Below, piece after piece: positions 1 to 64,000 of a stretch of DNA of 64,000 bases. The notes below the pieces were generated by a model, which did not search any database, was not told where the DNA came from, and saw nothing but the letters and a program-made list of their open reading frames with translations. The stretch is from Escherichia phage NHEP1. Position 1 is the stretch's first letter. Each line of letters opens with the position of its first letter. The stretch lies in the sequence record PQ511146.1; one strand, written 5' to 3'. A program made the position numbers and the translations under genes.

Positions 1-1467
1 CAACAATCACGTGGCGGTTCTGCAACAGTATCATTCCTTGCACTGGACCCGCAGATTGATGAGCTAATCCGTTTGAGAAACCCTATGACTGTTGCTTCAA
101 AAAGAATCAACACCATGGACTACTCTATAGGTATTAATAGGTCGTTTATCAACCGTGTGGCTAAGAATTTAGATTGGATGCTTGTTTCTTATAAGCACGC
201 GCCTCAACTGCATGAGGGTATCTTCACCATGTCTATGGAGGAGTTTGATGCAGAGGTTGATCGTATCGCTAAAGATGACAGTATTCCTAAAACATGGATC
301 CGAGCTAGAGATCTTGCTGTTGAGCTGATCACGCAGCGTACCGAGGTTGGAAGGCTGTACGTATACTGGACAGATGAGATGAATAGACATACACCTTTTA
401 AAGATGTAATCTATTCAAGTAACCTGTGTGCAGAAATAGCCCTCCCGACAAAAGGCTATTCAGATATGCGTAATATCTTCAAGTACGATGTTGATGATGG
501 CGAAGTTGCATTGTGCTTCCTGTCATCTCTTGTAGCTGGAAGGGTTACCCCAGAGGAGTATGAGGATGTTGCATACTACACGGTGCTTATGATTGACAAT
601 GTTATGGAAATCATGACATATCCGTATGAAAATATGGAGAGCACTGTTAAAAAACGCAGATCCATTGGGGTTGGCCTTACTAATGTTGCACATTTTATTG
701 CCAGCCACAAGGTTACTTACGGATCTCCTGAAAGTAAACAGCTTGTTCACGATCTTGCAGAGCTCCACAGCTACAGCTTGCATAAGGCAAGTTTACGATT
801 GGCAAAAGAGCGTGGTGTCTGTGAGTGGATGCATAAAACAAAATACCCGGAGGGTTGGTTACCAATCGACACCTATAACAAAGAGGTCGATAGTGTGGTG
901 AAAGATCCTTCTCTTAAGCAGGATTGGGAAGGGTTACGTAAAGAAATCATTGAAAATGGTGGGCTACGTAATAGCGTTCTTGAAGCATATATGCCTAATG
1001 AAAGCTCTTCGCTGGCAACAAACACCACTAACGGGGTTTATCCTGTCCGTGAGCACATTATCTTTAAAAAGTCGCCACAAGGTCAGGTGCTGTTTATCGT
1101 TCCTGAATATGATGAACTGAAAGAGTATTATACCTCGGCTTGGGACGTTGATACTAACGACATGATTGATATGTATGCTGTGATTCAAAAATTCACAGGG
1201 CAGGCAATCAGTGCTGACCTATATATTGATTACACCAAGTTGAAAGATGGTAAAATTTCAATGAAGGAGCAGCTGGGGTATCTTATCCGTGCTACTAAAT
1301 TCGGGATGAAGACATGGTATTACTTAAACTCTCGGGTTGGTGCTGGTGACTCTTTGACAGAGGAGCTTCACGCGAAGAAACAGGCTGAAGATGAAACCAG
1401 AAAGAACTATCCTTTGATTGCAGATAGTTCAGTTGAAGGTCCATATTGCGAAAGTTGTGCACTGTAA
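1..1467 (+). CDS. nrdA: Ribonucleotide reductase class I large subunit, 3' portion (gene begins upstream of window)
   Basis: Frame open from nt 1; active-site-like NLCAEI motif; C-terminal Cys pair CESCAL; followed by nrdB. Confidence 0.9.
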   Translation, partial: QQSRGGSATVSFLALDPQIDELIRLRNPMTVASKRINTMDYSIGINRSFINRVAKNLDWMLVSYKHAPQLHEGIFTMSMEEFDAEVDRIAKDDSIPKTWIRARDLAVELITQRTEVGRLYVYWTDEMNRHTPFKDVIYSSNLCAEIALPTKGYSDMRNIFKYDVDDGEVALCFLSSLVAGRVTPEEYEDVAYYTVLMIDNVMEIMTYPYENMESTVKKRRSIGVGLTNVAHFIASHKVTYGSPESKQLVHDLAELHSYSLHKASLRLAKERGVCEWMHKTKYPEGWLPIDTYNKEVDSVVKDPSLKQDWEGLRKEIIENGGLRNSVLEAYMPNESSSLATNTTNGVYPVREHIIFKKSPQGQVLFIVPEYDELKEYYTSAWDVDTNDMIDMYAVIQKFTGQAISADLYIDYTKLKDGKISMKEQLGYLIRATKFGMKTWYYLNSRVGAGDSLTEELHAKKQAEDETRKNYPLIADSSVEGPYCESCAL

Positions 1468-1475
1468 TTTAAAAA

Positions 1476-1495
1476 GGGGCTTCGGCCCCATTTTA
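1476..1495 (+). terminator. Stem-loop GGGGC-TTCG-GCCCC plus T-run between nrdA and nrdB (terminator or attenuator)
   Basis: Inverted repeat followed by ATTTT seen directly. Confidence 0.5.
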
Positions 1496-1506
1496 GAGGT
1501 AGAATA

Positions 1507-2595
1507 ATGGCTGTATTTAATACTGAGAACACTGCTCATAAAACTGGTGATTATCCGCTGTTTTTAGGACAGCAGATGGGGATGTACGACTCTATTAACA
1601 AAAAGTACCCACAGCTGTTTGAACTATACAAAAAACAAAAAGAACAAGATTGGGCAGAGGACGAAGTAGATTTGTCACAGTCTATTTCGGATTTCGTAAC
1701 ATGCTCAAAGTCAACTTACGATGTGATGGTGCAGACACTTATGTGGCAATGGGAGGCAGACAGTGTTGCAGCAAGATCTATCATTTGTCTGTTTTCACCA
1801 TTTATCACCAATAGTGAACTTTTCACCTTGTTGATGAAGCAGTCTGAGATTGAGGTTCTTCATGCACTAACTTACTCAGAGATTGTTAGACAATGCCTTC
1901 CTAATGCTCGTGAGATTATAGAAGAGATTCAGGAAAACCAGAACGTGCTGAGCAGATCTGGAGTTATTGTCAAATACATGCAAGAGCTTGAGGTTATTGG
2001 TGCAAAATACCGACTGGATCCTTCCAGTGTTGAAGAAGATGTTGTACGGAAATGTATCCTTAGAGCACTTTTTGCACTTTTAGCTCTAGAAAGTATTGAG
2101 TTTATTGCAAGTTTTGCATGTACGTTCGCAGTAGCTGAGCAAGGTATTTTTGTTCAAGTTGCACAACTCGTTCAAAAAATTATGCTTGATGAAATGCTGC
2201 ATTCGAAAGGCGATTTTGCTATCATCGATATCCTGCTTGATGATCCTGCATGGGAGCAAAGCTTTCTTGAGATTAAGGGTGAGTTAAAAGAAATTCTTGA
2301 CGAAGTGCGAATCAAGGAGTACGGTTGGAGTGACTATATTTTCAGCGAAGGAAGAGCAATTATAGGTCTTAACTCACCATTACTTAAAGAATGGGTTGAC
2401 TATAACTGCTCACCGATTTATGATTACTACAACATCGACAAAGACTTTGTGCCGCCAACAAAGGACCCGTTACCGTTTATGCAGGTGTGGATGAAACCTT
2501 CACTGCAACAGACGGCTAACCAGGAAATGTCTAACACCGACTACCGCGTCAACACAACTGTTAATGACGCTGAAGAAGAAATTTGGGAGTTTTAA
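1507..2595 (+). CDS. nrdB: Ribonucleotide reductase class I small subunit
   Basis: 362 aa, immediately downstream of nrdA, size and position typical of R2; no intron-like interruption seen. Confidence 0.8.
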   Translation: MAVFNTENTAHKTGDYPLFLGQQMGMYDSINKKYPQLFELYKKQKEQDWAEDEVDLSQSISDFVTCSKSTYDVMVQTLMWQWEADSVAARSIICLFSPFITNSELFTLLMKQSEIEVLHALTYSEIVRQCLPNAREIIEEIQENQNVLSRSGVIVKYMQELEVIGAKYRLDPSSVEEDVVRKCILRALFALLALESIEFIASFACTFAVAEQGIFVQVAQLVQKIMLDEMLHSKGDFAIIDILLDDPAWEQSFLEIKGELKEILDEVRIKEYGWSDYIFSEGRAIIGLNSPLLKEWVDYNCSPIYDYYNIDKDFVPPTKDPLPFMQVWMKPSLQQTANQEMSNTDYRVNTTVNDAEEEIWEF

Positions 2596-2598
2596 TAT

Positions 2599-2877
2599 AT
2601 GAGCTGTGAAAAATCTTTTTTCATTATCATCTACGGTAAGGATAACTGCCCACATTGTGTAAGAGCAAAAGAATTTGCAGCAAGCAAAGGTATACCTTTC
2701 GTATACAAGACGCTTGGTGAAGGATACACAAAAGAAGAGCTTATTGAGAAGTGTAGTCCATTTGTTCCCAGAACGTTGCCTCAGATCTTCTTGGAAAGCA
2801 ACCTTGATAGTGTCCACATCGGTGGTGCTGACGATTTCATCTCTTTTGTTAAGAATGGTTTTGGAGAGAAAAAGTGA
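2599..2877 (+). CDS. Glutaredoxin/NrdH-like thiol-disulfide oxidoreductase
   Basis: 92 aa with CPHC redox motif near N-terminus; sits between nrdB and nrdD. Confidence 0.7.
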   Translation: MSCEKSFFIIIYGKDNCPHCVRAKEFAASKGIPFVYKTLGEGYTKEELIEKCSPFVPRTLPQIFLESNLDSVHIGGADDFISFVKNGFGEKK

Positions 2878-4997
2878 AAATTGTAAAACGGGACGGTAGA
2901 GAAGAGGTCTATAACGGAGTTAAGGTAATCAAGGCGGCAGAGTCCGCCTTACTTGAGTCTGGGCATACTGAAGAAGAAGCTTACCGGATCGCTTGTACGG
3001 TTAATGAAGTTGTTGCCAACAATCTACCAACCGACCAGTGCACGATCTCTGTAAAAAATATCCATATCCTTGTTGAAGATGCTCTTATGGATATGGGTTT
3101 AAAATGTGCAGCCAGAGAATATATCCAGTATAGACAGACAAGAGATAATAACAGAGAGGCAGGTGGAAAACTGCTTGCAGATATTAGTGGCTTCTTGGAT
3201 CGAACTTGTGATGAATTTACAAAAGAAAACGCAAATAAGCCCACTAATCATGTACATACTCATCGTGACCTGCTTGCAGGTATCCTTAGCAAACACCTTG
3301 CATCAACACAGATACTGCCAGATCGTGTCTCCGAAGAGCACAACAAGGGATTCATCCATGTGCATGATCTTGACTATCTGATCAGTCCGTTAACAAACTG
3401 CTGTTTGGTGAATTATCCGGATATGCTGGAAAACGGATTCAACATTGGCAACGCCCATGTCAGTAAGCCGAAGTCAATAGGGGTTGCAACAACAATCCTC
3501 AGCCAAATCTCTAGTGCAGTAGCTAGTGCTCAATATGGTGGTCAGACCATGAGCCATATTGATCATTACCTGGCGCAGTATGCTGAAGCAACCTATGAGA
3601 AGAATCTTAAATTTTGTCAGGAACATTGGTTGCCGGATGCTGAGACTGTTGCAATGCAAATGACGGATAAAGACGTGTTTGATAGTATGCAAACTTTGCT
3701 ATACCAAATCAATACGTTAACTTCTGTCAACGGGCAAACCCCATTCATCACATTAAGTTTAGGACTGGATACCTCAATCTTTGGTAGAATGATTACCAAA
3801 AACTACCTGAAAGTCCACAAAATGGGTCTTGGTGAAGAACGTATCACACCTGTGTTCCCTAAGGTGCTGTTCTTCCTGGAGGAGGGTATCAACATGAACC
3901 CTGGGGATCCTAACTATGATTTGAAACGATTAGCTCTGGAATGCTCTGCAGAGCGGATTTATCCTGACTTCGTATCTGTACCACTAAATAGAAAAGTGAC
4001 AGGTTCAACAGAAGGTAATGTCACAAGCATGGGTTGCCGGAGTTTTCTTAGCAAATACAATGACTTGGAAACAGGAGAGGAGAAATACCTTGGCAGATTT
4101 AACTTAGGTGTTGTTAGCCTTAACCTACCAATGATTGCGGCAAAAGCTAAAACGGAAGGTGTTGATTTCTTTGCAGTTCTTGACGAGTACTTGGATCTGG
4201 CATACGAGGCTCACCTTGTAAGGGTTAACCGTCTAAAAGGAACAAAGGCAGGGCAGAACCCCATCATGTGGTGTGAAGGAGCCCTTGCTCGCCTGGATCC
4301 TGAAGAGAGCATTGATAAACTCTTCTATGACGGGTATGCTTCCATAAGTATTGGGTATATTGGTGTGTATGAAACCTGCCAGATTTTAGGCAGAGAGGGA
4401 GACAAGTCCTTAGCTCTTGGGATCCTTCAACACATGAAAGACGCTTGTGATCGGTACAAAAAAGAAAGTGGTCTGGCATTCAGCTTGTACGGCACTCCTT
4501 CAGAGAGCTTGTGCTATAAGGCTGCAACATGTCTAGATCGTGAATACCCTGAAGTGTTGAAGCACGAGCACGAATACCTTACCAACAGTTTCCACCAACC
4601 CGTGTGGATCAATAGCTCACCTTTTGACAAGTGGAAGTATGAGGAAGGTTTTGCTATGATCTCTTCTGGCGGCAACATTGGATACATAGAAACACCTAAC
4701 CTGAAAAACAACCTGGATGCTTTGGAATCCCTTGTCGATTTCGGGTATAAACACATTATGTATTTTGGTATTAACCAACCTGTGGATAAATGTCTTAAGT
4801 GCGGATTCTCTGGTGAGTTCAGTGCAACAGCTAAAGGCTTTGTATGCCCAGAGTGCGGAAACCATGAAGAGGGAACGATCAGTGTGATTAGACGTGTATC
4901 TGGGTATCTGTCCAGTCCAAACTCCCGCCCTTACAATAAGGGTAAGCAGGCTGAGGTTATAGAACGGGTTAAGCACTACGGAAGTTGTGGTTGCTGA
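2874..4997 (+). CDS. nrdD: Anaerobic ribonucleoside-triphosphate reductase (class III)
   Basis: 707 aa; C-terminal zinc ribbon CLKCGF...CPECG and glycyl-radical motif RVSGY. Confidence 0.9.
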   Translation: MKIVKRDGREEVYNGVKVIKAAESALLESGHTEEEAYRIACTVNEVVANNLPTDQCTISVKNIHILVEDALMDMGLKCAAREYIQYRQTRDNNREAGGKLLADISGFLDRTCDEFTKENANKPTNHVHTHRDLLAGILSKHLASTQILPDRVSEEHNKGFIHVHDLDYLISPLTNCCLVNYPDMLENGFNIGNAHVSKPKSIGVATTILSQISSAVASAQYGGQTMSHIDHYLAQYAEATYEKNLKFCQEHWLPDAETVAMQMTDKDVFDSMQTLLYQINTLTSVNGQTPFITLSLGLDTSIFGRMITKNYLKVHKMGLGEERITPVFPKVLFFLEEGINMNPGDPNYDLKRLALECSAERIYPDFVSVPLNRKVTGSTEGNVTSMGCRSFLSKYNDLETGEEKYLGRFNLGVVSLNLPMIAAKAKTEGVDFFAVLDEYLDLAYEAHLVRVNRLKGTKAGQNPIMWCEGALARLDPEESIDKLFYDGYASISIGYIGVYETCQILGREGDKSLALGILQHMKDACDRYKKESGLAFSLYGTPSESLCYKAATCLDREYPEVLKHEHEYLTNSFHQPVWINSSPFDKWKYEEGFAMISSGGNIGYIETPNLKNNLDALESLVDFGYKHIMYFGINQPVDKCLKCGFSGEFSATAKGFVCPECGNHEEGTISVIRRVSGYLSSPNSRPYNKGKQAEVIERVKHYGSCGC

Positions 4998-5060
4998 TAC
5001 TTGACAAAAGTCACAAGGATGTGGCATATTGTTGTCACACAGTAAACTAGGAGGTGCAAT

Positions 5061-5177
5061 ATGTCTACAGGTATTTATAAAATTTGCAAGTGTGGTTGTC
5101 ATTGCAATCTTCGTTGGTGTAAGGCACTGGACGATTTTATTTGGCATTGTCCTAAATGCGATGCGGAGTACGTATGA
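5061..5177 (+). CDS. Small Cys-rich zinc-ribbon-like protein (38 aa), stop overlaps nrdG start
   Basis: AGGAGG 6 nt upstream of ATG; translation MSTGIYKICKCGCHCNLRWCKALDDFIWHCPKCDAEYV; ATGA overlap with nrdG; below the 60-aa track cutoff. Confidence 0.5.
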   Translation: MSTGIYKICKCGCHCNLRWCKALDDFIWHCPKCDAEYV

Positions 5178-5647
5178 ATATTGTCGGGTATACAGAGATA
5201 TCTTACACCGAGGGGCCAGGCATTAGGACAGCTTTGTGGGTATCTGGGTGCCCACACGCTTGTCCTGGTTGCTTTAATCAAGCATTTTGGTCAAAAGATA
5301 AAGGAAGAGAGTTCACCGAAGAAGATTTGCAGAAAATTTTGTCGGATTTAGACAATGAATCTGTATGCGGTATTTCTTTGCTTGGTGGAGAGCCTTTGGC
5401 TACGTATAATGAGCCCGGTATTATTAAACTTATGAGGAGAATTAAGGAAAAGTTTGGTGACAAGAAAACTATTCTTGTGTATACTGGGTTCACATTTGAG
5501 CATATCTCTAGTGATGTTCTTGAGCTGGCTGATATCATCATTGATGGCAAGTATGTAAAAGATTTACCAACAAAGAAACCATTCCGAGGCAGCGATAACC
5601 AAAGAATGTTTAAAAAGGTAGCAGGCGGTTGGGTTCAGGTTGACTAA
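5174..5647 (+). CDS. nrdG: Anaerobic RNR activating enzyme (radical SAM)
   Basis: CPHACPGC (CxxxCxxC) cluster motif; start moved to ATG 5174 (MNIVGY). Confidence 0.85.
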   Translation: MNIVGYTEISYTEGPGIRTALWVSGCPHACPGCFNQAFWSKDKGREFTEEDLQKILSDLDNESVCGISLLGGEPLATYNEPGIIKLMRRIKEKFGDKKTILVYTGFTFEHISSDVLELADIIIDGKYVKDLPTKKPFRGSDNQRMFKKVAGGWVQVD

Positions 5648-5650
5648 TCG

Positions 5651-5680
5651 TTGACAAAGCTTTGGTAAGTTGGTTATAAT
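5651..5680 (+). promoter_or_regulatory. Sigma70-like promoter TTGACA-N18-TATAAT
   Basis: Consensus hexamers seen at 5651-5656 and 5675-5680. Confidence 0.5.
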
Positions 5681-5709
5681 TATCGTAATGAAAGCAGAGG
5701 AGGTGCCAA

Positions 5710-5823
5710 ATGGCTAAAAAAGCCTTGAAGAAGGCGTACAAGAAAGAGATTGCGCTTGAGCTTAAGAAAAAACACAAGCGTGAAAAGAAATATCATGAAG
5801 ATGAAGAGGGGGTGCAACAGTGA
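5710..5823 (+). CDS. Small lysine-rich protein (37 aa)
   Basis: GAGGAGG 6 nt upstream of ATG; MAKKALKKAYKKEIALELKKKHKREKKYHEDEEGVQQ; stop overlaps GTG start of next ORF. Confidence 0.4.
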   Translation: MAKKALKKAYKKEIALELKKKHKREKKYHEDEEGVQQ

Positions 5824-6170
5824 CACAAGAGCGTATTGATTTAGCCAGTAAGTTTGTAGATCTCATTTTGCCACGGTTGGTTACTCAACATGCAGACGCT
5901 ATTTCTACTAATCTTGATGGCTTACGCCTAATGCTGAACCGAACAGATGACCCACGTATTCGGGCCGATTTAGAGGCCTCTGCCAACAAACTGGAAAAGT
6001 TCTTGCAAGTAGACACGCAAGAAGCCTTGCACAAGATTATGGTGGAAGGTTTCTCTAAAGAATTCACCGTTAAAGAGCTTAAGGAGCTGATCCGCCAAGA
6101 AGAGATGAATATCCGAGTTCAGGCTGTTGCAAGCAGCATGGAAGCGGCTATTGAAAAACTGTTGCAGTAA
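5820..6170 (+). CDS. Hypothetical protein (GTG start)
   Basis: Track ORF, 116 aa, coupled to upstream small ORF. Confidence 0.5.
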   Translation: MTQERIDLASKFVDLILPRLVTQHADAISTNLDGLRLMLNRTDDPRIRADLEASANKLEKFLQVDTQEALHKIMVEGFSKEFTVKELKELIRQEEMNIRVQAVASSMEAAIEKLLQ

Positions 6171-6208
6171 AAGTCCTTGACACATCTCAATCTGAAAGGA
6201 GTCCCAAC

Positions 6209-6997
6209 ATGGGTCGAGCTAAAGAAACAAAACGCATGCGTGATGAAGCCAGAGAGGCTCGCAAATCTGATCGCCTGCGTAAGGCTGCTGAGAAATTTGC
6301 TGACGAACGAGAGCACACAGCTCCAGCTCTCCGACCAATGAACAAAAAGCAGCAAAAGTATCTTGATTATCTAGGATCGCGTAAGATTATTATTGTAAAC
6401 GGTGTGTTTGGATCCGGTAAGACATTCATGGCATCCGCATATGCAGGTGATCTTTTGCGTAAGAACGAGATTGATAAGATCATTGTTGCACGCCCTTACG
6501 TTCAGACAGGAAAGACTTCAGGGTTTAAACCTGGAAACGCAATGCAGAAACTGTGGCCCTATCTCCGAAGCATGATGGACACGATTTGTCGTCGTGTTGG
6601 CAAAGGTGCTTTTGCCGCAATGCTGGGAGATGGTCAGAACAGTCGTATCGAGATCTGTGAAGTTGAAAGCATTCGTGGTCGTAGTTTCGATGAGCGGTGC
6701 TTTGTCCTAATTGACGAGGCACAGCAAACTAACCCTGAAGAAATGTTGTCAATTATCACAAGGATCTCTGATCAGGCCACACTTGTAATCATGGGTGATA
6801 ATAGCCAACGTGACATCCCTGGTAAGTCTGGACTTGCATGGGTAACGGATTTCTTTACTCGTCATCCAGATCCTGAGGTTGGGATGATTAGCTTTGATAG
6901 CCCAGATGATGTCGTTCGTTCCGGGTTGGGTCGTCAGATTGCACTCAATCTTATCGAGGATCGTGCAAATCATATTTGGACCCCTGTTTCCGAGTAA
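6209..6997 (+). CDS. phoH: PhoH-like ATPase
   Basis: Walker A GVFGSGKT and PhoH-like downstream motifs; RBS AAAGGAG upstream. Confidence 0.9.
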   Translation: MGRAKETKRMRDEAREARKSDRLRKAAEKFADEREHTAPALRPMNKKQQKYLDYLGSRKIIIVNGVFGSGKTFMASAYAGDLLRKNEIDKIIVARPYVQTGKTSGFKPGNAMQKLWPYLRSMMDTICRRVGKGAFAAMLGDGQNSRIEICEVESIRGRSFDERCFVLIDEAQQTNPEEMLSIITRISDQATLVIMGDNSQRDIPGKSGLAWVTDFFTRHPDPEVGMISFDSPDDVVRSGLGRQIALNLIEDRANHIWTPVSE

Positions 6998-7042
6998 TAC
7001 AGAAGGGTGGTTATTCCACCCTTAAATATCTAAAACGATTAT

Positions 7043-7070
7043 TGACAAACAGATAAGTTTTAGGTATTAT
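7043..7070 (+). promoter_or_regulatory. Sigma70-like promoter TTGACA-N16-TATTAT
   Basis: Hexamers seen upstream of 7096 ORF. Confidence 0.4.
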
Positions 7071-7095
7071 CGAACAAAACAAGGAGAATGACAGT

Positions 7096-7407
7096 ATGGC
7101 TACAATACAAGAGAGACTGAATAAGATATACTGCCTATTTGTCTATAACGGTGAGACAATTTTGGCAAACAAAGGATACAAGAATGTGTGGATTAAGGAC
7201 AGCGGTGGTAACATAATCAACTTGGCGCTACTACGTGAGCGAAGACACCGATTCTTCACTGAGTCCCGTGTTATTGAAAGCAACACATTTTACAGAACAG
7301 GGGATAAAGTAATTGTTGACAATGACACGTGGTATGTGGTAGACTGGCAATCGTTGACCTGTGATGCTTCTGACAATTGTAAGTATTCCATGGTAATTGC
7401 TAAATAA
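7096..7407 (+). CDS. Hypothetical protein
   Basis: Track ORF 103 aa with AAGGAG RBS. Confidence 0.5.
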   Translation: MATIQERLNKIYCLFVYNGETILANKGYKNVWIKDSGGNIINLALLRERRHRFFTESRVIESNTFYRTGDKVIVDNDTWYVVDWQSLTCDASDNCKYSMVIAK

Positions 7408-7468
7408 AGGCAAATGAGAATCAGGTTTAAATAGATCGCTTTTAACTTTCCAACATTAAGGACCTCAC

Positions 7469-8518
7469 ATGAATTTAACACCTCGCAGCACCATGGTACA
7501 CGGCATGAAAGAAAAACAGAACGGCTTCGAACCGATGAGTAATAAAATGTTTGGTATGCCTGGTGGTATTATGGAAACATACAGCTACCCAACGCCAGTT
7601 GTTGACCACGTGCTTTATATTGACGATCTTGAGGATTTGCAGGATCATATGTCCCGTTTGCAAACAATTCGTATGGCACAGCCGGAAGAAAGTATCCGTG
7701 TAATTGTTAACAGCCCTGGTGGTTGCGTCCACATTGCCATGGCGTATTTGCAGGCATTCCGCGAGTCTCAGGCAAGCGTTGTTGTACACGCTGAAGGGAT
7801 GTGCTGCTCAGCAGGAACAATCTTATGGCTGGGTTGCAAAGAACGAACTGTGGCTCCGGACACAGAGTTTATGTTCCACTACTATCAAGGTGGCACCTAT
7901 GGCAACGGTGTGAACATGAATACTCAGGTCAACTACTGGAAGAAACGTTTTGAACGCCTGATCGAAAAATACTACGGTGGGGTTCTGACAGAAGATGAGA
8001 TCGCATCCATCACGGCTGGTGGAGAAGTGTGGTTGGATGGAGAAGAGCTGGCAGCTCGAACTGGTGCTATCATTCTGGACGATGAAAACATTCAGCGCAT
8101 TCAGAATGGGCAGAAACCGAAAAAGCTTTTGGCAAAAAGTGATGAAGAAGGTGTGCTAGGCGAAGCAGGCCTGCCAGAGATTCACCAATGCACATCTCTG
8201 GACGAGCTGGTTCACGCTGTTGAGTCTGCAAAAGCAAATGGTATGAAAGGTGATGTTCACACTGTGTTCCTGAATCTGCAGATGGAGAGTGGTGAGACCG
8301 TTAAGATTGCACTGGGTGAGATTACCTCGGAAGATCTGCAGCGATTCTCTGTGGTAGAGCTTCAGGACATTTTGTCCCAATTGAAAACCACCCTGAACGG
8401 AGGTGAAGAAGTTCAGGTTAAAGATAAGACCCGCAAGCGTCTGGTGGACAATATTATTAAAACAGCAAAAGAGCTCAATGAAAAAATCCTGGGCGCAGGA
8501 ATTATCGAAGAAGCTTAA
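7469..8518 (+). CDS. ClpP-family serine peptidase-like protein with C-terminal extension
   Basis: VNSPGG motif, candidate Ser in MCCSAG and His in MFHYYQGG spaced as in ClpP. Confidence 0.65.
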   Translation: MNLTPRSTMVHGMKEKQNGFEPMSNKMFGMPGGIMETYSYPTPVVDHVLYIDDLEDLQDHMSRLQTIRMAQPEESIRVIVNSPGGCVHIAMAYLQAFRESQASVVVHAEGMCCSAGTILWLGCKERTVAPDTEFMFHYYQGGTYGNGVNMNTQVNYWKKRFERLIEKYYGGVLTEDEIASITAGGEVWLDGEELAARTGAIILDDENIQRIQNGQKPKKLLAKSDEEGVLGEAGLPEIHQCTSLDELVHAVESAKANGMKGDVHTVFLNLQMESGETVKIALGEITSEDLQRFSVVELQDILSQLKTTLNGGEEVQVKDKTRKRLVDNIIKTAKELNEKILGAGIIEEA

Positions 8519-8530
8519 ACATTAATCTTA

Positions 8531-8556
8531 AAGCCCTCTTCGGAGGGCTTTTATGA
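8531..8556 (+). terminator. Rho-independent terminator
   Basis: AAGCCCTC-TTCG-GAGGGCTT followed by TTTAT. Confidence 0.6.
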
Positions 8557-8569
8557 TCTGGAGATTTGC

Positions 8570-9103
8570 ATGACTTGTGCTAGAAAACCTGACGAACAAC
8601 GTAACGCCTATGATGAATATGTGACACCAGAGTGGTGTGCAGAAGGGTTGTATGACCTCATTCCGTTCCCAGAAGATTGGACCTATTTGGAGCCTTGCAG
8701 GAATAGCGCCTCAGGTGTGTTCTACTCCCGTATGCCGTTAGGATCTGCATGGGGAGAAATCCAAGAAGGTGTTGACTATCTGAATACAGAATACAACCAT
8801 GTTGACTGTATTATCACCAACCCGCCGTACAGCCTGGCTCGTGAGTTTGTGGACAAGGCGTTGAAAGATGCCGACGTAGTTATTATGCTTTTGCGTCTTA
8901 ATTTTCTGGAAAGCAAGGCCAGATTTGAATGGTGGCTTGATAATGCCCCTACCACTGTGATCACAATATCTAAGCGTCCATCATTCCAATCGAATGGCAG
9001 AACTGACGGGCAAGCATATGCATATTTTGTGTGGGACAAGAAGAACCGTTTAGACCTACCACCATTTATGTGGTTGGCACCTCCGGAGGCAGATTTGAAA
9101 TGA
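8570..9103 (+). CDS. Small phage Dam-like DNA N6-adenine methyltransferase
   Basis: NPPY catalytic motif (ITNPPYS) and N-terminal W..TPEW-type motif typical of small phage Dam proteins. Confidence 0.65.
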   Translation: MTCARKPDEQRNAYDEYVTPEWCAEGLYDLIPFPEDWTYLEPCRNSASGVFYSRMPLGSAWGEIQEGVDYLNTEYNHVDCIITNPPYSLAREFVDKALKDADVVIMLLRLNFLESKARFEWWLDNAPTTVITISKRPSFQSNGRTDGQAYAYFVWDKKNRLDLPPFMWLAPPEADLK

Positions 9104-9384
9104 AAATGAGTGCTAAGGACAAGTTGCACCAGTTAGCGCTAAAACGTCCTGTAACTCTCCCTGACGAGCTTAACTCCATTTATGATGCGATTGTAGGGGA
9201 GATACAAAATAAGGCGTTAGCAGGCTTTCTGGGATGCGGATTTTCGATAAATCTTCCATCACACCTCTCAGACTACTTCCCACACATCGTTGGGGATTTG
9301 AGGGCAGGAGGTCTGCAGGTGGATGTTGTTGGCATCTCCCCGGAGAAAAATAACACAGTTGCCTACTTGACAGTGACCTGGTAG
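9100..9384 (+). CDS. Hypothetical protein
   Basis: ATGA start/stop overlap with preceding gene; start moved to ATG 9100. Confidence 0.5.
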   Translation: MKMSAKDKLHQLALKRPVTLPDELNSIYDAIVGEIQNKALAGFLGCGFSINLPSHLSDYFPHIVGDLRAGGLQVDVVGISPEKNNTVAYLTVTW

Positions 9385-9419
9385 TAGTGTATTTTGTTTT
9401 CAACAAGAGGGGGTCATCT

Positions 9420-9659
9420 ATGTATAAGTCATTTTCAATTTACTCAAGACAGGCAAAACACTACACAGAGATTCTGATCACTCAGAAAAAATCTGTGGAA
9501 GGTGAGTGGGAATATCATCATAAAATGTTGCGTCCAGACTGGGTTTTTGATAGGCTTATTGCTATGATCCCTCTTGGAGAAGTATACCCTCTGACAGGTC
9601 ATAGGGATGCTTGGGATTTAATTGACTATATAGATTCATTTAAGGAGCCTAGATTATGA
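9420..9659 (+). CDS. Hypothetical protein
   Basis: In-frame ATG at 9420 preceded by GAGGGGG. Confidence 0.5.
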   Translation: MYKSFSIYSRQAKHYTEILITQKKSVEGEWEYHHKMLRPDWVFDRLIAMIPLGEVYPLTGHRDAWDLIDYIDSFKEPRL

Positions 9660-10054
9660 AGATTGAGATTACTGAAGAAGGTAAGAAAGTCTCTGGTAAC
9701 TATGCAACAGTTATCCGTGATGTAATGTTCGAAGTCACTAAGATTGGCACATCCAAGGTTGGTCAAACGGTGAGTGTGCAAGGTAATATCACCTCAGGAG
9801 AGAAGATATTCATCGTGATAAAAGGCCAGGATCCTGTAGAAGGGACAGTTGGACGTGGTGGATACTTGTGTATCTCTGAAGAGCCTCGCATGCTAGTTGC
9901 TGATAACTCCACAGGTAAAAAGCGAGTATGTAACACGGACGAGGTGATGATTATCTATCCAGTCAACCCGGATGATCCGGCAACATGGATTGTGGGAAAT
10001 GAAATCTTCTCTTTAGAAGAGTTATCCTTCCCAGCTCCGCGATCTGTTCAGTAA
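9656..10054 (+). CDS. Hypothetical protein
   Basis: Track ORF 132 aa, ATGA overlap with upstream gene. Confidence 0.55.
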   Translation: MKIEITEEGKKVSGNYATVIRDVMFEVTKIGTSKVGQTVSVQGNITSGEKIFIVIKGQDPVEGTVGRGGYLCISEEPRMLVADNSTGKKRVCNTDEVMIIYPVNPDDPATWIVGNEIFSLEELSFPAPRSVQ

Positions 10055-10093
10055 TAATTTATCTTACCAGGGACGGTAAAAGCAGGAGGTAGC

Positions 10094-10327
10094 ATGAAAG
10101 TTAAATTTCTTACAGATTTAGGGTACCCTTCCTTGGTTGACTGCGTTGGTAAAATTGTGGAAGCAAAACGGCTATCTGCAAACGATAATGTTGTCATGGT
10201 TAAGGGAAAAGATTTACTAGCTGCAGGTGCAGAGTCTGGCAGGATCTCTCCTGACTATACGTATTACCTGTCTTTAAGTAATCTACCAGAACGAGGCGGC
10301 AAAGGCCTTGAAGTTGTGGAGGAGTGA
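10094..10327 (+). CDS. Small acidic protein, paralog family A (MKVK...KG.DL.AAGA...VVEE)
   Basis: Shares N-terminal MKVK, KGxDLxAAGA core and acidic C-terminus with 13749, 13966, 15838, 16106 ORFs. Confidence 0.55.
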   Translation: MKVKFLTDLGYPSLVDCVGKIVEAKRLSANDNVVMVKGKDLLAAGAESGRISPDYTYYLSLSNLPERGGKGLEVVEE

Positions 10328-10869
10328 CAGGTATGCTTCTGATTAACTGGGAAGACCTCTATGGGGACAAAGACCCTGTTGCGTTTGTTGATCGTAGGTG
10401 GAGATACACTGAAGAACAACTGGCTGCAAAAAATTTAACTGCAAAACGCAGAAAGATCATCCAGTGCAAGTACAAATACGCACAGTTTGCTGCAAAAGTG
10501 TCTCCACAAATCGAGAGTTTTGTACTTAAATTGTATGACGAGTACCTCAAATTCAAATTGGATTTTGTACAGGTATACCGTGCACAGGTACGTCCAGATA
10601 CCAACATCTGTAGATGGAAGGTTGTTTGTGATGGTAAAGATTTGCCGCTCAGTTTGACAATTGAGTGGCGTTGGGGGTATCATGAGTGCGGTTTGTGTGA
10701 TATTTGGGATGTCATTGTAGATCCTGCTAAGTACCTGAACACAGAGGAGCTGGAATATATCAATAAGGTTATTCTAGATATGTTTTTCAGCTACACCCGT
10801 GAAAACTCTGAGAAAGAACGGGATAATTTTCTTGACACCCTCGGCAACCACCTGCAGTGTACAATTTAA
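10324..10869 (+). CDS. Hypothetical protein
   Basis: Track ORF 181 aa. Confidence 0.55.
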   Translation: MTGMLLINWEDLYGDKDPVAFVDRRWRYTEEQLAAKNLTAKRRKIIQCKYKYAQFAAKVSPQIESFVLKLYDEYLKFKLDFVQVYRAQVRPDTNICRWKVVCDGKDLPLSLTIEWRWGYHECGLCDIWDVIVDPAKYLNTEELEYINKVILDMFFSYTRENSEKERDNFLDTLGNHLQCTI

Positions 10870-10887
10870 CCTACAAAGGAGGAGCCA

Positions 10888-11124
10888 ATGAGTATAGATG
10901 CTGTGCTGATAGGTTACCTGGTAGTAGCTGTTATAACAGCAGTAATCTTGGCAGGTATATGCATCGTGTCTACACGAAGGGTGAAGTTTGATGATTTTAT
11001 CACCATCATCACTGCTGCGCCCTTTTGGCCTGTTGTTATCTTCATCGTAATAATGTGCCTAGTTGATTACCACAAGAATACCCGTAAGGAGAAAAAGGAG
11101 AGTAGGGATGGATACCGCACCTAA
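10888..11124 (+). CDS. Small membrane protein
   Basis: Hydrophobic N-terminal segments; RBS AAGGAGGAG. Confidence 0.5.
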   Translation: MSIDAVLIGYLVVAVITAVILAGICIVSTRRVKFDDFITIITAAPFWPVVIFIVIMCLVDYHKNTRKEKKESRDGYRT

Positions 11125-11239
11125 AACTGTTTATACTGTTCTTAAAGAGATTGCGTTCTACGCAGATCTTAGCCGGGCACCTTTATGGGAAAAGAATATG
11201 TATTTAAAATGGTGCGTGAAATTAGAGGGGGCCTTCTAA
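11108..11239 (+). CDS. Small ORF (43 aa)
   Basis: AAGGAGAG RBS 7 nt upstream; TAATG overlap with next small ORF. Confidence 0.3.
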   Translation: MDTAPKTVYTVLKEIAFYADLSRAPLWEKNMYLKWCVKLEGAF

Positions 11240-11358
11240 TGTTTCAAGCCATGTTTATTGAAATGCTCTCTGGGGTATTACTGCTGGTAGCCATTTTGGG
11301 TGGCGCGGCACTGATGTATAATTATCTTGAAAAAGGAGACAGTAATGACAAAAAATAA
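11239..11358 (+). CDS. Hydrophobic micro-protein (39 aa)
   Basis: MFQAMFIEMLSGVLLLVAILGGAALMYNYLEKGDSNDKK; overlaps next gene by 14 nt; junction sequence repeated at 18635-18659. Confidence 0.35.
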   Translation: MFQAMFIEMLSGVLLLVAILGGAALMYNYLEKGDSNDKK

Positions 11359-11530
11359 ATCCTTAGAACAGGCTGAAAACCTTCTCCACGAGCTGGTAAA
11401 GGAGTGGAAAGTTGAATACTCAGATTTTAATGCAAGAGAGGGGGAAGATTATTGGCCTACGGAGCGCTCAGAGGGAGAGTGGTATCAAGATTTCATAGAA
11501 TGGCTATATCAGACGTGCGATGAGGGGTGA
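11345..11530 (+). CDS. Hypothetical protein
   Basis: ATG 11345 with AAAGGAG RBS; track start 11327 is TTG. Confidence 0.45.
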   Translation: MTKNKSLEQAENLLHELVKEWKVEYSDFNAREGEDYWPTERSEGEWYQDFIEWLYQTCDEG

Positions 11531-11988
11531 CGATGTTTGTTAAATATGTAAAAACGTGCCTCAACAACCTTGGTAGAGAGCATTGGTACACACTGCTTGA
11601 AAAAGGAGAAATTTTAACAAAATCTGGAAAGATAACTTTGATACCTTTGGACGATAAAGACCCGTCACTACTTGTCATAGATGATTACGTTACAGGTGTG
11701 TCGTACGAGGTATCTGTGGAGAGGTTAATACGCAGATCTGGAGGTCCTTATGACCGAAGAGAGTATGTTTTCGATTCCGTTACAGAGAAGGAAGATCCGT
11801 CCCTGATGTTTAGGATGGTAATCAGGGATATGAAATCATCTATAAATAGGATCGTAAAGGACATTAAGGAGCCTTTTAGGGTAAAAGTTAAGAAGTTTTT
11901 TGATTCTAAGATCAACATACTCGCCGTTGTGCTGGGCGTAATTCAACTTCTGTTAATTTTGCACTATTTTGAACTGTTGTTTAAGTAA
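11527..11988 (+). CDS. Hypothetical protein with C-terminal hydrophobic segment
   Basis: Track ORF 153 aa. Confidence 0.5.
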   Translation: MTMFVKYVKTCLNNLGREHWYTLLEKGEILTKSGKITLIPLDDKDPSLLVIDDYVTGVSYEVSVERLIRRSGGPYDRREYVFDSVTEKEDPSLMFRMVIRDMKSSINRIVKDIKEPFRVKVKKFFDSKINILAVVLGVIQLLLILHYFELLFK

Positions 11989-12048
11989 TGTGCATTATGG
12001 CACAAAGGATGTGCCATAATTAAATAAACTAAGAAAGAGGTAGAGAGA

Positions 12049-12396
12049 ATGTCAAAGATTAAATCGATATTAATGTGGGTGTCTGTTGTAGCTTTTGTAG
12101 GATACTGGACTTGGGAAACTGAATTAAAAGATATTGGGTATACCAGCCTTGAGAGTAAGGCGTGCATTGGCATAACCGATGCATTCAGGCAGAATGCTAT
12201 GGATCACGAATGTGTCGATGCAGATATAGATGAGAAACTGTCTAAGGACAAAGATTTTTACCATGGTCATGCCTTGCTTGATAGTGGTGACACTGTAGAA
12301 TTCTGGTCGTGGTTCCGTGAAGATGGGACAATAAAGACAGCAGTAAAGATTTCCAACAAAGAGTTGATGCTGTTGCAGCAGAAGGAGGTGCAATGA
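12049..12396 (+). CDS. Hypothetical protein with N-terminal signal/TM segment
   Basis: Track ORF 115 aa; AAAGAGG RBS. Confidence 0.5.
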   Translation: MSKIKSILMWVSVVAFVGYWTWETELKDIGYTSLESKACIGITDAFRQNAMDHECVDADIDEKLSKDKDFYHGHALLDSGDTVEFWSWFREDGTIKTAVKISNKELMLLQQKEVQ

Positions 12397-12680
12397 TCTG
12401 GATATCCTACGCTGATGGCACCATGCTGTATACTGCAGGTACTAGATATGAAGTTAAGGAGGACGATAAAAAATTTATCGTAAAAACATTTGACAAGGAC
12501 GACAACCTTTTGCTAGAATTGACTTACAAGGTTGGGGATGTATCTAGCATCCAATTGGATTGCGGTCATAAAGATAACCCGCTCAAGAAACCTGGGGTAG
12601 GTAAAGCTTCAGAAGAACGCCTGTCTCGTATTGCAGAAAGCGTTTCTGCACAAAAATCTAAAAAGGGGACTAGAAAATGA
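12393..12680 (+). CDS. Hypothetical protein
   Basis: Track ORF 95 aa. Confidence 0.5.
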   Translation: MIWISYADGTMLYTAGTRYEVKEDDKKFIVKTFDKDDNLLLELTYKVGDVSSIQLDCGHKDNPLKKPGVGKASEERLSRIAESVSAQKSKKGTRK

Positions 12681-12871
12681 AAAACTTACATTTTAACACT
12701 TATTACTACAACACTTTGAATGATTTGTATTATATTGTTCGAAGTAAAAATCCTGAAACAGTCCTATTCTGCCGCGAACCTTTCAAAGGAGAGGAAGTGG
12801 AGTCTGAGATGAATGTTAGCCAGATTACCTCTTTGTTGCTCTCAGGTGCAATGGAAGAAGCAATATTCTAA
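12677..12871 (+). CDS. Hypothetical protein
   Basis: Track ORF 64 aa. Confidence 0.4.
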   Translation: MKNLHFNTYYYNTLNDLYYIVRSKNPETVLFCREPFKGEEVESEMNVSQITSLLLSGAMEEAIF

Positions 12872-12889
12872 ACCAGGCGGGAGGGTTTT

Positions 12890-13075
12890 ATGAAGCACTA
12901 TTGTCTGTCTGGTAGGATGGGGGTGGATTGTGATTGGGTTTTCTTAAAACTTGTCAGCGTTCGAGAGTCCATTCCAGAGGAAGAGCAAGAAAGTGAGCTG
13001 ATGTCATGGATCAACTATTACGGCAACACTTTCCGGTATGTCAAAATGGAAGAGCTGCCAAACGAGGATGATTGA
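12890..13075 (+). CDS. Hypothetical protein
   Basis: Track ORF 61 aa. Confidence 0.4.
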   Translation: MKHYCLSGRMGVDCDWVFLKLVSVRESIPEEEQESELMSWINYYGNTFRYVKMEELPNEDD

Positions 13076-13170
13076 TTATGGTAGCATCAATATTAACGTT
13101 TATGGGTGGCGTGGCATTCGGATTCATTCTTTGTCTGTTTATAGTTATTATGGCTATGCGAGGCTGAATT

Positions 13171-13455
13171 ATGAAACTGTTCGAGTGGTTTAAAAAGTTT
13201 AAATACCAGGCTGTTGCTGTATCGAAATGGACCGTCCGCTGGGTGGACGATGATGGAACACAAATTCCTGGTGATCAGGATACCGGATACTGGGTTATGA
13301 TGGAGAACGGATTTGGGAAAAGGAAGTTTAAATGTGCTGGCGCTCCTACTCTTTTAAATGTTAGGAATGTACCAGGGTACAGCACTATGGTTGTTTGGGA
13401 GCTATCCGGTGTTCCTCCTGCCAATGTGCAATATCTGCCAAACCCAGAAAAATAA
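13171..13455 (+). CDS. Hypothetical protein
   Basis: Track ORF 94 aa. Confidence 0.5.
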   Translation: MKLFEWFKKFKYQAVAVSKWTVRWVDDDGTQIPGDQDTGYWVMMENGFGKRKFKCAGAPTLLNVRNVPGYSTMVVWELSGVPPANVQYLPNPEK

Positions 13456-13467
13456 AAGGAGAAGATA

Positions 13468-13752
13468 ATGAGCAATGGTGTCAGCAACAGTGCTGCAGAG
13501 TTTAAAGTGATCTGTAAAGGAACTTATTGGATAGTGAAACAGAAGGTGTACCTATTCGGTTTCATACCGTTTTGGCAGAGATTTTGCTGGGGAGCTAACG
13601 AGCTTAAGAGATACGCCACCAAGGCTATGGCACTTATTGGTATAGCTGAATACATTGCTGCCAGGGACAGAGAGGGGAAAACTTGTTACTACACTGCTGA
13701 CGAGATTCGTAACAGTGTTTACGTTCCACAACCGCCTGAGGGAGACCGTTGA
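13468..13752 (+). CDS. Hypothetical protein
   Basis: Track ORF 94 aa with AAGGAG RBS. Confidence 0.5.
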   Translation: MSNGVSNSAAEFKVICKGTYWIVKQKVYLFGFIPFWQRFCWGANELKRYATKAMALIGIAEYIAARDREGKTCYYTADEIRNSVYVPQPPEGDR

Positions 13753-13976
13753 TGAAAGTTAAAGTTTTAGATTCAAGCTTCTATATTGGTCAGGAGCCCT
13801 TAGTGGGGAAAGTGTTTACCGCTATCCCTAACGAAGATTATCCTGACCTTTTAAAAATAAAAGGTGCAGATCTTATTGCCGCTGGTGCATCCCAGGAATG
13901 CTTTGACAGTCAGTGGACCTACAACTTTGCCCTAGGAGAGGATGTGGAGATAGTGGAGGACGATCATGAAGGTTAA
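13749..13976 (+). CDS. Small acidic protein, paralog family A
   Basis: MMKVKVLDSSFYIGQ...IKGADLIAAGA motif. Confidence 0.55.
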   Translation: MMKVKVLDSSFYIGQEPLVGKVFTAIPNEDYPDLLKIKGADLIAAGASQECFDSQWTYNFALGEDVEIVEDDHEG

Positions 13977-14220
13977 AATTCTTGACTCTAACGTCTACTT
14001 GGGACAATCCTTCCTGAAAGGAAAGGTCGTACCTGCTGTATACTTCGAAGGGTTGCCGTGGGACGATCCTGTGCGGCAAAATCACAGCCATGTAGGCCAC
14101 AATGTGGTGTTCATCTTGGGATCAGACCTGATCGCGGCTGGTGCCCCGGAATATTATTTCGGAGAGGACTTGTATTATGCCTTTGGGGCAGGGTCAGATG
14201 CGGATATTTTAGAGCTGTGA
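13966..14220 (+). CDS. Small acidic protein, paralog family A
   Basis: MKVKILDSNVYLGQ...GSDLIAAGA motif; tandem to 13749. Confidence 0.55.
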   Translation: MKVKILDSNVYLGQSFLKGKVVPAVYFEGLPWDDPVRQNHSHVGHNVVFILGSDLIAAGAPEYYFGEDLYYAFGAGSDADILEL

Positions 14221-14232
14221 TGGGGAACTATT

Positions 14233-14631
14233 GTGAAAAATAAACTGTTCAAAGTTACAATGAAAATTCGCGGAGCTTGGAGCGTAAAGCAAGGGCGTAT
14301 CCCCGAATTTGAGAAAGACTTCTACGTAGTCTCCACCTCGGAGGAGGCTGCATGCTGGCAGGCTGGCTATGCCTATGCAAGAACCTGGTACGAAGGATAC
14401 CAGACTGGTGGCTATGACGGAGAAATTATCAGCAAGGGTGTAGAAGAAATTAATGTGTTGACAAGTGAAAAAGTTTTTGTTATAGTGCATCCAGATTCCA
14501 GAGTGAAGCATTACTGGAATGCCAGAACAAAAACTTGGACACCGTTTGCAGATTCTGCTACACCACTTTTAAGCCAGAAAGCTCTTGACTCTGCTCCAAG
14601 CTACGGGGTTGTTGAAGAAAAGCTAAACTGA
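14233..14631 (+). CDS. Hypothetical protein, paralog family B
   Basis: C-terminal half similar to 16438..16833 (HP.S...YYW.....W TP motif). Confidence 0.55.
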   Translation: MKNKLFKVTMKIRGAWSVKQGRIPEFEKDFYVVSTSEEAACWQAGYAYARTWYEGYQTGGYDGEIISKGVEEINVLTSEKVFVIVHPDSRVKHYWNARTKTWTPFADSATPLLSQKALDSAPSYGVVEEKLN

Positions 14632-14648
14632 AACAGTGAGGTACCAAC

Positions 14649-14939
14649 ATGATGGATTTAGTTCTGGACACTGATAACACCGGAGCGTTTAAAAAGGATG
14701 GTGCAATAAGCATTGACCAATTCTTCCCTGCCAAGATTGACTCAAAATGGACCTACAAGTTTGACGGTGAGATCTTCGCAAATGATGAGAAGGTCGTGGA
14801 TGCTGTAGCCATTTTAAACGCTTTAGGGTATGACCCTGTGAACTCATTGATCAAGGATCCTGTTGAGTTTGCAGAGTATGTTCGTAAAATGGCAGATCTT
14901 GCAGTAGATATTTTAAAAACTATCGACAACAAGTTGTAA
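14649..14939 (+). CDS. Hypothetical protein
   Basis: Track ORF 96 aa. Confidence 0.5.
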   Translation: MMDLVLDTDNTGAFKKDGAISIDQFFPAKIDSKWTYKFDGEIFANDEKVVDAVAILNALGYDPVNSLIKDPVEFAEYVRKMADLAVDILKTIDNKL

Positions 14940-14945
14940 AAACTG

Positions 14946-15001
14946 TTGACACAACGCTTCAGATTTAGTATCATTGTTTTCAAAGAGGGTTGGTTCCCTC
15001 T
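14946..15001 (+). promoter_or_regulatory. Sigma70-like promoter (TTGACA-N17-TATCAT) followed by 5'UTR stem-loop AGAGGG/CCCTCT
   Basis: Hexamers at 14946-14951 and 14969-14974; hairpin 14984-15001; precedes HPF-like gene. Confidence 0.5.
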
Positions 15002-15020
15002 TCTTTAAAAGGAACACATT

Positions 15021-15338
15021 ATGCAAATTGAAATCACTGGCAACGTAGAGATCACTGAAGGTATGGTGTCTTTCATTTCCAACAAAATGTCCAAGCTGGA
15101 GCGTTTGCACCCCTCTGCCAACTATGCACGTGTGAGTGTAAAAGTTGAAAATGATCACCAGGAAGTTATGGCTTTCATTTTTGACAATTCTGGGAAAGAA
15201 GTTATCGCCAAAGCTAAAGGCAGCGATGCTTACGAGGCAACTGACCGTATGGTGGATGTTGCAGCACGCCAGTTGGCTAAATGCGGTGGAAAGAAAGGTA
15301 AGGGAAAAGGTAAAGTAAAGATTGACTTTTTAGATTGA
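15021..15338 (+). CDS. Ribosome hibernation promoting factor / RaiA (S30Ae family) homolog
   Basis: MQIEITGNVEITEG...KLERL...VKVE...ARQLAK pattern matches bacterial HPF/YfiA; Lys/Gly-rich tail. Confidence 0.8.
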   Translation: MQIEITGNVEITEGMVSFISNKMSKLERLHPSANYARVSVKVENDHQEVMAFIFDNSGKEVIAKAKGSDAYEATDRMVDVAARQLAKCGGKKGKGKGKVKIDFLD

Positions 15339-15475
15339 GGTGCTACAATGGGCATGATTAAGAAATTAGTCCCAAATGTAGAGATTGCATGCTTTGAAAT
15401 TATGTTTGCAATCGCAGTTGTAGTTAATGTGTTAGGTTACGGCTATTAATATCAAATAATTGAGGAGACCTCTAA

Positions 15476-15745
15476 ATGAAAATTAAATTATTCCAAACTG
15501 AGCTGGCAGACAAAAACTGTGGACTGGTTGAAGGCATGATCGTTGAAGCACAACCAGTTGACTACATGAAGGTGGTTCGTGATGCCCTGGGTGAAGGTTT
15601 TGATCTGATGGAGCCAGCTCTGCGAGAAGATGTCATCGAGATGGCTAAAAAGCACACACCGGAAGGTTTGGTAGTGTTTGTTGCACCAGGTAACGGGGAA
15701 GAGTTGATTGTAACTCCGGATGTGTATGAGGTTGTAGAAGAGTAA
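15476..15745 (+). CDS. Small acidic protein (C-terminal YEVVEE), paralog subfamily
   Basis: MKIKLF start and C-terminal VYEVVEE shared with 16913 ORF. Confidence 0.5.
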   Translation: MKIKLFQTELADKNCGLVEGMIVEAQPVDYMKVVRDALGEGFDLMEPALREDVIEMAKKHTPEGLVVFVAPGNGEELIVTPDVYEVVEE

Positions 15746-15837
15746 TCCTGCTTGGGTTAGCATACTTTCCTCTACAAGAAAGGTTTGTAATTATTTGTGG
15801 GAAAGGAATCCCCATCTCTTACCAGAGGTGATACTAT

Positions 15838-16101
15838 ATGATTGTTTATTTTAAAACTTCAGGTGGATACCCTGATTCTCAAAGCTTGATTGGAAAAACG
15901 TGCACAGCATACTCACCTCTTGATGAGGAGGTAAGCAATATCCTACGAGATATGTATCGGATTGATCCCCAAGAAGCTTTTGATCAAAACCTTGTATTTG
16001 TCAAGGGATCAGACATAAAGTCTTTGGGGGCATTCCCTGAAGCAGATGATGATGCTGTTTATTCGTTTATGACACCTTTTGAAGCTATGATTGTGGGGTG
16101 A
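15838..16101 (+). CDS. Small acidic protein, paralog family A-like
   Basis: VFVKGSDIKSLGA core motif. Confidence 0.5.
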   Translation: MIVYFKTSGGYPDSQSLIGKTCTAYSPLDEEVSNILRDMYRIDPQEAFDQNLVFVKGSDIKSLGAFPEADDDAVYSFMTPFEAMIVG

Positions 16102-16105
16102 GAAT

Positions 16106-16438
16106 ATGAAAGTACGCTTTATTGGTGAAACAATTCCTGTGCATCTCCGGTCTCCTGAAGACTCTGCAGATCTTGCATCTCAAAAGGCGAGAGGGTATGA
16201 TAAGAAAGTGATCTCAAGCAATGTAGAGCTTGAGGCCACCAGTCTACCTGACCCAGCTGCATTCTTCAATCATTATGGCTACTATTTTAGCAATCTGATG
16301 AATATTGGTGAGCTTGTGTTTATTAGTGGTGGAGAGATAGTTAGCAAGCTTGGTGGAGATCCGGATATCTTTCATGAAACCTGCCCTTTTGCATTTGTGG
16401 TGGGTTCAGATGTGGAAGTTATTGAGGAGGTTCGGTAA
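16106..16438 (+). CDS. Small acidic protein, paralog family A-like
   Basis: ATG 16106 (MKVRF) after GGGGTGAG; C-terminal VEVIEEVR. Confidence 0.5.
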   Translation: MKVRFIGETIPVHLRSPEDSADLASQKARGYDKKVISSNVELEATSLPDPAAFFNHYGYYFSNLMNIGELVFISGGEIVSKLGGDPDIFHETCPFAFVVGSDVEVIEEVR

Positions 16439-16833
16439 TGGTAAGTCTATACCGTGTTGAGTATAGCTCGGATACTGTATACAATGTAAGAAGCAAAGAT
16501 CGCAGTGACAGAGTGCAAGAAATGTATGTTCTTGCAGACAGTCCGTTATCTGCAGCGTTCAAGGCAGGAGCTCTTGCATCTCGTTGGAAATTTGAGGGTG
16601 GATCTTTCTATGAAGAAACCCTTGAAGATTCTGTTGTTATTTCTTCTGTAGAGGTTTCAACCGACTACGAAGGGAAAAAGTTCGTAATGCGGCACCCACA
16701 CAGCAACATTGCGTACTACTGGGATGTTCTGAACAATGAGTGGACCCCTGATCTTCAGAAGGCCACTGTTCTAACCCCATTCCTGGCAGATAAGTTTCCA
16801 CCAGAAGGTAATTTATCTGCACTGTTTCAGTAA
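16438..16833 (+). CDS. Hypothetical protein, paralog family B
   Basis: Similar to 14233..14631 over C-terminal half. Confidence 0.55.
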   Translation: MVSLYRVEYSSDTVYNVRSKDRSDRVQEMYVLADSPLSAAFKAGALASRWKFEGGSFYEETLEDSVVISSVEVSTDYEGKKFVMRHPHSNIAYYWDVLNNEWTPDLQKATVLTPFLADKFPPEGNLSALFQ

Positions 16834-16842
16834 TTTTATGCC

Positions 16843-16880
16843 ACACAGGTGTTGACAACACCAACCCTGTGTGCAATAAT
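16843..16880 (+). promoter_or_regulatory. Promoter TTGACA-N17-AATAAT embedded in a 12-bp-arm palindrome
   Basis: CACACAGGTGTTG...CAACCCTGTGTG inverted repeat overlapping the -35. Confidence 0.4.
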
Positions 16881-16912
16881 ACCTTCATCTTAACAAGATA
16901 GGAGACCGATTG

Positions 16913-17170
16913 ATGAAGATTAAATTGAAAAACCTTGAAACGGCAGAGATTCAGGAAGGTATTGATTTCCGTTCTAAAGATGGAGACATCCTGGAGGCGA
17001 ATGTCCCGACATATAAGTTGATTAAAGGTTTTGGCAACGTTCCGGAGGAGGATATTACAGACATTCTTATGATGTTGATCCTTGACGGGACTGTGTTTGT
17101 AGGTGAAGGTGAGAACGCTATTGCAATCCCGAGCCATTTTTATGAAGTAGTTGACGAAGAGGTGCTGTAA
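16913..17170 (+). CDS. Small acidic protein (C-terminal YEVVDEEVL)
   Basis: ATG 16913 after AGGAG RBS. Confidence 0.5.
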   Translation: MKIKLKNLETAEIQEGIDFRSKDGDILEANVPTYKLIKGFGNVPEEDITDILMMLILDGTVFVGEGENAIAIPSHFYEVVDEEVL

Positions 17171-17521
17171 ATGAAAGTAGAGATCACAGGTTTTGATATG
17201 AATGCGGTTCCGGAAGATATTTTAGCTAAACTCCCGGAAGGTTTTGGTAACGGTGTTGTGGTTGATGCTGTTCCTCCTACCAAAGACATCCTGCTGCAGT
17301 ATGGTGTGGCAGAGGAAGATGTTGATAAAGTTCTTACAATGATGGCAATCGACCGTGTTGTCGTTGTTAAAGGTCTTGAAGGTTTTGATAACGATCCTCT
17401 GATTATTCGTGGTGATGACTATCATGTCATCGACAACGAAGGCCAAGAGTTCTACGAACCTTCTGCTGAAGATGTTCTTAACTTACTACTGGAAGCAGGC
17501 ACCGAAGAGGAGGAAGAATAA
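17171..17521 (+). CDS. Small acidic protein with poly-Glu C-terminus
   Basis: Track ORF 116 aa ending EEEEE. Confidence 0.5.
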   Translation: MKVEITGFDMNAVPEDILAKLPEGFGNGVVVDAVPPTKDILLQYGVAEEDVDKVLTMMAIDRVVVVKGLEGFDNDPLIIRGDDYHVIDNEGQEFYEPSAEDVLNLLLEAGTEEEEE

Positions 17522-17850
17522 TGAAAATTGATCCGTTACTGAAGGCTCGTGCAGAAAAAGCATACACTATCAAGCTGACCTCTCTGGTCCCTACTTGTCA
17601 TCCGGATGTAGGTTGGCCTGAAGGCTTGGTAGAGGGGACTGTAACAGCTGCATACCTTCCTAACATCAAATACCTCATGGAGATCTTGGAGATGGATGAG
17701 GAAACGGCAGAACAGTTCCAGTTAGACATGAAGCAAAGTGGGACTCTGGTTATTCACGGGTGGTATAATACTAAAGATGCAGAAGATCCCCTGGTAACTT
17801 CTAATCTGGCATATGAGATCTTAGGGCCTTTGAACTTGGGGGAAGACTAA
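17521..17850 (+). CDS. Hypothetical protein
   Basis: Track ORF 109 aa, ATGA overlap. Confidence 0.5.
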   Translation: MKIDPLLKARAEKAYTIKLTSLVPTCHPDVGWPEGLVEGTVTAAYLPNIKYLMEILEMDEETAEQFQLDMKQSGTLVIHGWYNTKDAEDPLVTSNLAYEILGPLNLGED

Positions 17851-18137
17851 TGAAAGATTTGGTTAAGATCAAGATTAAAGACACCAATGGAGAACTCAGC
17901 CATTTTGGAATTAACGATGGTGACGAGCTGATCGCCCACCTGCCTACCAAGGAAGTTGTAAGCAAAGCGGTTGCCGGAGAAGAAGATGCAATGCAGGCTG
18001 CAGGTGTGGATGAAAGCTATGTAGCAATGTGTATGTGCCGAGATCAGGTTGTTCTGTATAAAGCGTATCGACCAAATGGAGCACCTGAGTGGCTTGTTTT
18101 CCGACCCGAAGGGTATGAAATTTTAGAGACGCTATGA
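17850..18137 (+). CDS. Hypothetical protein
   Basis: Track ORF 95 aa. Confidence 0.5.
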   Translation: MKDLVKIKIKDTNGELSHFGINDGDELIAHLPTKEVVSKAVAGEEDAMQAAGVDESYVAMCMCRDQVVLYKAYRPNGAPEWLVFRPEGYEILETL

Positions 18138-18226
18138 TAAATCTTGCCAAGGTTGCAACGGCACTGTTAATTATTTGCTGGATAGTGACCTTGGCACTAT
18201 GTCTTGTATTTCATTAAGGGGGCTAT

Positions 18227-18490
18227 ATGAACATCTTGGTGTGGGTTGTAGCAGTAGCGTTTGTTGCGTGCCTCTCTTGTTGGGTTGCTGTGAGGATTTC
18301 TATAGCCACTCTTCGGAAATTAGGGTTCTCAGAGTGGGATATTAATATCCTTTCTTTTCGCAATGAGACAATCTCAGCCGCCCTGCTGTGTAAGAAGTTT
18401 AAGTGGGAACCTTGTGAGGTCATGAACTATCTAAGAACAGGAGATATTCCTGAGAGATTTAAAAAAGTTCTTGACGGCAAAGACAAATGA
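18227..18490 (+). CDS. Small membrane protein
   Basis: Hydrophobic N-terminus ILVWVVAVAFVACLSCWVAV. Confidence 0.5.
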   Translation: MNILVWVVAVAFVACLSCWVAVRISIATLRKLGFSEWDINILSFRNETISAALLCKKFKWEPCEVMNYLRTGDIPERFKKVLDGKDK

Positions 18491-18518
18491 TAGTATAGTG
18501 ACTAACAAGAGGTGAGGA

Positions 18519-18659
18519 ATGACTGATTTTACTGAAGCTTTAATGATGGCCTTATCTGTTTTAGCGCTATCGGTGTGTTTTGGGGCGTTATTCACATCTC
18601 TGGTTAAAGTTTTACATACCATATTCTCACCCAAGGAGCACAGTAATGACGAAGATTGA
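18519..18659 (+). CDS. Hydrophobic micro-protein (46 aa)
   Basis: GAGGTGAGGA RBS; overlaps next gene by 14 nt; C-terminus HSNDED resembles 11239 ORF C-terminus SNDKK. Confidence 0.35.
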   Translation: MTDFTEALMMALSVLALSVCFGALFTSLVKVLHTIFSPKEHSNDED

Positions 18660-18897
18660 CTTAAATGCTGGCGACCATGTTGTTGTCAAATGCATCGGGG
18701 ATTATCTTGGATTCACAATCGGCAATACTTACGAGGCAGTGGTGGCGAAGGTTTATCATGATAAAGTCCTCAGCCTTGTATTTGACTGCGATGATGACGG
18801 AGATGACCGTTACGTCTGTGAGGTGCTGGCACGTGACGATAGTGAAGACCAAAAATTCCTGGTTATTGAACTGAACGGTATTTTTGTAGAACGTTAA
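18646..18897 (+). CDS. Hypothetical protein
   Basis: ATG 18646 with AAGGAG RBS; track start is upstream alternative codon. Confidence 0.5.
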   Translation: MTKIDLNAGDHVVVKCIGDYLGFTIGNTYEAVVAKVYHDKVLSLVFDCDDDGDDRYVCEVLARDDSEDQKFLVIELNGIFVER

Positions 18898-18925
18898 TTT
18901 AAAACAATATAAGGAGACTCTTACT

Positions 18926-19231
18926 ATGGCTAAATCTAAAGTTGAACTGTTCACCTCTCTGCCTTCTGACATTGCAGAGCGTGATCGCCTCCGTAAAACA
19001 ATTGAAGAGCTGGTGGAACTTCAGCTTCAGATTAAAGATCTGAAAGATGCTATCAAAGATATTATTCTTGTCGAGAAGCAGGATCACTTGTATTCTCCTA
19101 AGTTTATCAAGTCATTGGTGGCTACCGAGTTCGATATCCGCTACGAAGCTGAAAAACGTCGAGCTAAAATCGAAGAGGAGGTTGAGCACATGTCTGAAGC
19201 AGACATTCTGTTCAAACGCTCTGCAGAATAA
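18926..19231 (+). CDS. Hypothetical coiled-coil-like protein
   Basis: Track ORF 101 aa; AAGGAG RBS. Confidence 0.5.
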   Translation: MAKSKVELFTSLPSDIAERDRLRKTIEELVELQLQIKDLKDAIKDIILVEKQDHLYSPKFIKSLVATEFDIRYEAEKRRAKIEEEVEHMSEADILFKRSAE

Positions 19232-19235
19232 TGAC

Positions 19236-19262
19236 AAAGAGGGGTCTTGGCCCCTCTTTTTA
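19236..19262 (+). terminator. Rho-independent terminator
   Basis: AGAGGGGTC-TTGG-CCCCTCT followed by TTTTT. Confidence 0.6.
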
Positions 19263-19284
19263 CTATCTATGAAGGAGATCAGAG

Positions 19285-19611
19285 ATGCTAATGCCGATTA
19301 CTGTAAAAGAACTAAATGAACGTGATGCAGGAGGCCTGTGGCCTGCACGGAAAATACGCTGCGTTTATATGAAAGAGAATCTTGAACACCTTGATCAACA
19401 GATTGCGGTTGGCGATATTTTCGAAGTTCTCTATTCTAATCGCCGCAACTGGGAAACCATTCAACCTTCCGGTTTTGTTCTTGCCAGACTTGATACCGGA
19501 GAAGTGATTATCCCCGGGCTGGATATTGTCTTCGAAATTATCCAGGAGTGGGATCCTGATAAGATTAAATATGAAGAGTTATTCGGCGAAGGTATTATCA
19601 AGCCTGTGTGA
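19285..19611 (+). CDS. Hypothetical protein
   Basis: Track ORF 108 aa; GAAGGAG RBS. Confidence 0.5.
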   Translation: MLMPITVKELNERDAGGLWPARKIRCVYMKENLEHLDQQIAVGDIFEVLYSNRRNWETIQPSGFVLARLDTGEVIIPGLDIVFEIIQEWDPDKIKYEELFGEGIIKPV

Positions 19612-19619
19612 GGTGGATT

Positions 19620-19919
19620 ATGTCTACAACGACAGCTAAATACTCCTATATGCCAGCAACCTCAGCAGAAATAGACTTCAGTTTCGATGTGTTTCCATTG
19701 TTTGAGATAGTCCTGGCATACCCAACAATTCTATCTACTCCTGAATCACTTGTACCTGTTAAGTTGCAGAACGCTATGCATTCCATGCACTACAACAATA
19801 AATGCAGGCACAGATGGTGTCAGGACGAGGAAAAAGATCTGGAGAGTTTGAAAGATTTTGACAGTCACCTTTTGACACCTTTTAGTTACTCAAACCTAGA
19901 CAAGCCTTCATGGGTATAG
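19620..19919 (+). CDS. Hypothetical protein
   Basis: ATG 19620; track start 19608 is GTG. Confidence 0.5.
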   Translation: MSTTTAKYSYMPATSAEIDFSFDVFPLFEIVLAYPTILSTPESLVPVKLQNAMHSMHYNNKCRHRWCQDEEKDLESLKDFDSHLLTPFSYSNLDKPSWV

Positions 19920-19943
19920 CAAAGTATCAAATTTAAGGCACAT

Positions 19944-19970
19944 AGGACGCTCTGTGGCGTCCTTTTCTTT
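19944..19970 (+). terminator. Rho-independent terminator
   Basis: AGGACGC-TCTGT-GGCGTCCT followed by TTTTCTTT. Confidence 0.6.
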
Positions 19971-20547
19971 ATCTGGTGAACGATTCCATACCTTAAGCAG
20001 TTAATATCATTACAGAGCGTTTAAAGGCGGCTTACAAGCAACTCTCTATTTCGAGCGTAGCGAGAACGCACGTCCGTTTTGACCCAAATCACCATACGCT
20101 CGGATTTTAACCAAACCCTCGCGGTGTTTCTGTTGACACATTACCGCTCCTGAAATATGCTTATAGCATCGACACGTTCCAGCCATATGTCGATAAAGTC
20201 TTATTTTTTAAACATGTTGCCGGAATACTCACGGGTGGAACATGACCAACACACATGCATCTACAGAAACATCTGGAGGAGTGAAAGAGGAAAACTTCAA
20301 TTCTGAGGATTCTCTATCTCCGTCCCAGGTGGATCCTGAGGCTGATGACCTAACGTGGGAGGATATCATAGCCATCTGGTTCTCTATTATGCCTGAGCAC
20401 GAAGAGTTCAGAGGTGGGAGACTATAAAGCACCGAGCCCACATAAGTTTATCATGCTAAAGCATGGCCTGAAGAGGCAAACGTGCATAATTCCATCGTAT
20501 TGGAACGTGTAAACCCTGTTCACACTCTCATTTCCAGAGGAGATTCC

Positions 20548-20763
20548 ATGAAAATAGAGATATTTGGTGGGGCTGACAACACTCGTGGCCTGATTTACCT
20601 TGAATTCGATGAATCATACCTGCCAGAGGTGTTAAATATAGATGCTGTTGCGGAAGCCCTTGATGTAGACCCTAAAGATCTCTACTCCCGTGCTGAGATT
20701 GATGGTTGGGAAGAGACTCTGAACATTGATTTCAGTGAAGTAGTAGATGAACCTTTGGACTGA
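20548..20763 (+). CDS. Small acidic hypothetical protein
   Basis: ATG 20548 after GAGGAG; 71 aa. Confidence 0.4.
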   Translation: MKIEIFGGADNTRGLIYLEFDESYLPEVLNIDAVAEALDVDPKDLYSRAEIDGWEETLNIDFSEVVDEPLD

Positions 20764-23270
20764 CACACAAGTCTGCTTTGCAGGTTTAGCTGCTCAGCTA
20801 AGGTTCTGGAGGCACCTATAACATCTTCCAACTAAATTTCCTACCAACACAGTTACTTACCTACCACACATGACTGTTTGCTTGTTTAGTGAGCAGTCAT
20901 CACTTGACATTCTTGCCTATCTTGATAAAATTAAGTTCTTCTCTTTTCTTTTACCGAGTAATTCGGGTTTTCTGTTCTCTTCGGTTTGAAGGGGTATGGA
21001 GATACACCTGAGTGAACAGGGTGAACAACCGAACCTTTAGCTATGGCATTAGCATGGCGAAGCGGACGGGTGACGAAAGAGGGGCCGGAGGACACCAGTC
21101 ACTGCCATATAGTATATGGGTGATAACCTGAAGAGTCTGAATAAGTGTTTAAGTACCAGTCAGAGGAAAAGGTGAATGGTAGCCGAAGGGGGAGGGGGGT
21201 TTCTTATATCTTTAATTTGTATACTTTATATACACTTGTAAACCAATTCAATTAGAATCTGTTTACCACACAAAGGGGATGGAGACAAATATCACCTATT
21301 AAACTTGAATTATTTATAGAAAATACCACAACACCCGTTAAGTCTTTGATTTTACACACAAATCTTACAAATATCCTACCTCCACATTTAACATACTTGT
21401 AACATATTCCATATCCTACCTGCCTGATCAATTTACTCCATCACATTCCCACATTTTCCCTGTCTGTACTACCCCACCCCCGCCGGGAGTCCCGTCATAT
21501 CTGGCTTTCCAGCAAATATCACACCAACAAATATCATCACCTGAAGAGGGTTTCATCCCATAATACCTGCCTTACCTGAAGAGCGCTTCATACACCACGT
21601 AAATTTTTTAATTGACCCCTCCCCGCCGCCAGAGAGGTTGGCTTTTCCCACACAGGCCTGAAGAGTCAGCCAGAAATATCTGAACAGGCAGTTATGTCCC
21701 GATTTTGTGCTTGTCCTACAGGAGTGCTGCCAGGCGGACGGAATGGGAATACTTCTCATTCTTATAATAATTCTCAAATATCGAGGCAGTGAGGCAAATT
21801 AATAGGCCAGGCCGTTCACACAGTGGCACAACATTTGCAATCTATCTTGTGTGGATGAATGAGAATACCTATCATTGTGAGAATGGTTATCATTACGGGC
21901 AATTTAACATAATACCCATTATGCGCACCACTGGCGATACATACAGGGATTGATAACATGGGTTACTGTTTACGCATATAACAATTATATTTCTTACTAT
22001 TTGTGTGGGATATAGTTAGCAACCAATAGATTAGATATTGACCTGCAGACTTCTGACCGTCCAGACGTCTAAACGCCCACACAACAAGGATTATACATAC
22101 ACTCCTGCATGTAACCAGGGCCGCAAAAATGCTACCATACCAGTTTGTAAATTTTTCATGCAGCACTTGACAAAGAGGAGAAAAACTTGTCTGACACAAT
22201 GTGACAATTTTGTCACTTTTGACACTTTTACCTTTGACACAATATGACACAATAACGGCTGTTACTATTCCATATCTCACTGTTTACGCCTGAATAGTTT
22301 ACGCAAAAACTGTTTACACAGAGATGATAAGCCATGCCATTCGTTTGCATGAAAACAATTAACAAGATAACAATTGACAAGCTAACAGCCAACAAGCTGA
22401 CAGTTAATAAGTTAATAAGTTATGACATAATATAAAAGCAGGGCAACTATTAGAAGATCTATAGTTGCCTTGCTTGTTATGTCATGATTAACTAAATACA
22501 AGGCAACTATGATCTGAATAATAGATTGCAGACAAACTATCACGGGGGTGATTGTTACTGCTTTTATATTATGTCGCGACTCCGTCGCGCCATGCCATTC
22601 GTTTGCATAGTTGCCTTATTGTTACAGGTAAAACAATTACATTATTAATTATTTCTTATCTTTCTCTTAGTCATCTAATGATTCCAGTCAGTATAGTAAT
22701 GTACAGTAAACATTAGACGACTAAATATTTCTCTGTGTATAATAACTTATCGTGACAATTTCGAACTGTTTACGAAAAATGTTGACACCTGAGCTGATTT
22801 ATGTTATGCAGTTTACACGAATAATTATTTTATGCAGGTATTGACTATTCCGTTATTCTGTGGTTGGAATAAATACTTTGCAGACTATAGAATGGCGTGC
22901 GTACGTGAATTCTGAGATCTGGCGGCTATAGTTATACTCGATTTTTCGCGTAGAACACGCTTTCGATGCTGTGTAAGTGTATGACTTATAAAGATTTTTA
23001 GTTGTTGACAAGATATTGGAGATGTGCATCAGGTTAAAATTTGTGCAATAGCGGCATTACGTGCACTTTTGGGAGAGAAAACGGGTAAAAATGGCCCTGC
23101 TACCACACAATGAAAGATTATGCAATAGTTATTTTCCATGTATATTTGTACAGTATGTGGGATTGATGGCTAGTCAATTATTCCACTTGCCAGGTAGGGC
23201 CGTTTATGGTAGGAGAAGAGCAGACAAAAAGAAAGGGGCCTTTAAGCCCCTTGATAATTCAGTTAAGAAA
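20764..23270. repeat. ORF-poor, repeat-dense non-coding zone at the convergence of plus and minus transcription blocks
   Basis: No convincing ORF of 100 aa or more; at least five short repeat families seen (see findings). Confidence 0.6.
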
Positions 23271-23690
23271 TTATAATGATTCGTATATTTCAAAAATCCG
23301 ATTTGCCAGGTCGTTACGGTAGCGGAATTTTTCATCGCGCTTGATCATTAAATCCTTATAGCCGTACTCTTTAAGCACTTCATTAACTTTATAGCGGCAT
23401 ACCTGCATATTATCTTGAGCGTCACCAATAAACTTGTTGCTGTGGTGCATTGCTTTAATTTCTTCTTCCAGGACCAGGGCAACTACCCGGACCGGATCAA
23501 GCTGATAGGCGGTAACATCTATGCGGCATTGTAGACGGCTTTTAACGTCTGCCACCGGATATACTGCAACCTCTTCCCCGTCAACATTGACAATAATTAG
23601 TTTACCATCGATTTCGAATCCTTTCGCCGCCGGACCGTGACAAAAAGCGTTATCAAAGCTATATGCCGGATTATCAGATTTAATGTTCAT
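23271..23690 (-). CDS. Hypothetical protein
   Basis: Track ORF 139 aa; ATG with AGAGG RBS. Confidence 0.5.
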   Translation of the reverse strand: MNIKSDNPAYSFDNAFCHGPAAKGFEIDGKLIIVNVDGEEVAVYPVADVKSRLQCRIDVTAYQLDPVRVVALVLEEEIKAMHHSNKFIGDAQDNMQVCRYKVNEVLKEYGYKDLMIKRDEKFRYRNDLANRIFEIYESL

Positions 23691-23834
23691 GGTGTTTTTA
23701 CCTCTTAGTTAATTTTCTTACAACTTCCCTTCAAAAAAGAATATAGCAAAACTGCCGATCCCTGTCAACAAGGGATAGCATAATTTTTATGTGATCAAGG
23801 GGCTTTATCGCCCCTGACCATGCAACCTGTTGTA

Positions 23835-24098
23835 TTATTTGTTGCTCATCCAGTTTTCCCAAGCTGCCTGATAATCTGCCTCACTACGGCGGATCTCTTC
23901 TTGTTCTTCAAGCCGGATCTCTTCTTCCAGGTACCCCAAGATGTCAGCCTTTTTAGTCTGGCGCAACATCCAATCGTCTTTTTTGCGAGTAAAGATCTTG
24001 TACGCTTTCTCGCAAACTTCTTTTTTGCTACCTTTTTGGACTTCAAGAATTCTGTAAGCCATGTACTGAACTAGTTTGAGCTGGTCAAGACGTTTCAT
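23835..24098 (-). CDS. Hypothetical protein
   Basis: Track ORF 87 aa; promoter and hairpin upstream. Confidence 0.45.
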   Translation of the reverse strand: MKRLDQLKLVQYMAYRILEVQKGSKKEVCEKAYKIFTRKKDDWMLRQTKKADILGYLEEEIRLEEQEEIRRSEADYQAAWENWMSNK

Positions 24099-24161
24099 GA
24101 TGTTTTCCTCTTTATGGGGTTCTGGTTTGGTGGGGGCCTTTTGGCCCGTGTCATTATCTTA

Positions 24162-24434
24162 TTACTTACGGCGGCAAAATTCAAGTGTTTTTAATTGATA
24201 ATCTTCCTCAGCCTGGAGTACAACCGCCTCGATCATTTCGTTGGCATTGTTGAAGCCATACCCTTGAGCGAACTCATCCGCGCCACCTTTGTGATCATGT
24301 TCTGCGTTCATCGCTTCCACAAAATGGAATTCAAGATTATTGAGGTAGGGGCTTGATGTTCCGTCCTCTTTTTCGATGAGATCCCAGATAGCGTTAAAAC
24401 GTGATTCGACTTCTTGGTTAATCCAGCTTGACAC
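24162..24434 (-). CDS. Hypothetical protein
   Basis: Track ORF 90 aa. Confidence 0.5.
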   Translation of the reverse strand: MSSWINQEVESRFNAIWDLIEKEDGTSSPYLNNLEFHFVEAMNAEHDHKGGADEFAQGYGFNNANEMIEAVVLQAEEDYQLKTLEFCRRK

Positions 24435-24537
24435 GGCGTTTTCCTCTCTTCTGGTTGTTGTGTGGGCACTTTTGCCCCTTCAAGGTAAATGCTACCCCAC
24501 CACCCGGCAGATGTCAACGGTTTTTATAGTTTTTTAT

Positions 24538-24588
24538 ATGACAGGCACCCCCGGTGATTGTCTCCCCCCGTCGCCAGGTGCCTGCCGT
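24538..24588. repeat. Imperfect hairpin element (copy A), related in inverted orientation to 33699-33880
   Basis: ACAGGCACCCCCGGTGATTGTCTCCC is the exact reverse complement of GGGAGACAATCACCGGGGGTGCCTGT at 33854-33879. Confidence 0.6.
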
Positions 24589-24639
24589 GAAATAAGCATA
24601 ACAAAAAACAGGACAAAAACAAGCCCTGTTTTGTAAAGA

Positions 24640-24843
24640 TTAGATGATCTGCATATCCTCCACGATAATTTCTAATTTCCAAATAAGATGATCTAAGCTC
24701 CCTGATAAAAATGATTCCGATACATAACCGCCATCGGATACCGTAGCAAGGATCTCGCCATTTGCTTGCTCTTTGATTTGAACATCCAGGCGGTTAGCCT
24801 TTGCTTTATTCAGGACGGCGATCAGGCGGTTAGCTGTAGTCAT
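24640..24843 (-). CDS. Hypothetical protein
   Basis: Track ORF 67 aa. Confidence 0.45.
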   Translation of the reverse strand: MTTANRLIAVLNKAKANRLDVQIKEQANGEILATVSDGGYVSESFLSGSLDHLIWKLEIIVEDMQII

Positions 24844-24927
24844 GGTGTTTTCCTTCCAGTTGTGAGCGGCACTATTGCCGCCCTACGTGATACATCTTAC
24901 ACTATCCGGCACATCATGCAAGCTATT

Positions 24928-25119
24928 TTATACTTCCTCACCTATAAAGTCGGATCTATTCTTCTCCGTCATGCGTTTAAGTAGTTCTTGCATGTTGCTG
25001 ATAGCTTGCAATGTATCTTCTTCCAGGCTTGAATCAAGATAATCAGGATCATTCTTCACCTTGCTATGATTGTGATACCGCAACGCTGCTAATACCTTTC
25101 TAACTTGTTCTGCATTCAT
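24928..25119 (-). CDS. Hypothetical protein
   Basis: Track ORF 63 aa. Confidence 0.45.
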   Translation of the reverse strand: MNAEQVRKVLAALRYHNHSKVKNDPDYLDSSLEEDTLQAISNMQELLKRMTEKNRSDFIGEEV

Positions 25120-25131
25120 TTTTATTACTCC

Positions 25132-25344
25132 TTAAAACCAGGTGCCAACCGTTTCCAATAGGTCACTGACTACCAGAACAACACCGATTAGCACATATTT
25201 AATCAGGAAGGGGATTAGCGCCAGCGCCGCTACTATGATCCCCATTGTCATGATTATTTTTCTCATGGTTAACGGTTCACGTAAGTTTTTTTTTCCCATC
25301 TTCTGATCCTCTGTTAGCATACGATAGCGATCACGCCGCCACAA
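25132..25344 (-). CDS. Small membrane protein
   Basis: Two hydrophobic segments. Confidence 0.45.
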   Translation of the reverse strand: MWRRDRYRMLTEDQKMGKKNLREPLTMRKIIMTMGIIVAALALIPFLIKYVLIGVVLVVSDLLETVGTWF

Positions 25345-25577
25345 ATAGAAGGTAAATCAAAACGGTCTAACTTGCAAGCTATTTTTAAACGAAAGGCAAC
25401 ATAAAAGAAAATTTGCAAACAATCGATCATTGTGTTAGCTGTTGAAACGCTGCCAGCATTAAACACCACCCCGCCCACGGCGTTAAACGTTGCGTTACTC
25501 ACGAAAGCGGAAAGGCAAGCGATCACGGTGGCGATCATAATGTTGCGTTTTGTCAATCTGTAGATGATGTTTTTCAT
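25314..25577 (-). CDS. Hypothetical membrane-like protein
   Basis: Start moved to ATG (MKNIIY) downstream of the promoter and GGCGGCAGCATTGCCGCC hairpin that the longer track ORF reads through. Confidence 0.45.
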   Translation of the reverse strand: MKNIIYRLTKRNIMIATVIACLSAFVSNATFNAVGGVVFNAGSVSTANTMIDCLQIFFYVAFRLKIACKLDRFDLPSICGGVIAIVC

Positions 25578-25646
25578 TCTGTCATGTTGGCGGCAGCATT
25601 GCCGCCCTACGAAATACATTCTACCCGATTTGTAATTGTTGTCAAA

Positions 25647-25916
25647 CTAATTTTTCAAGCTCGACCAGTCAAAACACGGCGGGATCTCGTTAAAACTTGT
25701 GCCCTGTAAAGCACATAATTTTTTAGCAATAGCCGCCGTGACCTGGCGCTGTACGCGCGGATCTGCTACTGATTGGAGAAAGTAGGCGGCTTTATACGTG
25801 ATCATGCTTTCGCCTGTTTCCTTGCTAACATGATGCACTATTTTAGCCTTATCATCTTTTACCAGGGTGTAACCGGATTCGATGGCCTTGATTGCAACGT
25901 CCAATGATATTTTCAT
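25647..25916 (-). CDS. Hypothetical protein
   Basis: Track ORF 89 aa. Confidence 0.5.
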   Translation of the reverse strand: MKISLDVAIKAIESGYTLVKDDKAKIVHHVSKETGESMITYKAAYFLQSVADPRVQRQVTAAIAKKLCALQGTSFNEIPPCFDWSSLKN

Positions 25917-25963
25917 GATTTATCTCTTTATTGATGGCGGGGAATACTCCCCCGCCTTATTAA

Positions 25964-26134
25964 TTACTCTTCATCGTCGCCGTTATAGTATTCAATGCCG
26001 TTTTCATCGGTTACGGTAATATTAACGCCACCGATAGCAACACGATCACGGGCAAACGTCATGGCTTCATTTAAATCTTCAGACCAAAAAATATTGTGAC
26101 CTTTGCGCGATACGTAAAACATAGTCGGGATCAT
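25964..26134 (-). CDS. Small ORF (56 aa)
   Basis: Not in track; ATG preceded by promoter plus GC-clamp hairpin cassette; translation MIPTMFYVSRKGHNIFWSEDLNEAMTFARDRVAIGGVNITVTDENGIEYYNGDDEE. Confidence 0.4.
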   Translation of the reverse strand: MIPTMFYVSRKGHNIFWSEDLNEAMTFARDRVAIGGVNITVTDENGIEYYNGDDEE

Positions 26135-26216
26135 GATTTGTTTCTCTTTTGTTGTGAGCGGGAAACCATTTCCCGCCCTATGTGATACATCTTAAACTAA
26201 TTTAAAACGTTGTCAA
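26135..26216 (-). promoter_or_regulatory. Promoter (TTGACA-N16-TAAGAT) followed by GC-clamp 5'UTR stem-loop (PeSL-like cassette)
   Basis: Minus-strand hexamers map to plus 26211-26216 and 26189-26194; hairpin GAGCGGGAAACCATTTCCCGCCC at 26156-26178. Confidence 0.5.
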
Positions 26217-26446
26217 TTATTTTCAAAAAATTTTTCTGCCGTGATATTCTTCCCGGTAGGGTTCGCTACTTTCAAAATTTTATCATGCACTGGACGCCCA
26301 AAAGAATAAGCGCCGTACACAGTGCACCAATAATCGCCGTCAGGCTGTACTATTACCGCCGCATAGGGTACGCCTTTTTCGTTTTTGCTGACAAAATAGA
26401 TCACATTGCCATTAATAGCCTCAGCGCGTTTAATTTGTTCCATCAT
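26213..26446 (-). CDS. Hypothetical protein
   Basis: Track ORF 77 aa. Confidence 0.5.
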   Translation of the reverse strand: MMEQIKRAEAINGNVIYFVSKNEKGVPYAAVIVQPDGDYWCTVYGAYSFGRPVHDKILKVANPTGKNITAEKFFENN

Positions 26447-26509
26447 GATGATTCACCTATCTTTATTTTTTCATAGTTTCAGGAGGGGCCTTTTTCGGCC
26501 CCGCCAGGC

Positions 26510-26794
26510 TTATTTATTGATGGCGTGCAGCGGGAAAGGTACGCCAGGTTGATAGATAACTTTTACAACCTCATCAGGGCAAAAGAAGTTACAAAATTCA
26601 CCCCGATAAGCTTCATCTTCTTTTAATTCTTCATCAACATACTCAAAAAAGTAGTCGATGCTTGGATAATCCTGGCCGGGATTATAGTCAACCATTGTCA
26701 GGACCAGTTCAAGATCGTTGCGTAGGATATGCATACCTGCTTTTAAGTATTTTGCTTCCATTTCTACTACATCGCCAACGGTAACAATAGCCAT
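26510..26794 (-). CDS. Hypothetical protein
   Basis: Track ORF 94 aa. Confidence 0.5.
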   Translation of the reverse strand: MAIVTVGDVVEMEAKYLKAGMHILRNDLELVLTMVDYNPGQDYPSIDYFFEYVDEELKEDEAYRGEFCNFFCPDEVVKVIYQPGVPFPLHAINK

Positions 26795-26998
26795 GGTTTT
26801 AACTCCTATCTATCTGGTTAATGATTGGAGGCCTCACCGCTCCCCCGACACCCTTTATTATCCATATTGTAGGACTTGATGCAAGTACTTCTTTAAAAAT
26901 TTTTAAGCGCCTTGAGGCCGCTGTAACGCCAAAATAATAAAGGCCATGCGGTTGCATAGCCATTAGATGATTATATCGCTGTAGGCCCTGCTGGGGCC

Positions 26999-27349
26999 TT
27001 ATTTTGCATTATTTCCTATATTGCCGCTACGGTACCAGCGTTTACGGTGAAAATGGTAATAATCGCCATCGGCATTAAACATCAGATGGTTTTCAATAAC
27101 CAGCTTACGAAGGTGGGCCGGATCTTGTTCCATTCTTGCCAGATTCTGGCGGCTGTTACGTAAGCGGATAAATTCCATATTCAGGCCGTTGATTGCAGCA
27201 TGGATGTCAAAGTAACCACCTTTGAGACGTTCACGCATGGCGTTAATCTCAACACAATATACAGATTTCTCACAAATCAAGGTATTAGCCAGGGCGCGGA
27301 CCTGGGCAAGGGGGTTAAGCTCATTAAGGTAATATAGTTTTACTTTCAT
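26999..27349 (-). CDS. Hypothetical protein
   Basis: Track ORF 116 aa. Confidence 0.5.
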   Translation of the reverse strand: MKVKLYYLNELNPLAQVRALANTLICEKSVYCVEINAMRERLKGGYFDIHAAINGLNMEFIRLRNSRQNLARMEQDPAHLRKLVIENHLMFNADGDYYHFHRKRWYRSGNIGNNAK

Positions 27350-27366
27350 AAAATAACCTGCTGAAA

Positions 27367-27672
27367 CTAGTTTGAGAAAACATCGTTCACAATAGCGATC
27401 ACAATGCCGTTCACCTTGTCACGGTCAACAATGCACAAATCACCATAGATCATGTGGTAGTCTGGATGATCTTTGACGGAATAGTCAATCAATGTTTTCT
27501 TATCATCCAGCTTACCAACTTCCATTCTCATAACGATATGAGAATCATCAAAGGCATTATTCCGAAAAGTCATAACCTGACCGCCAGGGCACCCAGTGAT
27601 TTCCACCTCCACGCCGTCTACGATCTGACCATCAAAGAAATAAAGATTATTAGCCTGGATAAACATGATCAT
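27367..27672 (-). CDS. Hypothetical protein
   Basis: Track ORF 101 aa. Confidence 0.5.
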   Translation of the reverse strand: MIMFIQANNLYFFDGQIVDGVEVEITGCPGGQVMTFRNNAFDDSHIVMRMEVGKLDDKKTLIDYSVKDHPDYHMIYGDLCIVDRDKVNGIVIAIVNDVFSN

Positions 27673-27716
27673 TACTCCTTTTTTGCACTGATTATTTTAA
27701 CAGGGTTTAAATTTAC

Positions 27717-27756
27717 TTTATTGATGGCCCTGGAATCAAGGCCATCTAAAAATAAA
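27717..27756. repeat. Conserved 40-bp hairpin cassette TTTATTGATGGCCCTG..CAAGGCCATCTAAAAATAAA (copy 1 of 3)
   Basis: Near-identical copies at 31423-31462 and 32045-32084. Confidence 0.6.
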
Positions 27757-27758
27757 TT

Positions 27759-27959
27759 TTACAGGCCTACAATCTCTTTAATTCGTTTTACTGCTGCCTC
27801 AGCGCCTTGAGGGTAAAAATTATGGTAACCAATCACGCGAGTGATACTAATCGCCGTTTGATGATCTTCATAATCACCTTTAAAGATTTCTTGACCGTCA
27901 ATCAGCACGGCAATTTTTTCTTCTTTTTTGAAGTTAATAACGCGGATATTGTTGCTCAT
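27759..27959 (-). CDS. Hypothetical protein
   Basis: Track ORF 66 aa; promoter, GGGGAGCAATCCCC hairpin and AAAGGAG RBS upstream. Confidence 0.5.
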   Translation of the reverse strand: MSNNIRVINFKKEEKIAVLIDGQEIFKGDYEDHQTAISITRVIGYHNFYPQGAEAAVKRIKEIVGL

Positions 27960-28434
27960 TTTGTTTCTCCTTTCTAGTCTTTGTGGTGGGGATTGCTCCC
28001 CGTTGATTGTTATTATCCATATTCCGGACCGGATTGCAACACCCTAGAAGAAAAATTTTTGAAAAAGTTAAGCCCCCAGGGATTGGGGGCCGTTATCAGT
28101 TACTTACAGCGATAAAGTACATCCCTACGCCTAACAATATTTCAAGAGCGATGATCTCAAGCCATACCGTAACACGGCGCACCTTATCGGTGCGGGGCTT
28201 ATCCTTGGGTGTCATCGTCTCCCCCTTTCCTCCTGTTAGCAGTTACGTGGTTTGCAATGGTCCCCAGGAGTATTATCACCACGCACATTACAAGAAAAAT
28301 TATCTCTGTCGTTGTTCGATCCATTGTTATAAAATTCCTTAAGATCAGGCCTGAAAATAAAGCTTTCGTTATTGAATCCATCCCGCCAGGCGGCTGGCTT
28401 CAAATCTTCACTAAATGGATTAATTAACGTGGCA

Positions 28435-28836
28435 TTATTTCGGCTGGCCCACATATTTTCTATTCCTCTTAAATAAGCGATCCGCCTCAGTTAAACAAAT
28501 CTCATGGGCGTGATCTCTGGTTTTAGCTTCATCGAAAACCTGTTGTGCAAGGCTGCAACGTAGGGAGACTGGAAGATCACTATAATAGGCGTTGACAAAC
28601 GTTTGAGCGTCGTACAGGTCTGAAAATACTTTACCCTTTCTATTATTCCCCTTGTCAACAATTGCAAGGATAACCAATACAATAGTTGCAACCACCCCCA
28701 GGAAAATAGATATAATAAACCATAAAAAGGCGGATCTTCCCATCTTGCCAGCGATCCAGGCGTTAAACAAGGCAACCAATACAGCCAAAATAATAAATTC
28801 CATTCTATGTACCTCTTTTACAGTTCTGATTAACAA
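28435..28836 (-). CDS. Membrane protein (two predicted TM segments)
   Basis: Hydrophobic stretches FIILAVLVALFNAWIAG and FLWFIISIFLGVVATIVLVILAIV. Confidence 0.5.
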   Translation of the reverse strand: MLIRTVKEVHRMEFIILAVLVALFNAWIAGKMGRSAFLWFIISIFLGVVATIVLVILAIVDKGNNRKGKVFSDLYDAQTFVNAYYSDLPVSLRCSLAQQVFDEAKTRDHAHEICLTEADRLFKRNRKYVGQPK

Positions 28837-28867
28837 TAAGGCGGCAAATATGCCGCCTGTTACCTGA

Positions 28868-29248
28868 TTAAAAATTATCGCCGTAAATCTTTCCGCTTTC
28901 TACCCATACCACCACGCGAGGCATACTATCCCACACGTCTTGTTTTAGATTGAGCGCGTGCAATTCTTCGGTGGTGCTCATACCAGGCACGGGCTGATTG
29001 TATACTGCAAAACGACCACCCGCATAATCATAGGCCAGGGTTAAATCACACTGGATCATCTTTTTGATCATGGCATTAAGCATGGCGTTAGCCGCATATT
29101 GATCACGTTTTAAAGGCAACTCTTTGATTAGTTTGCGATAGTTTTCGATATGGTCGCACACTGTTTCACGCGGAAGATCTTTCATATCTTCACGGAATGT
29201 GACCAGGTTAAACATAACGGTGTCAATAGCCTTGGTAGTGTTTTTCAT
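28868..29248 (-). CDS. Hypothetical protein
   Basis: Track ORF 126 aa. Confidence 0.5.
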   Translation of the reverse strand: MKNTTKAIDTVMFNLVTFREDMKDLPRETVCDHIENYRKLIKELPLKRDQYAANAMLNAMIKKMIQCDLTLAYDYAGGRFAVYNQPVPGMSTTEELHALNLKQDVWDSMPRVVVWVESGKIYGDNF

Positions 29249-29338
29249 GATGTTATCCTCTTTGTTTTGTGTTGGGGCAAACGTCTTGCCCCCTTGAGTT
29301 TTAATATAGCAGGTTTTTAGGTTATTGCAACACTTTAT

Positions 29339-29962
29339 TTATGAAAAAGTCATCTCACCATATTCATCGACATCAAACCGCCAATCATTGGCCTCGATAA
29401 GGCCGATCAGGTTTTCTGCGGTGAACTGTTCTAGATAGGCCTCCTCCAGGTCTACGTAAACCTTGCGGGATAGCTCCCGTGCCGTCTCGGTGATCAGTTC
29501 TTCCAGGTCTTCCACTTTGTTTTCTTGTTTGGCGGTCAGATCTAGCCAAGTGGTATCAATGTACCCGTTTACAGTGTTTTCATGGCTGTAATGGCTGTAC
29601 TTGTCGCGTTCAATACTGGCGGATAGTTCGCCATCGTGCATTGTGCCGAACAAGTGACGAATTGATCTGAACTTGGTCAGGGCCTTGACTTTACGCAAGA
29701 ATTTTTCTAAGTCTACATTTTCAGCACTGATCGATGCGCCATCGCCTTGACACCAAAAGCCGGACCAATGTACTTCGGTATCTTCAAGGCCGTACTCTGG
29801 AAAGATATATTCTTTGTAGTATTCAATTACATTTTCTGCAAAAAAGTCATCCCCGCTGCGTTCTTCTCTTTCGCGTACCATTTCAATGGCTTTTTCTTTT
29901 TGTTCGTCGGTCAGCACGTCGAAAGATAAATTGTAACCTGTGGTAATGTTAACGGTGGTCAT
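29339..29962 (-). CDS. Hypothetical protein
   Basis: Track ORF 207 aa; preceded by promoter and hairpin cassette. Confidence 0.55.
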   Translation of the reverse strand: MTTVNITTGYNLSFDVLTDEQKEKAIEMVREREERSGDDFFAENVIEYYKEYIFPEYGLEDTEVHWSGFWCQGDGASISAENVDLEKFLRKVKALTKFRSIRHLFGTMHDGELSASIERDKYSHYSHENTVNGYIDTTWLDLTAKQENKVEDLEELITETARELSRKVYVDLEEAYLEQFTAENLIGLIEANDWRFDVDEYGEMTFS

Positions 29963-30048
29963 GATATTTTCTCCTGTTTTCTTTGTTAGTGGCGGGAAGT
30001 TTTCCCGCCTGCGTGTTTAATTATACTTATTGGGATTTACTTGTCAAC
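29963..30048 (-). promoter_or_regulatory. Promoter (TTGACA-N16-TATAAT) followed by 5'UTR stem-loop GGCGGGAAGTTTTCCCGCC (PeSL-like cassette)
   Basis: Minus-strand hexamers map to plus 30042-30047 and 30020-30025; hairpin at 29991-30009. Confidence 0.55.
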
Positions 30049-30297
30049 ACTATTTTTTAAATTATTGTGGCGCAAAATGTTTAAAATCTCCTCAACGTCA
30101 TCAACACGGCGGCAATTTTTAAACGCTACCAATTGCCCCATGATTTTAATCACTGGGCGGCCTTGCCAGTGCCCCTGAAGAAAGCGCGCCTTGACTTTAT
30201 CGGTGGAACTATCACGCCACCAAATAGCCTTGTTGTTGCAGTAGTAAAAATTATTCAGGATAACATCAACTTTATCAAAATTTTTTAATTTACGCAT
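30037..30297 (-). CDS. Hypothetical protein
   Basis: Track ORF 86 aa. Confidence 0.5.
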   Translation of the reverse strand: MRKLKNFDKVDVILNNFYYCNNKAIWWRDSSTDKVKARFLQGHWQGRPVIKIMGQLVAFKNCRRVDDVEEILNILRHNNLKNSVDK

Positions 30298-30516
30298 GGC
30301 GTTTACTCCTTTCTCTCTTTGATGTGGTTAGTATAGCTAACCTGTTGACGATGTCAATGATATTTTTAACGCCATAAAACGGCCCTGGGCGATGTTTTCA
30401 GGTTAAAGGGGGGCGATTGCATAGGTGGGGGCCTTTTTGGCACTTACAGGGCCAACCAGGGGCGCTATTCGTAGGATAGAAATAAAAAGCCCCGCACAAT
30501 GGCGGGGCGTTGGTTG

Positions 30517-30738
30517 TTATTTGTCTTTATGGCGGTATCGTTCTGCCTGTCGTTCACGTTCCAAAAGTAGGCAGGGCAATTTACGATCATAATGATTCCG
30601 CCAGATCTTCCCAAACCTTTTTGGCTTATTCAGTTTATTGTTACGCTGTCGGCGTTCTGGCAGCTCTTCGGAATCATGAGGGCGCTTTACAATTTTCTCG
30701 AAATTAATTTTCATATATTCCCCCCTTGCTAACTTCAA
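30517..30738 (-). CDS. Small basic hypothetical protein
   Basis: Track ORF 73 aa, Arg/Lys-rich; chosen over the overlapping plus-strand ORF for strand consistency. Confidence 0.4.
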   Translation of the reverse strand: MKLARGEYMKINFEKIVKRPHDSEELPERRQRNNKLNKPKRFGKIWRNHYDRKLPCLLLERERQAERYRHKDK

Positions 30739-31075
30739 TATTGGCCTGAATGGCCCGGATACGGCGCTTTATAACTTCCTGATCTGTGTGGTCGTATCCC
30801 CAAAAGTCCACAATTTTTGCGCCCCCAGCCTCCAGGCGGTATAGTGTTTCCTGCATTTTGTAAGCCGGGATCGGTCGCGGTGTTACTTGGTCACCTTCTT
30901 TATTTTTATACTTTATAATATAATCTTCGTTATCGTTGAATTCCCAAAATGGATATTCTGCAAGGGCGGTACTTCCTCTTTCCTTTTTATCCTGGATCTT
31001 ATTTACAATTAAAGCCGTAGCAATAGCGCCAATAATAAAACTAGCCCCGCTGATCATGTTACTTTCTCCTTTCAT
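30704..31075 (-). CDS. Hypothetical protein with N-terminal TM segment
   Basis: Track ORF 123 aa. Confidence 0.5.
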   Translation of the reverse strand: MKGESNMISGASFIIGAIATALIVNKIQDKKERGSTALAEYPFWEFNDNEDYIIKYKNKEGDQVTPRPIPAYKMQETLYRLEAGGAKIVDFWGYDHTDQEVIKRRIRAIQANIEVSKGGIYEN

Positions 31076-31131
31076 GGTGTTAATAAATTATCTTTATAGA
31101 TGGCCCTGCAACCAGGACCACCGAAAAATAA

Positions 31132-31377
31132 CTATTTCACAATGCCTACAAAACAGATCCCGCCTTCACCTATGTAAGCAATATCGGTCACTTTGTAGTC
31201 GGTTAAGATCTGTTTATTCAGATCATTAATAAAATCGGTCATTGCGTTGGTGTAGTTGTCTTCTGTATCTAAGGCATAATCCCAGGTGTAAACCTTTTTA
31301 CGTCCGAAGCCTTTTACCATGATACGGGCGCTTTTGGTGTTAGTAGGGGCATAATACTTGGTGATTAGTGCTGCCAT
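31132..31377 (-). CDS. Hypothetical protein
   Basis: Track ORF 81 aa; GAGGAG RBS. Confidence 0.5.
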   Translation of the reverse strand: MAALITKYYAPTNTKSARIMVKGFGRKKVYTWDYALDTEDNYTNAMTDFINDLNKQILTDYKVTDIAYIGEGGICFVGIVK

Positions 31378-31422
31378 GGTTTTAACTCCTCATTAGTTCA
31401 GTGTTAACAGTGTAAAGTTTAC

Positions 31423-31462
31423 TTTATTGATGGCCCTGAAGTCAAGGCCATCTAAAAATAAA
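31423..31462. repeat. Conserved 40-bp hairpin cassette (copy 2) carrying a minus-strand TTGACT -35 in its loop
   Basis: Minus strand reads TTGACT-N18-TAAACT upstream of gene 31132..31377. Confidence 0.55.
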
Positions 31463-31464
31463 TT

Positions 31465-31806
31465 TTACTCGTTTTCTTCCAGCTTTGAAAGCTCTTCTTT
31501 CACTTCTTCAAGCTCTGTCTGCAATTCTTGGTATTCTTCGTCGTCCTCAATATCCAGGCTGTCGATGTAGTCGCTAAATCCGCAGCGGTAAGCGATAGGA
31601 TCTAACTCCTTGAGGATACGCGACGGAAGAAAAGAAATGCTTCCGATCATAATTTCGCCGTAGATCTCGTCTAACCATTCATCATAGTTTTCGTCGTACT
31701 TGTCCTCGTCGATTTCAAAGTTATCGATCTTGTTCTCAAGGTCTGCGATCTGTTTTTTCAGCGCGGCGATCTGCATAGCTTTTTCTGCGGCGGTCATAGT
31801 AGTCAT
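31465..31806 (-). CDS. Acidic coiled-coil-like hypothetical protein
   Basis: Track ORF 113 aa. Confidence 0.5.
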   Translation of the reverse strand: MTTMTAAEKAMQIAALKKQIADLENKIDNFEIDEDKYDENYDEWLDEIYGEIMIGSISFLPSRILKELDPIAYRCGFSDYIDSLDIEDDEEYQELQTELEEVKEELSKLEENE

Positions 31807-32044
31807 GGTGTTTTCTCCTTTTGTGTATTCTGGGAAGTTTTCCCGTTTACGTGTTTAAGTATATCAATCTAAGTTAGCTTGTCAATTAAAAATTTAAGAA
31901 AAATTTTGCAAAACTGTTAGCGCTACTCATTAACATTTGCGCCAGGATGTAACCGACAACGCAAACGATAATAGTTACCTTTGTGTATTGGCGTGTAGTG
32001 CTCATCTTAAAGCCCCCTTTTTCGCTTAGTTGAGACTAGTTTAC

Positions 32045-32084
32045 TTTATTGATGGCCCTGGAGTCAAGGCCATCTAAAAATAAA
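32045..32084. repeat. Conserved 40-bp hairpin cassette (copy 3)
   Basis: Same sequence family as 27717 and 31423. Confidence 0.55.
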
Positions 32085-32085
32085 C

Positions 32086-32490
32086 TTAATAAGTTTTCAG
32101 TACTTTACCGTCCAACCTGTCAAGCTGGATCTCAATAGCTGCAGAAAACCTATTGTACACCACGTCGCCCATGGAATCCAACCAGTCTATGACGTTATAC
32201 ACCTGCTCTTTGTTCTTGCAGGTCCGGATCCGTTTCATGATGTAAGCCGGATCAATATTGGTACTTTCGTTGGTGTTCCCCTGTACCTGATTTGCCGTAT
32301 TAGTTACATCTTTAATGGCCTTTACCACCACCTGGAAGGGCTTTAAGGTGCCTTTTGCGTTCATCTCACGCACTTTTGCGGCGCGGTTGTTATAGGTTAC
32401 ACAACGGCGGCAAATGTTCACTAAGTGCATGTCAATAATTTTTTCATCGTTTGCCAGTTCGTTCATGATGCGGCGTACGTTCTTATTCAT
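32086..32490 (-). CDS. Hypothetical protein
   Basis: Track ORF 134 aa. Confidence 0.5.
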   Translation of the reverse strand: MNKNVRRIMNELANDEKIIDMHLVNICRRCVTYNNRAAKVREMNAKGTLKPFQVVVKAIKDVTNTANQVQGNTNESTNIDPAYIMKRIRTCKNKEQVYNVIDWLDSMGDVVYNRFSAAIEIQLDRLDGKVLKTY

Positions 32491-32566
32491 GATCTTTTTC
32501 CTTTGTGTTGGCGGGAAACATTCCCGCCTTTTGTGATTAGTTTACTTGAATTTTGCAGCGTGTCAA
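32491..32566 (-). promoter_or_regulatory. Promoter (TTGACA-N16-TAAACT) followed by stem-loop GGCGGGAAACATTCCCGCC
   Basis: Minus-strand hexamers map to plus 32561-32566 and 32539-32544; hairpin 32510-32528. Confidence 0.5.
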
Positions 32567-32572
32567 CAATTT

Positions 32573-32971
32573 TTATTCGTGGGCGCATGTTACAATGTGC
32601 TTTTTATAGCCCAGGTGGTTAGCAAGTGCCGACAAAAACTCTTCTTCATAGATCCAGCCGTTGGCAGTGATCCCCATAGCATTTAATGCGCTCTCAAGTG
32701 CTGCATTAGCTTTATCGTAACCGTGACCGCTCGCCTTCCCGCCAGTATAACCGTACTTATTGTTCTTGTTGTCGTGAATCCAAAAAACACAGTATTGAGT
32801 GTTCCCGCTGGCGGCGGCATAATACCGGATCTCAGCTACTTCGTGCAAATTATTGTCATCGTCCAGGCCCACCAGATTATAAGCCTTGTAAAATCCACGA
32901 TCACGGCGGCAGTTCTTGACATCAGAAAAAGAAAAGTCCGCATTATCAAAATTAAAGGTAGTGGTTTTCAT
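32573..32971 (-). CDS. Hypothetical protein
   Basis: Track ORF 132 aa. Confidence 0.5.
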   Translation of the reverse strand: MKTTTFNFDNADFSFSDVKNCRRDRGFYKAYNLVGLDDDNNLHEVAEIRYYAAASGNTQYCVFWIHDNKNNKYGYTGGKASGHGYDKANAALESALNAMGITANGWIYEEEFLSALANHLGYKKHIVTCAHE

Positions 32972-33035
32972 GATTTTATCCTCTTAGTGTCTTTTGTGCT
33001 TTTAGTGTATTTGGTGTCAGAATGTATGTCAATAC

Positions 33036-33233
33036 TTATTTTTTATTAAACCAGTGGTTGATCTGGCCTTTTGTCAGGGCGCAACGATTAAGCTGTTGCC
33101 GGGTGTAGCTCTGACCGCGACGGAATTTATAAAGGCCTTGCCCGTTGTTGATGGTTACGTCCACCTGGCAAATCATTTGATCGGTGACGGCCTGGCGAGT
33201 GTTGCGACGTACTTTAATTCCGTAGGCGTTCAT
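33036..33233 (-). CDS. Hypothetical protein
   Basis: Track ORF 65 aa. Confidence 0.45.
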   Translation of the reverse strand: MNAYGIKVRRNTRQAVTDQMICQVDVTINNGQGLYKFRRGQSYTRQQLNRCALTKGQINHWFNKK

Positions 33234-33633
33234 GATTTTTATCCTCTCTGTTAATTAGTGTGGTGTTGTTCACCTTGCGAGGATAAGAATAACAGAACTA
33301 TCCGAGCTGTCAACCATTAGTTAGAATTATTTTTTGGGCAGAATTCTCCAGCCGCCGCCACTGCCAGGTTAACCATCATTTTTTCGTACTCTTCTTTATG
33401 TTCCAACGCTCCCGCCATAGCCTTTTCAACCAGGGCGATAGCCTCAGCGTCATTAATCGCTACATTTTCCAGGGGGGATCCTATTACCTTTCATTTTTGT
33501 ACCTCTTCTTCAGTTGTTGCCTACCCTGCATAGGCCCACCAGGTTTGCAAGCCTTCATTCTCCCCTACCTGGTCAGTTAGGTCCTGCCAGGCTGGCCCCG
33601 CCAGGTTGCAACGGTTAGCGCATCAGGTTAGAA

Positions 33634-34510
33634 TTTTTTTTTTTTTTGAAAGTGTTGACAGCGGCCCCGCCAGGTGGCACAATATACCTATCGAAAGGAC
33701 GGCAGGCACCGGTGACGGGGGAGACAACCACCGGGGATGGGCGCTGCATAAAATGAGAACGGTTATCATTATCATTTAAAAATTTATGCAAAAAATCCTT
33801 GCTCTCTTTGTCCTGTGTGATACTATAATAACAAGCCGGGGCAACAGGGGCCGGGAGACAATCACCGGGGGTGCCTGTTATTCTGCAAACGAGAATGATT
33901 ATCATTCAAAATTCTAAATGAGAACTTCTCGCATTTCATAAATTTAATTAGCATGCTAATTACCTACCGTGACAATTCTATATAAAATAATACCTCCTTA
34001 AGTATTTCCATATACAAATTTTAAAAATCCATTTCCGAAAACGAAAAATCGCTTTCGTTCCCAAAAATTTCAGGTCGAGCGCCGGAACGATTTCCAGAAA
34101 ATCTGATTCAGAAAACGAAAAACAGATCGAGTACTGAGAAATTTATCGAGAAAAATTTTCAGAAAATTCAATCTTTGAAATGAAAAACAGATCGAGTACT
34201 GAGAGAGATGTGCCTAAACTTCCTGATAATGATGGGCTTATTGTTATAAAAGGCCAGAAGTAAGTTGGGAAAGTTCTGGTAGATGGGTGAGAGTGTGTGC
34301 GGAAAATCTGGAACGGTGATTTGAAGTACGGTGCGAATGATAGAATGAGTAGCGCAGCTTATCGTGCCTGTCTTGAAAAAATCCATTTTAGTTTTCGATC
34401 CATTTTCTGATTTTCTAAGAATTTTAAAATATCCGACTAGGTAAAATATCAAAAGGAGGAAATCTATTTTAGAAACCCTCCTTATACTTGATGTGCCAGG
34501 GATTTTCAAG
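33634..34510. repeat. Repeat-dense non-coding hub: T14 tract, split hairpin element (copy B), direct repeats, 18-bp perfect palindrome
   Basis: T-run 33634-33647; GGGAGACAAYCACCGGGG twice; TAATTAGCATGCTAATTA at 33945-33962; GAAAAACAGATCGAGTACTGAGA twice. Confidence 0.55.
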
Positions 34511-34512
34511 TA

Positions 34513-34842
34513 TCAACTATCTTTGTTTTTAGGCTTGTACATGCGTAGAGGTATAGTTTTTATAACACTCCATCTCCCCAGCCCTTCCCAGTTCCAGTTG
34601 TGGGCATGGTACCCGGTTATGCATGCACTGCTGGCGTGATCATAAGCATAAGAGAACGCTATGCGTAACAAACGAGGCCAGTCTTTCCATGGTTGTGGTC
34701 CGTAAGCTTTTCTCCAACACCGACACAAACTAAATGTCTCAAGAATAGGCAGGATAACAAATCCATACACCGCCACCAGAATGGTCAGCGCAATGATTGT
34801 CAGGAATACATACCCTGCAGTTGAAATAATGATCTCTGTCAT
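34513..34842 (-). CDS. Hypothetical protein with N-terminal TM segment
   Basis: Track ORF 109 aa. Confidence 0.45.
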   Translation of the reverse strand: MTEIIISTAGYVFLTIIALTILVAVYGFVILPILETFSLCRCWRKAYGPQPWKDWPRLLRIAFSYAYDHASSACITGYHAHNWNWEGLGRWSVIKTIPLRMYKPKNKDS

Positions 34843-35042
34843 TTGTCATCCCCTTTCTTACGGATATAGATGTGAGAGCCTGCTTGTACATAAATTTCCC
34901 GACCATCTTCTGCAAAGATGTGGAATACACGGTCACCTTCGTATTCAATACGAGATATCTTCATAACGGTCTTCCCACCCGGAATGCGGATCTCATCGCC
35001 TACAGCAATGTTCCATGCAGATTTAAGCTTAAACATCGTCAC
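34839..35042 (-). CDS. Hypothetical protein
   Basis: Track ORF 67 aa. Confidence 0.45.
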   Translation of the reverse strand: MTMFKLKSAWNIAVGDEIRIPGGKTVMKISRIEYEGDRVFHIFAEDGREIYVQAGSHIYIRKKGDDK

Positions 35043-35274
35043 CCTCCTTTGGGAACTTGAACTCTGGCATAGCCATATACGCTACAACAGGGTTGTGATC
35101 AAAGTAGAACTGACCATTAATTATCCCAGTTTTTTGCACATAGTCACCAGATCCTGCAAGAACAACCTCGCAAGCTCCGAAATCTACATTGCCATTCTCG
35201 TCAGCCATGGCTACGATATACTTTCCGAGAGGCATGTTTTTAACGCCGTCTACAAATGTCCACCCTTTGTTCAT
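35029..35274 (-). CDS. Hypothetical protein
   Basis: Track ORF 81 aa. Confidence 0.45.
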   Translation of the reverse strand: MNKGWTFVDGVKNMPLGKYIVAMADENGNVDFGACEVVLAGSGDYVQKTGIINGQFYFDHNPVVAYMAMPEFKFPKEGDDV

Positions 35275-35294
35275 ACTTTATCTCCTGCACTTTC

Positions 35295-35627
35295 TTAAGG
35301 TAACCAGTAAACAATCTCGCCTTTCAGTTCCATACCATTACCTACATAAATTTGCCAGCCATCCATCTTAGCTGCTGCAGGAGTAAAATCTTCAGAGCCT
35401 CTAACCTCTTTCCATGAGCCATAGTCTGGCTGCCAGATATAAAATCCACCTTCTTTGTCCCATGCGCAATACACCACGTTCAACCAGTTACCCATTGCAA
35501 CAATGGTGGGCCGTGGGAATAATACATCTACAGATGCGCAGCAATATCGGGTATCTTTTAAATTGCAATCCCAAAAGATGTCTGCCAGTGTGGCGGCGAT
35601 AGCTTTACGTCTTTCTAATGTTACCAT
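35295..35627 (-). CDS. Hypothetical protein
   Basis: Track ORF 110 aa. Confidence 0.5.
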   Translation of the reverse strand: MVTLERRKAIAATLADIFWDCNLKDTRYCCASVDVLFPRPTIVAMGNWLNVVYCAWDKEGGFYIWQPDYGSWKEVRGSEDFTPAAAKMDGWQIYVGNGMELKGEIVYWLP

Positions 35628-35637
35628 GGTACGATAC

Positions 35638-35829
35638 TCACTTGTTGTTAAGAAGTTCTAAAACTTTCTGTTTTACTTTATCAAGATCTGTTGATTCAAA
35701 AACTGTGCGATATCCCCAACTTTGCCCATAGGAATGACTGCAATCACCGTAACACCATTGCTCAACCTGATAGTATTCAAGGAATGGGTGCTGTCTAACT
35801 ATGATACCGTCTCGATTAAAAATTACCAT
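35638..35829 (-). CDS. Hypothetical protein
   Basis: Track ORF 63 aa. Confidence 0.45.
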   Translation of the reverse strand: MVIFNRDGIIVRQHPFLEYYQVEQWCYGDCSHSYGQSWGYRTVFESTDLDKVKQKVLELLNNK

Positions 35830-35892
35830 AATTTATCCCTCTCTGCTAGTTTATGTTTATATTATATACCGCAGTTTTCAGATGTCAACCTT

Positions 35893-36144
35893 TTACAGGT
35901 TACTCCAGTATACTCGGCATTTACACTTCGGGCAATGAGGTTCTTTTATGTAATAACCGTCAGTCTTTGGAACACTTTTTGGTGCAGTTTTAAGATTGTA
36001 CCGAGTAAAGCAACGGAAGCAGGTTACCTCTCCTACCTGTTGATCGTTTATCCACTCGCCAGAGTAAAGCTCTTTCTTGTTTCTCATAATTATCTCCCCA
36101 AGCCTCTGCAATCTTCTACCAGAATCTCCAGCCAGAAAGCACAC
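35893..36144 (-). CDS. Small Cys-rich zinc-ribbon-like protein
   Basis: CFRCF...CPKCKC motif pairs. Confidence 0.5.
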   Translation of the reverse strand: MCFLAGDSGRRLQRLGEIIMRNKKELYSGEWINDQQVGEVTCFRCFTRYNLKTAPKSVPKTDGYYIKEPHCPKCKCRVYWSNL

Positions 36145-36338
36145 GGGAACACTTTGATGATTGAATCTTCACTCGGCTCGGAAGTTCTTTTTCCGTAGGG
36201 CAGGTAGAAATACCCTCCTGCAGATTCAAACATGGCTCCTTCTGTTGTATCTATCACAGCTAGAATTAAGATTTTAGTCTCCATAGTGCTCCCCTGTCTT
36301 AATCGTTGTGGTGACTATACCACCTTAAAATATAGCTG

Positions 36339-36878
36339 TCAACACTCTTTGTACTCCACCACGATAATATCTATATCAAAAGTGGCAAGGTTAATAATGT
36401 CCTCTACATGTTCCCACTTCAAACCGCCTATGCCGCACCCGATCTTAGGGATGTAGAATGGTAAAATCGACCCCTCAAATACTTCATTGACTCGCTCAAA
36501 TCCTTTCAGTATTGAGAAATATTCAGCATTAGGCCCTGGGTAGAACTGAGTATACAGATTTATTCCGTAGACAATACCTCTCGGAGATAAGTGCTCCCAG
36601 CGGGAGAACGCGCCCAGTTTACTTAGGCAACCGTGCATAGTCATTTTATCAGCTTCCAATGCTTGAGGGAACTCACGGGCAATCTGTTTTGCTACACCCT
36701 TACCCATTGTGTGGAAGCAGTTACAACCGTGGATCAGGTGACCATCACCGCTCTTAAAAAGGGAGATTAAATCTCCCTCTACAGTATCAATAATCACGAT
36801 ATTCCAGCTCCTCTTCCACAATTTCAAAAAACTCAGTCCAGCACTGTGGCATATTGGAGTTACCGAAGTGGCTTTCAT
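36339..36878 (-). CDS. Macro-domain-like protein (putative ADP-ribose binding/processing)
   Basis: GDLI...HGCNC...MGKGVAKQI and later GCGIGG glycine-rich motif, in the order expected for macro domains. Confidence 0.5.
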   Translation of the reverse strand: MKATSVTPICHSAGLSFLKLWKRSWNIVIIDTVEGDLISLFKSGDGHLIHGCNCFHTMGKGVAKQIAREFPQALEADKMTMHGCLSKLGAFSRWEHLSPRGIVYGINLYTQFYPGPNAEYFSILKGFERVNEVFEGSILPFYIPKIGCGIGGLKWEHVEDIINLATFDIDIIVVEYKEC

Positions 36879-37212
36879 AGTAAAGGTTTTTACCGCTCGG
36901 AAGATAAAAATCTGTTACCTCATAAAATCCACAATCGTCGCACTCTCCCTCTTCAAACTTGGCCTTAACCTTAATGCCGAGGAAGGTGAAAAGTTTATGG
37001 ATATCTTCGGTCTCGAACTCCCAATTAATGTTGTTTTCCGCATCGGTGTAAAACTGGATCAGTAGGCCATCATCCATTTTTCCAAAATATTCTGTGAAGT
37101 AGCTTCCTTCCCAGAAGTCTTTGTGACAAATAATATCCATGCGCTTGCCCATAATAAAGGTGTGGGCGTTTCGTGCATCGTCACGAATCAGTTTTGGCAT
37201 TTCATAAATCAT
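36787..37212 (-). CDS. Hypothetical protein
   Basis: Track ORF 141 aa. Confidence 0.5.
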   Translation of the reverse strand: MIYEMPKLIRDDARNAHTFIMGKRMDIICHKDFWEGSYFTEYFGKMDDGLLIQFYTDAENNINWEFETEDIHKLFTFLGIKVKAKFEEGECDDCGFYEVTDFYLPSGKNLYYESHFGNSNMPQCWTEFFEIVEEELEYRDY

Positions 37213-37277
37213 CGTAGTTCTCCAGGATCAATAGGTGGTGCTACAGGAAGATCATAAAACATGGCGATCACATTCTC

Positions 37278-37475
37278 TTACGCAGGGATTGCTTCAAACA
37301 GGCCGTTATCGATACCATCCTTCAAGTAAAGATTATACTCTATGTCAGTATCTGTGTAAAGGGCAGCATCTAGCATTCTATCTGTTAGTCCATCCATTGG
37401 GTGGAGAAACCACCACCCACGCCAGTCAAAGTAACAACCTGGTGCATCTTCTCTCACACGGATTCGATAAATCAT
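37278..37475 (-). CDS. Hypothetical protein
   Basis: Track ORF 65 aa; AGGAGG RBS. Confidence 0.4.
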   Translation of the reverse strand: MIYRIRVREDAPGCYFDWRGWWFLHPMDGLTDRMLDAALYTDTDIEYNLYLKDGIDNGLFEAIPA

Positions 37476-37571
37476 GGGCAGTGGCCTCCTGTTAGTTACA
37501 CATCCCAGTTTTCTTCGTTCATTACATCCTCCAGCTCAACAAGGTTATAATTGCACACCTTACAACCCGTG

Positions 37572-37988
37572 TCAACAGAAAACTTCAACAAATTCTTCCA
37601 CAGTTTTAATGTCGTGGGAAAAAGGTTTGCGGCTATAACGGGCAATAGCACTGTCAACCACCGCCCGGTACTCCAAATCTTCAGAATATTTCATGAAGCA
37701 TTGCAACGTCTCTGGACAGATAGCCAGATAGCTCCACCACCCCTCTTCAGATTGGTAGTCAAATCCCATACTCTCTAGCCACGAAGCGTATACACCTGCA
37801 CCTTCCAGCCAGTGAGTATTTTCATCAAGGAACTTGTTCACAGTCATGTGAGCTTCTAAGCATTTATCCAACTCTTTTCCGTTAACCAGCCACGCACTGA
37901 CAGTGGCGCATCCAAGGTCCACAGATTGGGTTGATAGATTGTATTGGTCATAGTTCTCAGGTTTAACAATGATATCTTCTAATGTCAT
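37572..37988 (-). CDS. Hypothetical protein
   Basis: Track ORF 138 aa. Confidence 0.5.
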   Translation of the reverse strand: MTLEDIIVKPENYDQYNLSTQSVDLGCATVSAWLVNGKELDKCLEAHMTVNKFLDENTHWLEGAGVYASWLESMGFDYQSEEGWWSYLAICPETLQCFMKYSEDLEYRAVVDSAIARYSRKPFSHDIKTVEEFVEVFC

Positions 37989-38007
37989 TTTTCAGTCCTC
38001 TCTATAC

Positions 38008-38035
38008 AAAAATGCCCCACCCTTTCGGGCAGGGC
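38008..38035 (-). terminator. Rho-independent terminator (minus strand)
   Basis: Minus strand GCCCTGCCC-GAAA-GGGTGGGGC followed by ATTTTTGT; identical hairpin recurs at 49129-49150. Confidence 0.6.
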
Positions 38036-38050
38036 TATGTTGACTAGATG

Positions 38051-39277
38051 TTAAAAAGGTATGTCATCATCAAAGGCGTACTGTGCCGGATTCTGATCCA
38101 TCGGGTCGTCTTCCGCATCATCTACAGGAGGAGCGTCTACAGTGTTTTGCTGTGGGGCGGCTTCCTGTTTGGCAGCTTGAGGCTCTTGATGGTCAGTGAC
38201 TCCAGCACCGTTCTTGATCCAATCATACAACGGTTCAGCAAGATTAGTCAAGACATCTTTTGCCTCTGCAGTAATTGCTACTGCAAAATCATCAACTTTC
38301 GTTTTCTTGTCAATACGGCGACAAGCGTTCAATACCGCATTACCAACACTGGCACCTACTTCATCTTCAGTTCGGTTAGTGGCTTGAGCGTACTCTTTCT
38401 TAAGCTCGATGGTGACCACGTGCAGTGTTTTAGCCACATCTAAAGGACTGTCAATCTTAAACCCGCGATCCAGGATGATCTGCAATGCATTGATACTGTG
38501 CCCTGTCTCTACACCGATGGGGTCGTAAGAGGATTTACGCTTACCACCAGAACCTTGTGTACCGTTCTCTGCTTTAGGCGGGTAGGCCTTGAAGCCGCTG
38601 ATAATATTCCCGGTGTCTTTGTCAACAATAGCTGCAACACGACCACCTACCACCAGGTCTTTAAGCTGCTCATCAGAGACAACCATAGCACCTTCACCAA
38701 TCTTGTGATCATTGACAGTAACCACGTTGCCAACAATCTGAGTCACATCGCCATAGATGCGTAAAACGTCCTGATTGGCATTCTGCTGAGGTTTCTGCTT
38801 CTGGCCTTGTGATTGTGCACCTTGTTGCTGTTTTTGCTGCTGAGTCGCTGCTGGAGCCTCTCCTGCACCCAGCTTGACCATCTTAGCCAGGGAGCCTTTG
38901 TAATAGATCTTACCGTTATGCTCGTTTGCCTTCAAAGGGATATTTACGATCCATCCTGGCGTTACAGTTTCCCACTTGTCATCAATTTTAACAGAGACAG
39001 AGTCTTGATGACCCGGTTTAAGCAGCTTATCACCCATACTGATCCAAACTTCTTCACCACCTTGAAGCAGGTTATCAGAGGAATCCAGTTCAGAAATCAG
39101 TAAAGAGATGGTGTGGCTGGATTCAATTTTCTTACCTTGCCACACAGTGGTTTTAATACCTGTTGTAGGATCAGCACCTTTGATAGGCTTGATGCTGACA
39201 CGTTTAATCATGCCGTGAGCCAGTAAAACAGTTTCACGCGGATTCATCGGGTTAGCGAATTGTTGAATAACGCTCAT
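38051..39277 (-). CDS. Hypothetical protein with Gln-rich linkers and bacterial SSB-type C-terminal tail (DDDIPF)
   Basis: 408 aa; C-terminus ...AQYAFDDDIPF; N-terminal region unlike a canonical SSB OB fold by eye. Confidence 0.6.
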   Translation of the reverse strand: MSVIQQFANPMNPRETVLLAHGMIKRVSIKPIKGADPTTGIKTTVWQGKKIESSHTISLLISELDSSDNLLQGGEEVWISMGDKLLKPGHQDSVSVKIDDKWETVTPGWIVNIPLKANEHNGKIYYKGSLAKMVKLGAGEAPAATQQQKQQQGAQSQGQKQKPQQNANQDVLRIYGDVTQIVGNVVTVNDHKIGEGAMVVSDEQLKDLVVGGRVAAIVDKDTGNIISGFKAYPPKAENGTQGSGGKRKSSYDPIGVETGHSINALQIILDRGFKIDSPLDVAKTLHVVTIELKKEYAQATNRTEDEVGASVGNAVLNACRRIDKKTKVDDFAVAITAEAKDVLTNLAEPLYDWIKNGAGVTDHQEPQAAKQEAAPQQNTVDAPPVDDAEDDPMDQNPAQYAFDDDIPF

Positions 39278-39753
39278 TATTTATCTCCTTGTTCTTCGTT
39301 AGTGTTTGCCGTGTGTGCAAACCCTGCTTGAATTAATTTGTCCTGAACTTGAGCCAACAGGCCCATTGCAAAACTTGTGGTCCCAGAGAGGGCCATCAGC
39401 ATATCTCGTTGTTGAGCTACCCAACCTAAGGCATAGTCCAAACGACGATATTTTTCTTCTTCACGCAGAGCCTGGAATAATTGTTCAGCCTCTGGCTGTT
39501 GTGTAAGCTCCTGAAGTCTTCCCATGAAAGAAGAAAGCACTAGCAGAAGAGACACTTGATCTTTACTTAACCCTAAGAAAAATTCTTGAGGTTGTTCTTG
39601 CTCGTTCATCGCAACCGACGCTTGATCGTTCATTTGTTCCATTATGGAATCTCCGATTTTATTTGAACAACATAGAAGGAGACACCATTTTAGCATCTCC
39701 TTCTGCAAATTACAACAGGTATTTGTTAGCCAATTACTTCGAAAGTACCCCAA
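39277..39753 (-). CDS. Hypothetical protein
   Basis: Track ORF 158 aa. Confidence 0.5.
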   Translation of the reverse strand: MGYFRSNWLTNTCCNLQKEMLKWCLLLCCSNKIGDSIMEQMNDQASVAMNEQEQPQEFFLGLSKDQVSLLLVLSSFMGRLQELTQQPEAEQLFQALREEEKYRRLDYALGWVAQQRDMLMALSGTTSFAMGLLAQVQDKLIQAGFAHTANTNEEQGDK

Positions 39754-39971
39754 CTCCCGTTCAGCAGGCAGGTGATCGGATCACCATCATCGTCAATTAT
39801 TTCAAAGTTTTCAACATCCAGAATATGGTCATCGAACACAATGCTCTTATCGCCACCACCAGAAATAACAGCGTATTCCTTACCTTGTGTTAGGTTCTGG
39901 CAACCTTTGCCGCCGAAACCAACTTCAACACAACGTACTTTCTGTCCTGCGCGAGCAACTACTCCAGCCAT
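39726..39971 (-). CDS. Hypothetical protein
   Basis: Track ORF 81 aa. Confidence 0.45.
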   Translation of the reverse strand: MAGVVARAGQKVRCVEVGFGGKGCQNLTQGKEYAVISGGGDKSIVFDDHILDVENFEIIDDDGDPITCLLNGSWGTFEVIG

Positions 39972-39988
39972 CTTAAGGTCTCCTGATA

Positions 39989-40309
39989 TTAATCGTCAAG
40001 TTCAAAATAGATTTTAACAGCTTCATCAAAGATTGGAATCCCGATGTTGTTGATAAGCTGCCAAACTACCATATCTTTTCCTGGATCTGGGAGAATGTCA
40101 ACCTTTCTCCATGCGCTATATATCCAGTTCGGACCGCCTTCTGCACTAACTGGTAGATTTTCACCAGCTTCTTGTAAATACTTATACAGCAAAAGGTATT
40201 CTGGGTACTCTAGAACACTGTCCTCTGTAGTATATAGCAGTTCACGGTATACTTTCAAGAATCCTGTTGGGTTGATGTTTTCAGTCTTCATTTGCTGCTT
40301 CTCCTGCAT
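39989..40309 (-). CDS. Hypothetical protein
   Basis: Track ORF 106 aa. Confidence 0.5.
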   Translation of the reverse strand: MQEKQQMKTENINPTGFLKVYRELLYTTEDSVLEYPEYLLLYKYLQEAGENLPVSAEGGPNWIYSAWRKVDILPDPGKDMVVWQLINNIGIPIFDEAVKIYFELDD

Positions 40310-40685
40310 TCATCAGATCTGCCATAGCGTCACCAACGAAGAGGACAACCACGTCGTTGACAGCGTCAGCATCATCTTTATTGATGTTGCTGAATTTGGG
40401 GCACACTGCAATGACCATATAGACCCCGTTGCCCAACTGAACAGTGCGTGTAGTGCACATTAGTGTGGTGCTTGTGCCTTCTTTAAAGGCAAATCCTTGC
40501 AGACGTTCTTCCAGAGAGTCACCTGTGGATTTCAACAAGGCAAGATCGCCCAATGCGTAGGTAGTGTCCTCATAGGTCAGTCCAGAGGTCAATGTTGCCT
40601 TTCCATCAGAAACTATAATAACCCCATCGGCACCGTCAAGCTCAGAGGCTTCAAAGATATTAATATCCCAAATGTTTTTCATCAC
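40281..40685 (-). CDS. Hypothetical protein
   Basis: Track ORF 134 aa. Confidence 0.5.
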   Translation of the reverse strand: MMKNIWDINIFEASELDGADGVIIVSDGKATLTSGLTYEDTTYALGDLALLKSTGDSLEERLQGFAFKEGTSTTLMCTTRTVQLGNGVYMVIAVCPKFSNINKDDADAVNDVVVLFVGDAMADLMNAGEAANED

Positions 40686-41002
40686 GCTTCCTCGTCATCT
40701 AATGGGTTGAAGATTTCACCGAAGTATTCTAAGACTTCCAGCTCACGGGTGGTGCAGAAAACACAGTCCCCGTTGTCATCTTCGATAACGGCCTCTTTAC
40801 CAAGAACATCAACTTCAAATTCGTCGTTTAACAGAACGGAACCTGTGTAAACTTTATCTGCCGTGCAGTCCCGAAAAGCAGAGTCCTTCTCCAAGTAGTC
40901 TGGCTTAACCTTGGCTTTAATTCGTTGATATTGTTTGGTCATTGCTGTGGTCCCCTTTCGTTTTGATAGGGCCATTATATTAGGCCCTATCGCTATTGTC
41001 AA
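40682..41002 (-). CDS. Hypothetical protein (paralog of 41006..41260)
   Basis: Shared AF(R/K)DCT and DD(N/E)GD.V(F/W)CT motifs. Confidence 0.5.
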   Translation of the reverse strand: MTIAIGPNIMALSKRKGTTAMTKQYQRIKAKVKPDYLEKDSAFRDCTADKVYTGSVLLNDEFEVDVLGKEAVIEDDNGDCVFCTTRELEVLEYFGEIFNPLDDEEA

Positions 41003-41005
41003 GTA

Positions 41006-41260
41006 TTAATGCTCAGGTTTTACAAAAACTACTTCGTTAACAGTGCACCAGACAGAATCCCCTTCATCATCTTTAAAGGTAAGACACTGGGCCGAGTTTT
41101 CCAACTCATCAAGTTCTTCTTGTGATAAATAGGTCCCTTCTTCCAGAAGGGCTTTTACCAGAGGGTTCTCACAAAACTCTGCTTCATAAATTGCACCGAG
41201 TGTGCAATCTTTAAAAGCTCGGTCATTTGCAACGCATTCTGGCTTCAAAGTAATTTTCAT
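41006..41260 (-). CDS. Hypothetical protein (paralog of 40682..41002)
   Basis: Shared motifs with the upstream neighbour. Confidence 0.5.
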   Translation of the reverse strand: MKITLKPECVANDRAFKDCTLGAIYEAEFCENPLVKALLEEGTYLSQEELDELENSAQCLTFKDDEGDSVWCTVNEVVFVKPEH

Positions 41261-41335
41261 CTTGGCGGTCTCCTTAATTATTTAAAATCAACGCTCTGTC
41301 TGTGTGGGGTATCTTACATCTACCCCAACTTGTTG

Positions 41336-41734
41336 TCAACGACTATTTTCAATCATCCACCAAGGATCGAGATAAGTTTGTTGACTTTTTGCCCACTGGC
41401 AAACTTCATTGTACATCTGGATCTCTTTGTCCGTCAGTTCACGAATAGGCTCATCTATACCCTCATTTTTGTGGTAATCCCAGTCGGCATCGATTTCCCA
41501 CAACCATGACTTACGATCTTCACGTTTACGCACACAGAAGTCCCCAGGACGGCCTGCCAGTGCATTTAGGAACTCGTTCTCCGCTCGCTCCTGGAGAATA
41601 CTAAGGAGCAAAACGTTGGAGCATGACCGTAAAATATGCTTCAGCTCACAATCATCGATCTCAACTTCAATACGTTGCTTGACTGTGTGGGTACCTTTTA
41701 CTAACATTCTACCTCCTCTAGACGAACTCTGCAA
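41336..41734 (-). CDS. Hypothetical protein
   Basis: Track ORF 132 aa; consensus promoter upstream. Confidence 0.5.
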   Translation of the reverse strand: MQSSSRGGRMLVKGTHTVKQRIEVEIDDCELKHILRSCSNVLLLSILQERAENEFLNALAGRPGDFCVRKREDRKSWLWEIDADWDYHKNEGIDEPIRELTDKEIQMYNEVCQWAKSQQTYLDPWWMIENSR

Positions 41735-41912
41735 GGGTTGTGTTGTTCACTGCACCGCAGTAGATGGAGTATCCCAACCCGTTAGGGTGTAGAAACCACG
41801 GCACACCTTGATCATCCTTCACGTATACATCTCCATTTTCCGTAAAGGGCCAATACTCTTCTCCAAGGGTAAAATACCTACTCATACCTTCAGCCAGATA
41901 CTTTACTTTCAT
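41718..41912 (-). CDS. Small protein, DDxGxxW(F/Y)L paralog family
   Basis: KDDQGVPWFLHPNGLGYSIY motif shared with the next two ORFs. Confidence 0.45.
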   Translation of the reverse strand: MKVKYLAEGMSRYFTLGEEYWPFTENGDVYVKDDQGVPWFLHPNGLGYSIYCGAVNNTTLAEFV

Positions 41913-42136
41913 AGATCCTCTTCAACAGCTACAAACTTGGCAAGTAGGGTGGTTCCATAGATATGATACTCACCGTTTGCCAGATGGGAGATAAACCAGG
42001 CAACACCGTCCTCGTCTTCGATCATATTGTTTCTGCGATCCTCGTCGTAATAAACCTTGTAGACCTTACCTTCTTCAAAGAATGATAGGTCTGTCATCTT
42101 CTCTTCTACAAATGTCGCTTTAACCAAAGTTGTCAT
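41909..42136 (-). CDS. Small protein, DDxGxxW(F/Y)L paralog family
   Basis: DEDGVAWFISHLANGEYHIY. Confidence 0.45.
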   Translation of the reverse strand: MTTLVKATFVEEKMTDLSFFEEGKVYKVYYDEDRRNNMIEDEDGVAWFISHLANGEYHIYGTTLLAKFVAVEEDL

Positions 42137-42507
42137 TGATCTGCCTCCTTCTTGTTGAGCCGGAACACTGCAATAATAGCATTTCCAAGATGCAGTGTCA
42201 AATCATTTCCCAGATACCATAACATTCCACGGTCATCTTTAATGAAAGGGTAACAATCCGGTGCCTTCCAGACATTATACACTTTGCCGACCTGAAAGAA
42301 ATCAGGCCCTGTTGGAATTTTAGTACCGGGCCATACTTGGGACACCTGAACGCATTCTACCTGCATAATGACAGGGATAGTCATGGAGGTAAATGTTTTT
42401 GTTGGTTCTACTACCATAAAAGTCTCCTCTCTGTCTAACAACACTTCCGTGTGTTGATAGTTTACATTAGTGACAATCACCCCAGTTACGACCGCACAAG
42501 TATTCAC
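42133..42507 (-). CDS. Small protein, DDxGxxW(F/Y)L paralog family
   Basis: KDDRGMLWYLGNDLTLHLG. Confidence 0.5.
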   Translation of the reverse strand: MNTCAVVTGVIVTNVNYQHTEVLLDREETFMVVEPTKTFTSMTIPVIMQVECVQVSQVWPGTKIPTGPDFFQVGKVYNVWKAPDCYPFIKDDRGMLWYLGNDLTLHLGNAIIAVFRLNKKEADQ

Positions 42508-45500
42508 CTGTGATCTGGAACGGAACGCCCATCATTTTAGAAGCCTGCCAGAAGCAATGCACCACCATTTCGCCCACAGGGCTCCAGATAAGCTCAAGCT
42601 TTCCGTCATCATTCAAGATAGGATCGTATACCGTATTTCCATCCTTGTCAACCACTTCGTTTCCGTCCTCATCTTTGCGTGCCTTTTTGTACTTATGACC
42701 GTCGAACACATGAAGTTTAGCCTCTTGTTGGGCTTTAAATGTTTCCAGCTCTTCAATTGTGTCGAAGGTGTATACGGTTTTATACTTAGGTGTGTCAGGC
42801 ACTTGAAGCTGATATTCGTCATGGTAATAGATAATACGACGAACACCCTCATCATACCATCCACGCTTCACCATCTGGTGGTGCATGAGGATTCCGACCA
42901 AGTCGCACAACGATGCACCGCCATTTTGCTGATATGCATTAAGCAAAGAGTGTTTAGAGCGGGTCCAAATGGCATGCCCGTCAAAAGAGTAGATAAATTT
43001 CTTACCTGTTGCTTCCCAGAATTTCTCCAGATCCTCTTTACGCCCCTTAAGGCCCGGGTTGGCATCCCAGAGAGCATCAATTACTCTCTGTCCAAGTTCT
43101 GGAGAGATATCTAGCATATCTGCAACTTTATCTTTTTGTGCCCCGTACATAACCCCATATGTGACAGGCTTACCATCGTTACGGGAAATCTCCTTGCCTG
43201 CTACAGAAGAGTAAGCTTTGGCGTTATTACAGTTACCGCACACTGCCACTTTACCATTCCTTCTCACAATGATTGCTCCAGAAGGGACGGTAACGCAATA
43301 AACCAAAGAACCGCTCACCTCGACAGACTCTTTAGATAGTGTCAGCAACCCTGCTCTCTGTTTGCTACCAATCGTGATTCTGTGCTGTACGGAACGACCT
43401 TTTTTGTGAATCGCCACCGTATTATTCCGTAAACCACACTGAGTAGCCAGCGCAGACACAACCTCTACAGATTTCTTCCTGCACCCGGCCTGAGAGTAGT
43501 AGGCAACTTTTCCACCTTCGGAAGATACCCACCCGTCCCAGTTAGATAAAGAAGCTATAAACAGGTTTTTAGATTCTTTATCAAGGTCCATCAGGTTGTA
43601 GGTGAAATCCTTATTGCTGTCCAAAAACTCAAATACCCAGGACGGAACGTGGAATTGGAACCTTCTCGCCAGTAAGCCCCCTTTTGTGGTTTTCCCGCTC
43701 TGCTCTACATAACTAAGGCTTAGAGCAGAAAAAGTATCTAAAAGCGTTGCAACTTTTCTGCCCTTCCCGACCTGAATCCTGCACACGATGCTGCCGTCCT
43801 TATTTGTATGCAAGTGCCCATCATCGTGAATAGCAATAAGCAAATTAACCTGGGCAGGAGATAAGGTTGTATTCCCATAAAACTCTGCCGCATGGATAAA
43901 CCTTCTTCCTGAATTAGACCCTTTACCTGCTTTCAGGTCTTTTGCCAAATCTTCAAACAATTTATTGCTTCTGTGATCCACGGTCAGCATCCTGTGTTGA
44001 TCTGTAACCATAAAATCCACACTGCTGTTGTGGAAATGATACATATCCCCACAATAACTACGCTTAACGTAATTTAATGGAGTAACAAGGTTCATCGACG
44101 AGGTGTTGTGATCGTACTGGAACACCTGTGTTCCCGGATCAAGATCTTCAAACCTCACCCACCCTTTCTCCGTGAGAATTTGTGTATCTCCTGAATAACA
44201 GTGTGCATCGCCGTTACTTACAACATCATAATACAGACCGTTGTCAAACTCAAAGGCACCCCAGGCCCCGATGAGCTGCTCTAAGTTGGACCCGTCAATA
44301 CCGATCTCAAAGTATCCTGGAGGAACACCCCACAGACTACGCATCTCTTTACCCATAACCACTTTAGGAGATGGTTTAGGCATGTTTGCACAAATACTAT
44401 GTTTCTGTCTGGAAGTGTTTGTTAATCCAGAACTTTTAGCAGGAAGCTTGTGGTCAATCTTCAAACGTGGATGATTAAGAAGACCAGTATCAACCTTATC
44501 TTCCTTGATTGGATCAAGGACCGATCTGCGGTTTCGCAATGATAACCACAAAACGATATCTTTAGCCATCTCTCCGTTCAATTTTTCAAGATTCGGGCAC
44601 AGGTGTCCAAACGTATCTTTCAGTTGCGGAGAAGTAATAAGCGCTCTGGCTTTTCTACGTATCTTCCCAAACACTTCCTTTTTAATCCTTTCTGAGTTAG
44701 GGAAGCTTCGGAACTTATGCACAGTTGTCTGGAACTTGGCATCAGTTTTGTTCCAGAAGTTGATAATTAGATCACAATACTCTGACTCCAAAAGCTCGTC
44801 CATATATGCATATACTCGTGCATCAACATCTGCATCAGGTAAAGCTTTCTTCTTGCTGTCTTTAGTTACATCTTTAGTTCTCCACATTGTTGGGAGCCAA
44901 CCAGCACTGATCAGGTATCGCTTGATGTCGTCCTGATTGCTGATTTTCATAGGTATCTTGCAGTCAGGCATTCGCTTCTGCTGTAGGTCACTTATCGCCT
45001 GATCCATCAGCTCTTTAGGTAAAGGGTGTGGTGTAGAAGTTCCTTTGATATACCCCCTCAAGAAATCAGCCATCTTATCGGGGTCTTTACAGCCCATCTC
45101 TTCACACCATTTTATCCCCATCTTACTTACATCCCCTGTGGAGGTAAATGCTCGCTTAGGAGGAGCTTTGAACTCTAAAGCACTCATGTCCACAGGGTAG
45201 CCAAGCTTGTCTTTTAACCATTTCCAACCATTATTGGAGATTGTCCCATCTTGGTTAAACGGCTTTTCAGGGAACTTAGGCCGCTGAGACATTGATAACT
45301 CTTTTAAAGGAAGTTGTGGTTCAACACGATCAGCGATCTCTTTCATCCACGCATCGCAACGGTCACGTAAAGCAATAGCCCCATCTATGTCGAAATACAC
45401 CCCCTGTCGAGCCTGCAGCTCCATCAGGAAGTGCTGTAACATGCCTCGGCGTAATGCGTTCTTCCAGGTGATCTTCTTGAAGCCTTTCGGCTTCTCTTTG

Positions 45501-46213
45501 GCAGGATCGTACATAAAGTTCTGCATGTCAGATTTGCCGTAGAATACACCTTTTGATTCCGCTACCAACTCCTTCCAGAGCAACTCCTGGATGATAACGT
45601 CCTCGAACACACGATCCACATACTTCCACAGTGGAAGCTCACGCCAGTCATCGATTTGAACTTTCTGGTTACCAAGGGCATAGCCCCATGCCATAAGGCC
45701 ATGAGGCCCAACAGGCTGCATTTTCTTGGTAACTGGATTGAATACTGCGTCCGGACAACCTTTTGGCAAAGGGCGGTCAGGCCACAAGATTCGGCTCATC
45801 GCTAACGTATCAAACAGATTAACCGGGTGGTCGTTGATAGTCCCCATGCATTTAGGATCACGGAACATATCAAAATGAATACCGGATAATCTTTCCATCA
45901 GCATAAAGTCGTAACTGTAGCAGTTATGACAGTTCAAAGCCGTAGGTGACCAGTCTGAATTGCCTGTAAGCCAACCTTCCAACTCTGAAAAATCTGCTAT
46001 GCGAGCCTCAAAATCTGTATAAAGGGTCTTCTTTGCCAGAATGAAGTTCTTAGCTTTCTCCACATCCTCTTCAGAGTAGTGTGTGCGGTCATTTAGAGGA
46101 AGGAACAGCATAAAACGGTTCTTATTCAGCTCTTTAAACAAACCGCAGTGATAATAAAGATCTGGGTCTTCCAGCAGGCCAGAGGCCTCAAAATCGAACG
46201 ACCACATGCTCAT
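42467..46213 (-). CDS. DNA polymerase, family A (T7 gp5-like), intein-containing
   Basis: N-terminal exonuclease motif FDFEASGL and YHCG; motif A-like GIDGSNLEQ...FDNG; motif B-like NAK...YGVMYGA; motif C-like YYHDEYQ; AAGGAG RBS. Confidence 0.85.
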   Translation of the reverse strand: MSMWSFDFEASGLLEDPDLYYHCGLFKELNKNRFMLFLPLNDRTHYSEEDVEKAKNFILAKKTLYTDFEARIADFSELEGWLTGNSDWSPTALNCHNCYSYDFMLMERLSGIHFDMFRDPKCMGTINDHPVNLFDTLAMSRILWPDRPLPKGCPDAVFNPVTKKMQPVGPHGLMAWGYALGNQKVQIDDWRELPLWKYVDRVFEDVIIQELLWKELVAESKGVFYGKSDMQNFMYDPAKEKPKGFKKITWKNALRRGMLQHFLMELQARQGVYFDIDGAIALRDRCDAWMKEIADRVEPQLPLKELSMSQRPKFPEKPFNQDGTISNNGWKWLKDKLGYPVDMSALEFKAPPKRAFTSTGDVSKMGIKWCEEMGCKDPDKMADFLRGYIKGTSTPHPLPKELMDQAISDLQQKRMPDCKIPMKISNQDDIKRYLISAGWLPTMWRTKDVTKDSKKKALPDADVDARVYAYMDELLESEYCDLIINFWNKTDAKFQTTVHKFRSFPNSERIKKEVFGKIRRKARALITSPQLKDTFGHLCPNLEKLNGEMAKDIVLWLSLRNRRSVLDPIKEDKVDTGLLNHPRLKIDHKLPAKSSGLTNTSRQKHSICANMPKPSPKVVMGKEMRSLWGVPPGYFEIGIDGSNLEQLIGAWGAFEFDNGLYYDVVSNGDAHCYSGDTQILTEKGWVRFEDLDPGTQVFQYDHNTSSMNLVTPLNYVKRSYCGDMYHFHNSSVDFMVTDQHRMLTVDHRSNKLFEDLAKDLKAGKGSNSGRRFIHAAEFYGNTTLSPAQVNLLIAIHDDGHLHTNKDGSIVCRIQVGKGRKVATLLDTFSALSLSYVEQSGKTTKGGLLARRFQFHVPSWVFEFLDSNKDFTYNLMDLDKESKNLFIASLSNWDGWVSSEGGKVAYYSQAGCRKKSVEVVSALATQCGLRNNTVAIHKKGRSVQHRITIGSKQRAGLLTLSKESVEVSGSLVYCVTVPSGAIIVRRNGKVAVCGNCNNAKAYSSVAGKEISRNDGKPVTYGVMYGAQKDKVADMLDISPELGQRVIDALWDANPGLKGRKEDLEKFWEATGKKFIYSFDGHAIWTRSKHSLLNAYQQNGGASLCDLVGILMHHQMVKRGWYDEGVRRIIYYHDEYQLQVPDTPKYKTVYTFDTIEELETFKAQQEAKLHVFDGHKYKKARKDEDGNEVVDKDGNTVYDPILNDDGKLELIWSPVGEMVVHCFWQASKMMGVPFQITGEYLCGRNWGDCH
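43232..44200 (-). mobile_element. Intein (about 323 aa) with LAGLIDADG-like endonuclease motifs inside the polymerase gene
   Basis: Begins CYSGDTQIL right after GDAH; T..H block; LIAIHDDGHL and FIASLSNWDGW motifs; ends ...VAVCGN before +1 Cys; extein boundaries by alignment-by-eye. Confidence 0.75.
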
Positions 46214-46219
46214 ATACAG

Positions 46220-46260
46220 TTCTCCTTAAAGGGGAGGCGGTTGTACTACCCCTCCCACTC
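46220..46260 (-). terminator. Stem-loop between primase-helicase and polymerase (terminator or attenuator)
   Basis: Minus strand GGGAGGGGTAGTACAACCGCCTCCCC followed by TTTAAGGAG. Confidence 0.4.
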
Positions 46261-46271
46261 TTGGTTAAACA

Positions 46272-48350
46272 TTAAAAAGGTGTTTCGTCGTCTTCAAAAC
46301 CAGGAACGTGGTTAGAGGACGGATCATCATACTGAAGGTCTTCCTGTGTGTCAACAGGGTTAACAGCAGGGGTTATAACCTTATCAGCCACAACCTTGCC
46401 CACAGGTGTTTCTACAACTGCATGCTCCTGATCCTCAAACATAGCCTGAGGTCTCCAAACAACCTCCCCACCTTCCCCGTCTGTAAACATCTGCATTTCT
46501 TTGTCCCAGTACCAGTTGCTGGCATCATAGAACTTGCCTGTGTGGGGATCCATAACTAGAGTGTCCGCAATACCTAAGGTTTTTGCTGGGCGGTTTTTAA
46601 GACCTACCAGTCGGACACGTCCACGGGAACGATCCACCATCTCCTCTGCCTCTACCCCGACAACCACCCAGCTAAGTTGCTCCAATCCGGCACTACCGCG
46701 AAGGTTCTCTTTTCGTACAGGGTACCAGAAAGGTAACGGATTTCCATCCTTATCCTTCGGAGGTACAATCTCTGTGCGCTTCAGGTGAGCAATCACCAAG
46801 ATAAACACATTAAACTGCTTACAGAACGCGGCTAGTTGAGTCATAGCCATGTCAAGCTCTTTACGCTCATCCTTAACATTAAGCCCTGAAATCACCATAG
46901 ACAGGTGATCCAGCACAATGTAACGGCAGTGATACAGGCACACCATTTGTTTAAGCTTAGTGATCAGCTCATCTACAGGGATGGAGCCGAAATGCTTGAA
47001 CACTTTGATTTTTCCGGCCTTGGCCCAAGATTGATGAATCTCAGCGTGCTCCTGATCGGTCAGGAACTGACTGGGGTCTTCAACAAACTCTTTAACATCA
47101 AACCCCAGCTGGTTAGCGTACAGAGAGTTGATTGCTTCCTCAGGATCCTCTTCAAGGTGAATCAGGCACAGGCGATCATCCTCTTCATAATCATCAGCTT
47201 TAGGGCATGTTGGATCCATCAAGTATCTTGCAATGCAATGTTCCAGCTTCTTGGCTACAGTTGTTTTACCACCGCCAGACGGGCCTGTCAGCATCATCAA
47301 GGTGCCTTTGTGGAGTCCTTTCAGCATCTTCTGCAGTTTAGGGAACTCTGCACTGATATCTACGCCATTGGAAGTCTTCTTACGAAGAGATTCAATGGAG
47401 AAGTCTTCTAAATCAGATACAGCATCAGGCACATATTTGACTGGGTGACGGAACATGTTGACAATATCTTCCAGCTTTTTAGCCTTCAGCATGTCACGAA
47501 TATCTTTTACACCATCAGGGTCGTTTACCTCACCCGGGTATTCCACGTGGTAAACGTTATCAGCCATCAAAAATGCTGCGATATTATGTGTGGCTTCAAC
47601 ACCTTTAATAACGTGTTTTTGCTTCTCTACCTCGTTAGCTGCATCGTTGTCCATTGCAAGGACCACTGTTCCGTAGCTACGGATAAATTTCTCATTGTTC
47701 GCAAAAGTGTCTACGGCGTTTGCACACCCACAGTTAATTCCAACAAAAGGCAGGCATGGTTTTCCTGCCAGATCCCCGCCGTTGATAACTGCATCAATCC
47801 CATCCTGGACTTCTTTAGCCCACTGCTTCACCTTCGCTGGGGCTTTAGCATTGGTGAGAATTCCTTTTACTTGTATCTGATATGCAGCCTGCCACGCTGC
47901 AATAACATCTCCTTCTCCCTCACAAACGTTAATCTGCTTACGGTTGTTGGAGGATGCACACAGCTTTTGACCAAACATCTGGGAGTTGGCCTTTACTATG
48001 CCAACAACCGAGAAATGGCCCCTTTGCTCTTTAGGGATTGTCCAGTCACGCTTTTTAAAGCCAGATAGATTACCGTAGCGGTCATAATACGGAAAGTAGG
48101 TGGCAGTAACAGTTACACCATCCTCTTGGGATAGCGATGATCGTACACCAAAATATTGTGCAGCCATCAGTCCAATATTTTGTTGTGGAACAGGGACAAT
48201 TTTAGTGTTTTCTAAAACAGTCTCCACAGTTTCAACTTCTTTTTCATCACGATAGTCTCGTTTCACACTCCCCCCACTTTTATACTTAGTTGCTTTCGGG
48301 TTTGGCTCACCGAAACGGTTGTATGCAGATGCCATGAATTTACTGCCCAT
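46272..48350 (-). CDS. DNA primase-helicase (TOPRIM plus DnaB-family helicase, T7 gp4-like)
   Basis: TOPRIM-like VCEGEGD and LAMDNDAAN; Walker A GPSGGGKT; Walker B-like FILVIAHL; AAGGAG RBS. Confidence 0.8.
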   Translation of the reverse strand: MGSKFMASAYNRFGEPNPKATKYKSGGSVKRDYRDEKEVETVETVLENTKIVPVPQQNIGLMAAQYFGVRSSLSQEDGVTVTATYFPYYDRYGNLSGFKKRDWTIPKEQRGHFSVVGIVKANSQMFGQKLCASSNNRKQINVCEGEGDVIAAWQAAYQIQVKGILTNAKAPAKVKQWAKEVQDGIDAVINGGDLAGKPCLPFVGINCGCANAVDTFANNEKFIRSYGTVVLAMDNDAANEVEKQKHVIKGVEATHNIAAFLMADNVYHVEYPGEVNDPDGVKDIRDMLKAKKLEDIVNMFRHPVKYVPDAVSDLEDFSIESLRKKTSNGVDISAEFPKLQKMLKGLHKGTLMMLTGPSGGGKTTVAKKLEHCIARYLMDPTCPKADDYEEDDRLCLIHLEEDPEEAINSLYANQLGFDVKEFVEDPSQFLTDQEHAEIHQSWAKAGKIKVFKHFGSIPVDELITKLKQMVCLYHCRYIVLDHLSMVISGLNVKDERKELDMAMTQLAAFCKQFNVFILVIAHLKRTEIVPPKDKDGNPLPFWYPVRKENLRGSAGLEQLSWVVVGVEAEEMVDRSRGRVRLVGLKNRPAKTLGIADTLVMDPHTGKFYDASNWYWDKEMQMFTDGEGGEVVWRPQAMFEDQEHAVVETPVGKVVADKVITPAVNPVDTQEDLQYDDPSSNHVPGFEDDETPF

Positions 48351-49134
48351 TAATTCTTCTCCTTACTGCAGGCTCGTTTGCTAAGAATACAGCTCTTGCC
48401 CAGCCACGTGGTGTAAGGCTTCGAATCATCTTCGTCCTTGCACTCTTTCCACCTAGCTTAGCGTGTTGCATGGAATAACCACTAACCGCATCAACTATTT
48501 GCGGGACAGGTTTTGTGGCGGGGATTATAAATCCATTGCCTATCCAACCGCAAGTTATTTTTGGGTAGGCATCACGTGGAGCTATAAATTCAGGAAACCA
48601 TGGGTTTACATCATCCTCTGGTAAATACCCACCATAATCCGAAGGATGAAAACGGTAATCAGGTTTTCGCCACAGTGTTGACATAACTCCTACAGGGTTC
48701 TCTACATGCCACGGGCAATCGTAAATCTCTCCCAACTCTTCTGCAACCCGAGCATCTTTCACAGCATTAATTTGGATCAGAGGATCCTTAGCCAGCTTTT
48801 TCTTAAAGTGTGCAGCTCCGGATACTGCTAAATGCGTGCACGGAGGAAATGCAAGAATAAAGTCTGGAGCCGGATACATGCAAAAAGTTTCTTGAGGGAA
48901 CCATGGATCAATCCAATAATCCACATAGTGAATGTTAGGATGATCGGTTATCACCTCTACATAACTACCGTGGTCAGCACCTTCTGCATTAAAGCACAGG
49001 CACAGGTACCCAGCTTTTGCCCAGTCAATAACTGCACCACCGGACCCGTCAAATAGACTCCACACGACACCTTTGTGGTAGTGTTCTTTGTAGATAAATT
49101 TCAATTTGCTGTCTCCTAATGCAAAAAGCCCCAC
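48340..49134 (-). CDS. Putative C5-cytosine DNA methyltransferase-like protein (start codon uncertain)
   Basis: Motifs LFDGSGGA (I-like), FPPCTHLAVSGA (PC motif), HVENPVG (ENV-like) in canonical order; track start is GTG inside a terminator hairpin, TTG at 49104 with GGAGA RBS is an alternative. Confidence 0.4.
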   Translation of the reverse strand: MGLFALGDSKLKFIYKEHYHKGVVWSLFDGSGGAVIDWAKAGYLCLCFNAEGADHGSYVEVITDHPNIHYVDYWIDPWFPQETFCMYPAPDFILAFPPCTHLAVSGAAHFKKKLAKDPLIQINAVKDARVAEELGEIYDCPWHVENPVGVMSTLWRKPDYRFHPSDYGGYLPEDDVNPWFPEFIAPRDAYPKITCGWIGNGFIIPATKPVPQIVDAVSGYSMQHAKLGGKSARTKMIRSLTPRGWARAVFLANEPAVRRRINGQ

Positions 49135-49150
49135 CCTTTCGGGCAGGGCA
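49129..49150 (-). terminator. Terminator hairpin identical to the one at 38012-38033
   Basis: GCCCCACCCTTTCGGGCAGGGC on plus strand. Confidence 0.45.
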
Positions 49151-49155
49151 TAGTG

Positions 49156-49638
49156 TTAAACCCGGATACCTATTGTATACTCGGTGGATACCAATGTCAA
49201 ATCTAAATTTAAAATTTCTTGCATCTCATAGTATGCGTCCAGGGTGAGATACATTTCACCATCCTTTTCTACATACTTGTCAAGGTGTTTTAGGCACTTT
49301 GGATAGCTATCAAGGGCAGCCTTTAGGCACTCAAACTCCGTGCTGTTGATGAATCCTTCCATCTTGGCTACCCGTTCCGGAGTAACGATAGCACTGTAGT
49401 GAGATTTAGCTTCCTGAATGCAATGGGTCCAAGCATCAACTTTCTCTTCGAAAAGTCCGAAGAACTTCTTCTTGGTGAGCTTCAGATTCTTTAAGTGCTT
49501 AAGAACTCGGTTGCCGATTACAGACACATCACGAAACTTAAGGATCACTTTGTCAATATCCTCGCGGCCTATTTTCACAAAGCAGGCCTCACACATTTCA
49601 GGAGAGGCATAGCCTACTTTCCACATAAAATCTGACAT
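49156..49638 (-). CDS. Hypothetical protein
   Basis: Track ORF 160 aa. Confidence 0.5.
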   Translation of the reverse strand: MSDFMWKVGYASPEMCEACFVKIGREDIDKVILKFRDVSVIGNRVLKHLKNLKLTKKKFFGLFEEKVDAWTHCIQEAKSHYSAIVTPERVAKMEGFINSTEFECLKAALDSYPKCLKHLDKYVEKDGEMYLTLDAYYEMQEILNLDLTLVSTEYTIGIRV

Positions 49639-49650
49639 AGCACTCCCTCC

Positions 49651-50049
49651 TTATTCCTGAAAAGCAACGATATCGTATGAGCTTGCAGACGAGCCGGGGG
49701 AAGAGTGACTCCAGTCTAGATCATCAGAGAAGTCAGCATACTGTGCACCACTCCGCAGTTTATATTTTACCCACTTACCTGGTGCAGGGTTTTCACCACC
49801 CTCCCATACTTCCCAACCTTCTGGCAAGCCGTTATCTTGGGAGTAACCATCAACTTCACTAGTGATCTCTGGGTTTGGCACCAAGATCCATGCAGGCTCT
49901 TCCTTCTTAGCAAGTGTCCACACAATGTATGTGTCTGAGCAGGAGCATGTCAGTAAAGTATACCCACTGTTCAGAACTTCTGCAAGCTCTTTTTCAGCAT
50001 CTTCTAATTTGGTTAGGTGGTATTGGATAATCTTCACATCTGTAATCAT
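49651..50049 (-). CDS. Hypothetical protein
   Basis: Track ORF 132 aa. Confidence 0.5.
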   Translation of the reverse strand: MITDVKIIQYHLTKLEDAEKELAEVLNSGYTLLTCSCSDTYIVWTLAKKEEPAWILVPNPEITSEVDGYSQDNGLPEGWEVWEGGENPAPGKWVKYKLRSGAQYADFSDDLDWSHSSPGSSASSYDIVAFQE

Positions 50050-50351
50050 TAGAAGCCTCCTACTTCTTCAGCAAATGCTGCCGCTGTCGTCGCTGCATCC
50101 AGATAGGACTCTAGTTCACGTGCTGCACGTTTGTAAATCGAGTGGCGCAGATCGTTTGGTAACTGGTGAAAATCCACCTCTTCTCCGTTGTGGTAAACAT
50201 GCACATCAGTAATCTGTCTAAATCCATAATAATCAACATCAGAATCACGGCACTCCAGATCTGGCAACTGGACAACTGCCTGAGCCTCTACAGTGAGCAT
50301 ATCGTCAAGTTCGAAATCGATTTCAAAAGTGTATGGTTTATAACGCTTCAT
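50049..50351 (-). CDS. Hypothetical protein
   Basis: Track ORF 100 aa. Confidence 0.5.
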   Translation of the reverse strand: MKRYKPYTFEIDFELDDMLTVEAQAVVQLPDLECRDSDVDYYGFRQITDVHVYHNGEEVDFHQLPNDLRHSIYKRAARELESYLDAATTAAAFAEEVGGF

Positions 50352-50410
50352 TATTCGGTGTTCTCCTTATCTTGTGTGAAGAGTAGACCTCTCCTTCGAT
50401 ATTTTAAATA

Positions 50411-51754
50411 TTACTCTAAATCTTCTTCTGAGTCAAGCTTATCTTTCACAGCTAAATTAGGGGCAAGTTTGTAATAGCGAAAGCCCCCACCGCCTTGCCA
50501 GTTTACAGATTTAGAAATACCACTTTGATCTTCACCATCGATCACTTTTTGCAAGCGTGGAATAATATGGGTATGACAATGATCTCCTAGCTCAACCGAG
50601 ATCCAACGTCTTTTCATCTTGTGAGCTACAGCAGCAGTAGTTCCAGAACCACCAAATGAATCCAATACTAAATCTCCTTCTCGCGTACACATTTCTAAAA
50701 TCCGCTTCAAAAGCGCTTCAGGTTTTTTTCCATTTTTGAAACTAACGCCCCCTTCATTTGCTATTCCATTCCAACTAATGTCAGTCCAAACATCAGTTAT
50801 TAGTTCAGCAGGCTGCATCTCACCGTCAATTTCCAAAAGCCTGTTGGAATAAAAGACCATTTGCCTACCATTTGCGATATAAAAGCCTTCGACATCCTCA
50901 TTTGGATGTACATAAACCTTATCCCTATCTTTCTTTGACTTCTCGATAGTTTCTTTTCTCTTTATTTTGGCACCACCGCCAATTGCAACGGATTGAAATA
51001 CACGTTCTGCATTATCAATTGCAAATTGTGCTAATTCATCATCAAATGTATCAGGCAGTTTTTTCTTGGCTTCTTTTGTATCTTTATAGCCATTGGCCTT
51101 TGCAAACGCATCGGCAATACCGCACCACGTCCAACTTTTATAATGGTCATCTGGGTTTAATAGATATTTGTTATATCCCGTATCATACTCTTTAGGTATA
51201 TAGATTTTGTTAAGTGGTTTCTTGGTACGATCTTTTGCATATACAAGCAAAAAGTTTGCTGTGGAGAAAACTGTAGTTCCTGTTGCCTTAAAGCCTGAAG
51301 GGCAATTTGTAGTCATCGATATGGTATTTAACTGATTTGCACGACCAAAAATCTCGTCCATCAAGACTTTTAAATAAGCCATTTCGCAGTCATCTAAGTG
51401 AACGAATATCACTCCATCATCGCTTAGCAGATTACGAATTATTTCTAATCTGTCCCGCATTAAGCCCAGCCAAAGGGAGTGCTCCAGGCTATCATCGTAG
51501 TGCTCAAAATCCCTTCCGGTATTGAATGGCGGGTCTATGTAAACACACTTCACTTTGCCTGCATACTCTTGCTCTAGTGCCTTCAATGCCAGTAAGTTAT
51601 CTCCAAAAATCAGTTTATTATCAAAAATATCGTTTTCGGTCACCTTTTTACTGGCGTGATAAGACTTGCTCGAATCTTCTAACAAAATGTGAGGCTCTAG
51701 CTTTTTGCGCTCGTTCTTACCTATCCAGGTAAGTTCTAATTTGGTTTTACTCAT
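50411..51754 (-). CDS. DNA methyltransferase, beta-class N6-adenine/N4-cytosine type
   Basis: Catalytic DPPF motif (YIDPPFN) preceding SAM-binding FGGSGTT motif. Confidence 0.8.
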   Translation of the reverse strand: MSKTKLELTWIGKNERKKLEPHILLEDSSKSYHASKKVTENDIFDNKLIFGDNLLALKALEQEYAGKVKCVYIDPPFNTGRDFEHYDDSLEHSLWLGLMRDRLEIIRNLLSDDGVIFVHLDDCEMAYLKVLMDEIFGRANQLNTISMTTNCPSGFKATGTTVFSTANFLLVYAKDRTKKPLNKIYIPKEYDTGYNKYLLNPDDHYKSWTWCGIADAFAKANGYKDTKEAKKKLPDTFDDELAQFAIDNAERVFQSVAIGGGAKIKRKETIEKSKKDRDKVYVHPNEDVEGFYIANGRQMVFYSNRLLEIDGEMQPAELITDVWTDISWNGIANEGGVSFKNGKKPEALLKRILEMCTREGDLVLDSFGGSGTTAAVAHKMKRRWISVELGDHCHTHIIPRLQKVIDGEDQSGISKSVNWQGGGGFRYYKLAPNLAVKDKLDSEEDLE

Positions 51755-51815
51755 CGTTTGGTGCTCTCCTTAGTTTTTGTGGGGAGGAGTGCCTCCCCTT
51801 TATACTCACATCTTA

Positions 51816-52157
51816 CTACTCAAGGTCTTCAGAGTCAAGCTCAAAAAGAATCAAACTGTGCATGCCTGCAGAGAGATCAACACACCCTGCAACAATAAGG
51901 GTTTGATAGTAAGGTTCAGCACCCTCAATATCTTCGTTAAAATCCACAACAAGGTAGTCACCTTTGTTAAAGGTGTATTTGTCCGATGTAAACGCAAAAC
52001 CTGCCCAGTCCCCTACTGCAGGATCTTTATCAGTCACCTTTGTTAGCAGTAGATCTTTTTCACGAGATCTTTTAGTAAAATCGTGAATCACAACATCCTT
52101 CTCTTCAGGAGTCGGATTGCCACACACGTAGTTAACGATATTTCTCCACAAACTCAT
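51816..52157 (-). CDS. Hypothetical protein
   Basis: Track ORF 113 aa. Confidence 0.5.
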   Translation of the reverse strand: MSLWRNIVNYVCGNPTPEEKDVVIHDFTKRSREKDLLLTKVTDKDPAVGDWAGFAFTSDKYTFNKGDYLVVDFNEDIEGAEPYYQTLIVAGCVDLSAGMHSLILFELDSEDLE

Positions 52158-53524
52158 ACGTCCCCCTTTTCTGCTCTAGTTTCAAAATCTTTCCTGACTT
52201 TCTCGTCTAAGCCAGGGAAAGTTGTATTATAAAACTCTACGACTCTCGGGTCAACAATAATATCCACCTCTCTTAATGGACGCAACAAGTTTATTCCTTG
52301 TATCGTCTTAACCCGACTCAAGGCAACATACGTCATTCCGGGAGAGAAAGCTCCGTTCTTTCCGAGGTCTAGGTTGTAACAATCTAACGTAAGTCCTTGA
52401 CTTTTATGCGATGTTACTGCGTACCCAGATTTCAAAGGAAGTTGCTCATAAGACCCGATCACAACCCTCTCTATGAACTTCTCCATCTTCCTTTCGGCAA
52501 TATTGTACCTCTGGGAAGGTTTGTACTCGTTATTCTCCCACAATCTCGGCTCAATTTCAACCTGTGTCCCGTCTTCCAGCTCAACCACCACAGACTTGGT
52601 CTTGAATTTTACCACTGTGGCGCGTGTCCCGTTGACATAGTACGGAACTTTATGTGTCGGGTCAACATCGTTTGAGGTTATCATAACCTTCATCCCTATC
52701 TTCAGCCTCATTTCCTGCTCCACAGGCAGTGTGGAGGGGAACTTACCTTTCATTTTACCAATGTAGGTCTTCTCTGGGGCCTTGATGGCATCATAGAAAC
52801 GTCTGTTCACCTCCTCTGCTTGCTTATTGGTGGCACAGATGGTCAAGGCATCTGTTGGGACACCACCATGATAGCAACGAGTGTTAAGCTCTGCTACAAC
52901 CTCTTTTATGCGACGACCTTCACGAACACAGTTCAACATTGTGGCGAAGCGAACAGATTCCTGACGGAACTGGTCTACTAATGCTATATTGTGAAGATTA
53001 AGATCCTCCCAAGATTTTGTATAGCAACACAGGTCTGTGTGGTAGAAGTTGAAGTAGGCTTCTTTCTCCATAGAAGAGACAACTGGGGGTGCTTGGTAGA
53101 AATCTCCAAACAATAGCACCTGAATGCCTCCGAAAGGTTTGTCATTTTTCCGAAGAAAGCGGAGTTTTCTATCCATCTCTATGAACTTGTCAGCACGGAT
53201 CATAGAGATTTCATCGATAATTAGGATGGTAAATGCCTTGCTTTTCAGAGGCTTTGCTGTTTTTGCCCTTATTGCTGTCCAGTCTGACTCCATGCTCACA
53301 CCTGCGGCAAGATCGAAAGTTCGGTGCGCTGTTGCTCCATTAACGTTTAAAGCGGCTACCCCTGTCGGGGCAACCGTTATGCAAGAGTCTCCATACATGG
53401 ACTGGATCATGTTGATAAGATATGTCTTCCCGGTTCCACCGGGTCCACTTACGAAGACATTCTCACCACTCATGATTGCAACAAGGGCAGCATCTGTGCC
53501 TACATCGTACTGCCCTTTTTCCAT
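52154..53524 (-). CDS. SF1 DNA helicase, Dda/RecD-like
   Basis: Walker A GPGGTGKT; IIDEISM Walker B-like; HKSQGLT motif. Confidence 0.85.
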   Translation of the reverse strand: MEKGQYDVGTDAALVAIMSGENVFVSGPGGTGKTYLINMIQSMYGDSCITVAPTGVAALNVNGATAHRTFDLAAGVSMESDWTAIRAKTAKPLKSKAFTILIIDEISMIRADKFIEMDRKLRFLRKNDKPFGGIQVLLFGDFYQAPPVVSSMEKEAYFNFYHTDLCCYTKSWEDLNLHNIALVDQFRQESVRFATMLNCVREGRRIKEVVAELNTRCYHGGVPTDALTICATNKQAEEVNRRFYDAIKAPEKTYIGKMKGKFPSTLPVEQEMRLKIGMKVMITSNDVDPTHKVPYYVNGTRATVVKFKTKSVVVELEDGTQVEIEPRLWENNEYKPSQRYNIAERKMEKFIERVVIGSYEQLPLKSGYAVTSHKSQGLTLDCYNLDLGKNGAFSPGMTYVALSRVKTIQGINLLRPLREVDIIVDPRVVEFYNTTFPGLDEKVRKDFETRAEKGDV

Positions 53525-54765
53525 TACGCCTCCTCGTAGATAATGTCGATAGTATTACCGTCGCGGTCAACCACGTACTCAATTGGGTCGCCATCTTTGC
53601 GTGATTCTGGAGCTACTACGATTTCGTAGCGGCATGCACGGCACTTGGCGCTGTTGTGTTGGTAAGGTACACTAACTACATCAGCAGGGTCAACCATGAC
53701 CGTCATCACAGTTCCGTAGCTCTTTGCATACTCTTTGCTGGCACAGTGCAGGCCATAAGAGCATGCAGCTTCCGGATCATCCTCTACAAAGTTACGGGGC
53801 ATGGATACAAAAGCTCCCTGGTATTGTGGGACTTTACCACTGTGCCAATCCACCCACTTGTCGCCGTTAAACTGAACCCCTTTGTAGCAAATGATTCGAC
53901 CATCTTCTGCAATCTGAATGTCGTTTGCCTGCATAAAATCGTAGAGCATGTTTACAGATTTTGCAGAAGGATTGCGTAGCAGGCGAACGAGGAATTTCAC
54001 ATAGCGGTCATCCAGTGTTCCGTCTGCATAATCTTTCTCAATTTTCTTTGCAATGGTGGATCGCATCTCTACACCGTAGTAGTAGAGCTTACCATCTTTC
54101 ATGATCAGGTTGTCTGCAAGTGTGGTGAACTCATTCTTGCGTTCCAGCCAGACAAGGATTTCACCAATTGCCTCGTCATATTCCTGAACAGAGATATGGT
54201 CGAAGACTTTCTGGTAAACTTCCTCACTTTCACTGCGGCGAATTTCAAAAATACCTTCGTTGCAGGTGATCTGGAGGAGTTCCCCGCAAATAACCACCAA
54301 AGGCTCGATGCTTCGGGTCTGTTGCTGAGACACACTGCTCACCACCTCCAGCACCGGGTCTTTTACTTCTACTAAAGGTTCTTCTGACTTGATTGCTACC
54401 CCAGTGAACCCTACACCGTGAACAACACACAGTGGATATACCACACCCCAACGTTTAACGGAACCTTCTCCTGAATCTAAGATCATGGCGTACTTACCGT
54501 TATCTTCCAGCCCATATCGAAATAAACGGGCCTCTTCACGGGTTTCAAAATCCTCACGGGTGTAGCAGACGCTGTCACGGTCAGGATCGAACAACTCTGG
54601 GGCACCTACTGCCAGTGTCCAGGTTGTGTTACCTTTCTCAATAGCGCATGTGAAACCCTTCTTCTCAAGCTCTGCACGGCGGTCACGTGCTTCTTTACGA
54701 GTTTTGAAATGTTCGTAGATGAAAATCATCTTGGTCTCCTTATTTGATGTTATTCTTTGTATCAA
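53524..54765 (-). CDS. rIIB: rIIB-like protein
   Basis: Motifs LYDFMQANDIQIAEDG and ACSYGLHCASKEY...VVSVPYQHNSAKCRACRYEIV resemble T4 rIIB; adjacent to rIIA. Confidence 0.8.
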   Translation of the reverse strand: MIQRITSNKETKMIFIYEHFKTRKEARDRRAELEKKGFTCAIEKGNTTWTLAVGAPELFDPDRDSVCYTREDFETREEARLFRYGLEDNGKYAMILDSGEGSVKRWGVVYPLCVVHGVGFTGVAIKSEEPLVEVKDPVLEVVSSVSQQQTRSIEPLVVICGELLQITCNEGIFEIRRSESEEVYQKVFDHISVQEYDEAIGEILVWLERKNEFTTLADNLIMKDGKLYYYGVEMRSTIAKKIEKDYADGTLDDRYVKFLVRLLRNPSAKSVNMLYDFMQANDIQIAEDGRIICYKGVQFNGDKWVDWHSGKVPQYQGAFVSMPRNFVEDDPEAACSYGLHCASKEYAKSYGTVMTVMVDPADVVSVPYQHNSAKCRACRYEIVVAPESRKDGDPIEYVVDRDGNTIDIIYEEA

Positions 54766-56722
54766 TCAGTTCACGGTATTCAATCATAGCAGGAGTGTCC
54801 CAATATTTCAAGCCTACATGCTTCAAAAGTGGATATTTCTTTTCCAATCTTGCAATATAGGCCTTCCCGCACTTAACCCGGTTGGCGATTAAGATTTTGG
54901 CACGATGATTTAGCTCACCGTACTTCCACGTGGTGCTACCTTCCCACTTGTGGAAATGTGGCCGATAACTTCCAAAATCCTGCATGGGGATAATTTTACC
55001 TAACTGTCTGTACAGGCTGTCATATGAAGTTTCATTTGCTGCGCGAGTTAGTAAGAATTTCCAAGCATCCTCTTTCAACAAATGTTCCACATTCTTCTCT
55101 GTAACATATTGGCAATCAGGATCAGTCCAAAGCAGACGAGATTCCGACACCAGGTACAGATCTTCCCCTTCAGGAATCTGGAGTGCCGCACGCACACGGT
55201 CATAATCTTGCTGGTAGATGTTGCTCATCTGCCCTAGCCAACAACTTCCGCGTTGGATATCCCCCTCATACGGTATGCAGTGCTTAATCTTCCTGAACTC
55301 TGCCTTAGTAATACGCTCACGCCGGAAGTAACCATCCTTCTCAAGTTTTTTAACCCAATAGCCTGGTTCGTAACGGGTTTTGGTTTCACCTTTCTTCGTA
55401 GGTCGGCGTGGAAGCTCCGATAACAATTTGACCGTATCTGCAAAAAACGGATGGTGTGCCGCCTCTTTAAACTCTTTCACCAGATCCGTGTTACGGCAAT
55501 AGAAAACGTTGCGTCCGGTAATCTCGCTTAAGTAGTTACACTTATTCCGGTTATATTTGCCGTCTCCGTCGTTAAATACTAAATAAACTCCCCGTAAGAA
55601 TTCTACCTTTCCGTAGCAGGCGTAACCTATGCGGCCTTTATTTAAGCCGCCAGCGAAGATCTCGCAGTCCCCCAAATTTCCTAGCCCTGTTTCTTCCCAG
55701 CGGTCATACATAAAATTCTTACCGAAGATGTGCCCGAACACTCCACTGTTCTTCATCATCTCGCGTGCTTCTGAGGATGTTTTTGCTGTCTCCAGTTCTG
55801 CAACAACTTCTGCTCCACGAAGGCGAATGCCTTCTTTGACAAAAGCTTCCAAACGCTCTTGGAATCCACCATCGTCGTGACCTTCTATGGTCCATTCACG
55901 CCCTGGGTTAATATTGCAATCTCCGATAGGGATCTCTACACAAATTGCAGGATAATCTATTAGTGTCTCCAGGAACTTAGAACGGTAAGGTTGGTGACCC
56001 ATTACCACACGACTCTCGTCAGAGCTGGTATAACCCTTCAGGATGGTCATCTTCCAACCATCTTTTTCATAATAATACTGCGCCTCTACTTTGTCTCCCT
56101 CCAGCATCTTGCTCGTCATCGGGTCGGTGACAGTGAACGGAAATTTTGCATAGCGCAGGCATGATGCAATAGCGGTGCGATATTTCAGAACATGCTCTTT
56201 CTTAACATGAAACTGAACTTTTACCCCGTTGTGCTCTTCAGTCTTCCGCTCACGGATCTTGGTGACATTTGGGATACCCTGGTCCAAGAACAATAGGTAT
56301 GTGCTTTCCACACCGTTGTGCACACTGATTACATCGAAAGTGTCCACCATACTGAACGGGGCCTTTGAACCAACACCTTTATTGCCTACCAGAGCGTTGC
56401 TGTTGCGCTTGGTTGACTCTCCGAGGTTCATGAAGGTGTTGCGGACCATCTCTTCTGACATGCCTAATCCAACGTCCTGCACAAAGAAGTATGGTTCAAG
56501 GTCTGTAGGAGAGTGAATGATGATCGGAACATCACCCCGTCCAGACTCAACATGGGAGTCCACAGCATTGAAGATCGGTTCACGGCAGCTTGCCAGCACC
56601 TTATCTTCATAAATCCCTTTGATGATTAGCCCAAAAGTCTCTTTGTTCAGAGAAATTGATCCCCTGGTTACCTCCATATTCCCAGTTAGCACCGCTTTAG
56701 TTTCACTGCTGTTTACAATCAT
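54740..56722 (-). CDS. rIIA: rIIA-like protein (GHKL ATPase-like N-terminus)
   Basis: LEPYFFVQDVGLGMSEEM and VGNKGVGSKA motifs resemble T4 rIIA N-terminal domain. Confidence 0.85.
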   Translation of the reverse strand: MIVNSSETKAVLTGNMEVTRGSISLNKETFGLIIKGIYEDKVLASCREPIFNAVDSHVESGRGDVPIIIHSPTDLEPYFFVQDVGLGMSEEMVRNTFMNLGESTKRNSNALVGNKGVGSKAPFSMVDTFDVISVHNGVESTYLLFLDQGIPNVTKIRERKTEEHNGVKVQFHVKKEHVLKYRTAIASCLRYAKFPFTVTDPMTSKMLEGDKVEAQYYYEKDGWKMTILKGYTSSDESRVVMGHQPYRSKFLETLIDYPAICVEIPIGDCNINPGREWTIEGHDDGGFQERLEAFVKEGIRLRGAEVVAELETAKTSSEAREMMKNSGVFGHIFGKNFMYDRWEETGLGNLGDCEIFAGGLNKGRIGYACYGKVEFLRGVYLVFNDGDGKYNRNKCNYLSEITGRNVFYCRNTDLVKEFKEAAHHPFFADTVKLLSELPRRPTKKGETKTRYEPGYWVKKLEKDGYFRRERITKAEFRKIKHCIPYEGDIQRGSCWLGQMSNIYQQDYDRVRAALQIPEGEDLYLVSESRLLWTDPDCQYVTEKNVEHLLKEDAWKFLLTRAANETSYDSLYRQLGKIIPMQDFGSYRPHFHKWEGSTTWKYGELNHRAKILIANRVKCGKAYIARLEKKYPLLKHVGLKYWDTPAMIEYRELIDTKNNIK

Positions 56723-57219
56723 TTATTGCGCTCCTTGTAGTAGATATGACTCCCGAATTGAGCTGTCCTCTGCATCTTTTTTGCCCATTTCGGTCGTACT
56801 TTTGTTGTATGGTAGTGTGTTGCTCCGCCTGTTATATCCATAGCCATGTATGCAACATGGTTGTTATTATAGACCTTTAGAAGCATCTTTGCAAGACTTT
56901 TAGCGTGATCCCATGAATCTTTTTCTGTCACCTTAAAAGTTTTGCCGTGGTTTGTCCACGAAAACTGGTTAGGTTGGTAGACAATCTTTCTTATAGTGTC
57001 TGGGTATTTGGGGTGAGATTTCCTGTTTAGTGTGGCAAACCCAGATGCCAGCATACCCATCGTGCCATCCCCTCTAGCCTCCCTGTAGATATTGCATGCC
57101 AGAATGTTTTCCTTAGTATCCGACGGCTTGCAGGTGTGATATACTTTTTGTTTTGGTGCTGCAACAACAGGCAGCGATAAAAATGCGCTCAAAATAATAG
57201 CAAAGATCTTAGTTTTCAC
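56719..57219 (-). CDS. Secreted cell-wall hydrolase, SleB/CwlJ (Hydrolase_2) family
   Basis: N-terminal signal-peptide-like segment; NIYREARGDG...ATLNR...IVYQPNQFSW motif. Confidence 0.75.
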   Translation of the reverse strand: MKTKIFAIILSAFLSLPVVAAPKQKVYHTCKPSDTKENILACNIYREARGDGTMGMLASGFATLNRKSHPKYPDTIRKIVYQPNQFSWTNHGKTFKVTEKDSWDHAKSLAKMLLKVYNNNHVAYMAMDITGGATHYHTTKVRPKWAKKMQRTAQFGSHIYYKERNK

Positions 57220-57224
57220 AATAG

Positions 57225-57250
57225 CTCCAAATAGAAAATCCCCGCCGAAG
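57225..57250 (-). terminator. Terminator hairpin (minus strand)
   Basis: Minus strand CCCCGCTTCGGCGGGG followed by ATTTTCTATTT. Confidence 0.5.
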
Positions 57251-57268
57251 CGGGGTGTGTCTTAGAAA

Positions 57269-57649
57269 TTAATCGTAGTGTGCCAAAATCTCTCCATCGT
57301 TGCAAGTCCCCTCTACGAAGTTGTGAAGATTCATGCATTCATCTTGATAGAAGAATTTACCGCTTTTCAGCCGTAGACCAAACAACTCCGCATCTCCACG
57401 ATGGCAAGCCTCTACAAGTTCATAGATTTCATACGGTAACTCTCCATCGTCATGGAAGAACCCCGCTTTATCGTTGACATAGATGAAGAAATAGTCACTG
57501 CTGTCGCAAGCGTCCAGTATTTTAAACCAGATTTCATCCACATCTTTTTCTCGGATATCGATCACACAAGTGGAGCTGCATTCGTACTCCTTCTCCGGCT
57601 CCTCGGTCAATACCACCAAGTAGTTTCCCCGCTTACCTACTTTAGCCAT
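57269..57649 (-). CDS. Hypothetical Cys-containing acidic protein
   Basis: Track ORF 126 aa. Confidence 0.5.
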   Translation of the reverse strand: MAKVGKRGNYLVVLTEEPEKEYECSSTCVIDIREKDVDEIWFKILDACDSSDYFFIYVNDKAGFFHDDGELPYEIYELVEACHRGDAELFGLRLKSGKFFYQDECMNLHNFVEGTCNDGEILAHYD

Positions 57650-57658
57650 ACAACCTCC

Positions 57659-58843
57659 TCAAGCTTTAGCTAAAATGGCGCTAAACTCTTCACCAAACTC
57701 TTTTACAATCTTCATCAGGTTTGGGTATGCTTTGATCAGCTGAGCGACGATCTTGTCCCTGCCTTTACCAATAAGTAAGGCATTTCCTAAGGCGTTAGGT
57801 TTCATCATCGCCATAAAGACTGAGAATACAAAGTCTCGGTTCTCATCCTTGAAATTTTCCCAAAGGAAATCAAGGAAGTTTGCCACACAGCTGACAAGAT
57901 CTTCGTCGGAGATACTTGCATTTTCCATCATATTACGAATAGCGATACAACCTTCTGACCCCAGAATCCACAAGATGTCTGGCTGCTTAGGACCTACATA
58001 TTCTTTGCAGCCTCCTGCCATAATCCGACCGATTTCTGGCAAGTTTCGTTTCTTGGTGTGGTAGGTCCAAATTTCTACCGCTGCAGTGTGACCAATTGCA
58101 CCTTGTAGAAGGACACGGGCCATAGCGTCAGAAATAATACCGCTGTCAAAATCGTGCAGGATGTCAGATGCAGCAACCCAAGATCGCGGTGTGGCAAAAG
58201 ATGGACAATTAATCTCAGCCATGGCCTCATAATTATCAATGGCTGATGGGACTCTTTTCAGATATCCAATTACAGAGGAGTGCACCCCATTAAGGAATGC
58301 ATAGTCCTCAATAAACACCTCTGCACTGCTTGTAACTTCTACAATGATAAAGCGGTTAGCTAGAGGAGCTTCGAGCGCCGAAAGAACAGCACCGTCTGTA
58401 GCACGGTTACCTGCAGCTACAAAAACAGAGCCCTTAGGAAATGCATAGGTGCCGCACTTGTGGTCGAGCATAATTTGCATTGCAACCTTCTGCAGGTAGT
58501 TATCTGCATGAGTAAGCTCGTCTAGAAAGATAATTCCGCTCCAGTCCGGATCTGCAGGCCAAAATTCTGGAATTGCAAACACTGTACGTGTAGTCCCATC
58601 CGACTCTACAGGGATAGGTAGCCCAGATAAGTCAGCAGGGTCTTTATCTGACAGTCGCACGTCAACAAGGTTGTCATCTCGCTCACCGAACATATTATCA
58701 GCGATCTGCTTCATCACCTGACTTTTACCCACACCCATTGGTCCCAAAATTAGGACAGATCGGCTATGACGTTGGGCAAACTGAATAATGGCTGGCAACT
58801 CACGGACAGTGATTTGACCACTTTCGAATACGTTTCTTGACAT
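57659..58843 (-). CDS. MoxR-like AAA+ ATPase
   Basis: Walker A GPMGVGKS; Walker B IIFLDELTHA; about 390 aa. Confidence 0.8.
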   Translation of the reverse strand: MSRNVFESGQITVRELPAIIQFAQRHSRSVLILGPMGVGKSQVMKQIADNMFGERDDNLVDVRLSDKDPADLSGLPIPVESDGTTRTVFAIPEFWPADPDWSGIIFLDELTHADNYLQKVAMQIMLDHKCGTYAFPKGSVFVAAGNRATDGAVLSALEAPLANRFIIVEVTSSAEVFIEDYAFLNGVHSSVIGYLKRVPSAIDNYEAMAEINCPSFATPRSWVAASDILHDFDSGIISDAMARVLLQGAIGHTAAVEIWTYHTKKRNLPEIGRIMAGGCKEYVGPKQPDILWILGSEGCIAIRNMMENASISDEDLVSCVANFLDFLWENFKDENRDFVFSVFMAMMKPNALGNALLIGKGRDKIVAQLIKAYPNLMKIVKEFGEEFSAILAKA

Positions 58844-59145
58844 TAGTAAAAGTCCTCTACTTGTGTGTAAGTGTTTTCAAAGTTTTCCAAAACAGATGTC
58901 ACATCGGATCTGTCAATATCGTACACAACTTCCCAGTTGTATGCAACCCTTTCTGCTGTTGCTTCTTCGGGACTTAACCGCCTACTGGGGTGAAAGAATG
59001 TTGGAGTGCACTTTCTTAGCTGTTTCCCGATTTTCCCATAACAATACCTGTGGATAATTTTGTCAAAATTTAACTCTTTTTCTGCACAAAGTTCATGTTT
59101 CTGGTATAGCATGTTTATTACTCTTTTAAGTGGCCTCCTTGCCAC
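58843..59145 (-). CDS. Hypothetical protein
   Basis: Track ORF 100 aa. Confidence 0.5.
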   Translation of the reverse strand: MARRPLKRVINMLYQKHELCAEKELNFDKIIHRYCYGKIGKQLRKCTPTFFHPSRRLSPEEATAERVAYNWEVVYDIDRSDVTSVLENFENTYTQVEDFY

Positions 59146-59151
59146 TACCTG

Positions 59152-59532
59152 CTAGAATGCAGTTCGAATCCAAACAAGGTTTTTATCTGCCCAATCATAA
59201 AGGCAAGTCATTGCACTGTTGAATTGCTCGCATGGTGGATAATCCTCTTCCATTCGGCGCATACCAGAACCTTGAGGGAAAAGACTCATTGCTGCAAACC
59301 ACGAATCGTAGTCATCCACAGTGTCGAAGTAGTATACAACATCCTCCAATTCAGGGTCGAATTTTAAATTATCAGGATCCAGCAGCTCAGGAAACTTGGC
59401 ACGTAACTTGCCAGCTACGATACTTGCCAGCTCGCTAACATGCTTGTTGTCCCAATCTACCAGTTTCCCGTCTTCATCGATGCGTCCTAGCCACTGTTCA
59501 TGGAGATCAACTGTTGTCTTCCACTGTGCCAT
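59152..59532 (-). CDS. Hypothetical protein
   Basis: Track ORF 126 aa. Confidence 0.5.
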   Translation of the reverse strand: MAQWKTTVDLHEQWLGRIDEDGKLVDWDNKHVSELASIVAGKLRAKFPELLDPDNLKFDPELEDVVYYFDTVDDYDSWFAAMSLFPQGSGMRRMEEDYPPCEQFNSAMTCLYDWADKNLVWIRTAF

Positions 59533-59534
59533 TA

Positions 59535-59792
59535 TCAGTCTACCTCTTCTTCCCGTTGCAGCTCAAGATACCCATAGGTCTGGATATCTTCAAGGGTGTG
59601 AAACTCCCCGTCAGCAGCCAAGGCGCGAACAACTTGGCGCAAAACTTTATGAGGGACTTCATCCAGCCCTAGATTCAGTGCAGGAAACACCTTATCTAAG
59701 TCAACAAAATAAACGAACTGTAGTTCACCAGCTTCAAAAGGTGTATCTTCAATAAACATCTTCTCGGCATTGGTCAAGATCTGCACTTTCAT
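59535..59792 (-). CDS. Hypothetical protein
   Basis: Track ORF 85 aa. Confidence 0.5.
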   Translation of the reverse strand: MKVQILTNAEKMFIEDTPFEAGELQFVYFVDLDKVFPALNLGLDEVPHKVLRQVVRALAADGEFHTLEDIQTYGYLELQREEEVD

Positions 59793-60148
59793 TATTCTAC
59801 CCCCTCTTCTTTTTCTTCAGCATTAGTTTCAGTGCTACCCCACTCTGGAGTTTCCACCTCGATAGTAAACTCACGCACTACACGGTAATTGCCCATGAAG
59901 CGCTCCACTTCTTCAAGGCTTATGGAGAGGCCATTGGCAACCAAGTCTGCAGCACCCTTCTCTACCAGGTAGTCCAGATTGGCTTCCAAGGCTTCAGGCT
60001 CAAACCCTGTCAATGCAATCATATAACCTTCCCCTTCATCAGGGAGGGCAATACAGCCCAACTGATTTTCTTTAAAAAAGCAGTGACCATCATTATTGAT
60101 TGGGTGCTCATTGCAGTAAATAGCTGCACGATAAGTAACTTTAGACAT
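59792..60148 (-). CDS. Hypothetical protein
   Basis: Track ORF 118 aa. Confidence 0.5.
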   Translation of the reverse strand: MSKVTYRAAIYCNEHPINNDGHCFFKENQLGCIALPDEGEGYMIALTGFEPEALEANLDYLVEKGAADLVANGLSISLEEVERFMGNYRVVREFTIEVETPEWGSTETNAEEKEEGVE

Positions 60149-60160
60149 TGATAGGCCTCC

Positions 60161-60439
60161 TTAGGCAACTGTCATTTTACATTCTTTGAATTTTAGCACA
60201 AGACGGTGATTGTGTCTAGTGTCTAAAAAGATTTTTTCAACCATCAGGCACACGGTGTAACCGTCCATCTTATTGACAACAAAATCTCCAGGGTAAGGGA
60301 GAATGTCACCTGGACTGGGGAAACATAGCCCACTCAAGAAGGCATCGTCGGTGGTGGATTTAATGGATTTCCACACACTGTCTGCCTGAATATTTTCACC
60401 CACATAATATACACTACCACATGCCTTCATCATAGTCAA
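60161..60439 (-). CDS. Hypothetical protein
   Basis: Track ORF 92 aa. Confidence 0.5.
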   Translation of the reverse strand: MTMMKACGSVYYVGENIQADSVWKSIKSTTDDAFLSGLCFPSPGDILPYPGDFVVNKMDGYTVCLMVEKIFLDTRHNHRLVLKFKECKMTVA

Positions 60440-61335
60440 ATCTCCGCGTAAATTAAACTGGAATCAGTATACTTCTTTAGTGGGTAAATATCCTGTCCAT
60501 AGATGCCGTCATTAAACACCTCATCTACCCAAAGGCTACACTTATATCCCATCATCTCTAAAACACCCATCTCTTCTTCGGTAAACTTATCACCGCTCTT
60601 GCAAGATGTCAATACCTCATTCTGTACTCTTGCCACCTCGAAGCGGTTATTGGCAATATCGCTATTAGCGATCAAATACTCACCCAAAGGGTGTGCGGCA
60701 TTAAAGATGCACAGTGGACGGTTGACGTAATAGTCTCCAGGTGTATAAAAATTATTGAGGTCTTTCACTAGAACATTCTTATCAGTCACTTCATTCATAA
60801 CATCATGCATATCGCACATCTTTATATGTTTGAGGATTCCATCCCCCATCACAAAATAAAAACTTGCTGAAACACTTTCGGCATAGATCTTACTAGATCC
60901 GTTGTAGTTGTATTTTACTCGGATGCTAACGGGGGTTTTTCCTGTCGCGTTAGCCATCATCCAAAGAAATGGCAGCTCATACTTCTCCTCTGAGGAAACA
61001 AAAGGTGAAGTTGCCAGAGATCGGAAACCTCCAGAGAAGTTGAAAGTTACAGAACCGCTCCGGCGGTATGATACTGCGTATTCCACTTTTATATCAACAT
61101 ATCCGTTGGAGTAAGTATGCCCTCCATTATCAAGGTATGTCCACTTATCGGACCCAGATACCAACCTCCGCTCAATTACCTTCATCACTACAGGGATTAG
61201 CGGATTAGTACAAACCGATTTTGAAGTAGCTTTATCATCCAAAGCCTCGTAAATTGCAGAAAGGATATCACCTGCTGAGAGATTGGTTGTGATATCTTGT
61301 TTCCACCTGGTGCTAAAACTGTTAAGATTTGCCAT
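60436..61335 (-). CDS. Hypothetical protein
   Basis: Track ORF 299 aa; first gene of the minus-strand block. Confidence 0.55.
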   Translation of the reverse strand: MANLNSFSTRWKQDITTNLSAGDILSAIYEALDDKATSKSVCTNPLIPVVMKVIERRLVSGSDKWTYLDNGGHTYSNGYVDIKVEYAVSYRRSGSVTFNFSGGFRSLATSPFVSSEEKYELPFLWMMANATGKTPVSIRVKYNYNGSSKIYAESVSASFYFVMGDGILKHIKMCDMHDVMNEVTDKNVLVKDLNNFYTPGDYYVNRPLCIFNAAHPLGEYLIANSDIANNRFEVARVQNEVLTSCKSGDKFTEEEMGVLEMMGYKCSLWVDEVFNDGIYGQDIYPLKKYTDSSLIYAEI

Positions 61336-61375
61336 GAGTAAGTGCTCCTATGTTAGTTTTCTTTTGAATGGGTGC

Positions 61376-61446
61376 ACTATATCGTGGATTTAGAGTAAAG
61401 TCAACACGTTTTTCAGGTTGACATCTTCTCAGGCACTTGGTAAGAT
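61376..61446. promoter_or_regulatory. Divergent sigma70-like promoter pair
   Basis: Plus: TTGACA (61418-61423)-N17-TAAGAT (61441-61446); minus: TTGACT (plus 61399-61404)-N17-TATAGT (plus 61376-61381). Confidence 0.5.
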
Positions 61447-61477
61447 TTCTCCACCCACAGAGAACAAGAGACAACTC

Positions 61478-62467
61478 ATGAATCTTGAAAAATATTATAC
61501 ACCAGAAGAGTTAGAGCGCTTGCTCAAAAAATACAGACGCAAACAGAATAACGCACGGAAACGGGATATAGAGTTCAACCTGTCATGGGAAGAATATCTC
61601 CTATTTGGTAAAAAACTTTTAGGAGAGGGAGTATGCGACTATACCCTTATACCTTTCGACATGCACACAGATGAAAACGGACTGGGAAATCCTTTCTACC
61701 CATCTCTGGAGCGGATAGATGATGAAGGTCCTTATGCGGTTGACAATTGTTGTGTGGTGGGATTGAGATGCAACTCCCTAAAGGACTGCCTGGTAGATAA
61801 AAAGACCGCAGTCTTGATTAAAGACAAAACTGATCGAAAAATTGTCCAGCAGATGATGCTCCACCTGAGCGAAGAGCGTATGGAGAAATTGAAAGGTGAT
61901 TACACTTTTGAAGATTTCATCTTGCAATATGGAACGGAAGAGGATAAACTAGCACTCTTTGACGAAGAATGGGAGGAAGATATGTCACCGATGCAGGATT
62001 TTAAAAACTTCATGGCTAATCGTGGAGCCAACAAGCACATTTCTGACATTGTAAACGAGCCTGTAGTAGAGGAGATTGGAGAGATGACGCAACAGGCTTA
62101 CGAAGAGGAAAAAGAGCCTCAAGTGGTCGAAGAAGAGCTTACAGAAGAGGTTCCTGCACTGCCTGACGATGTTGAGATTGCCAAAGCTTACACTTTCTAT
62201 TGCCAGACGTTCTACGATGCAGGTATGAAAGTTGATCTGTCATTCAGCCAGTTTAAGAGCACATACATTCGAAAATGTTGTGCTTTAACTGGTGAACGTC
62301 TCGGTGCCGGACTTAAACCCCTATTAGTTACCGACTGGAACAAAGGTTTCACCAAAGGTAACTTCATGGTAGTATCTCCAATCATGGAGAAGGCTATGAC
62401 AGACCTTATGAAGACCACTCGCATGACAATGACCGAGTTGGCTGGTATTTTCAAGCACGTTAAATAA
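61478..62467 (+). CDS. Hypothetical protein
   Basis: ATG 61478 (MNLEKYY); the longer track ORF begins at a TTG that is the promoter -35. Confidence 0.55.
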   Translation: MNLEKYYTPEELERLLKKYRRKQNNARKRDIEFNLSWEEYLLFGKKLLGEGVCDYTLIPFDMHTDENGLGNPFYPSLERIDDEGPYAVDNCCVVGLRCNSLKDCLVDKKTAVLIKDKTDRKIVQQMMLHLSEERMEKLKGDYTFEDFILQYGTEEDKLALFDEEWEEDMSPMQDFKNFMANRGANKHISDIVNEPVVEEIGEMTQQAYEEEKEPQVVEEELTEEVPALPDDVEIAKAYTFYCQTFYDAGMKVDLSFSQFKSTYIRKCCALTGERLGAGLKPLLVTDWNKGFTKGNFMVVSPIMEKAMTDLMKTTRMTMTELAGIFKHVK

Positions 62468-62500
62468 TGACAGGGGCCATTGGCCCCTTCTGGAGTTTTA

Positions 62501-63961
62501 ATGGATAGCAGAAGTTCAGAAATCATTACCGCACAAAAAGATGATGCCTTGCGAATGCTGCAGGCCGCTCGCATGTACCTTCTTGAAAAGCTGCCGTTTT
62601 ATGGCACACTGTTGTCAGGGTTGCAGTTCGTAGAAAACCACACATGGTGCTCCACTATGGCAACAGACCATAAACGCATCTACTACAGCCCTGAGTTCAT
62701 TATGGGGTTGGCAGATGAGCGTAAAACCATTCTTAAAGCATCTCTGACTGACAAGCAGTTTGAGATGGCTGAAGTTTTCTATTCCCCAAAATCTGTGAAA
62801 GAGGTGGCCTTTCTTCTGTCACATGAGGTGGGGCATATTATCTGTGATCATCTGGTCCGTGGTAAAAGCTTTGAGCCGGAACTGTTCAATATTGCTTGTG
62901 ATCACGTTATCAACACAGGTCTTGTGGTTGACTTTAGCAAGCCTCCTTGTGTTTTCTTCCCGAAGGGGAAAAGCACTGAGTTCGTAAAAGGTAAGCCTTT
63001 TGGCTTCTTAGCTAATTGCTACTGCGACATGAAGTTTCATGGATGGATTGCGGAGAACGTCTATGCAGTTCTTGATAAACAAAGAGATCAGAATGGCGGT
63101 AAAAGTAAGAACGGTAAAGGTGAGAACTCCCAAGGAGATAAACGACAAACCGATGATCACATGAGCGGGAACGGTGGCACTAGTGATGATCTTGGAAAGG
63201 CTATGGGGTATGATCAGCCGCAACCAGTAATCAGTCAATCGGATAAAGATCAGGCCATGCAGGACTCTGGTGACATGTTGGAAGCAGCAATGCAAGCTTC
63301 AGGAGGTCGTTGCCCCGAGGCGGTGCGCGAGTTTGTCAAAAACAGAGGCAAGCCTGTAATCAATTATATAGATATTATTAAGCAACGTATGTTATCTAAA
63401 AGAAAGGCTGAGTTAACCTACAGAAAACCTGGTCGCCGATCTGGGTCTTTGACCACCACAATGCGAAAAGTTGGAGCTATAAACAAGAATCAACACGTTA
63501 TTGTTCCTGGTCGTAATCCGGAAAACACTATAGATATTGTAGTGGCTTTAGACGTTTCTGGGTCGATCTCACAAAGAACTTTAAAGAAAATGTTCAATGA
63601 GATCACCGGGTTGTGCAATTTGTATAAAGAGTTTAAGGTTACGATGTTCTGTTGGTCAACCGAGGTTGGAGAGGTTAAAGTATACACTCGCGGTAACATC
63701 GATGAGATGATCAACTATGAGGTCCACTCAACATGGGGCACAACAGCCGCCTGCGTGTTCGAGTATCTTGATGCTAACATACCGAATGCAAAAGATGTCA
63801 TCGTCCTTACCGACCTCTACTTTGAGCATAACTTTGAACAAAAGGCTGTTGACAACAAGTGGAAAAAGTACGATACTTTATGGGTTCTCACCGAAGGGTA
63901 TAATAAAAATTATATCCCGAGCTTTGGGAAAACTGTGGAATTAATCGAGTACGCTAAGTAA
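62501..63961 (+). CDS. VWA-domain protein with N-terminal HExxH metallopeptidase-like motif
   Basis: HEVGHIICDH and MIDAS-like DVSGS motifs; ATG 62501 after GGGGCC/GGCCCC hairpin. Confidence 0.7.
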   Translation: MDSRSSEIITAQKDDALRMLQAARMYLLEKLPFYGTLLSGLQFVENHTWCSTMATDHKRIYYSPEFIMGLADERKTILKASLTDKQFEMAEVFYSPKSVKEVAFLLSHEVGHIICDHLVRGKSFEPELFNIACDHVINTGLVVDFSKPPCVFFPKGKSTEFVKGKPFGFLANCYCDMKFHGWIAENVYAVLDKQRDQNGGKSKNGKGENSQGDKRQTDDHMSGNGGTSDDLGKAMGYDQPQPVISQSDKDQAMQDSGDMLEAAMQASGGRCPEAVREFVKNRGKPVINYIDIIKQRMLSKRKAELTYRKPGRRSGSLTTTMRKVGAINKNQHVIVPGRNPENTIDIVVALDVSGSISQRTLKKMFNEITGLCNLYKEFKVTMFCWSTEVGEVKVYTRGNIDEMINYEVHSTWGTTAACVFEYLDANIPNAKDVIVLTDLYFEHNFEQKAVDNKWKKYDTLWVLTEGYNKNYIPSFGKTVELIEYAK

Positions 63962-63976
63962 GAGAGGATGGTATTT

Positions 63977-64000
63977 ATGGCAACAGAGGTAGTAATTAAA
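63977..64000 (+). CDS. Start of a further plus-strand gene (truncated by window end)
   Basis: AGAGAGGA RBS then ATG; only 8 codons visible. Confidence 0.3.

Follow-up and report, generated by a model that had tools for sequence, protein, structure and literature searches.

What role is served by a cluster of short, closely spaced repeats in the non-coding DNA of a coliphage? The question is raised by 62 bp of Escherichia phage NHEP1 (PQ511146.1), of which we analysed a stretch of 64,000 nucleotides, hereafter called the window. An earlier reading, made from the letters of this DNA, had picked out a TGACAC(AAT) cluster at 22192-22253 and suggested a multi-site array for a DNA-binding protein, either a replication initiator or a repressor. 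The cluster is real, as every element ascribed to it was recovered within that interval. We therefore asked what it is made of, where it lies with respect to the ends of the genome, how it varies among related phages, and which explanation of its role fits these properties best.

The array and its position at a genome end

A search of the letters, Tandem Repeats Finder and comparison with relatives together define an array of six units that share a TGACA core. The array and the terminal repeat beside it are as follows.

22192-22253, + strand: TGACA-core array of six units, U1 to U6
22192-22200: U1, TGACACAAT
22202-22207: U2, (G)TGACAA, with GTGACA at 22201-22206
22211-22216: U3, TGTCAC, inverted
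22220-22225: U4, TGACAC
22235-22243: U5, TGACACAAT
22245-22253: U6, TGACACAAT
21733-22191, no strand assigned: 459-bp direct terminal repeat (DTR), present as a single collapsed copy that starts with GGCGGACGGAATGGG and ends with GAGAAAAACTTGTC

It is the clustering of the repeats, and not their total, that stands out. When both strands were searched, TGACACAAT was found at these three positions and nowhere else in the window, a total that is not unusual given that at least three copies were present in 6 of 100 shuffles. On the + strand, however, five occurrences of TGACA fall within 62 bp, compared to 0.093 expected from the density across the window (Poisson P = 5e-8, or approximately 1e-4 once corrected for some 2000 windows), and the corrected P for the four copies of TGACAC is approximately 1e-5. 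Tandem Repeats Finder independently reported an array of period 9 at 22202-22240 and an array of period 10 at 22235-22254. Moreover, four of the five TGACAYAWT sites in the window are located no more than 240 bp to the right of the DTR.

The window belongs to the genome of an rV5-like coliphage (Vequintavirus). Phages of this type have been described as carrying a non-permuted DTR of 459 bp that is non-coding and lies between convergent transcripts, with reported lengths of 458-459 bp for EdH4, HdK5 and Gotham (459 bp in Gotham). We found that the EdH4 record contains an exact 459-bp repeat at both ends, which maps to 21733-22191 of the window. The read-based (PhageTerm) DTR of LL12, at 104966-105424 (459 bp), has the same two edges as those derived from EdH4, namely ...gctgcca|GGCGGACG on the left and ...AAAACTTGTC|tgacac on the right, and the records of ECP2303 and EcoIv14a_Aya are linearised exactly at CTTGTC|TGACA. 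The DTR is present once in the window, which is homologous to the relatives across both DTR edges, and these edges were transferred from the read pile-ups and record ends of the relatives rather than from reads of NHEP1 itself. With the DTR ending at 22191 and the array starting at 22192, the distance between them is 0 bp. The right edge, placed by these published termini and the mapping given here, falls between 22191 and 22192, and the first TGACA is the first sequence outside the DTR.

Variation of the array among related phages

An IMG/VR scan using the DTR-end pattern yielded only 2 loci, so the relatives were drawn from GenBank phage records. The sequence-only reading would have been undermined by the absence of the motif from close relatives, which is not what we observed: an array initiated by TGACA[CT] is found at the same junction in all 23 genomes, with a hypervariable number and order of units. 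The sequence ...AAAACTTGTC|TGACA[CT] is retained throughout, and neither the DTR end nor the first TGACA ever varies. Beyond the first TGACA, the 23 genomes carry 22 distinct arrays of 2 to 6 GACA units, the shortest measuring 32 nt and the longest 101 nt. Even phages that are 90-97% identical differ in how many units they have and in what order. Identity to the window decreases from 0.99 over the last 30 bp of the DTR to 0.35-0.64 for positions 22192-22311, and the drop occurs exactly at 22192.

A unit core, T-GACA-Y-A-w-T, is nevertheless shared by the arrays of all relatives. In a set of 82 GACA units, T at position -1 carries 1.03 bits of information, Y at +4 carries 1.02 bits and T at +7 carries 1.23 bits. 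Of 60 intervals between neighbouring units, 35 measure 9-11 bp and a further 12 measure 18-20 bp, and conservation is greatest for the proximal and distal units. Decayed units such as GCCAC, GATAC, TATAC and GGCAT are common in the relatives' arrays. Outside this group, no TGACA array was found after the homologous DTR edge of Klebsiella phage KPP-1 (Mydovirus).

The edges of the terminal repeat and a candidate packaging element

The following features are located at the two boundaries of the DTR, where ^ denotes the boundary itself.

21720-21732, + strand: left-flank module, ending in AGGAGTGCTGCCA and abutting the left DTR edge; one copy in the window
21728-21735, + strand (top): left DTR-edge motif, TGCCA^GGC
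22189-22196, - strand: right DTR-edge motif, TGTCA^GAC, whose TGTCA pairs with the first TGACA of the array

The left-edge motif reads TGCCAGGC in 20 of 22 relatives and the right-edge motif shows no variation among the 21 relatives in which the locus extends across the site. Compared on opposite strands, the two motifs agree at six of eight positions in the window (empirical P = 0.005 for at least 6/8). This match is confined to register 0, as shifted registers gave at most 4/8 and a same-strand comparison gave 2/8 at register 0. In KPP-1, with the edges taken at the coordinates given in the paper describing that phage, the corresponding sequences TGCTA^GAC and TGCTA^AAC agree at seven of eight positions (P = 0.0006). 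The inverted edge motif was not seen in BME3 (Justusliebigvirus, with an annotated DTR) or in T7, each of which scored 1/8. Since the two DTR edges carry the same 8-mer in opposite orientations, we infer that the first unit of the array is half of a cut site. On its unique side, the left DTR edge is likewise accompanied by a reiterated module, a sequence of approximately 35 bp that ends in GGAGTGCTGCC and is present as two tandem copies in several relatives.

We propose that the array acts in cis in the formation of genome ends and the packaging of DNA in this V5-like myovirus, rather than as an origin or operator, a reading that we hold with roughly even confidence. At both DTR edges, the terminase would encounter one and the same short site, oppositely oriented (TGCCA^GGC on the top strand and TGTCA^GAC on the bottom strand). 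Assuming that it nicks the strands that carry the motif, both 3'-OH ends would point into the DTR, which is the geometry that would be needed to duplicate the DTR by strand-displacement synthesis from a concatemer containing one copy. Duplication of a repeat in this manner is the essence of the Watson model, proposed for T7. The further TGACAYAAT-like units would represent the core of the cut site, repeated without the downstream GAC context. Following one another on the unique side at intervals of about one helical turn, they could serve as phased landing sites for the terminase, probably for its small subunit, and hold the enzyme beside the edge to be cut. The variety of arrays would be best explained if units are gained and lost when redundant sites slip against each other, at a DNA end that undergoes nicking and serves as a primer in each cycle.

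As would be expected of a terminase recognition site, the first unit adjoins the DTR edge, which is the inferred position of cleavage, and the repeated motif is present with a regular, helically phased spacing. The motif and the first unit are kept in all 23 genomes while the arrangement differs in 22 of them and the array is absent in KPP-1. Because arrays can differ greatly between close relatives whose terminases are nearly identical, most units appear to be individually dispensable, and because KPP-1 has the edge motif and no TGACA array, the array is not required for such end formation across the subfamily. A more specific version of the proposal, which is possible but on the doubtful side, is that the terminases of the Vequintavirinae recognise 5'-TGYYA^RRC, inverted at the two DTR edges, and that the TGACAYAAT array consists of reiterated, cut-incompetent copies that form a phased loading platform. 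If true, this would provide the first sequence-level model of staggered nicks that duplicate the terminal repeat in a short-DTR myovirus, and the hypervariability of the array would be the footprint of primer slippage at the nick.

Two alternatives to this proposal were also weighed. One of them, unlikely but deserving of serious weight, is that only the first TGACA is functional, as the terminase cut site, and that the other units are neutral tandem duplications and deletions, generated by primer or strand slippage and by end-stimulated recombination at an end that is nicked and extended in every generation. The large number of distinct arrays, their range of lengths and the many decayed units are consistent with such a by-product, as are the onset of variability exactly at the DTR edge, the similar module of one or two copies at the left edge and the fact that KPP-1, which lacks such an array, makes ends of this type. 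Yet T at -1, Y at +4 and T at +7 still carry information across lineages between which the arrays can no longer be aligned, although shared descent could mimic part of this signal; the spacing remains close to one helical turn, the proximal and distal units show the strongest conservation, and the presence of two further, different arrays in the flank suggests a protein-binding region rather than a single slippage hotspot. The other alternative, which we consider quite improbable, is that the units are iterons or operators for a replication initiator or repressor, perhaps as part of an origin in AT-rich terminal non-coding DNA. Like the iterons of lambda ori and P1 oriR, the array repeats a single motif in direct orientation within non-coding DNA, as would suit a protein that binds at several sites. 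The region is relatively AT-rich (the GC content of 22001-23000, 0.358, is the lowest in the window), a second array and a palindrome whose arms start with the same TGACATAAT motif are close by, and the genome paper on the V5-like phage rV5 did not locate an origin. However, the units are short (9-11 bp), degenerate and hypervariable between phages that are 90-97% identical, whereas iterons are typically 17-22 bp long and normally co-evolve tightly with their initiator. No initiator or repressor gene was recognised adjacent to the array because both flanking gene blocks terminate, with their 3' ends, at the region. Nor would an origin explain why the array is locked to the genome terminus, at zero distance from the DTR edge, or why the motif is inverted at the other boundary. 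The earlier suggestion of an array of sites for a DNA-binding protein fits the shared core, the helical spacing, the recurrence in every relative and the non-coding setting, but its assignment to a replication initiator or repressor finds no support in this context.

The remaining explanations invoke transcription or translation. It is very unlikely that the units are promoter elements, of the -35 type (TTGACA) or the extended -10 type (TGnCACAAT), that drive or titrate host RNA polymerase at the DNA end. TTGACA does occur at 22167-22172 and 22234-22239, and TGACACAAT resembles TGnTATAAT, but a sigma-70 promoter and terminator scan returned nothing within 22150-22330, including any promoter-like hexamer pair, on either strand. 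Spacings checked by hand were 13, 22 and 23 bp, which is wrong for a promoter (tested against 16-18 bp), no gene lies downstream in either direction as the flanking genes converge, and an Rfam scan of 20000-24000 at E-values up to 1 revealed no RNA family at the site or around it. Least credible of all, to the point of being negligible, is a location of the cluster inside a small coding gene such as the ORF at 21963-22280 (- strand), a putative membrane protein in one record. Although three ORFs (105, 69 and 53 aa) overlap the site and the A51.2 record annotates a CDS there, the records disagree in their annotation, the differences in array length are not multiples of 3, and none of the overlapping frames shows an excess of substitutions at the third codon position (variable columns at codon positions 1/2/3 were 17/18/11, 7/3/5 and 7/11/10). 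For these reasons, the array region is non-coding.

Known packaging systems and neighbouring sequences

The closest analogue of the array is the repeat array beside the terminal repeat of T7. In the T7 sequence, 12 copies of CCTAAAG with a 13-bp period occupy nt 175-340, starting 15 bp after the 160-bp terminal repeat, and related CCTAAAG-type units precede the right repeat. These arrays were reportedly named SRL and SRR by Dunn and Studier in 1983, and we know of no function that has been established for them. Both phages have a short, exact direct terminal repeat and a non-coding array of short repeats on the unique side, near the edge. T7 is nonetheless a podovirus with an unrelated genome, in which the array lies 15 bp from the edge instead of 0 bp, the edge sequence does not include the repeat unit, units recur every 13 bp compared to approximately 10 bp, and the edges lack the inverted 8-mer. 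In addition, the T7 unit flanks both sides, while the left flank of NHEP1 contains the module of ~35 bp and not TGACA units.

Lambda and P1 offer more distant comparisons. In lambda cos, the nick sites of cosN are adjacent to cosB, an array of R sites that is bound by the small terminase gpNu1 and lies at the end that stays bound to terminase. The element proposed here would similarly combine a symmetric pair of nick sites with a one-sided array of repeated terminase-binding sites. The lambda nicks are, however, 12 bp apart and generate cohesive ends, whereas the inferred nicks of NHEP1 are 459 bp apart and would need to be followed by DNA synthesis. The R sites, unlike the TGACA units, are 16 bp long, three in number and conserved, and we detected no sequence similarity between them and the array. 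P1 pac has clusters of TGATC(A/G) hexamers flanking the region of cleavage and thus resembles the array in having short 6-bp motifs repeated within ~60-160 bp at a terminase cleavage site. P1 packages by the headful mechanism and cuts imprecisely, though, and its hexamers lie on both sides of the cut and contain Dam sites that regulate cleavage, neither of which is seen in NHEP1.

In the literature searched, we found no earlier description of the array in V5-like phages, nor of the SRL and SRR arrays of T7. In the rV5 genome paper, the word 'repeat' does not appear and the region is shown boxed as 'non-coding', and a 2026 review notes that the start and finish of packaging are less understood in short-DTR phages than in cos and headful systems. 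The array and the edges beside it provide a concrete, testable candidate cis element, consisting of an edge motif at both DTR boundaries in two genera and an abutting phased repeat array, for a large group of E. coli myoviruses that are proposed for therapy and biocontrol. In practical terms, the true end of the genome can be read from the invariant ...AAAACTTGTC|TGACA junction in phages of which many GenBank records are linearised arbitrarily or called circularly permuted, and the hypervariable array could serve as a strain-typing locus.

Finally, we examined the sequences that surround the array. Two of them follow it directly.

22254-22278, + strand: spacer AACGGCTGTTACTATTCCATATCTC, which separates the first array from the second and can be recognised in about half of the relatives
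22279-22320, + strand: second hypervariable array, of ACTGTTTACRC units with a period of ~15 bp, defined by Tandem Repeats Finder and motif count

The spacer landmark A[CT]AATAAC..TGTTA was usable for alignment in 14 of the 20 relatives compared. CTGTTYACRC has four exact matches in the 64 kb compared to 0.42 expected, and the copy number of the second array in relatives ranges from 2 to at least 8. This array probably belongs to the same terminal cis-acting region as the TGACA array. On a larger scale, the region is flanked by convergent blocks of small hypothetical genes whose 3' ends face it, and terminator-like sites at 20954-20966 (+) and 23252-23233 (-) bracket the non-coding gap. ARAGORN detected neither tRNA nor tmRNA genes in the window. 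A CRP-like reading of TGTGAcaattttGTCAC was rejected, as the right half-site and the spacing do not fit the CRP consensus TGTGA-N6-TCACA and the inverted repeat is broken in ECP32, the closest relative. Further to the right, a conserved palindrome of 150 nt is found at 22424-22575 (z = -7.35). An apparent inversion of 22331-22608 between the window and EdH4 was likewise discarded, as the reverse BLAST matches reflect palindromic content and the main alignment is collinear.

TGACA units clustered within a non-coding gap

The sequence-only reading had described a cluster at 22192-22253 comprising three copies of TGACACAAT together with TGACAA, TGACAC and an inverted GTGACA/TGTCAC pair. The cluster, which reads TGACACAATGTGACAATTTTGTCACTTTTGACACTTTTACCTTTGACACAATATGACACAAT, contains all of these elements: TGACACAAT lies at 22192, 22235 and 22245 and nowhere else on either strand of the 64-kb window, TGACAA at 22202, TGACAC at 22220, and the inverted pair at 22201-22206 and 22211-22216. 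Over the 64 kb, TGACAC shows no enrichment (31 observed versus 33.7 expected), and the signal is one of clustering. On a single strand, TGACA occurs five times within 62 bp against 0.093 expected (Poisson P = 5e-8, or ~1e-4 once corrected for the number of windows), while the corrected P for TGACAC is ~1e-5. Tandem Repeats Finder assigned the array periods of 9 and 10.

When 2 kb spanning the array was used as a query, 121 phage records matched. Nearly all belong to the genus Vequintavirus (rV5-like, ~136-kb E. coli myoviruses), the closest being ECP32 and ECP26 at 97% identity. In annotated relatives, the site falls inside a ~2.5-kb gap (window equivalent roughly 20770-23270) for which annotation is missing or inconsistent across records. 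Genes to the left of the gap are on the + strand and genes to the right on the - strand, so that transcription converges on the gap, which is bracketed by two predicted features:

20954, + strand: terminator-like hairpin
23252, - strand: terminator-like hairpin

Searches around the site with Rfam and ARAGORN gave no match. Array lengths differ among relatives by amounts that are not multiples of three, and ORFs overlapping the region show no third-position substitution bias, indicating that the region is non-coding; a coding reading was therefore rejected. A promoter reading was also rejected, since no sigma-70-like promoter was predicted within 22150-22330.

Position and conservation at the direct terminal repeat

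BLAST searches with 22100-22340 showed relatives to be ~95% identical up to ~22205 and many of them unalignable beyond, with several GenBank records starting or ending near the array. Both observations are explained by the published terminal repeats of V5-like phages, which measure 458 bp in EdH4 and HdK5 (PMC6563267) and 459 bp in Gotham (PMC7471380). An exact 459-bp direct terminal repeat (DTR) is found at both ends of the EdH4 record and maps to 21733-22191, and the published LL12 coordinates (104966-105424) give identical edges, reading ...gctgcca^GGCGGACG... and ...AAAACTTGTC^tgacac..., where ^ marks the DTR boundary. Moreover, the ECP2303 record ends in ...AAAACTTGTC and starts with TGACAC..., and the break in the EcoIv14a_Aya record falls at this bond too. 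The window holds a single collapsed copy of the repeat. Published termini and homology to relatives establish that the array adjoins the right DTR edge, 22192 being the first base outside.

We compared this junction in 23 genomes, namely the window, 20 GenBank phages and two IMG/VR contigs. Across the 20 aligned relatives, identity to the window is 0.99 over the final 30 bp of the DTR and 0.64, 0.35, 0.63 and 0.57 in the consecutive 30-bp blocks of 22192-22311; a second dip to 0.41-0.48 at 22372-22431 is followed by values >0.9 from 22432 on. Despite 22 of the 23 genomes having distinct arrays, TGACA[CT] immediately follows CTTGTC in every one (23/23), so the expected conservation in close relatives was borne out. 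Conservation of the array extends to its motif and position but not to alignable sequence. Arrays span 32-101 nt; they have two to six GACA units, accompanied by decayed copies and, occasionally, by TGTCA in inverted orientation. The 82 units yield the consensus T-GACA-Y-A-w-T, with information beyond the anchored core of 1.03 bits at -1, 1.02 at +4 and 1.23 at +7, and their spacing is 9-11 bp in 35/60 intervals and 18-20 bp in 12/60, corresponding to about one or two helical turns.

In addition, we compared the eight bases across each boundary, with the top strand used at the left edge and the bottom strand at the right. In the window, these 8-mers are TGCCA^GGC and TGTCA^GAC, identical at 6/8 positions. 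In the Klebsiella Mydovirus KPP-1, whose 514-bp DTR at 116316-116829 was determined from coverage and PhageTerm (PMC9862379), the edges TGCTA^GAC and TGCTA^AAC agree at 7/8. The match is confined to the exact published register (shifted registers, ≤4/8; same strand at register 0, 2/8), and among random pairs of window positions separated by 459 bp, scores of ≥6/8 occur at a frequency of 0.005 and ≥7/8 at 0.0006. The left-edge motif TGCCAGGC occurs in 20/22 relatives and the right-edge motif TGTCAGAC in all 21 whose locus spans that edge. The consensus, 5'-TGYYA^RRC, is inverted between the two edges, so that the array's first TGACA is the complement of the unique-side pentamer at the putative right-hand cut. 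The remaining window units read TGTCA^CAT, ^AAA, ^AAG and ^TAT on the bottom strand and lack the GAC context. From the published termini and homology, two-fold symmetry between the DTR edges is established. The motif was not seen at the annotated DTR of the Justusliebigvirus BME3, which limits support for it to Vequintavirinae.

Published accounts of these genomes differ. The rV5 genome paper describes a circularly permuted genome and boxes the region as "non-coding", the word "repeat" being absent; together with the bov10K2 and BpE1AUH announcements, it reports circular permutation or headful packaging, contrary to the fixed 458-459-bp DTR reported for LL12, EdH4, HdK5 and Gotham. Despite that description, the bov10K2 record begins exactly at the left DTR edge. 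Separately, 18 'Campylobacter phage' records (MG0656xx) match E. coli V5-like phages at 90-92% identity over the region, and the one inspected, A147, is flagged UNVERIFIED; mislabelling or contamination appears to lie behind their host assignment.

A possible terminase site and its alternatives

We consider the chances about even that the array comprises a terminase cut site followed by phased landing sites at the genome end, a mechanism of which we infer every step. Terminase would recognize TGYYA^RRC at each DTR edge. Were nicking to occur on the motif strands, each 3'-OH end would face into the repeat, and strand-displacement synthesis could then duplicate the single concatemeric copy, as in the Watson model for T7. 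The remaining TGACAYAAT units, phased but cut-incompetent, may bind terminase and so load or retain it next to the cut, on its unique side. Hypervariability could reflect slippage among redundant units, the DNA end there being nicked and extended every cycle.

The main alternative, that unit 1 is the cut site and the other units are neutral slippage products, seems rather unlikely to us: very different arrays are tolerated and KPP-1 has no TGACA array on the right DTR side, but neutrality sits poorly with the retained flanking positions of the units, their helical phasing and the presence of two more arrays in the same flank. The original proposal of origin iterons or repressor sites appears distinctly improbable. 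The region is AT-rich, the rV5 genome paper could not place a replication origin, and 170 bp farther on lies a conserved 150-nt palindrome with arms starting TGACATAAT; however, this proposal leaves both the zero-distance abutment to the DTR and the inverted edge motif unexplained, the units are short and variable, and no initiator gene is adjacent.

The closest analogue of the array is in T7, where inspection of the sequence showed a 160-bp terminal repeat followed by 12 CCTAAAG units of 13-bp period (nt 175-340), with related units also ahead of the right-hand repeat. Unlike the V5-like array, that of T7 begins 15 bp from the repeat edge and has a unit that is absent from the edge sequence and recurs on both sides of the repeat; the T7 edges carry no inverted 8-mer (1/8). 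Among known terminase-site systems, lambda cosB beside cosN is comparable to a terminase-holding array, and this likeness, as well as that to P1 pac, is a functional analogy only. The array would be best grouped with repeat arrays that adjoin genome termini or with pac/cos-like recognition elements. While the DTR itself has been published for several V5-like phages, neither the abutting array nor its hypervariability nor the inverted edge motif was found described in the literature searched.

Further repeats around the DTR

A repeated element also lies at the left DTR edge, on its unique side:

21690-21732: ~35-bp module ending GGAGTGCTGCC

One copy of this module occurs in the window, against two in tandem in several relatives, implying that both DTR junctions are hotspots of unit gain and loss. 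In KPP-1, CACCATCTG is duplicated 30 bp apart on the same side (locus positions 1460-1516), again a short repeat just beyond the DTR boundary.

To the right, ACTGTTTACRC units repeated with a ~15-bp period form a second hypervariable array at 22279-22320; further sites of this type lie at 21966-21975, inside the DTR, and 22765-22776. CTGTTYACRC has four exact matches in 64 kb versus 0.42 expected. Copy number ranges from two to at least eight across relatives, with a long run in rV5, and KPP-1 has a lone TTGACAGTTTACAC at a similar distance from the DTR. This array could bind some other protein, and as a candidate for iterons it may be preferable to the TGACAC cluster. A third hypervariable block at 22354-22422 consists of AACAATTAACAAGAT x2.3 (period 15) and AGTTAATA x2.6 (period 8), with identity to relatives falling to 0.41-0.48 at 22372-22431.

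Perfect 20-nt direct repeats, GCCATGCCATTCGTTTGCAT, at 22331 and 22589 flank the highly conserved, imperfect palindrome of ~150 nt (22424-22575), which has 18-nt perfect arms, their initial motif being common to the array, and four CAAGGCAACTAT-type elements. Its predicted folding energy as single-stranded DNA is -54.8 kcal/mol (z = -7.35), and it is a candidate origin, cruciform or structured RNA. Finally, (A)CCTGAAGAG occurs three times left of the DTR, at 21123-21135, 21536-21548 and 21571-21583. Two copies extend to ACCTGAAGAG(G/C)G(T/C)TTCAT, or ATGAA(A/G)C(C/G)CTCTTCAGGT on the minus strand, and could mark where tiny, paralogous minus-strand ORFs start (MKPSSG / MKRSSG), or could be another repeat element.

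Follow-up and report, generated by a model that had tools for sequence, protein, structure and literature searches.

Results

The module lies just inside the terminal repeat of an rV5-like phage

The window, by which we mean the whole 64-kb stretch of Escherichia phage NHEP1 (PQ511146.1) that was analysed, comes from a Vequintavirus (an rV5-like myovirus) and is 91-97% identical to 119 records of rV5-like phages. A repeat-bounded module sits in a 2.5-kb gap without genes between convergent gene blocks; the corresponding gap is labelled 'non-coding' in the rV5 genome paper. The genes adjoining the region have no Pfam domain and belong to PHROGs of unknown function, and a search of the neighbouring genes found no DNA-binding, helix-turn-helix, initiator or recombinase gene. 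Neighbours annotated as 'DNA translocase FtsK' and 'Rel homology' were considered as binding proteins and rejected, as neither annotation has Pfam support. The upstream plus-strand block has many consensus sigma-70 promoters. A candidate RNA after a strong promoter at 20904 was discarded, its fold being no better than that of shuffled sequences (z = -1.3). Rfam 15 gave no match to E = 1 on either strand of 19500-24500, a tRNA and tmRNA scan found none, and there are no Chi sites near the genome end.

We placed the genome ends on the window by way of the EdH4 record, whose first base corresponds to window position 21733 and whose last base corresponds to 22191, with the initial 459 bp of the record repeated at its end. 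These boundaries, transferred to the window, define a direct terminal repeat (DTR; Table 1). Terminal redundancies of 458 bp are given in the EdH4 and HdK5 papers, and the Gotham paper reports 459-bp terminal repeats with a fixed packaging start; the literature on these three phages describes a non-permuted genome with short direct terminal repeats. The boundary sequences are also present in UPEC06 and W70, which represent a second genus, with homologous CTGCCA|GGC and TTGTC|T in UPEC06. The DTR is single-copy in the window, and hence the window represents a concatemer-junction or circularised form. By EdH4 mapping, the right edge of the DTR (22191) is the inner boundary of the left genome end, and the repeat-bounded segment begins 140 bp inside that end, with the end position transferred from relatives. 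The initial annotation of the module was made without this decisive context, a position adjoining the DTR.

Table 1. Features of the terminal repeat and of the adjoining module (window coordinates)
Feature	Position	Strand	Basis or remark
Direct terminal repeat (DTR), 459 bp	21733..22191	.	EdH4 record ends; boundaries transferred from relatives
TGACA(C)AAT short-repeat array	22192..22254	+	first base after DTR; start of hypervariable patch
Three ACTGTTTACRC repeats, 15-bp period	22279..22320	+	copy number ~2 to ~10 in relatives
Left 20-mer copy	22331..22350	+	conserved in 19/20 distinct segment-carrying relatives examined; absent from V18
AACAA/TAACAAG array, variable length	22352..22422	+	comparison of relatives; Tandem Repeats Finder
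Left arm (P) of 18-bp inverted repeat	22424..22441	+	invariant in 20 sequences
Inner hairpin GGCAACTAT / ATAGTTGCC	22436..22475	-	15-bp stem (one mismatch), 10-nt loop
Third GGCAACTAT copy, CAAGGCAACTAT	22499..22510	+	pairing options: 22461-22472 or 22606-22617
Small hairpin AACTATCAC-GGGG-GTGATTGTT	22535..22556	+	just 5' of right arm
Right arm (P') of 18-bp inverted repeat	22558..22575	+	exact complement of P
GC-rich box GTCGCGACTCCGTCGCGCC	22573..22591	+	best-conserved stretch across genera
Right 20-mer copy	22589..22608	+	kept in every relative examined, including FV3 and V18
Fourth motif copy, CATAGTTGCCTTATTGTTA	22606..22624	+	84% complementary to 22493-22511

Direct repeats bound a short-repeat array and a compound palindrome

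The initial annotation described a 20-bp direct repeat enclosing a segment with a short inverted motif and an AACAA-rich stretch, and each of these elements is present. The 20-mer GCCATGCCATTCGTTTGCAT has exactly two exact copies in the window, both on the plus strand, and the right copy starts within the end of the GC-rich box (GC box). Allowing up to three mismatches yielded no further copy in the 64-kb window, and none in 100 shuffles. Exact scans of metagenomes and genomes returned nothing but close relatives and one chance match, in a cytochrome oxidase gene. The bounded segment opens with GAAAACAATTAAC and closes with GCGACTCCGTCGC, and its inverted repeats are internal rather than terminal. 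The inverted motif occurs four times, as GGCAACTAT at 22442-22450 and 22502-22510 and as ATAGTTGCC at 22461-22469 and 22607-22615. In a longer form (AGGCAACTAT, at most one mismatch) it has 10 matches in the window against 4.35 expected, four of which cluster here. The AACAA/TAACAA-rich stretch is a real short-period array, in which Tandem Repeats Finder reported a period of 15 at 22354-22387 and of 8 at 22402-22422; in many relatives it bears an extra hairpin module of ~50 bp that the window does not have. Other short direct-repeat arrays directly adjoin the terminal repeat from 22192 onwards, and TGACAYAAT is confined to this region within the window. Repeats of the form (A/G)CCTGAAGAG lie on the opposite side of the DTR from these arrays.

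Two features had escaped the initial annotation. One is an 18-bp perfect inverted repeat (GACATAATATAAAAGCAG and CTGCTTTTATATTATGTC, arms P and P'), which closes a compound palindrome and is followed by the GC box; the other is that 22415-22630 has a very strong potential to fold, with z = -9.2 for each strand. The segment consists of a length-variable AACAA array and an invariant compound palindrome of ~150-165 bp, in which the GGCAACTAT copies form inner stems. The left arm includes TGACATAAT, which is similar to an extended -10 promoter element, and a promoter-like site lies at 22404-22431. Read on the minus strand, the inner hairpin is followed by TTTTATATTAT and lies downstream of the leftward gene block; with its stem-loop and U-rich tract, it is a candidate intrinsic terminator for leftward transcription. 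A minus-strand terminator is annotated in the matched stretch of both Murica and Alma, at approximately window 22440-22480 as judged from its distance to the start of the match. A simple consensus terminator scan did not list the inner hairpin because its 10-nt loop exceeds the limit of the scan. On the plus strand, a long hairpin is closed by AAGCAG/CTGCTT and then followed by TTTATATTAT. To the right of the module, at 22620-22700, lies conserved AT-rich DNA.

A minus-strand ORF at 22412-22543, encoding 43 hydrophobic aa, overlaps the palindrome. It is open in most relatives, even across a 33-nt insertion. We rejected it as a gene: it has no ribosome-binding site, every change observed in it is non-synonymous, it reaches into variable DNA at its end, and V18 has a broken copy.

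The palindrome is fixed within the genus, and one phage has lost it precisely

Across the rV5-like phages, the gap is conserved at 90-100% overall except at 22200-22430. Hypervariability sets in exactly at the inner DTR boundary, with conservation falling from 0.98 to 0.48 at 22200. The core of the module (22420-22588) is found in 117 of the 119 related phage records, in 106 of them at 95-99% identity, and in all 117 it is present at one place per genome, always the same. Twenty distinct sequences vary mostly in the loops, and changes in the inner hairpin are confined to its loop. The core is too invariant within the genus to hold compensatory changes, and evidence of that kind for the arms comes from other genera only. 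The spacing of the two 20-mers varies between 213 and 339 bp. Hence relatives showed the repeats together with a segment of changing length, rather than an invariant segment without repeats, and the bounded layout first proposed for this DNA stands.

FV3 is the one sequence-verified exception. It has a single 20-mer and lacks exactly the bounded segment: its junction runs from the left flank through one 20-mer to the right flank, and both the palindrome and the AACAA array are gone. FV3 groups inside the segment-carrying phages and is not an outgroup to them. Its state fits repeat-mediated deletion rather than mobility; the loss is confined to one lineage and might have originated in cloning. 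A different set of parts is missing from V18, which has no TGTTTAC repeats, left 20-mer or AACAA array. As both phages were deposited as viable, neither set of missing parts can be strictly required, unless artefacts of cloning or assembly account for the deletions. Of the suggestion that the segment is a small bounded cassette, the boundaries hold, as the FV3 deletion matches the inter-repeat DNA exactly; its mobility does not, given a fixed single locus in 117 of 119 records.

The outer inverted repeat and the GC box recur in other Vequintavirinae

Five lineages carry an inverted repeat at the homologous position. Its arms are complementary at 18 of 18 positions in each of the window, PVP-SE1, Av-05 and TH18, and over 21 nt at 90% in W70, where on reading the first 16 bp are perfectly complementary. 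Arms aligned across genera with MAFFT lacked the symmetry needed for formal pair counts, and complementarity was taken instead from a repeat finder, lineage by lineage. The inner 8-10 nt of the arms differ by lineage yet remain Watson-Crick paired, with no G-T pairs. This combination of compensatory change with an absence of G-T pairs points to a constraint that acts on DNA, or on both strands. The distance from the start of the arm to the DTR boundary is also similar, at 233 nt in the window and 226 nt in W70.

What is conserved across genera is the outer 18-bp inverted repeat and the GC box, and not the interior between the arms. The GC box is the sole part of the W70 module that blastn detected in Seunavirus, Avunavirus and Cronobacter phages. 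A direct repeat whose right copy begins at the GC box, or at most 3 nt after it, is present in the window (20 nt), W70 (18 nt) and PVP-SE1 (18 nt). These direct repeats are mutually unrelated in sequence, and the left copy is inside the terminal repeat in W70 and between the arms in PVP-SE1. That its place differs by lineage weakens the case for one conserved two-site mechanism. The GGCAACTAT motif is genus-specific and absent from the homologous module of other genera. In TH18, GACACAAT units recur with a 53-bp period. A promoter-like site stands directly upstream of the left arm in W70 and UPEC06 (TTGACA-16-TATAAG in UPEC06).

Two further comparisons were set aside. In Phapecoctavirus the adjacent 139-aa gene is also present, close to the record ends, but the non-coding DNA there cannot be aligned, and we did not accept it as a homologous region. 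A scan of IMG/VR with a degenerate GC-box pattern returned only non-specific GC-rich matches.

Discussion

A candidate control element at the genome end

Our leading explanation, to which we give somewhat less than an even chance, is that the module is a fixed cis-acting control element of the genome end, serving concatemer processing, packaging or the start of replication, and that its inner hairpin probably also terminates leftward transcription. In packaged DNA, the left end would read DTR, TGACAC and then TGTTTAC arrays, left 20-mer, AACAA array, palindrome, GC box and right 20-mer. The functional steps are our inference; what the data show is the layout of the parts, their placement with respect to the DTR, their conservation, the compensatory changes in the arms and the precise loss in FV3. 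Arms that are 63-188 nt apart do not readily extrude as a cruciform from duplex DNA, so their pairing needs single strands, of DNA or RNA. The palindrome and GC box might then act in cis when the stretch is single-stranded or is processed at the concatemer junction. Likely roles would be duplication or cutting of the terminal repeat, a packaging start, or an end-proximal replication start, and the inner GGCAACTAT hairpin would stop leftward transcription ahead of the terminal repeat. As for the 20-mers, both copies are conserved across more than 100 phages, which suggests that they are kept for a reason; most likely they form a pair of recognition sites, or else a duplication of sequence adjoining the GC box that has been maintained. 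As a side effect they would make the palindrome deletable by slipped-strand or recombinational loss, as in FV3. The palindromic GGCAACTAT pairs may, as initially proposed, form a dimeric operator set: the motif pairs are present, no helix-turn-helix gene is nearby, and the motif is confined to the genus.

A wider and more doubtful version of the proposal, though one with a real chance, is that an undescribed cis element, common to all Vequintavirinae, is formed by the inverted repeat and the GC box, which lie ~230 bp inside the left DTR. Such an element could direct DTR duplication or cutting, or end-proximal replication priming, through a hairpin in single-stranded DNA, with the direct repeats as co-evolving sites for a phage protein.

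Several known systems resemble parts of the module. In T7, a 160-bp terminal repeat is followed by ~12 CCTAAAG repeats with a 13-bp period at 175-340, by the leftward promoter A0 at 224 and by phiOL at 405. T7 phiOL is described as a replication-associated promoter. Both left ends have a short direct terminal repeat with fixed ends, a short direct-repeat array almost at once, and promoter-like sites and inverted repeats just inside the array; in both, the terminal repeat must be duplicated in concatemer processing. Unlike T7, with which it shares no sequence similarity, this phage is a 137-kb myovirus whose end-adjoining genes are transcribed towards the end and not away from it. Its palindrome, of ~150 bp, is also far larger; the outer arms are perfect over 18 bp, a conserved GC box follows, and 20-bp direct repeats flank it. 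To our knowledge, the phage does not encode an RNA polymerase. During T7 infection, a hairpin that includes the terminal repeat has been reported (PMC4281155).

Terminase recognition regions offer another parallel. Repeated binding sites are found in lambda cosB (R sites), P1 pac (hexamers) and SPP1 (pacL and pacR), and the module is like them in having clusters of short direct and inverted motifs beside a genome-end site. Here, by contrast, the cut sites are inferred from relatives, and the repeats are 0-430 bp from the inner DTR boundary and ~460-890 bp from the outer one. Precise excision of Tn10 and Tn5 is a palindrome-stimulated deletion between flanking direct repeats by slipped mispairing. 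The precise loss of a hairpin-forming segment in FV3, with one repeat copy left, is of the same type, whereas the repeats here are 20 bp long and both copies are conserved in more than 100 phages.

Alternative explanations

The location between convergent units would also suit a transcription barrier and nothing more, with the compound palindrome as a bidirectional intrinsic terminator or insulator that would prevent two strongly transcribed gene blocks from reading into each other across the concatemer junction, and the 20-mers without a role of their own. The rV5 authors expected a bidirectional terminator there and found none. The palindrome has the A-rich 5' flank and T-rich 3' flank of such terminators. 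A T-run after the 22436-22475 hairpin on the minus strand, the Murica and Alma annotations made by two other groups, the plus-strand long hairpin and the sigma-70 promoters of the upstream block all point the same way. We consider a barrier alone rather unlikely, as it leaves unexplained the conservation of the GC box across genera, the perfect 18-bp arms without G-U pairs and the paired 20-mers. The stem system, at ~130 nt with alternative pairings, is unlike a simple terminator. In other genera the T-run is missing and the GC box is the conserved part: the right arms of PVP-SE1 and Av-05 (GUGUUAUAGUGUC and GUUAUUGUGUC) are fully paired and run directly into the GC box with no U-run. The failure of the simple terminator scan to list the hairpin also counts against this reading, with the reservation about loop size given above. 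An end-proximal replication origin seems slightly less probable still. The TGACAC, TGTTTAC and P-type repeats would then be iterons, and unwinding or priming would take place in the palindrome and the AT-rich DNA on its right, possibly activated by transcription from TGACATAAT. Regular short-repeat arrays (15-bp period here, 53-bp period in TH18), the conserved AT-rich DNA, the promoter-like sites here and in W70 and UPEC06, and the place of T7 phiOL just beyond the left repeat array are all consistent with an origin, and the rV5 paper describes a T7-type primase-helicase and a Pol A polymerase in the rV5-like phages. Yet no initiator gene is nearby, the 15-bp spacing is out of helical phase, and the arrays are the least conserved part, ranging from ~2 to ~10 copies and missing from V18. 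Skew analysis in the rV5 paper followed the direction of transcription and not an origin.

Very strong folding on both strands would also suit one or two small structured RNAs encoded in the invariant core, which might be convergent and fully complementary, each beginning at one arm and ending at the other. The extended -10-like TGACATAAT in the left arm, the promoter upstream of that arm in UPEC06 and T-rich tails after the closing stem on both strands could serve such RNAs, and arms that pair over a long range and change in a compensatory way are typical of RNA. Still, the ~85 arm pairs of the five lineages include no G-U, genera do not share the sequence between the arms, Rfam gave no match to E = 1, the hypervariable array upstream leaves no conserved -35 element, and a search for expression data on these phages returned none; we regard encoded RNAs as improbable. 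By far the least probable is a small mobile or site-specifically excisable cassette, with the 20-mers as target duplication or attachment sites. Such a cassette would account for FV3, which resembles an empty site in that it lacks the segment and keeps one repeat copy, but FV3 groups within the segment carriers, and the core occupies the same place, once per genome, in nearly all records. Its inner parts are conserved at the same locus in other genera. There are no terminal inverted repeats at the segment ends, no recombinase gene nearby and no copy elsewhere in the 64-kb window. Transposition does not typically leave a 20-bp duplication. No match was found in 5,426 E. coli genomes, and a plasmid collection gave one match only, to a phage-sized record.

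Implications for rV5-like phages

The rV5-like phages are widely isolated and are used in therapeutic and biocontrol cocktails. The analysis places the region beside the terminal repeat and tells the pieces that are conserved across genera, the perfect inverted repeat and the GC box, apart from the freely varying arrays. These are concrete targets for work that aims to define the packaging signal and the origin, to construct packageable vectors or to pick safe sites for engineering. The same findings account for the tendency of assemblies of these phages to break, or to disagree, at this point.

The repeat arrangement is real and folds strongly

The arrangement of repeats and palindromes at the locus is real and non-random. 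The initial annotation described it correctly. Both copies of its 20-bp direct repeat are exact, and we found no further copy in the 64-kb window at ≤3 mismatches and none in shuffled sequences; its four inverted GGCAACTAT/ATAGTTGCC copies were also confirmed, and what it noted as AACAA-rich is a true array with a short period. It had not mentioned an 18-bp perfect inverted repeat, with left arm P and right arm P prime, or the strong folding of 22415-22630, which folds far better than shuffled sequence (z ~ -9.2, as RNA or DNA, on either strand). The palindrome region can pair in two mutually exclusive ways: its four GGCAACTAT copies have alternating orientations, and P has two partners, a local stretch (22477-22485) or P prime.

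Features of the locus and its counterparts (window positions)
Feature	Sequence	Position	Remarks
20-mer, left copy	GCCATGCCATTCGTTTGCAT	22331-22350	direct orientation, exact; variable patch
20-mer, right copy	GCCATGCCATTCGTTTGCAT	22589-22608	direct orientation, exact; copies 258 bp apart
Inner motif	GGCAACTAT	22442-22450, 22502-22510	
Its complement	ATAGTTGCC	22461-22469, 22607-22615	
AACAA-rich array		22352-22422	variable patch
P	GACATAATATAAAAGCAG	22424-22441	left arm, 18-bp perfect inverted repeat
P prime	CTGCTTTTATATTATGTC	22558-22575	right arm
Repeats	TGACAC(AAT)		variable patch
Repeats	ACTGTTTACRC		variable patch; 15-bp spacing, ~2 to ~10 copies by phage
W70 inverted repeat	GACACTATAAAACGAG...		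21 nt, 90% complementarity, first 16 perfect; arms 63 nt apart
PVP-SE1 inverted repeat	GACACTATAACACGAGAG		18/18; arms 183 nt apart
Av-05 and TH18 inverted repeat	GACACAATAACGCAGTAG		18/18; arms 188 and 136 nt apart, respectively
W70 direct repeat			18 nt; copies 418 bp apart, left copy within terminal repeat
PVP-SE1 direct repeat			18 nt; copies 86 bp apart, left copy between arms

The locus lies close to the terminal repeat

The window belongs to a Vequintavirus (rV5-like E. coli myovirus), and the 1.5 kb around the locus is 80-99% identical, mostly >90%, to 119 phage records. Rightward and leftward gene blocks converge on a gap (~20764-23270) that in related records is annotated either without genes or with a few scattered small ORFs. 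The rV5 genome paper drew this gap as a 'non-coding' box; bidirectional terminators had been expected there, between genes 163 and 164, but the authors found none. Two papers report short fixed terminal repeats in vequintaviruses, of 458 bp in EdH4 and HdK5. The EdH4 record starts at window position 21733 and ends at 22191, its first 459 bp being repeated at the record end, so the window holds the terminal repeat once, as a concatemer junction would. With boundaries transferred from relatives, the terminal repeat would occupy 21733-22191, and the repeat-bounded locus would start 140 bp into the unique DNA of the left genome end.

Five plus-strand copies of (A/G)CCTGAAGAG, all in one orientation (20466, 21126, 21539, 21574, and 21656), lie in unique DNA immediately to the left of the terminal repeat; they may correspond, at the right end, to the arrays of the left end. 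Past the last rightward gene, 20904-21200 contains a near-consensus sigma-70 promoter (TTGACA-16-TAAAAT, with TG); the ~250 bp of non-coding DNA after it is 97-100% identical in 13 relatives, has no Rfam match, and does not fold above shuffles (z = -1.3). The rightward block (1-20000, plus strand) has many near-consensus sigma-70 promoters, seven with 11-12/12 matches, as would fit an early region that is heavily transcribed towards the genome end. The gene adjoining the non-coding end region on the right (23271-23690, minus strand, 139 aa) has 89% protein identity in Phapecoctavirus, of a different subfamily, where the homologue also lies within ~1-1.6 kb of record ends; this distribution suggests that end-proximal genes are exchanged between phage groups. 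An 87-aa product (23835-24098, minus strand) is named 'DNA translocase FtsK' in several public records; no Pfam domain supports the name, and its PHROG is of unknown function.

A variable patch precedes a near-invariant core

Across 13 aligned relatives, identity to the window is 84-100% throughout the gap, about as high as in the flanking genes or higher, except at 22200-22430, where it is down to 0.48-0.73. The drop starts at the first base past the terminal repeat. Substitution and indel hot spots lie at both junctions of unique DNA with the terminal repeat (21700-21749 and 22192-22430); between them the terminal repeat itself is highly conserved, as is the rest of the gap. Many relatives also carry in the variable patch an extra ~50-bp hairpin module that the window lacks. 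This module (TCTTTCGCTGGCTATGCCAG GTGAC..GTCAC CCCTTCGGG, two small hairpins) aligns between 22403 and 22421, occurs in 12 of 20 distinct relatives (e.g., L005 Murica, L007, L010), and resembles a weak terminator on the plus strand, immediately ahead of the left arm.

From 22421 on, the sequence is near-invariant. The core (22420-22588) is present in 117/119 records, at 95-99% identity in 106 of those, and the few polymorphisms among 20 distinct sequences map to unpaired stretches and to the loop of the inner hairpin. About 10 records are only 80-90% identical over the core. These may share a 33-nt insertion that follows 22476, between the inner hairpin and TTATGTCAT, in L012 phita32 and L016 typing phage 5; it breaks the local extended hairpin and leaves the 18-bp arm pairing intact.

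Other Vequintavirinae have counterparts

We compared W70 and UPEC06 (a separate Vequintavirinae clade), PVP-SE1 and EspYZU15 (Seunavirus), Av-05 (Avunavirus), and TH18. All six share the gene-poor gap on which gene blocks converge, and each lineage has an inverted repeat starting GACAY(A/T)ATA at the corresponding place. The inner halves of the arms differ by lineage, and still the arm-to-arm match is perfectly Watson-Crick, with no G-T pairs. Extra direct GACAC-motif copies lie upstream, e.g., four at 53-bp spacing in TH18; the window has four copies of TGACAYAAT, all confined to this region. A GC box directly past the right arm (22573-22591 in the window) is common to every lineage: GTCGC, 6-8 nt, then GTCGCGCCA, replaced by GCTCGCGCCA in the two Seunavirus phages. 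In Seunavirus, Avunavirus, and Cronobacter phages, blastn found no part of the W70 module other than this box (~92% over 36 nt). The interior between the arms, GGCAACTAT included, shows no conservation between genera. In three lineages, the right copy of a direct repeat starts at the GC-box end (3 nt later in PVP-SE1), and these repeats are unrelated in sequence. UPEC06 record ends are identical over 462 bp, with boundaries (CTGCCA|GGC and TTGTC|T) homologous to those of EdH4, and the left arm starts 226 nt from the terminal-repeat boundary in W70 and 233 nt in the window.

The bounded segment was probably lost in FV3 and is not a mobile cassette

Almost every relative examined keeps both 20-mer copies, the sole polymorphism being C or A at position 7 (C/C in 13, A/C in 5, A/A in 2), and the distance between copies varies from 213 to 339 bp. 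FV3 has a single 20-mer, with TGTTTAC repeats to its left and AGTTGCCTTATTG to its right, and lacks exactly the bounded segment; the 172 bp right of the segment are found in 119/119 records. Distance trees of both flanks nest FV3 among segment carriers, which makes loss the economical explanation for FV3. Slipped mispairing classically removes a hairpin-forming segment precisely when direct repeats flank it, and the event could have taken place in the phage or while its DNA was being cloned to be sequenced. V18 carries a second, independent deletion that retains the core: at 1455-1475 of V18 (L013), 13 A then CTGCAG stand in place of the TGTTTAC repeats, left 20-mer, and AACAA array. If the FV3 and V18 records are accurate, neither the arrays nor the left 20-mer, nor even the palindrome, is strictly essential.

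FV3 bears out the bounded segment of the initial annotation. Mobility of the segment was rejected, since it has no terminal inverted repeats, sits at one locus per genome, and has no copy in any E. coli genome searched. When collections were scanned with the 20-mer, they returned only relatives and one chance match in an unrelated gene. One E. coli 'plasmid' in a plasmid collection (CP057073.1, 137,565 bp) is 91% identical to the region and, being of vequintavirus-genome size, is probably phage DNA filed as a plasmid. Eighteen 'Campylobacter phage' records (MG0656xx, host C. jejuni) also match the region, which is of E. coli rV5-like type, four of them being listed at ~91% over the full 1.5 kb; their host labels look doubtful.

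A candidate cis-acting element of the genome end

Several observations indicate that the module is a cis-acting element belonging to the genome end: its position is fixed with respect to the terminal repeat, the GC box is conserved in sequence, arm complementarity survives sequence change without wobble pairs, and the locus has neither coding potential nor an RNA family match. Such an element would probably act as a single-stranded DNA hairpin or a protein-bound structure, in packaging/end-processing or as a replication start. The inner GGCAACTAT hairpin and its minus-strand T-run would make a credible terminator for the leftward gene block, and two other groups annotated a terminator at the corresponding place. 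Alternatively, the module may be a terminator only or may give rise to a small RNA. The closest described layout is the T7 left end, where a 160-bp terminal repeat is followed by ~12 CCTAAAG repeats at 175-340, with promoters A0 and phiOL nearby; a hairpin containing the terminal repeat has been reported in T7 concatemer processing (PMC4281155). We infer the function of the module from position and analogy only. The locus represents the version, specific to its genus, of a conserved and hitherto undescribed non-coding module next to the Vequintavirinae terminal repeat.

Follow-up and report, generated by a model that had tools for sequence, protein, structure and literature searches.

Arrays of short direct repeats beside the terminal repeats of phage genomes are already known as a kind from T7, where CCTAAAG is present at 17, 41 and 60 within the 160-bp terminal repeat and then, at 13-bp steps, from 175 to 332, these being the SRL repeats. 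The names SRL and SRR for the T7 short-repeat arrays are said to come from Dunn and Studier in 1983, and though a role for the CCTAAAG arrays beside the terminal repeat in concatemer processing has long been proposed, it is presumed only. Terminases also recognize repeats, with the R sites of lambda cosB, the hexamers of P1 pac and the boxes of SPP1 pacL and pacR as examples. Origins of the iteron type are known from lambda, P1, plasmids and P4, and T7 has secondary origins at its genome end. In P4 the alpha primase-helicase binds the type 1 repeats (TGTTCACC) of the origin through a winged-helix domain at its C-terminus.

The recurring motif dealt with here is, to judge from comparison of related genomes, a genuine, conserved and phased array, its units being probable protein-binding sites. 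It is from Escherichia phage NHEP1, of which one stretch of 64 kb (the window) was analysed. Over positions 21000-23300 it shares 90-98% identity with upwards of 100 genomes of rV5-like coliphages (Vequintavirus) and, by this homology, the source of the window is an rV5-like coliphage, a Vequintavirus. The gene blocks to either side are convergent, + strand genes ending near 20760 and - strand genes at 23271, so that the motif copies sit in an ORF-free region of about 2.45 kb between the blocks (taken as 2,471 bp, 3.9% of the window, for motif statistics). What corresponds to it in rV5 lies between ORF163 and ORF164, a ‘non-coding’ box for which the rV5 authors proposed no function (2013). Records of relatives leave the region blank or have small ORFs that are annotated inconsistently, and on these grounds, together with the description of the box by the rV5 authors, a coding role was rejected. 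No tRNA or tmRNA was found in the ORF-free region, and the literature searched yielded no account of these arrays, of a Vequintavirus origin or of a Vequintavirus transcriptome.

The sequence-only reading had listed six copies of the motif and all are present where it placed them (Table 1); a seventh, CTGTTTACC at 21259, had been missed. Whether there is enrichment over a shuffled background depends on the form of the motif and the scope of the count. The strict 9-mer, TGTTTACRC, is matched by just 3 of the six listed copies, and its 3 occurrences in the whole 64-kb window, with 1.09 expected and at least 3 in 10/100 shuffles, are not significant. Enrichment is, however, borne out locally. Within the 2,471 bp without ORFs there are 6 occurrences of [AT]GTTTAC[AG] on the + strand and 0 on the - strand, whereas first-order Markov simulations of the region gave a mean of 0.36 and a maximum of 3, with 6 or more in 0/1000. 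There are 5 occurrences of CTGTTTAC in the ORF-free region as against 0.078 expected, and these are 5/6 of the + strand copies in the window. Chance clustering was ruled out by the local test.

The picture of six copies of equal standing, scattered across 850 bp, had to be revised. Only the trio at 22279-22320 is an array; the copies at 21966 and 22766 are conserved singles, the latter with a conserved TTGACA 8 bp downstream, and the copy at 22809 is poorly kept, of doubtful membership and may be of chance origin. The additional copy on the left is 474 bp from the direct terminal repeat (DTR) equivalent described below and has an inverted GTAAAC at 21238-21243. The spacing near 22280-22320, noted earlier as regular-looking, is exact, with core starts at 22282, 22297 and 22312, i.e. 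15-bp steps, and Tandem Repeats Finder gives a period of 15 and 2.6 copies. The array begins 88 bp beyond the right boundary of the DTR equivalent and is closed by a box, GCCATGCCATTCGTTTGCAT, a second copy of which, with 100% identity, is at 22589-22608.

Table 1. Positions in the window of the motif copies and of the features around them (fractions refer to 18 aligned relatives)
Feature	Sequence	Position	Strand	Remark
Copy as read	CTGTTTACGC	21966	+	
Copy as read	CTGTTTACGC	22280	+	
Copy as read	AGTTTACGC	22296	+	
Copy as read	CTGTTTACAC	22310	+	
Copy as read	CTGTTTACGA	22766	+	
Copy as read	AGTTTACAC	22809	+	
Extra copy	TCTGTTTACC	21258..21267	+	GTTTAC in 13/18
DTR-equivalent segment		21733..22191	.	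matches by homology the 459-bp DTR of Vequintavirus relatives
Single copy inside DTR	ACTGTTTACGC	21965..21975	+	GTTTAC kept in 18/18
TGACAY short-repeat array		22192..22250	+	periods 9-10 by repeat search
Three tandem 15-bp units	ACTGTTTACGC / ATAGTTTACGC / ACTGTTTACAC	22279..22320	+	
Box closing the array	GCCATGCCATTCGTTTGCAT	22331..22350	+	conserved in relatives
Conserved single copy	ACTGTTTACGA	22765..22775	+	GTTTAC in 18/18; near-invariant block
Weak copy	CAGTTTACAC	22809..22818	+	GTTTAC in just 13/18

The position of the array with respect to genome ends is pertinent. In the record of phage EdH4 the last 459 bp are 100% identical to the first 459 bp, and both map to 21733-22191 of the window; the records of YN3 and ECP2309 start at the equivalent of 21733 and end at the base homologous to 22191. 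‘Short terminal redundancies of 458 bp’ were reported by Korf et al. (2019). With the terminal duplication in the three GenBank records and this one paper taken together, the ORF-free region would, by homology, hold the physical genome ends. In the window the segment is present once, as in a concatemer or a circular assembly. Several GenBank relatives have their record start 168 bp ahead of the query, and the EdH4, YN3 and ECP2309 records may have copied one another's orientation. At the right boundary CTTGACAAAGAGGAGAAAAACTTGTC is followed by TGACAC, and at the left boundary GGAGTGCTGCCA is followed by GGCGGACGG. Identity across the right boundary is 0.97 at 22150-22199 versus 0.42 at 22200-22249, and the left boundary has an indel-rich zone on its outer side; that the published boundary is also a break in conservation is independent support for it being real.

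The TGACAY array opens at the very first base past the DTR equivalent. It has direct copies at 22192, 22202, 22220, 22235 and 22245 and one inverted copy near 22210, and is hypervariable among relatives in both number and sequence, with a column identity to the window of 0.42. As in T7, a short core is directly oriented, with part of its copies falling within the terminal repeat and others forming a phased tandem series just past it. By homology, the arrays adjoin the terminal-repeat boundary (TGACAY at 22192 and GTTYAC at 22279), all units are on the + strand and phased by 15/16 bp or multiples thereof, as compared to 13 bp in T7, and the conserved copy at 21965-21975 is inside the repeat equivalent. 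The core sequence and the period are nevertheless different from those of T7, and the TGACAY array is interposed between the boundary and the GTTYAC array. Where T7 has one heptamer on both flanks, SRL and SRR, the left flank here has 4 copies of CCTGAAGAG and 6 of AAATATC, and GTTTAC just once (21259). In addition, T7 is no relative of this phage, a myovirus of 137 kb. A point against reading the array as end-recognition sites is that tandem arrays near ends could in part be by-products of slippage or recombination.

In an alignment of 18 relative genomes with the window, identity is 90-100% over the greater part of the ORF-free region, higher than the figure of about 72% for the adjacent gene. 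Identity falls to 0.42-0.65 across 22200-22450, and this drop is, on the evidence of the alignments, turnover of the repeat arrays and not decay. Between a conserved segment ending in AACTTGTC and the conserved box GCCATGCCATTCGTTTGCAT there are 17 versions in the 18 genomes, from 118 to 219 bp long, and in each version TGACAY-type units at steps of about 10 bp come first and are followed by 1-8 strict GTTYAC cores (in rV5, about 10 units by eye, degenerate ones included). Core-to-core distances of up to 40 bp across the 18 relatives are solely 15, 16, 30, 31 or 32. At positions outside the search pattern, the 75 units have A at -2 in 72/75, Y at -1 in 75/75, R at +7 in 73/75 and Y at +8 in 73/75, while the 4-5 spacer positions between cores are free to vary. 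These near-invariant flanking positions lead to the consensus AYWGTTYACRY, which has 5 matches in the window (4 within the ORF-free region and 1 in the remaining 61.5 kb) and 0 in the other 85 kb of ECP32, a near-identical phage. Further core pairs 15 or 16 bp apart are present neither in the window nor in the remaining 85 kb of ECP32, the two together amounting to essentially the whole genome of about 133 kb.

Such rapid change in copy number and unit sequence, with neighbouring arrays being hypervariable too, would speak for the array being non-functional, either a minisatellite that slippage or recombination has produced where the genome end is recombinogenic, or a cluster due to chance. 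That interpretation is very unlikely. Chance is excluded by the simulation, the spacers drift but the core is kept, the lone copies at 21966 and 22766 show no variation in 18/18 relatives, and the motif and its phase persist in a lineage whose surroundings are unalignable.

The lineage in question, represented by the metagenomic relatives L003, L027 and L029, aligns with the ORF-free region of the window just in stretches of about 100 bp, at 73-80% identity. In it a single GTTYAC unit, or a pair with a spacing of 16 bp, precedes a conserved TTGTGTGGGA at the same place as the copy at 21965..21975. In L029 a duplicated box is preceded by three or four units spaced at 15-16 bp, the array position being as in the window, and the equivalent duplicated box in this lineage is GCGCCATGTTATCGTTGCATA. 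The boundary array of the L003/L029 lineage consists of TAGGCATAC repeats in place of TGACAY. That motif, phase, orientation and position have been retained through so much turnover speaks for selection acting on a core for DNA recognition. The earlier suggestion of a possible binding-site array thus fits the sequence as regards the single orientation, the phase of 15-16 bp, the kept core with free spacers and the persistence both through extensive copy-number turnover and in a divergent lineage; binding itself is predicted.

That the array represents protein-binding repeats of the concatemer junction, with a role in end recognition or packaging, is a proposal to which about even weight can be given. 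The GTTYAC units would be binding sites of one sequence-specific DNA-binding protein, several copies of which would presumably occupy the phased sites. The binder may be the small subunit of terminase in oligomeric form, an accessory factor for end recognition or a protein of the host. The complex so formed with the DNA may mark the junction, with terminase then cutting at the repeat boundary and packaging starting or ending there, as has long been proposed for the CCTAAAG arrays of T7, and the step served by the array could be cutting, duplication of the repeat, replication of the ends or DNA entry. In having several short boxes near the cut site and predicted binding by an oligomeric small terminase, the arrangement would be analogous to those of cosB and the pac sites. 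Those, however, are usually within or beside the gene for the small terminase, whereas in ECP32 the large terminase gene is some 45 kb from the array, and no small subunit is annotated beside it. The ORFs flanking the region gave no matches to DNA-binding domains. The labels ‘DNA translocase FtsK’ and ‘Rel homology’ that some records carry on ORF164/165 homologues are without Pfam support and were discounted.

The main rival to end recognition is that the units are origin iterons, to which a phage or host initiator would bind and open a nearby AT-rich stretch, the origin being at the genome end. Iterons are typically direct repeats of phased spacing that share a conserved core, and the AT-rich stretch has its counterpart here in a segment of 27-28% G+C at 22600-22760, 280 bp from the array. 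The region lacks ORFs and yet its DNA is more conserved than the neighbouring gene. L003, L027 and L029 have, inside their counterpart of the terminal repeat, three perfect DnaA boxes (TTATCCACA) in a span of 45 bp. A further resemblance is that of the core to the sequence annotated as ‘ori type 1 repeat’ in P4, (A)CTGTTCACC, the form here being ACTGTT(C/T)AC(G/A)(C/T), as illustrated by gacTGTTCACCg of P4 versus aACTGTTCACGt of rV5, and in both cases there are multiple copies in a non-coding region of replication or regulation. The P4-like core, the AT-rich stretch and the DnaA boxes of the divergent lineage keep the origin reading alive. Against it, P4 has its repeats at intervals of 10-11 bp, in both orientations, and the resemblance, being over a core of 8-9 bp, may be coincidence. 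No homologue of P4 alpha or of its origin-binding domain is present in the window: a phmmer search with alpha, and with its C-terminal 130 amino acids, of all six-frame ORFs of the window gave nothing below E=0.4, on which ground a P4-like initiator was rejected, and the primase-helicase of the window is of the DnaB/T7 gp4 type.

The comparison with the iterons of lambda O, P1 RepA and plasmid Rep proteins is similarly two-sided. Phased direct repeats, a conserved core and AT-rich DNA nearby are shared. However, the period of 15-16 bp is shorter than the 19-23 bp usual for iterons, no initiator gene is recognized among the flanking ORFs, copy number varies from 1 to 8 among close relatives, and the window lacks the DnaA-box cluster, there being only two one-mismatch boxes in its ORF-free region. 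The cumulative GC skew has its maximum at the ORF-free region, a peak that would mark a terminus if replication and transcription were co-oriented, but skew here follows the direction of transcription, making it uninformative on the origin, and it was dropped as an origin marker. On balance, iterons of a replication origin are a somewhat unlikely identity for the units.

A different possibility is that the units act in transcription, as operator or activator sites for ncRNA or early promoters, or as -35-like decoys holding RNA polymerase or sigma. GTTTACA and TGACA, with their TTTACA and TTGACA-like hexamers, do resemble the -35 hexamer TTGACA, which itself is conserved after the copy at 22766. 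Furthermore, the ORF-free region has at least one candidate ncRNA with a strong promoter, and in the rV5-like phage PhiTE an ncRNA is expressed between genes, at a similar place on the map. But inspection of both strands revealed no -10 element at a constant distance from the units, and without a consistent -10 after them the units are not promoters. A promoter scan gave 17 sites, which against an expectation of 11.9 +/- 3.0 is not an enrichment, and none of these uses the units. From three to twelve phased copies would also be unusual for an operator. Promoters with -10 elements at sigma-70 or T4 MotA-type spacing were rejected for inconsistency of pattern, only the copy at 21966 having TATATT, at +13. 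Resemblances to sites of host factors (PhoP, CpxR, TyrR, LexA half-sites) do not fit the 15-16-bp spacing. A function in transcription is distinctly unlikely.

PhiTE is also the source of a further alternative, namely that the repeats act as RNA, in a repeat-containing ncRNA that would, for instance, sponge up protein or imitate a type III antitoxin in the manner of the pseudo-ToxI of that phage. The expandable ToxI-like repeats of PhiTE are intergenic, at about 106.7 kb, which on the map is comparable to the place of the rV5 non-coding box. The units here are 15-16 nt, though, as against 36 nt for ToxI (and about 34-45 nt for type III antitoxin repeats generally), an Rfam scan of 20000-24000 gave no match at E<=1, no promoter is placed to transcribe the array, and a contiguous core with free spacer bears no sign of RNA pairing. 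It is extremely unlikely that the array functions in this way.

A further reading would make the ORF-free region a multi-part, ‘telomere-like’ hub of Vequintaviruses. A dedicated end-binding protein would read P4-like GTTYAC iterons and couple initiation of end replication to formation of the 459-bp repeat, with lineage-specific repeat sets (TGACAY versus TAGGCATAC, GGCAACTAT versus CAGCGTTAT) co-evolving with their binders and conserved ncRNAs joining in. This is speculative and quite unlikely in its entirety.

At a more practical level, rV5-like phages are common candidates for therapy and biocontrol, and the arrays point to cis-acting elements that would have to be retained when these genomes are engineered or rebooted. 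The mode of packaging in Vequintavirus has been reported inconsistently, as headful in some cases and with a terminal redundancy of 458 bp in another; headful packaging was inferred for one Vequintavirus with PhageTerm, and the rV5-like PhiTE has been described as circularly permuted, both of which weigh against the terminal-repeat reading. Hypervariable phased arrays that start exactly at the reported repeat boundary support fixed ends. The rV5 non-coding box, without an assigned function since 2013, would gain a concrete and testable one, with the array providing specific sites at which to test terminase, an end-binding protein or an origin, and the layout of T7, with its short repeats beside a terminal repeat, would be extended to unrelated large myoviruses.

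Left of the terminal-repeat equivalent lies a plus-strand stretch whose promoter, conservation and predicted pairing make it a candidate structured non-coding RNA. The promoter is of strong sigma-70 type (TTGACA-16-TAAAAT with TG, 20904-20931), and the sequence after it is 97-100% identical in 18 relatives, a conservation exceeding that of coding DNA. The divergent rV5-like genomes L003, L027 and L029, all from one metagenome, have a promoter of their own, TTGCAA-17-TATAAT, and retain the blocks CTGAGTGAACAGNGTGAACA, CCTGAAGAG and GTTTAAGTACCAG together with the 3′ G-run, with which a 5′ CU-rich tract is paired by RNAalifold. Double changes occur in 12 pairs of that fold, the comparison being of two lineages only, and the candidate has no match in Rfam.

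Features of and near the ORF-free region, with others in the window and in the divergent lineage
Feature	Position	Strand or orientation	Description
Candidate structured ncRNA, ~270 nt	window 20904-21205	+	promoter, conservation, RNAalifold pairing
Motif ACCTGAAGAG	21126, 21539, 21574, 21657		over-represented family
Motif CAAATATC	within window 21120-21790		over-represented family, six copies
A/C-rich repeats	window 22354-22422		directly after first box (GCCATGCCATTCGTTTGCAT)
Inverted-repeat element	window 22424-22624		between two copies of box GCCATGCCATTCGTTTGCAT
Terminator-like hairpin	window 22436-22475	-	15-bp hairpin, then TTTTATATTAT
DNA polymerase ORF, 1248 aa	window 42467-46213	-	apparent intein-like insertion with ...CYSGDTQILTEKGW...
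Three perfect DnaA boxes TTATCCACA	L003 6845-6884; also L027, L029	direct	all within 45 bp
256-aa ORF	L003 7716-8486		insertion in ORF-free region of L003

The segment 21120-21790, left of and within the terminal-repeat equivalent, holds two more over-represented motif families, both kept in the divergent lineage. Alignment of relatives places insertions of ~25-70 bp immediately outside the left repeat boundary (21700-21732), and a conserved 12 nt, GGAGTGCTGCCA, adjoining it. The DnaA boxes of the divergent lineage lie inside its own terminal-repeat equivalent, and the set of three is absent from the window's lineage. Also without counterpart in the window is the 256-aa ORF, possibly a gene of mobile or homing type. 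In the window's DNA polymerase ORF, an intein-like insertion appears to be present.

The A/C-rich repeats (AACAATTAACAAGAT, period 15; AGTTAATA, period 8) differ among relatives, many of which have instead a GC-rich hairpin insert (GGTGACC...GGTCACC). The inverted-repeat element that follows has 18-nt perfect arms (22424-22441 and 22558-22575) enclosing hairpins and a CACGGGGGTG motif, and carries GGCAACTAT four times, in two direct and two inverted copies; all four are replaced by CAGCGTTAT in L003 and L029, and a third version takes their place in the Phapecoctavirus-like L005. Two readings of the element are possible: a structured RNA, or a group of protein sites specific to each lineage.

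On the minus strand, the hairpin with its following TTTTATATTAT looks like an intrinsic terminator, and the Murica and Alma records have a terminator annotated in roughly the same part of the ORF-free region. The last minus-strand gene has its own terminator at 23233-23252, and the hairpin stands ~760 bp farther on, which suggests a separate minus-strand transcript somewhere within 22476-23230.
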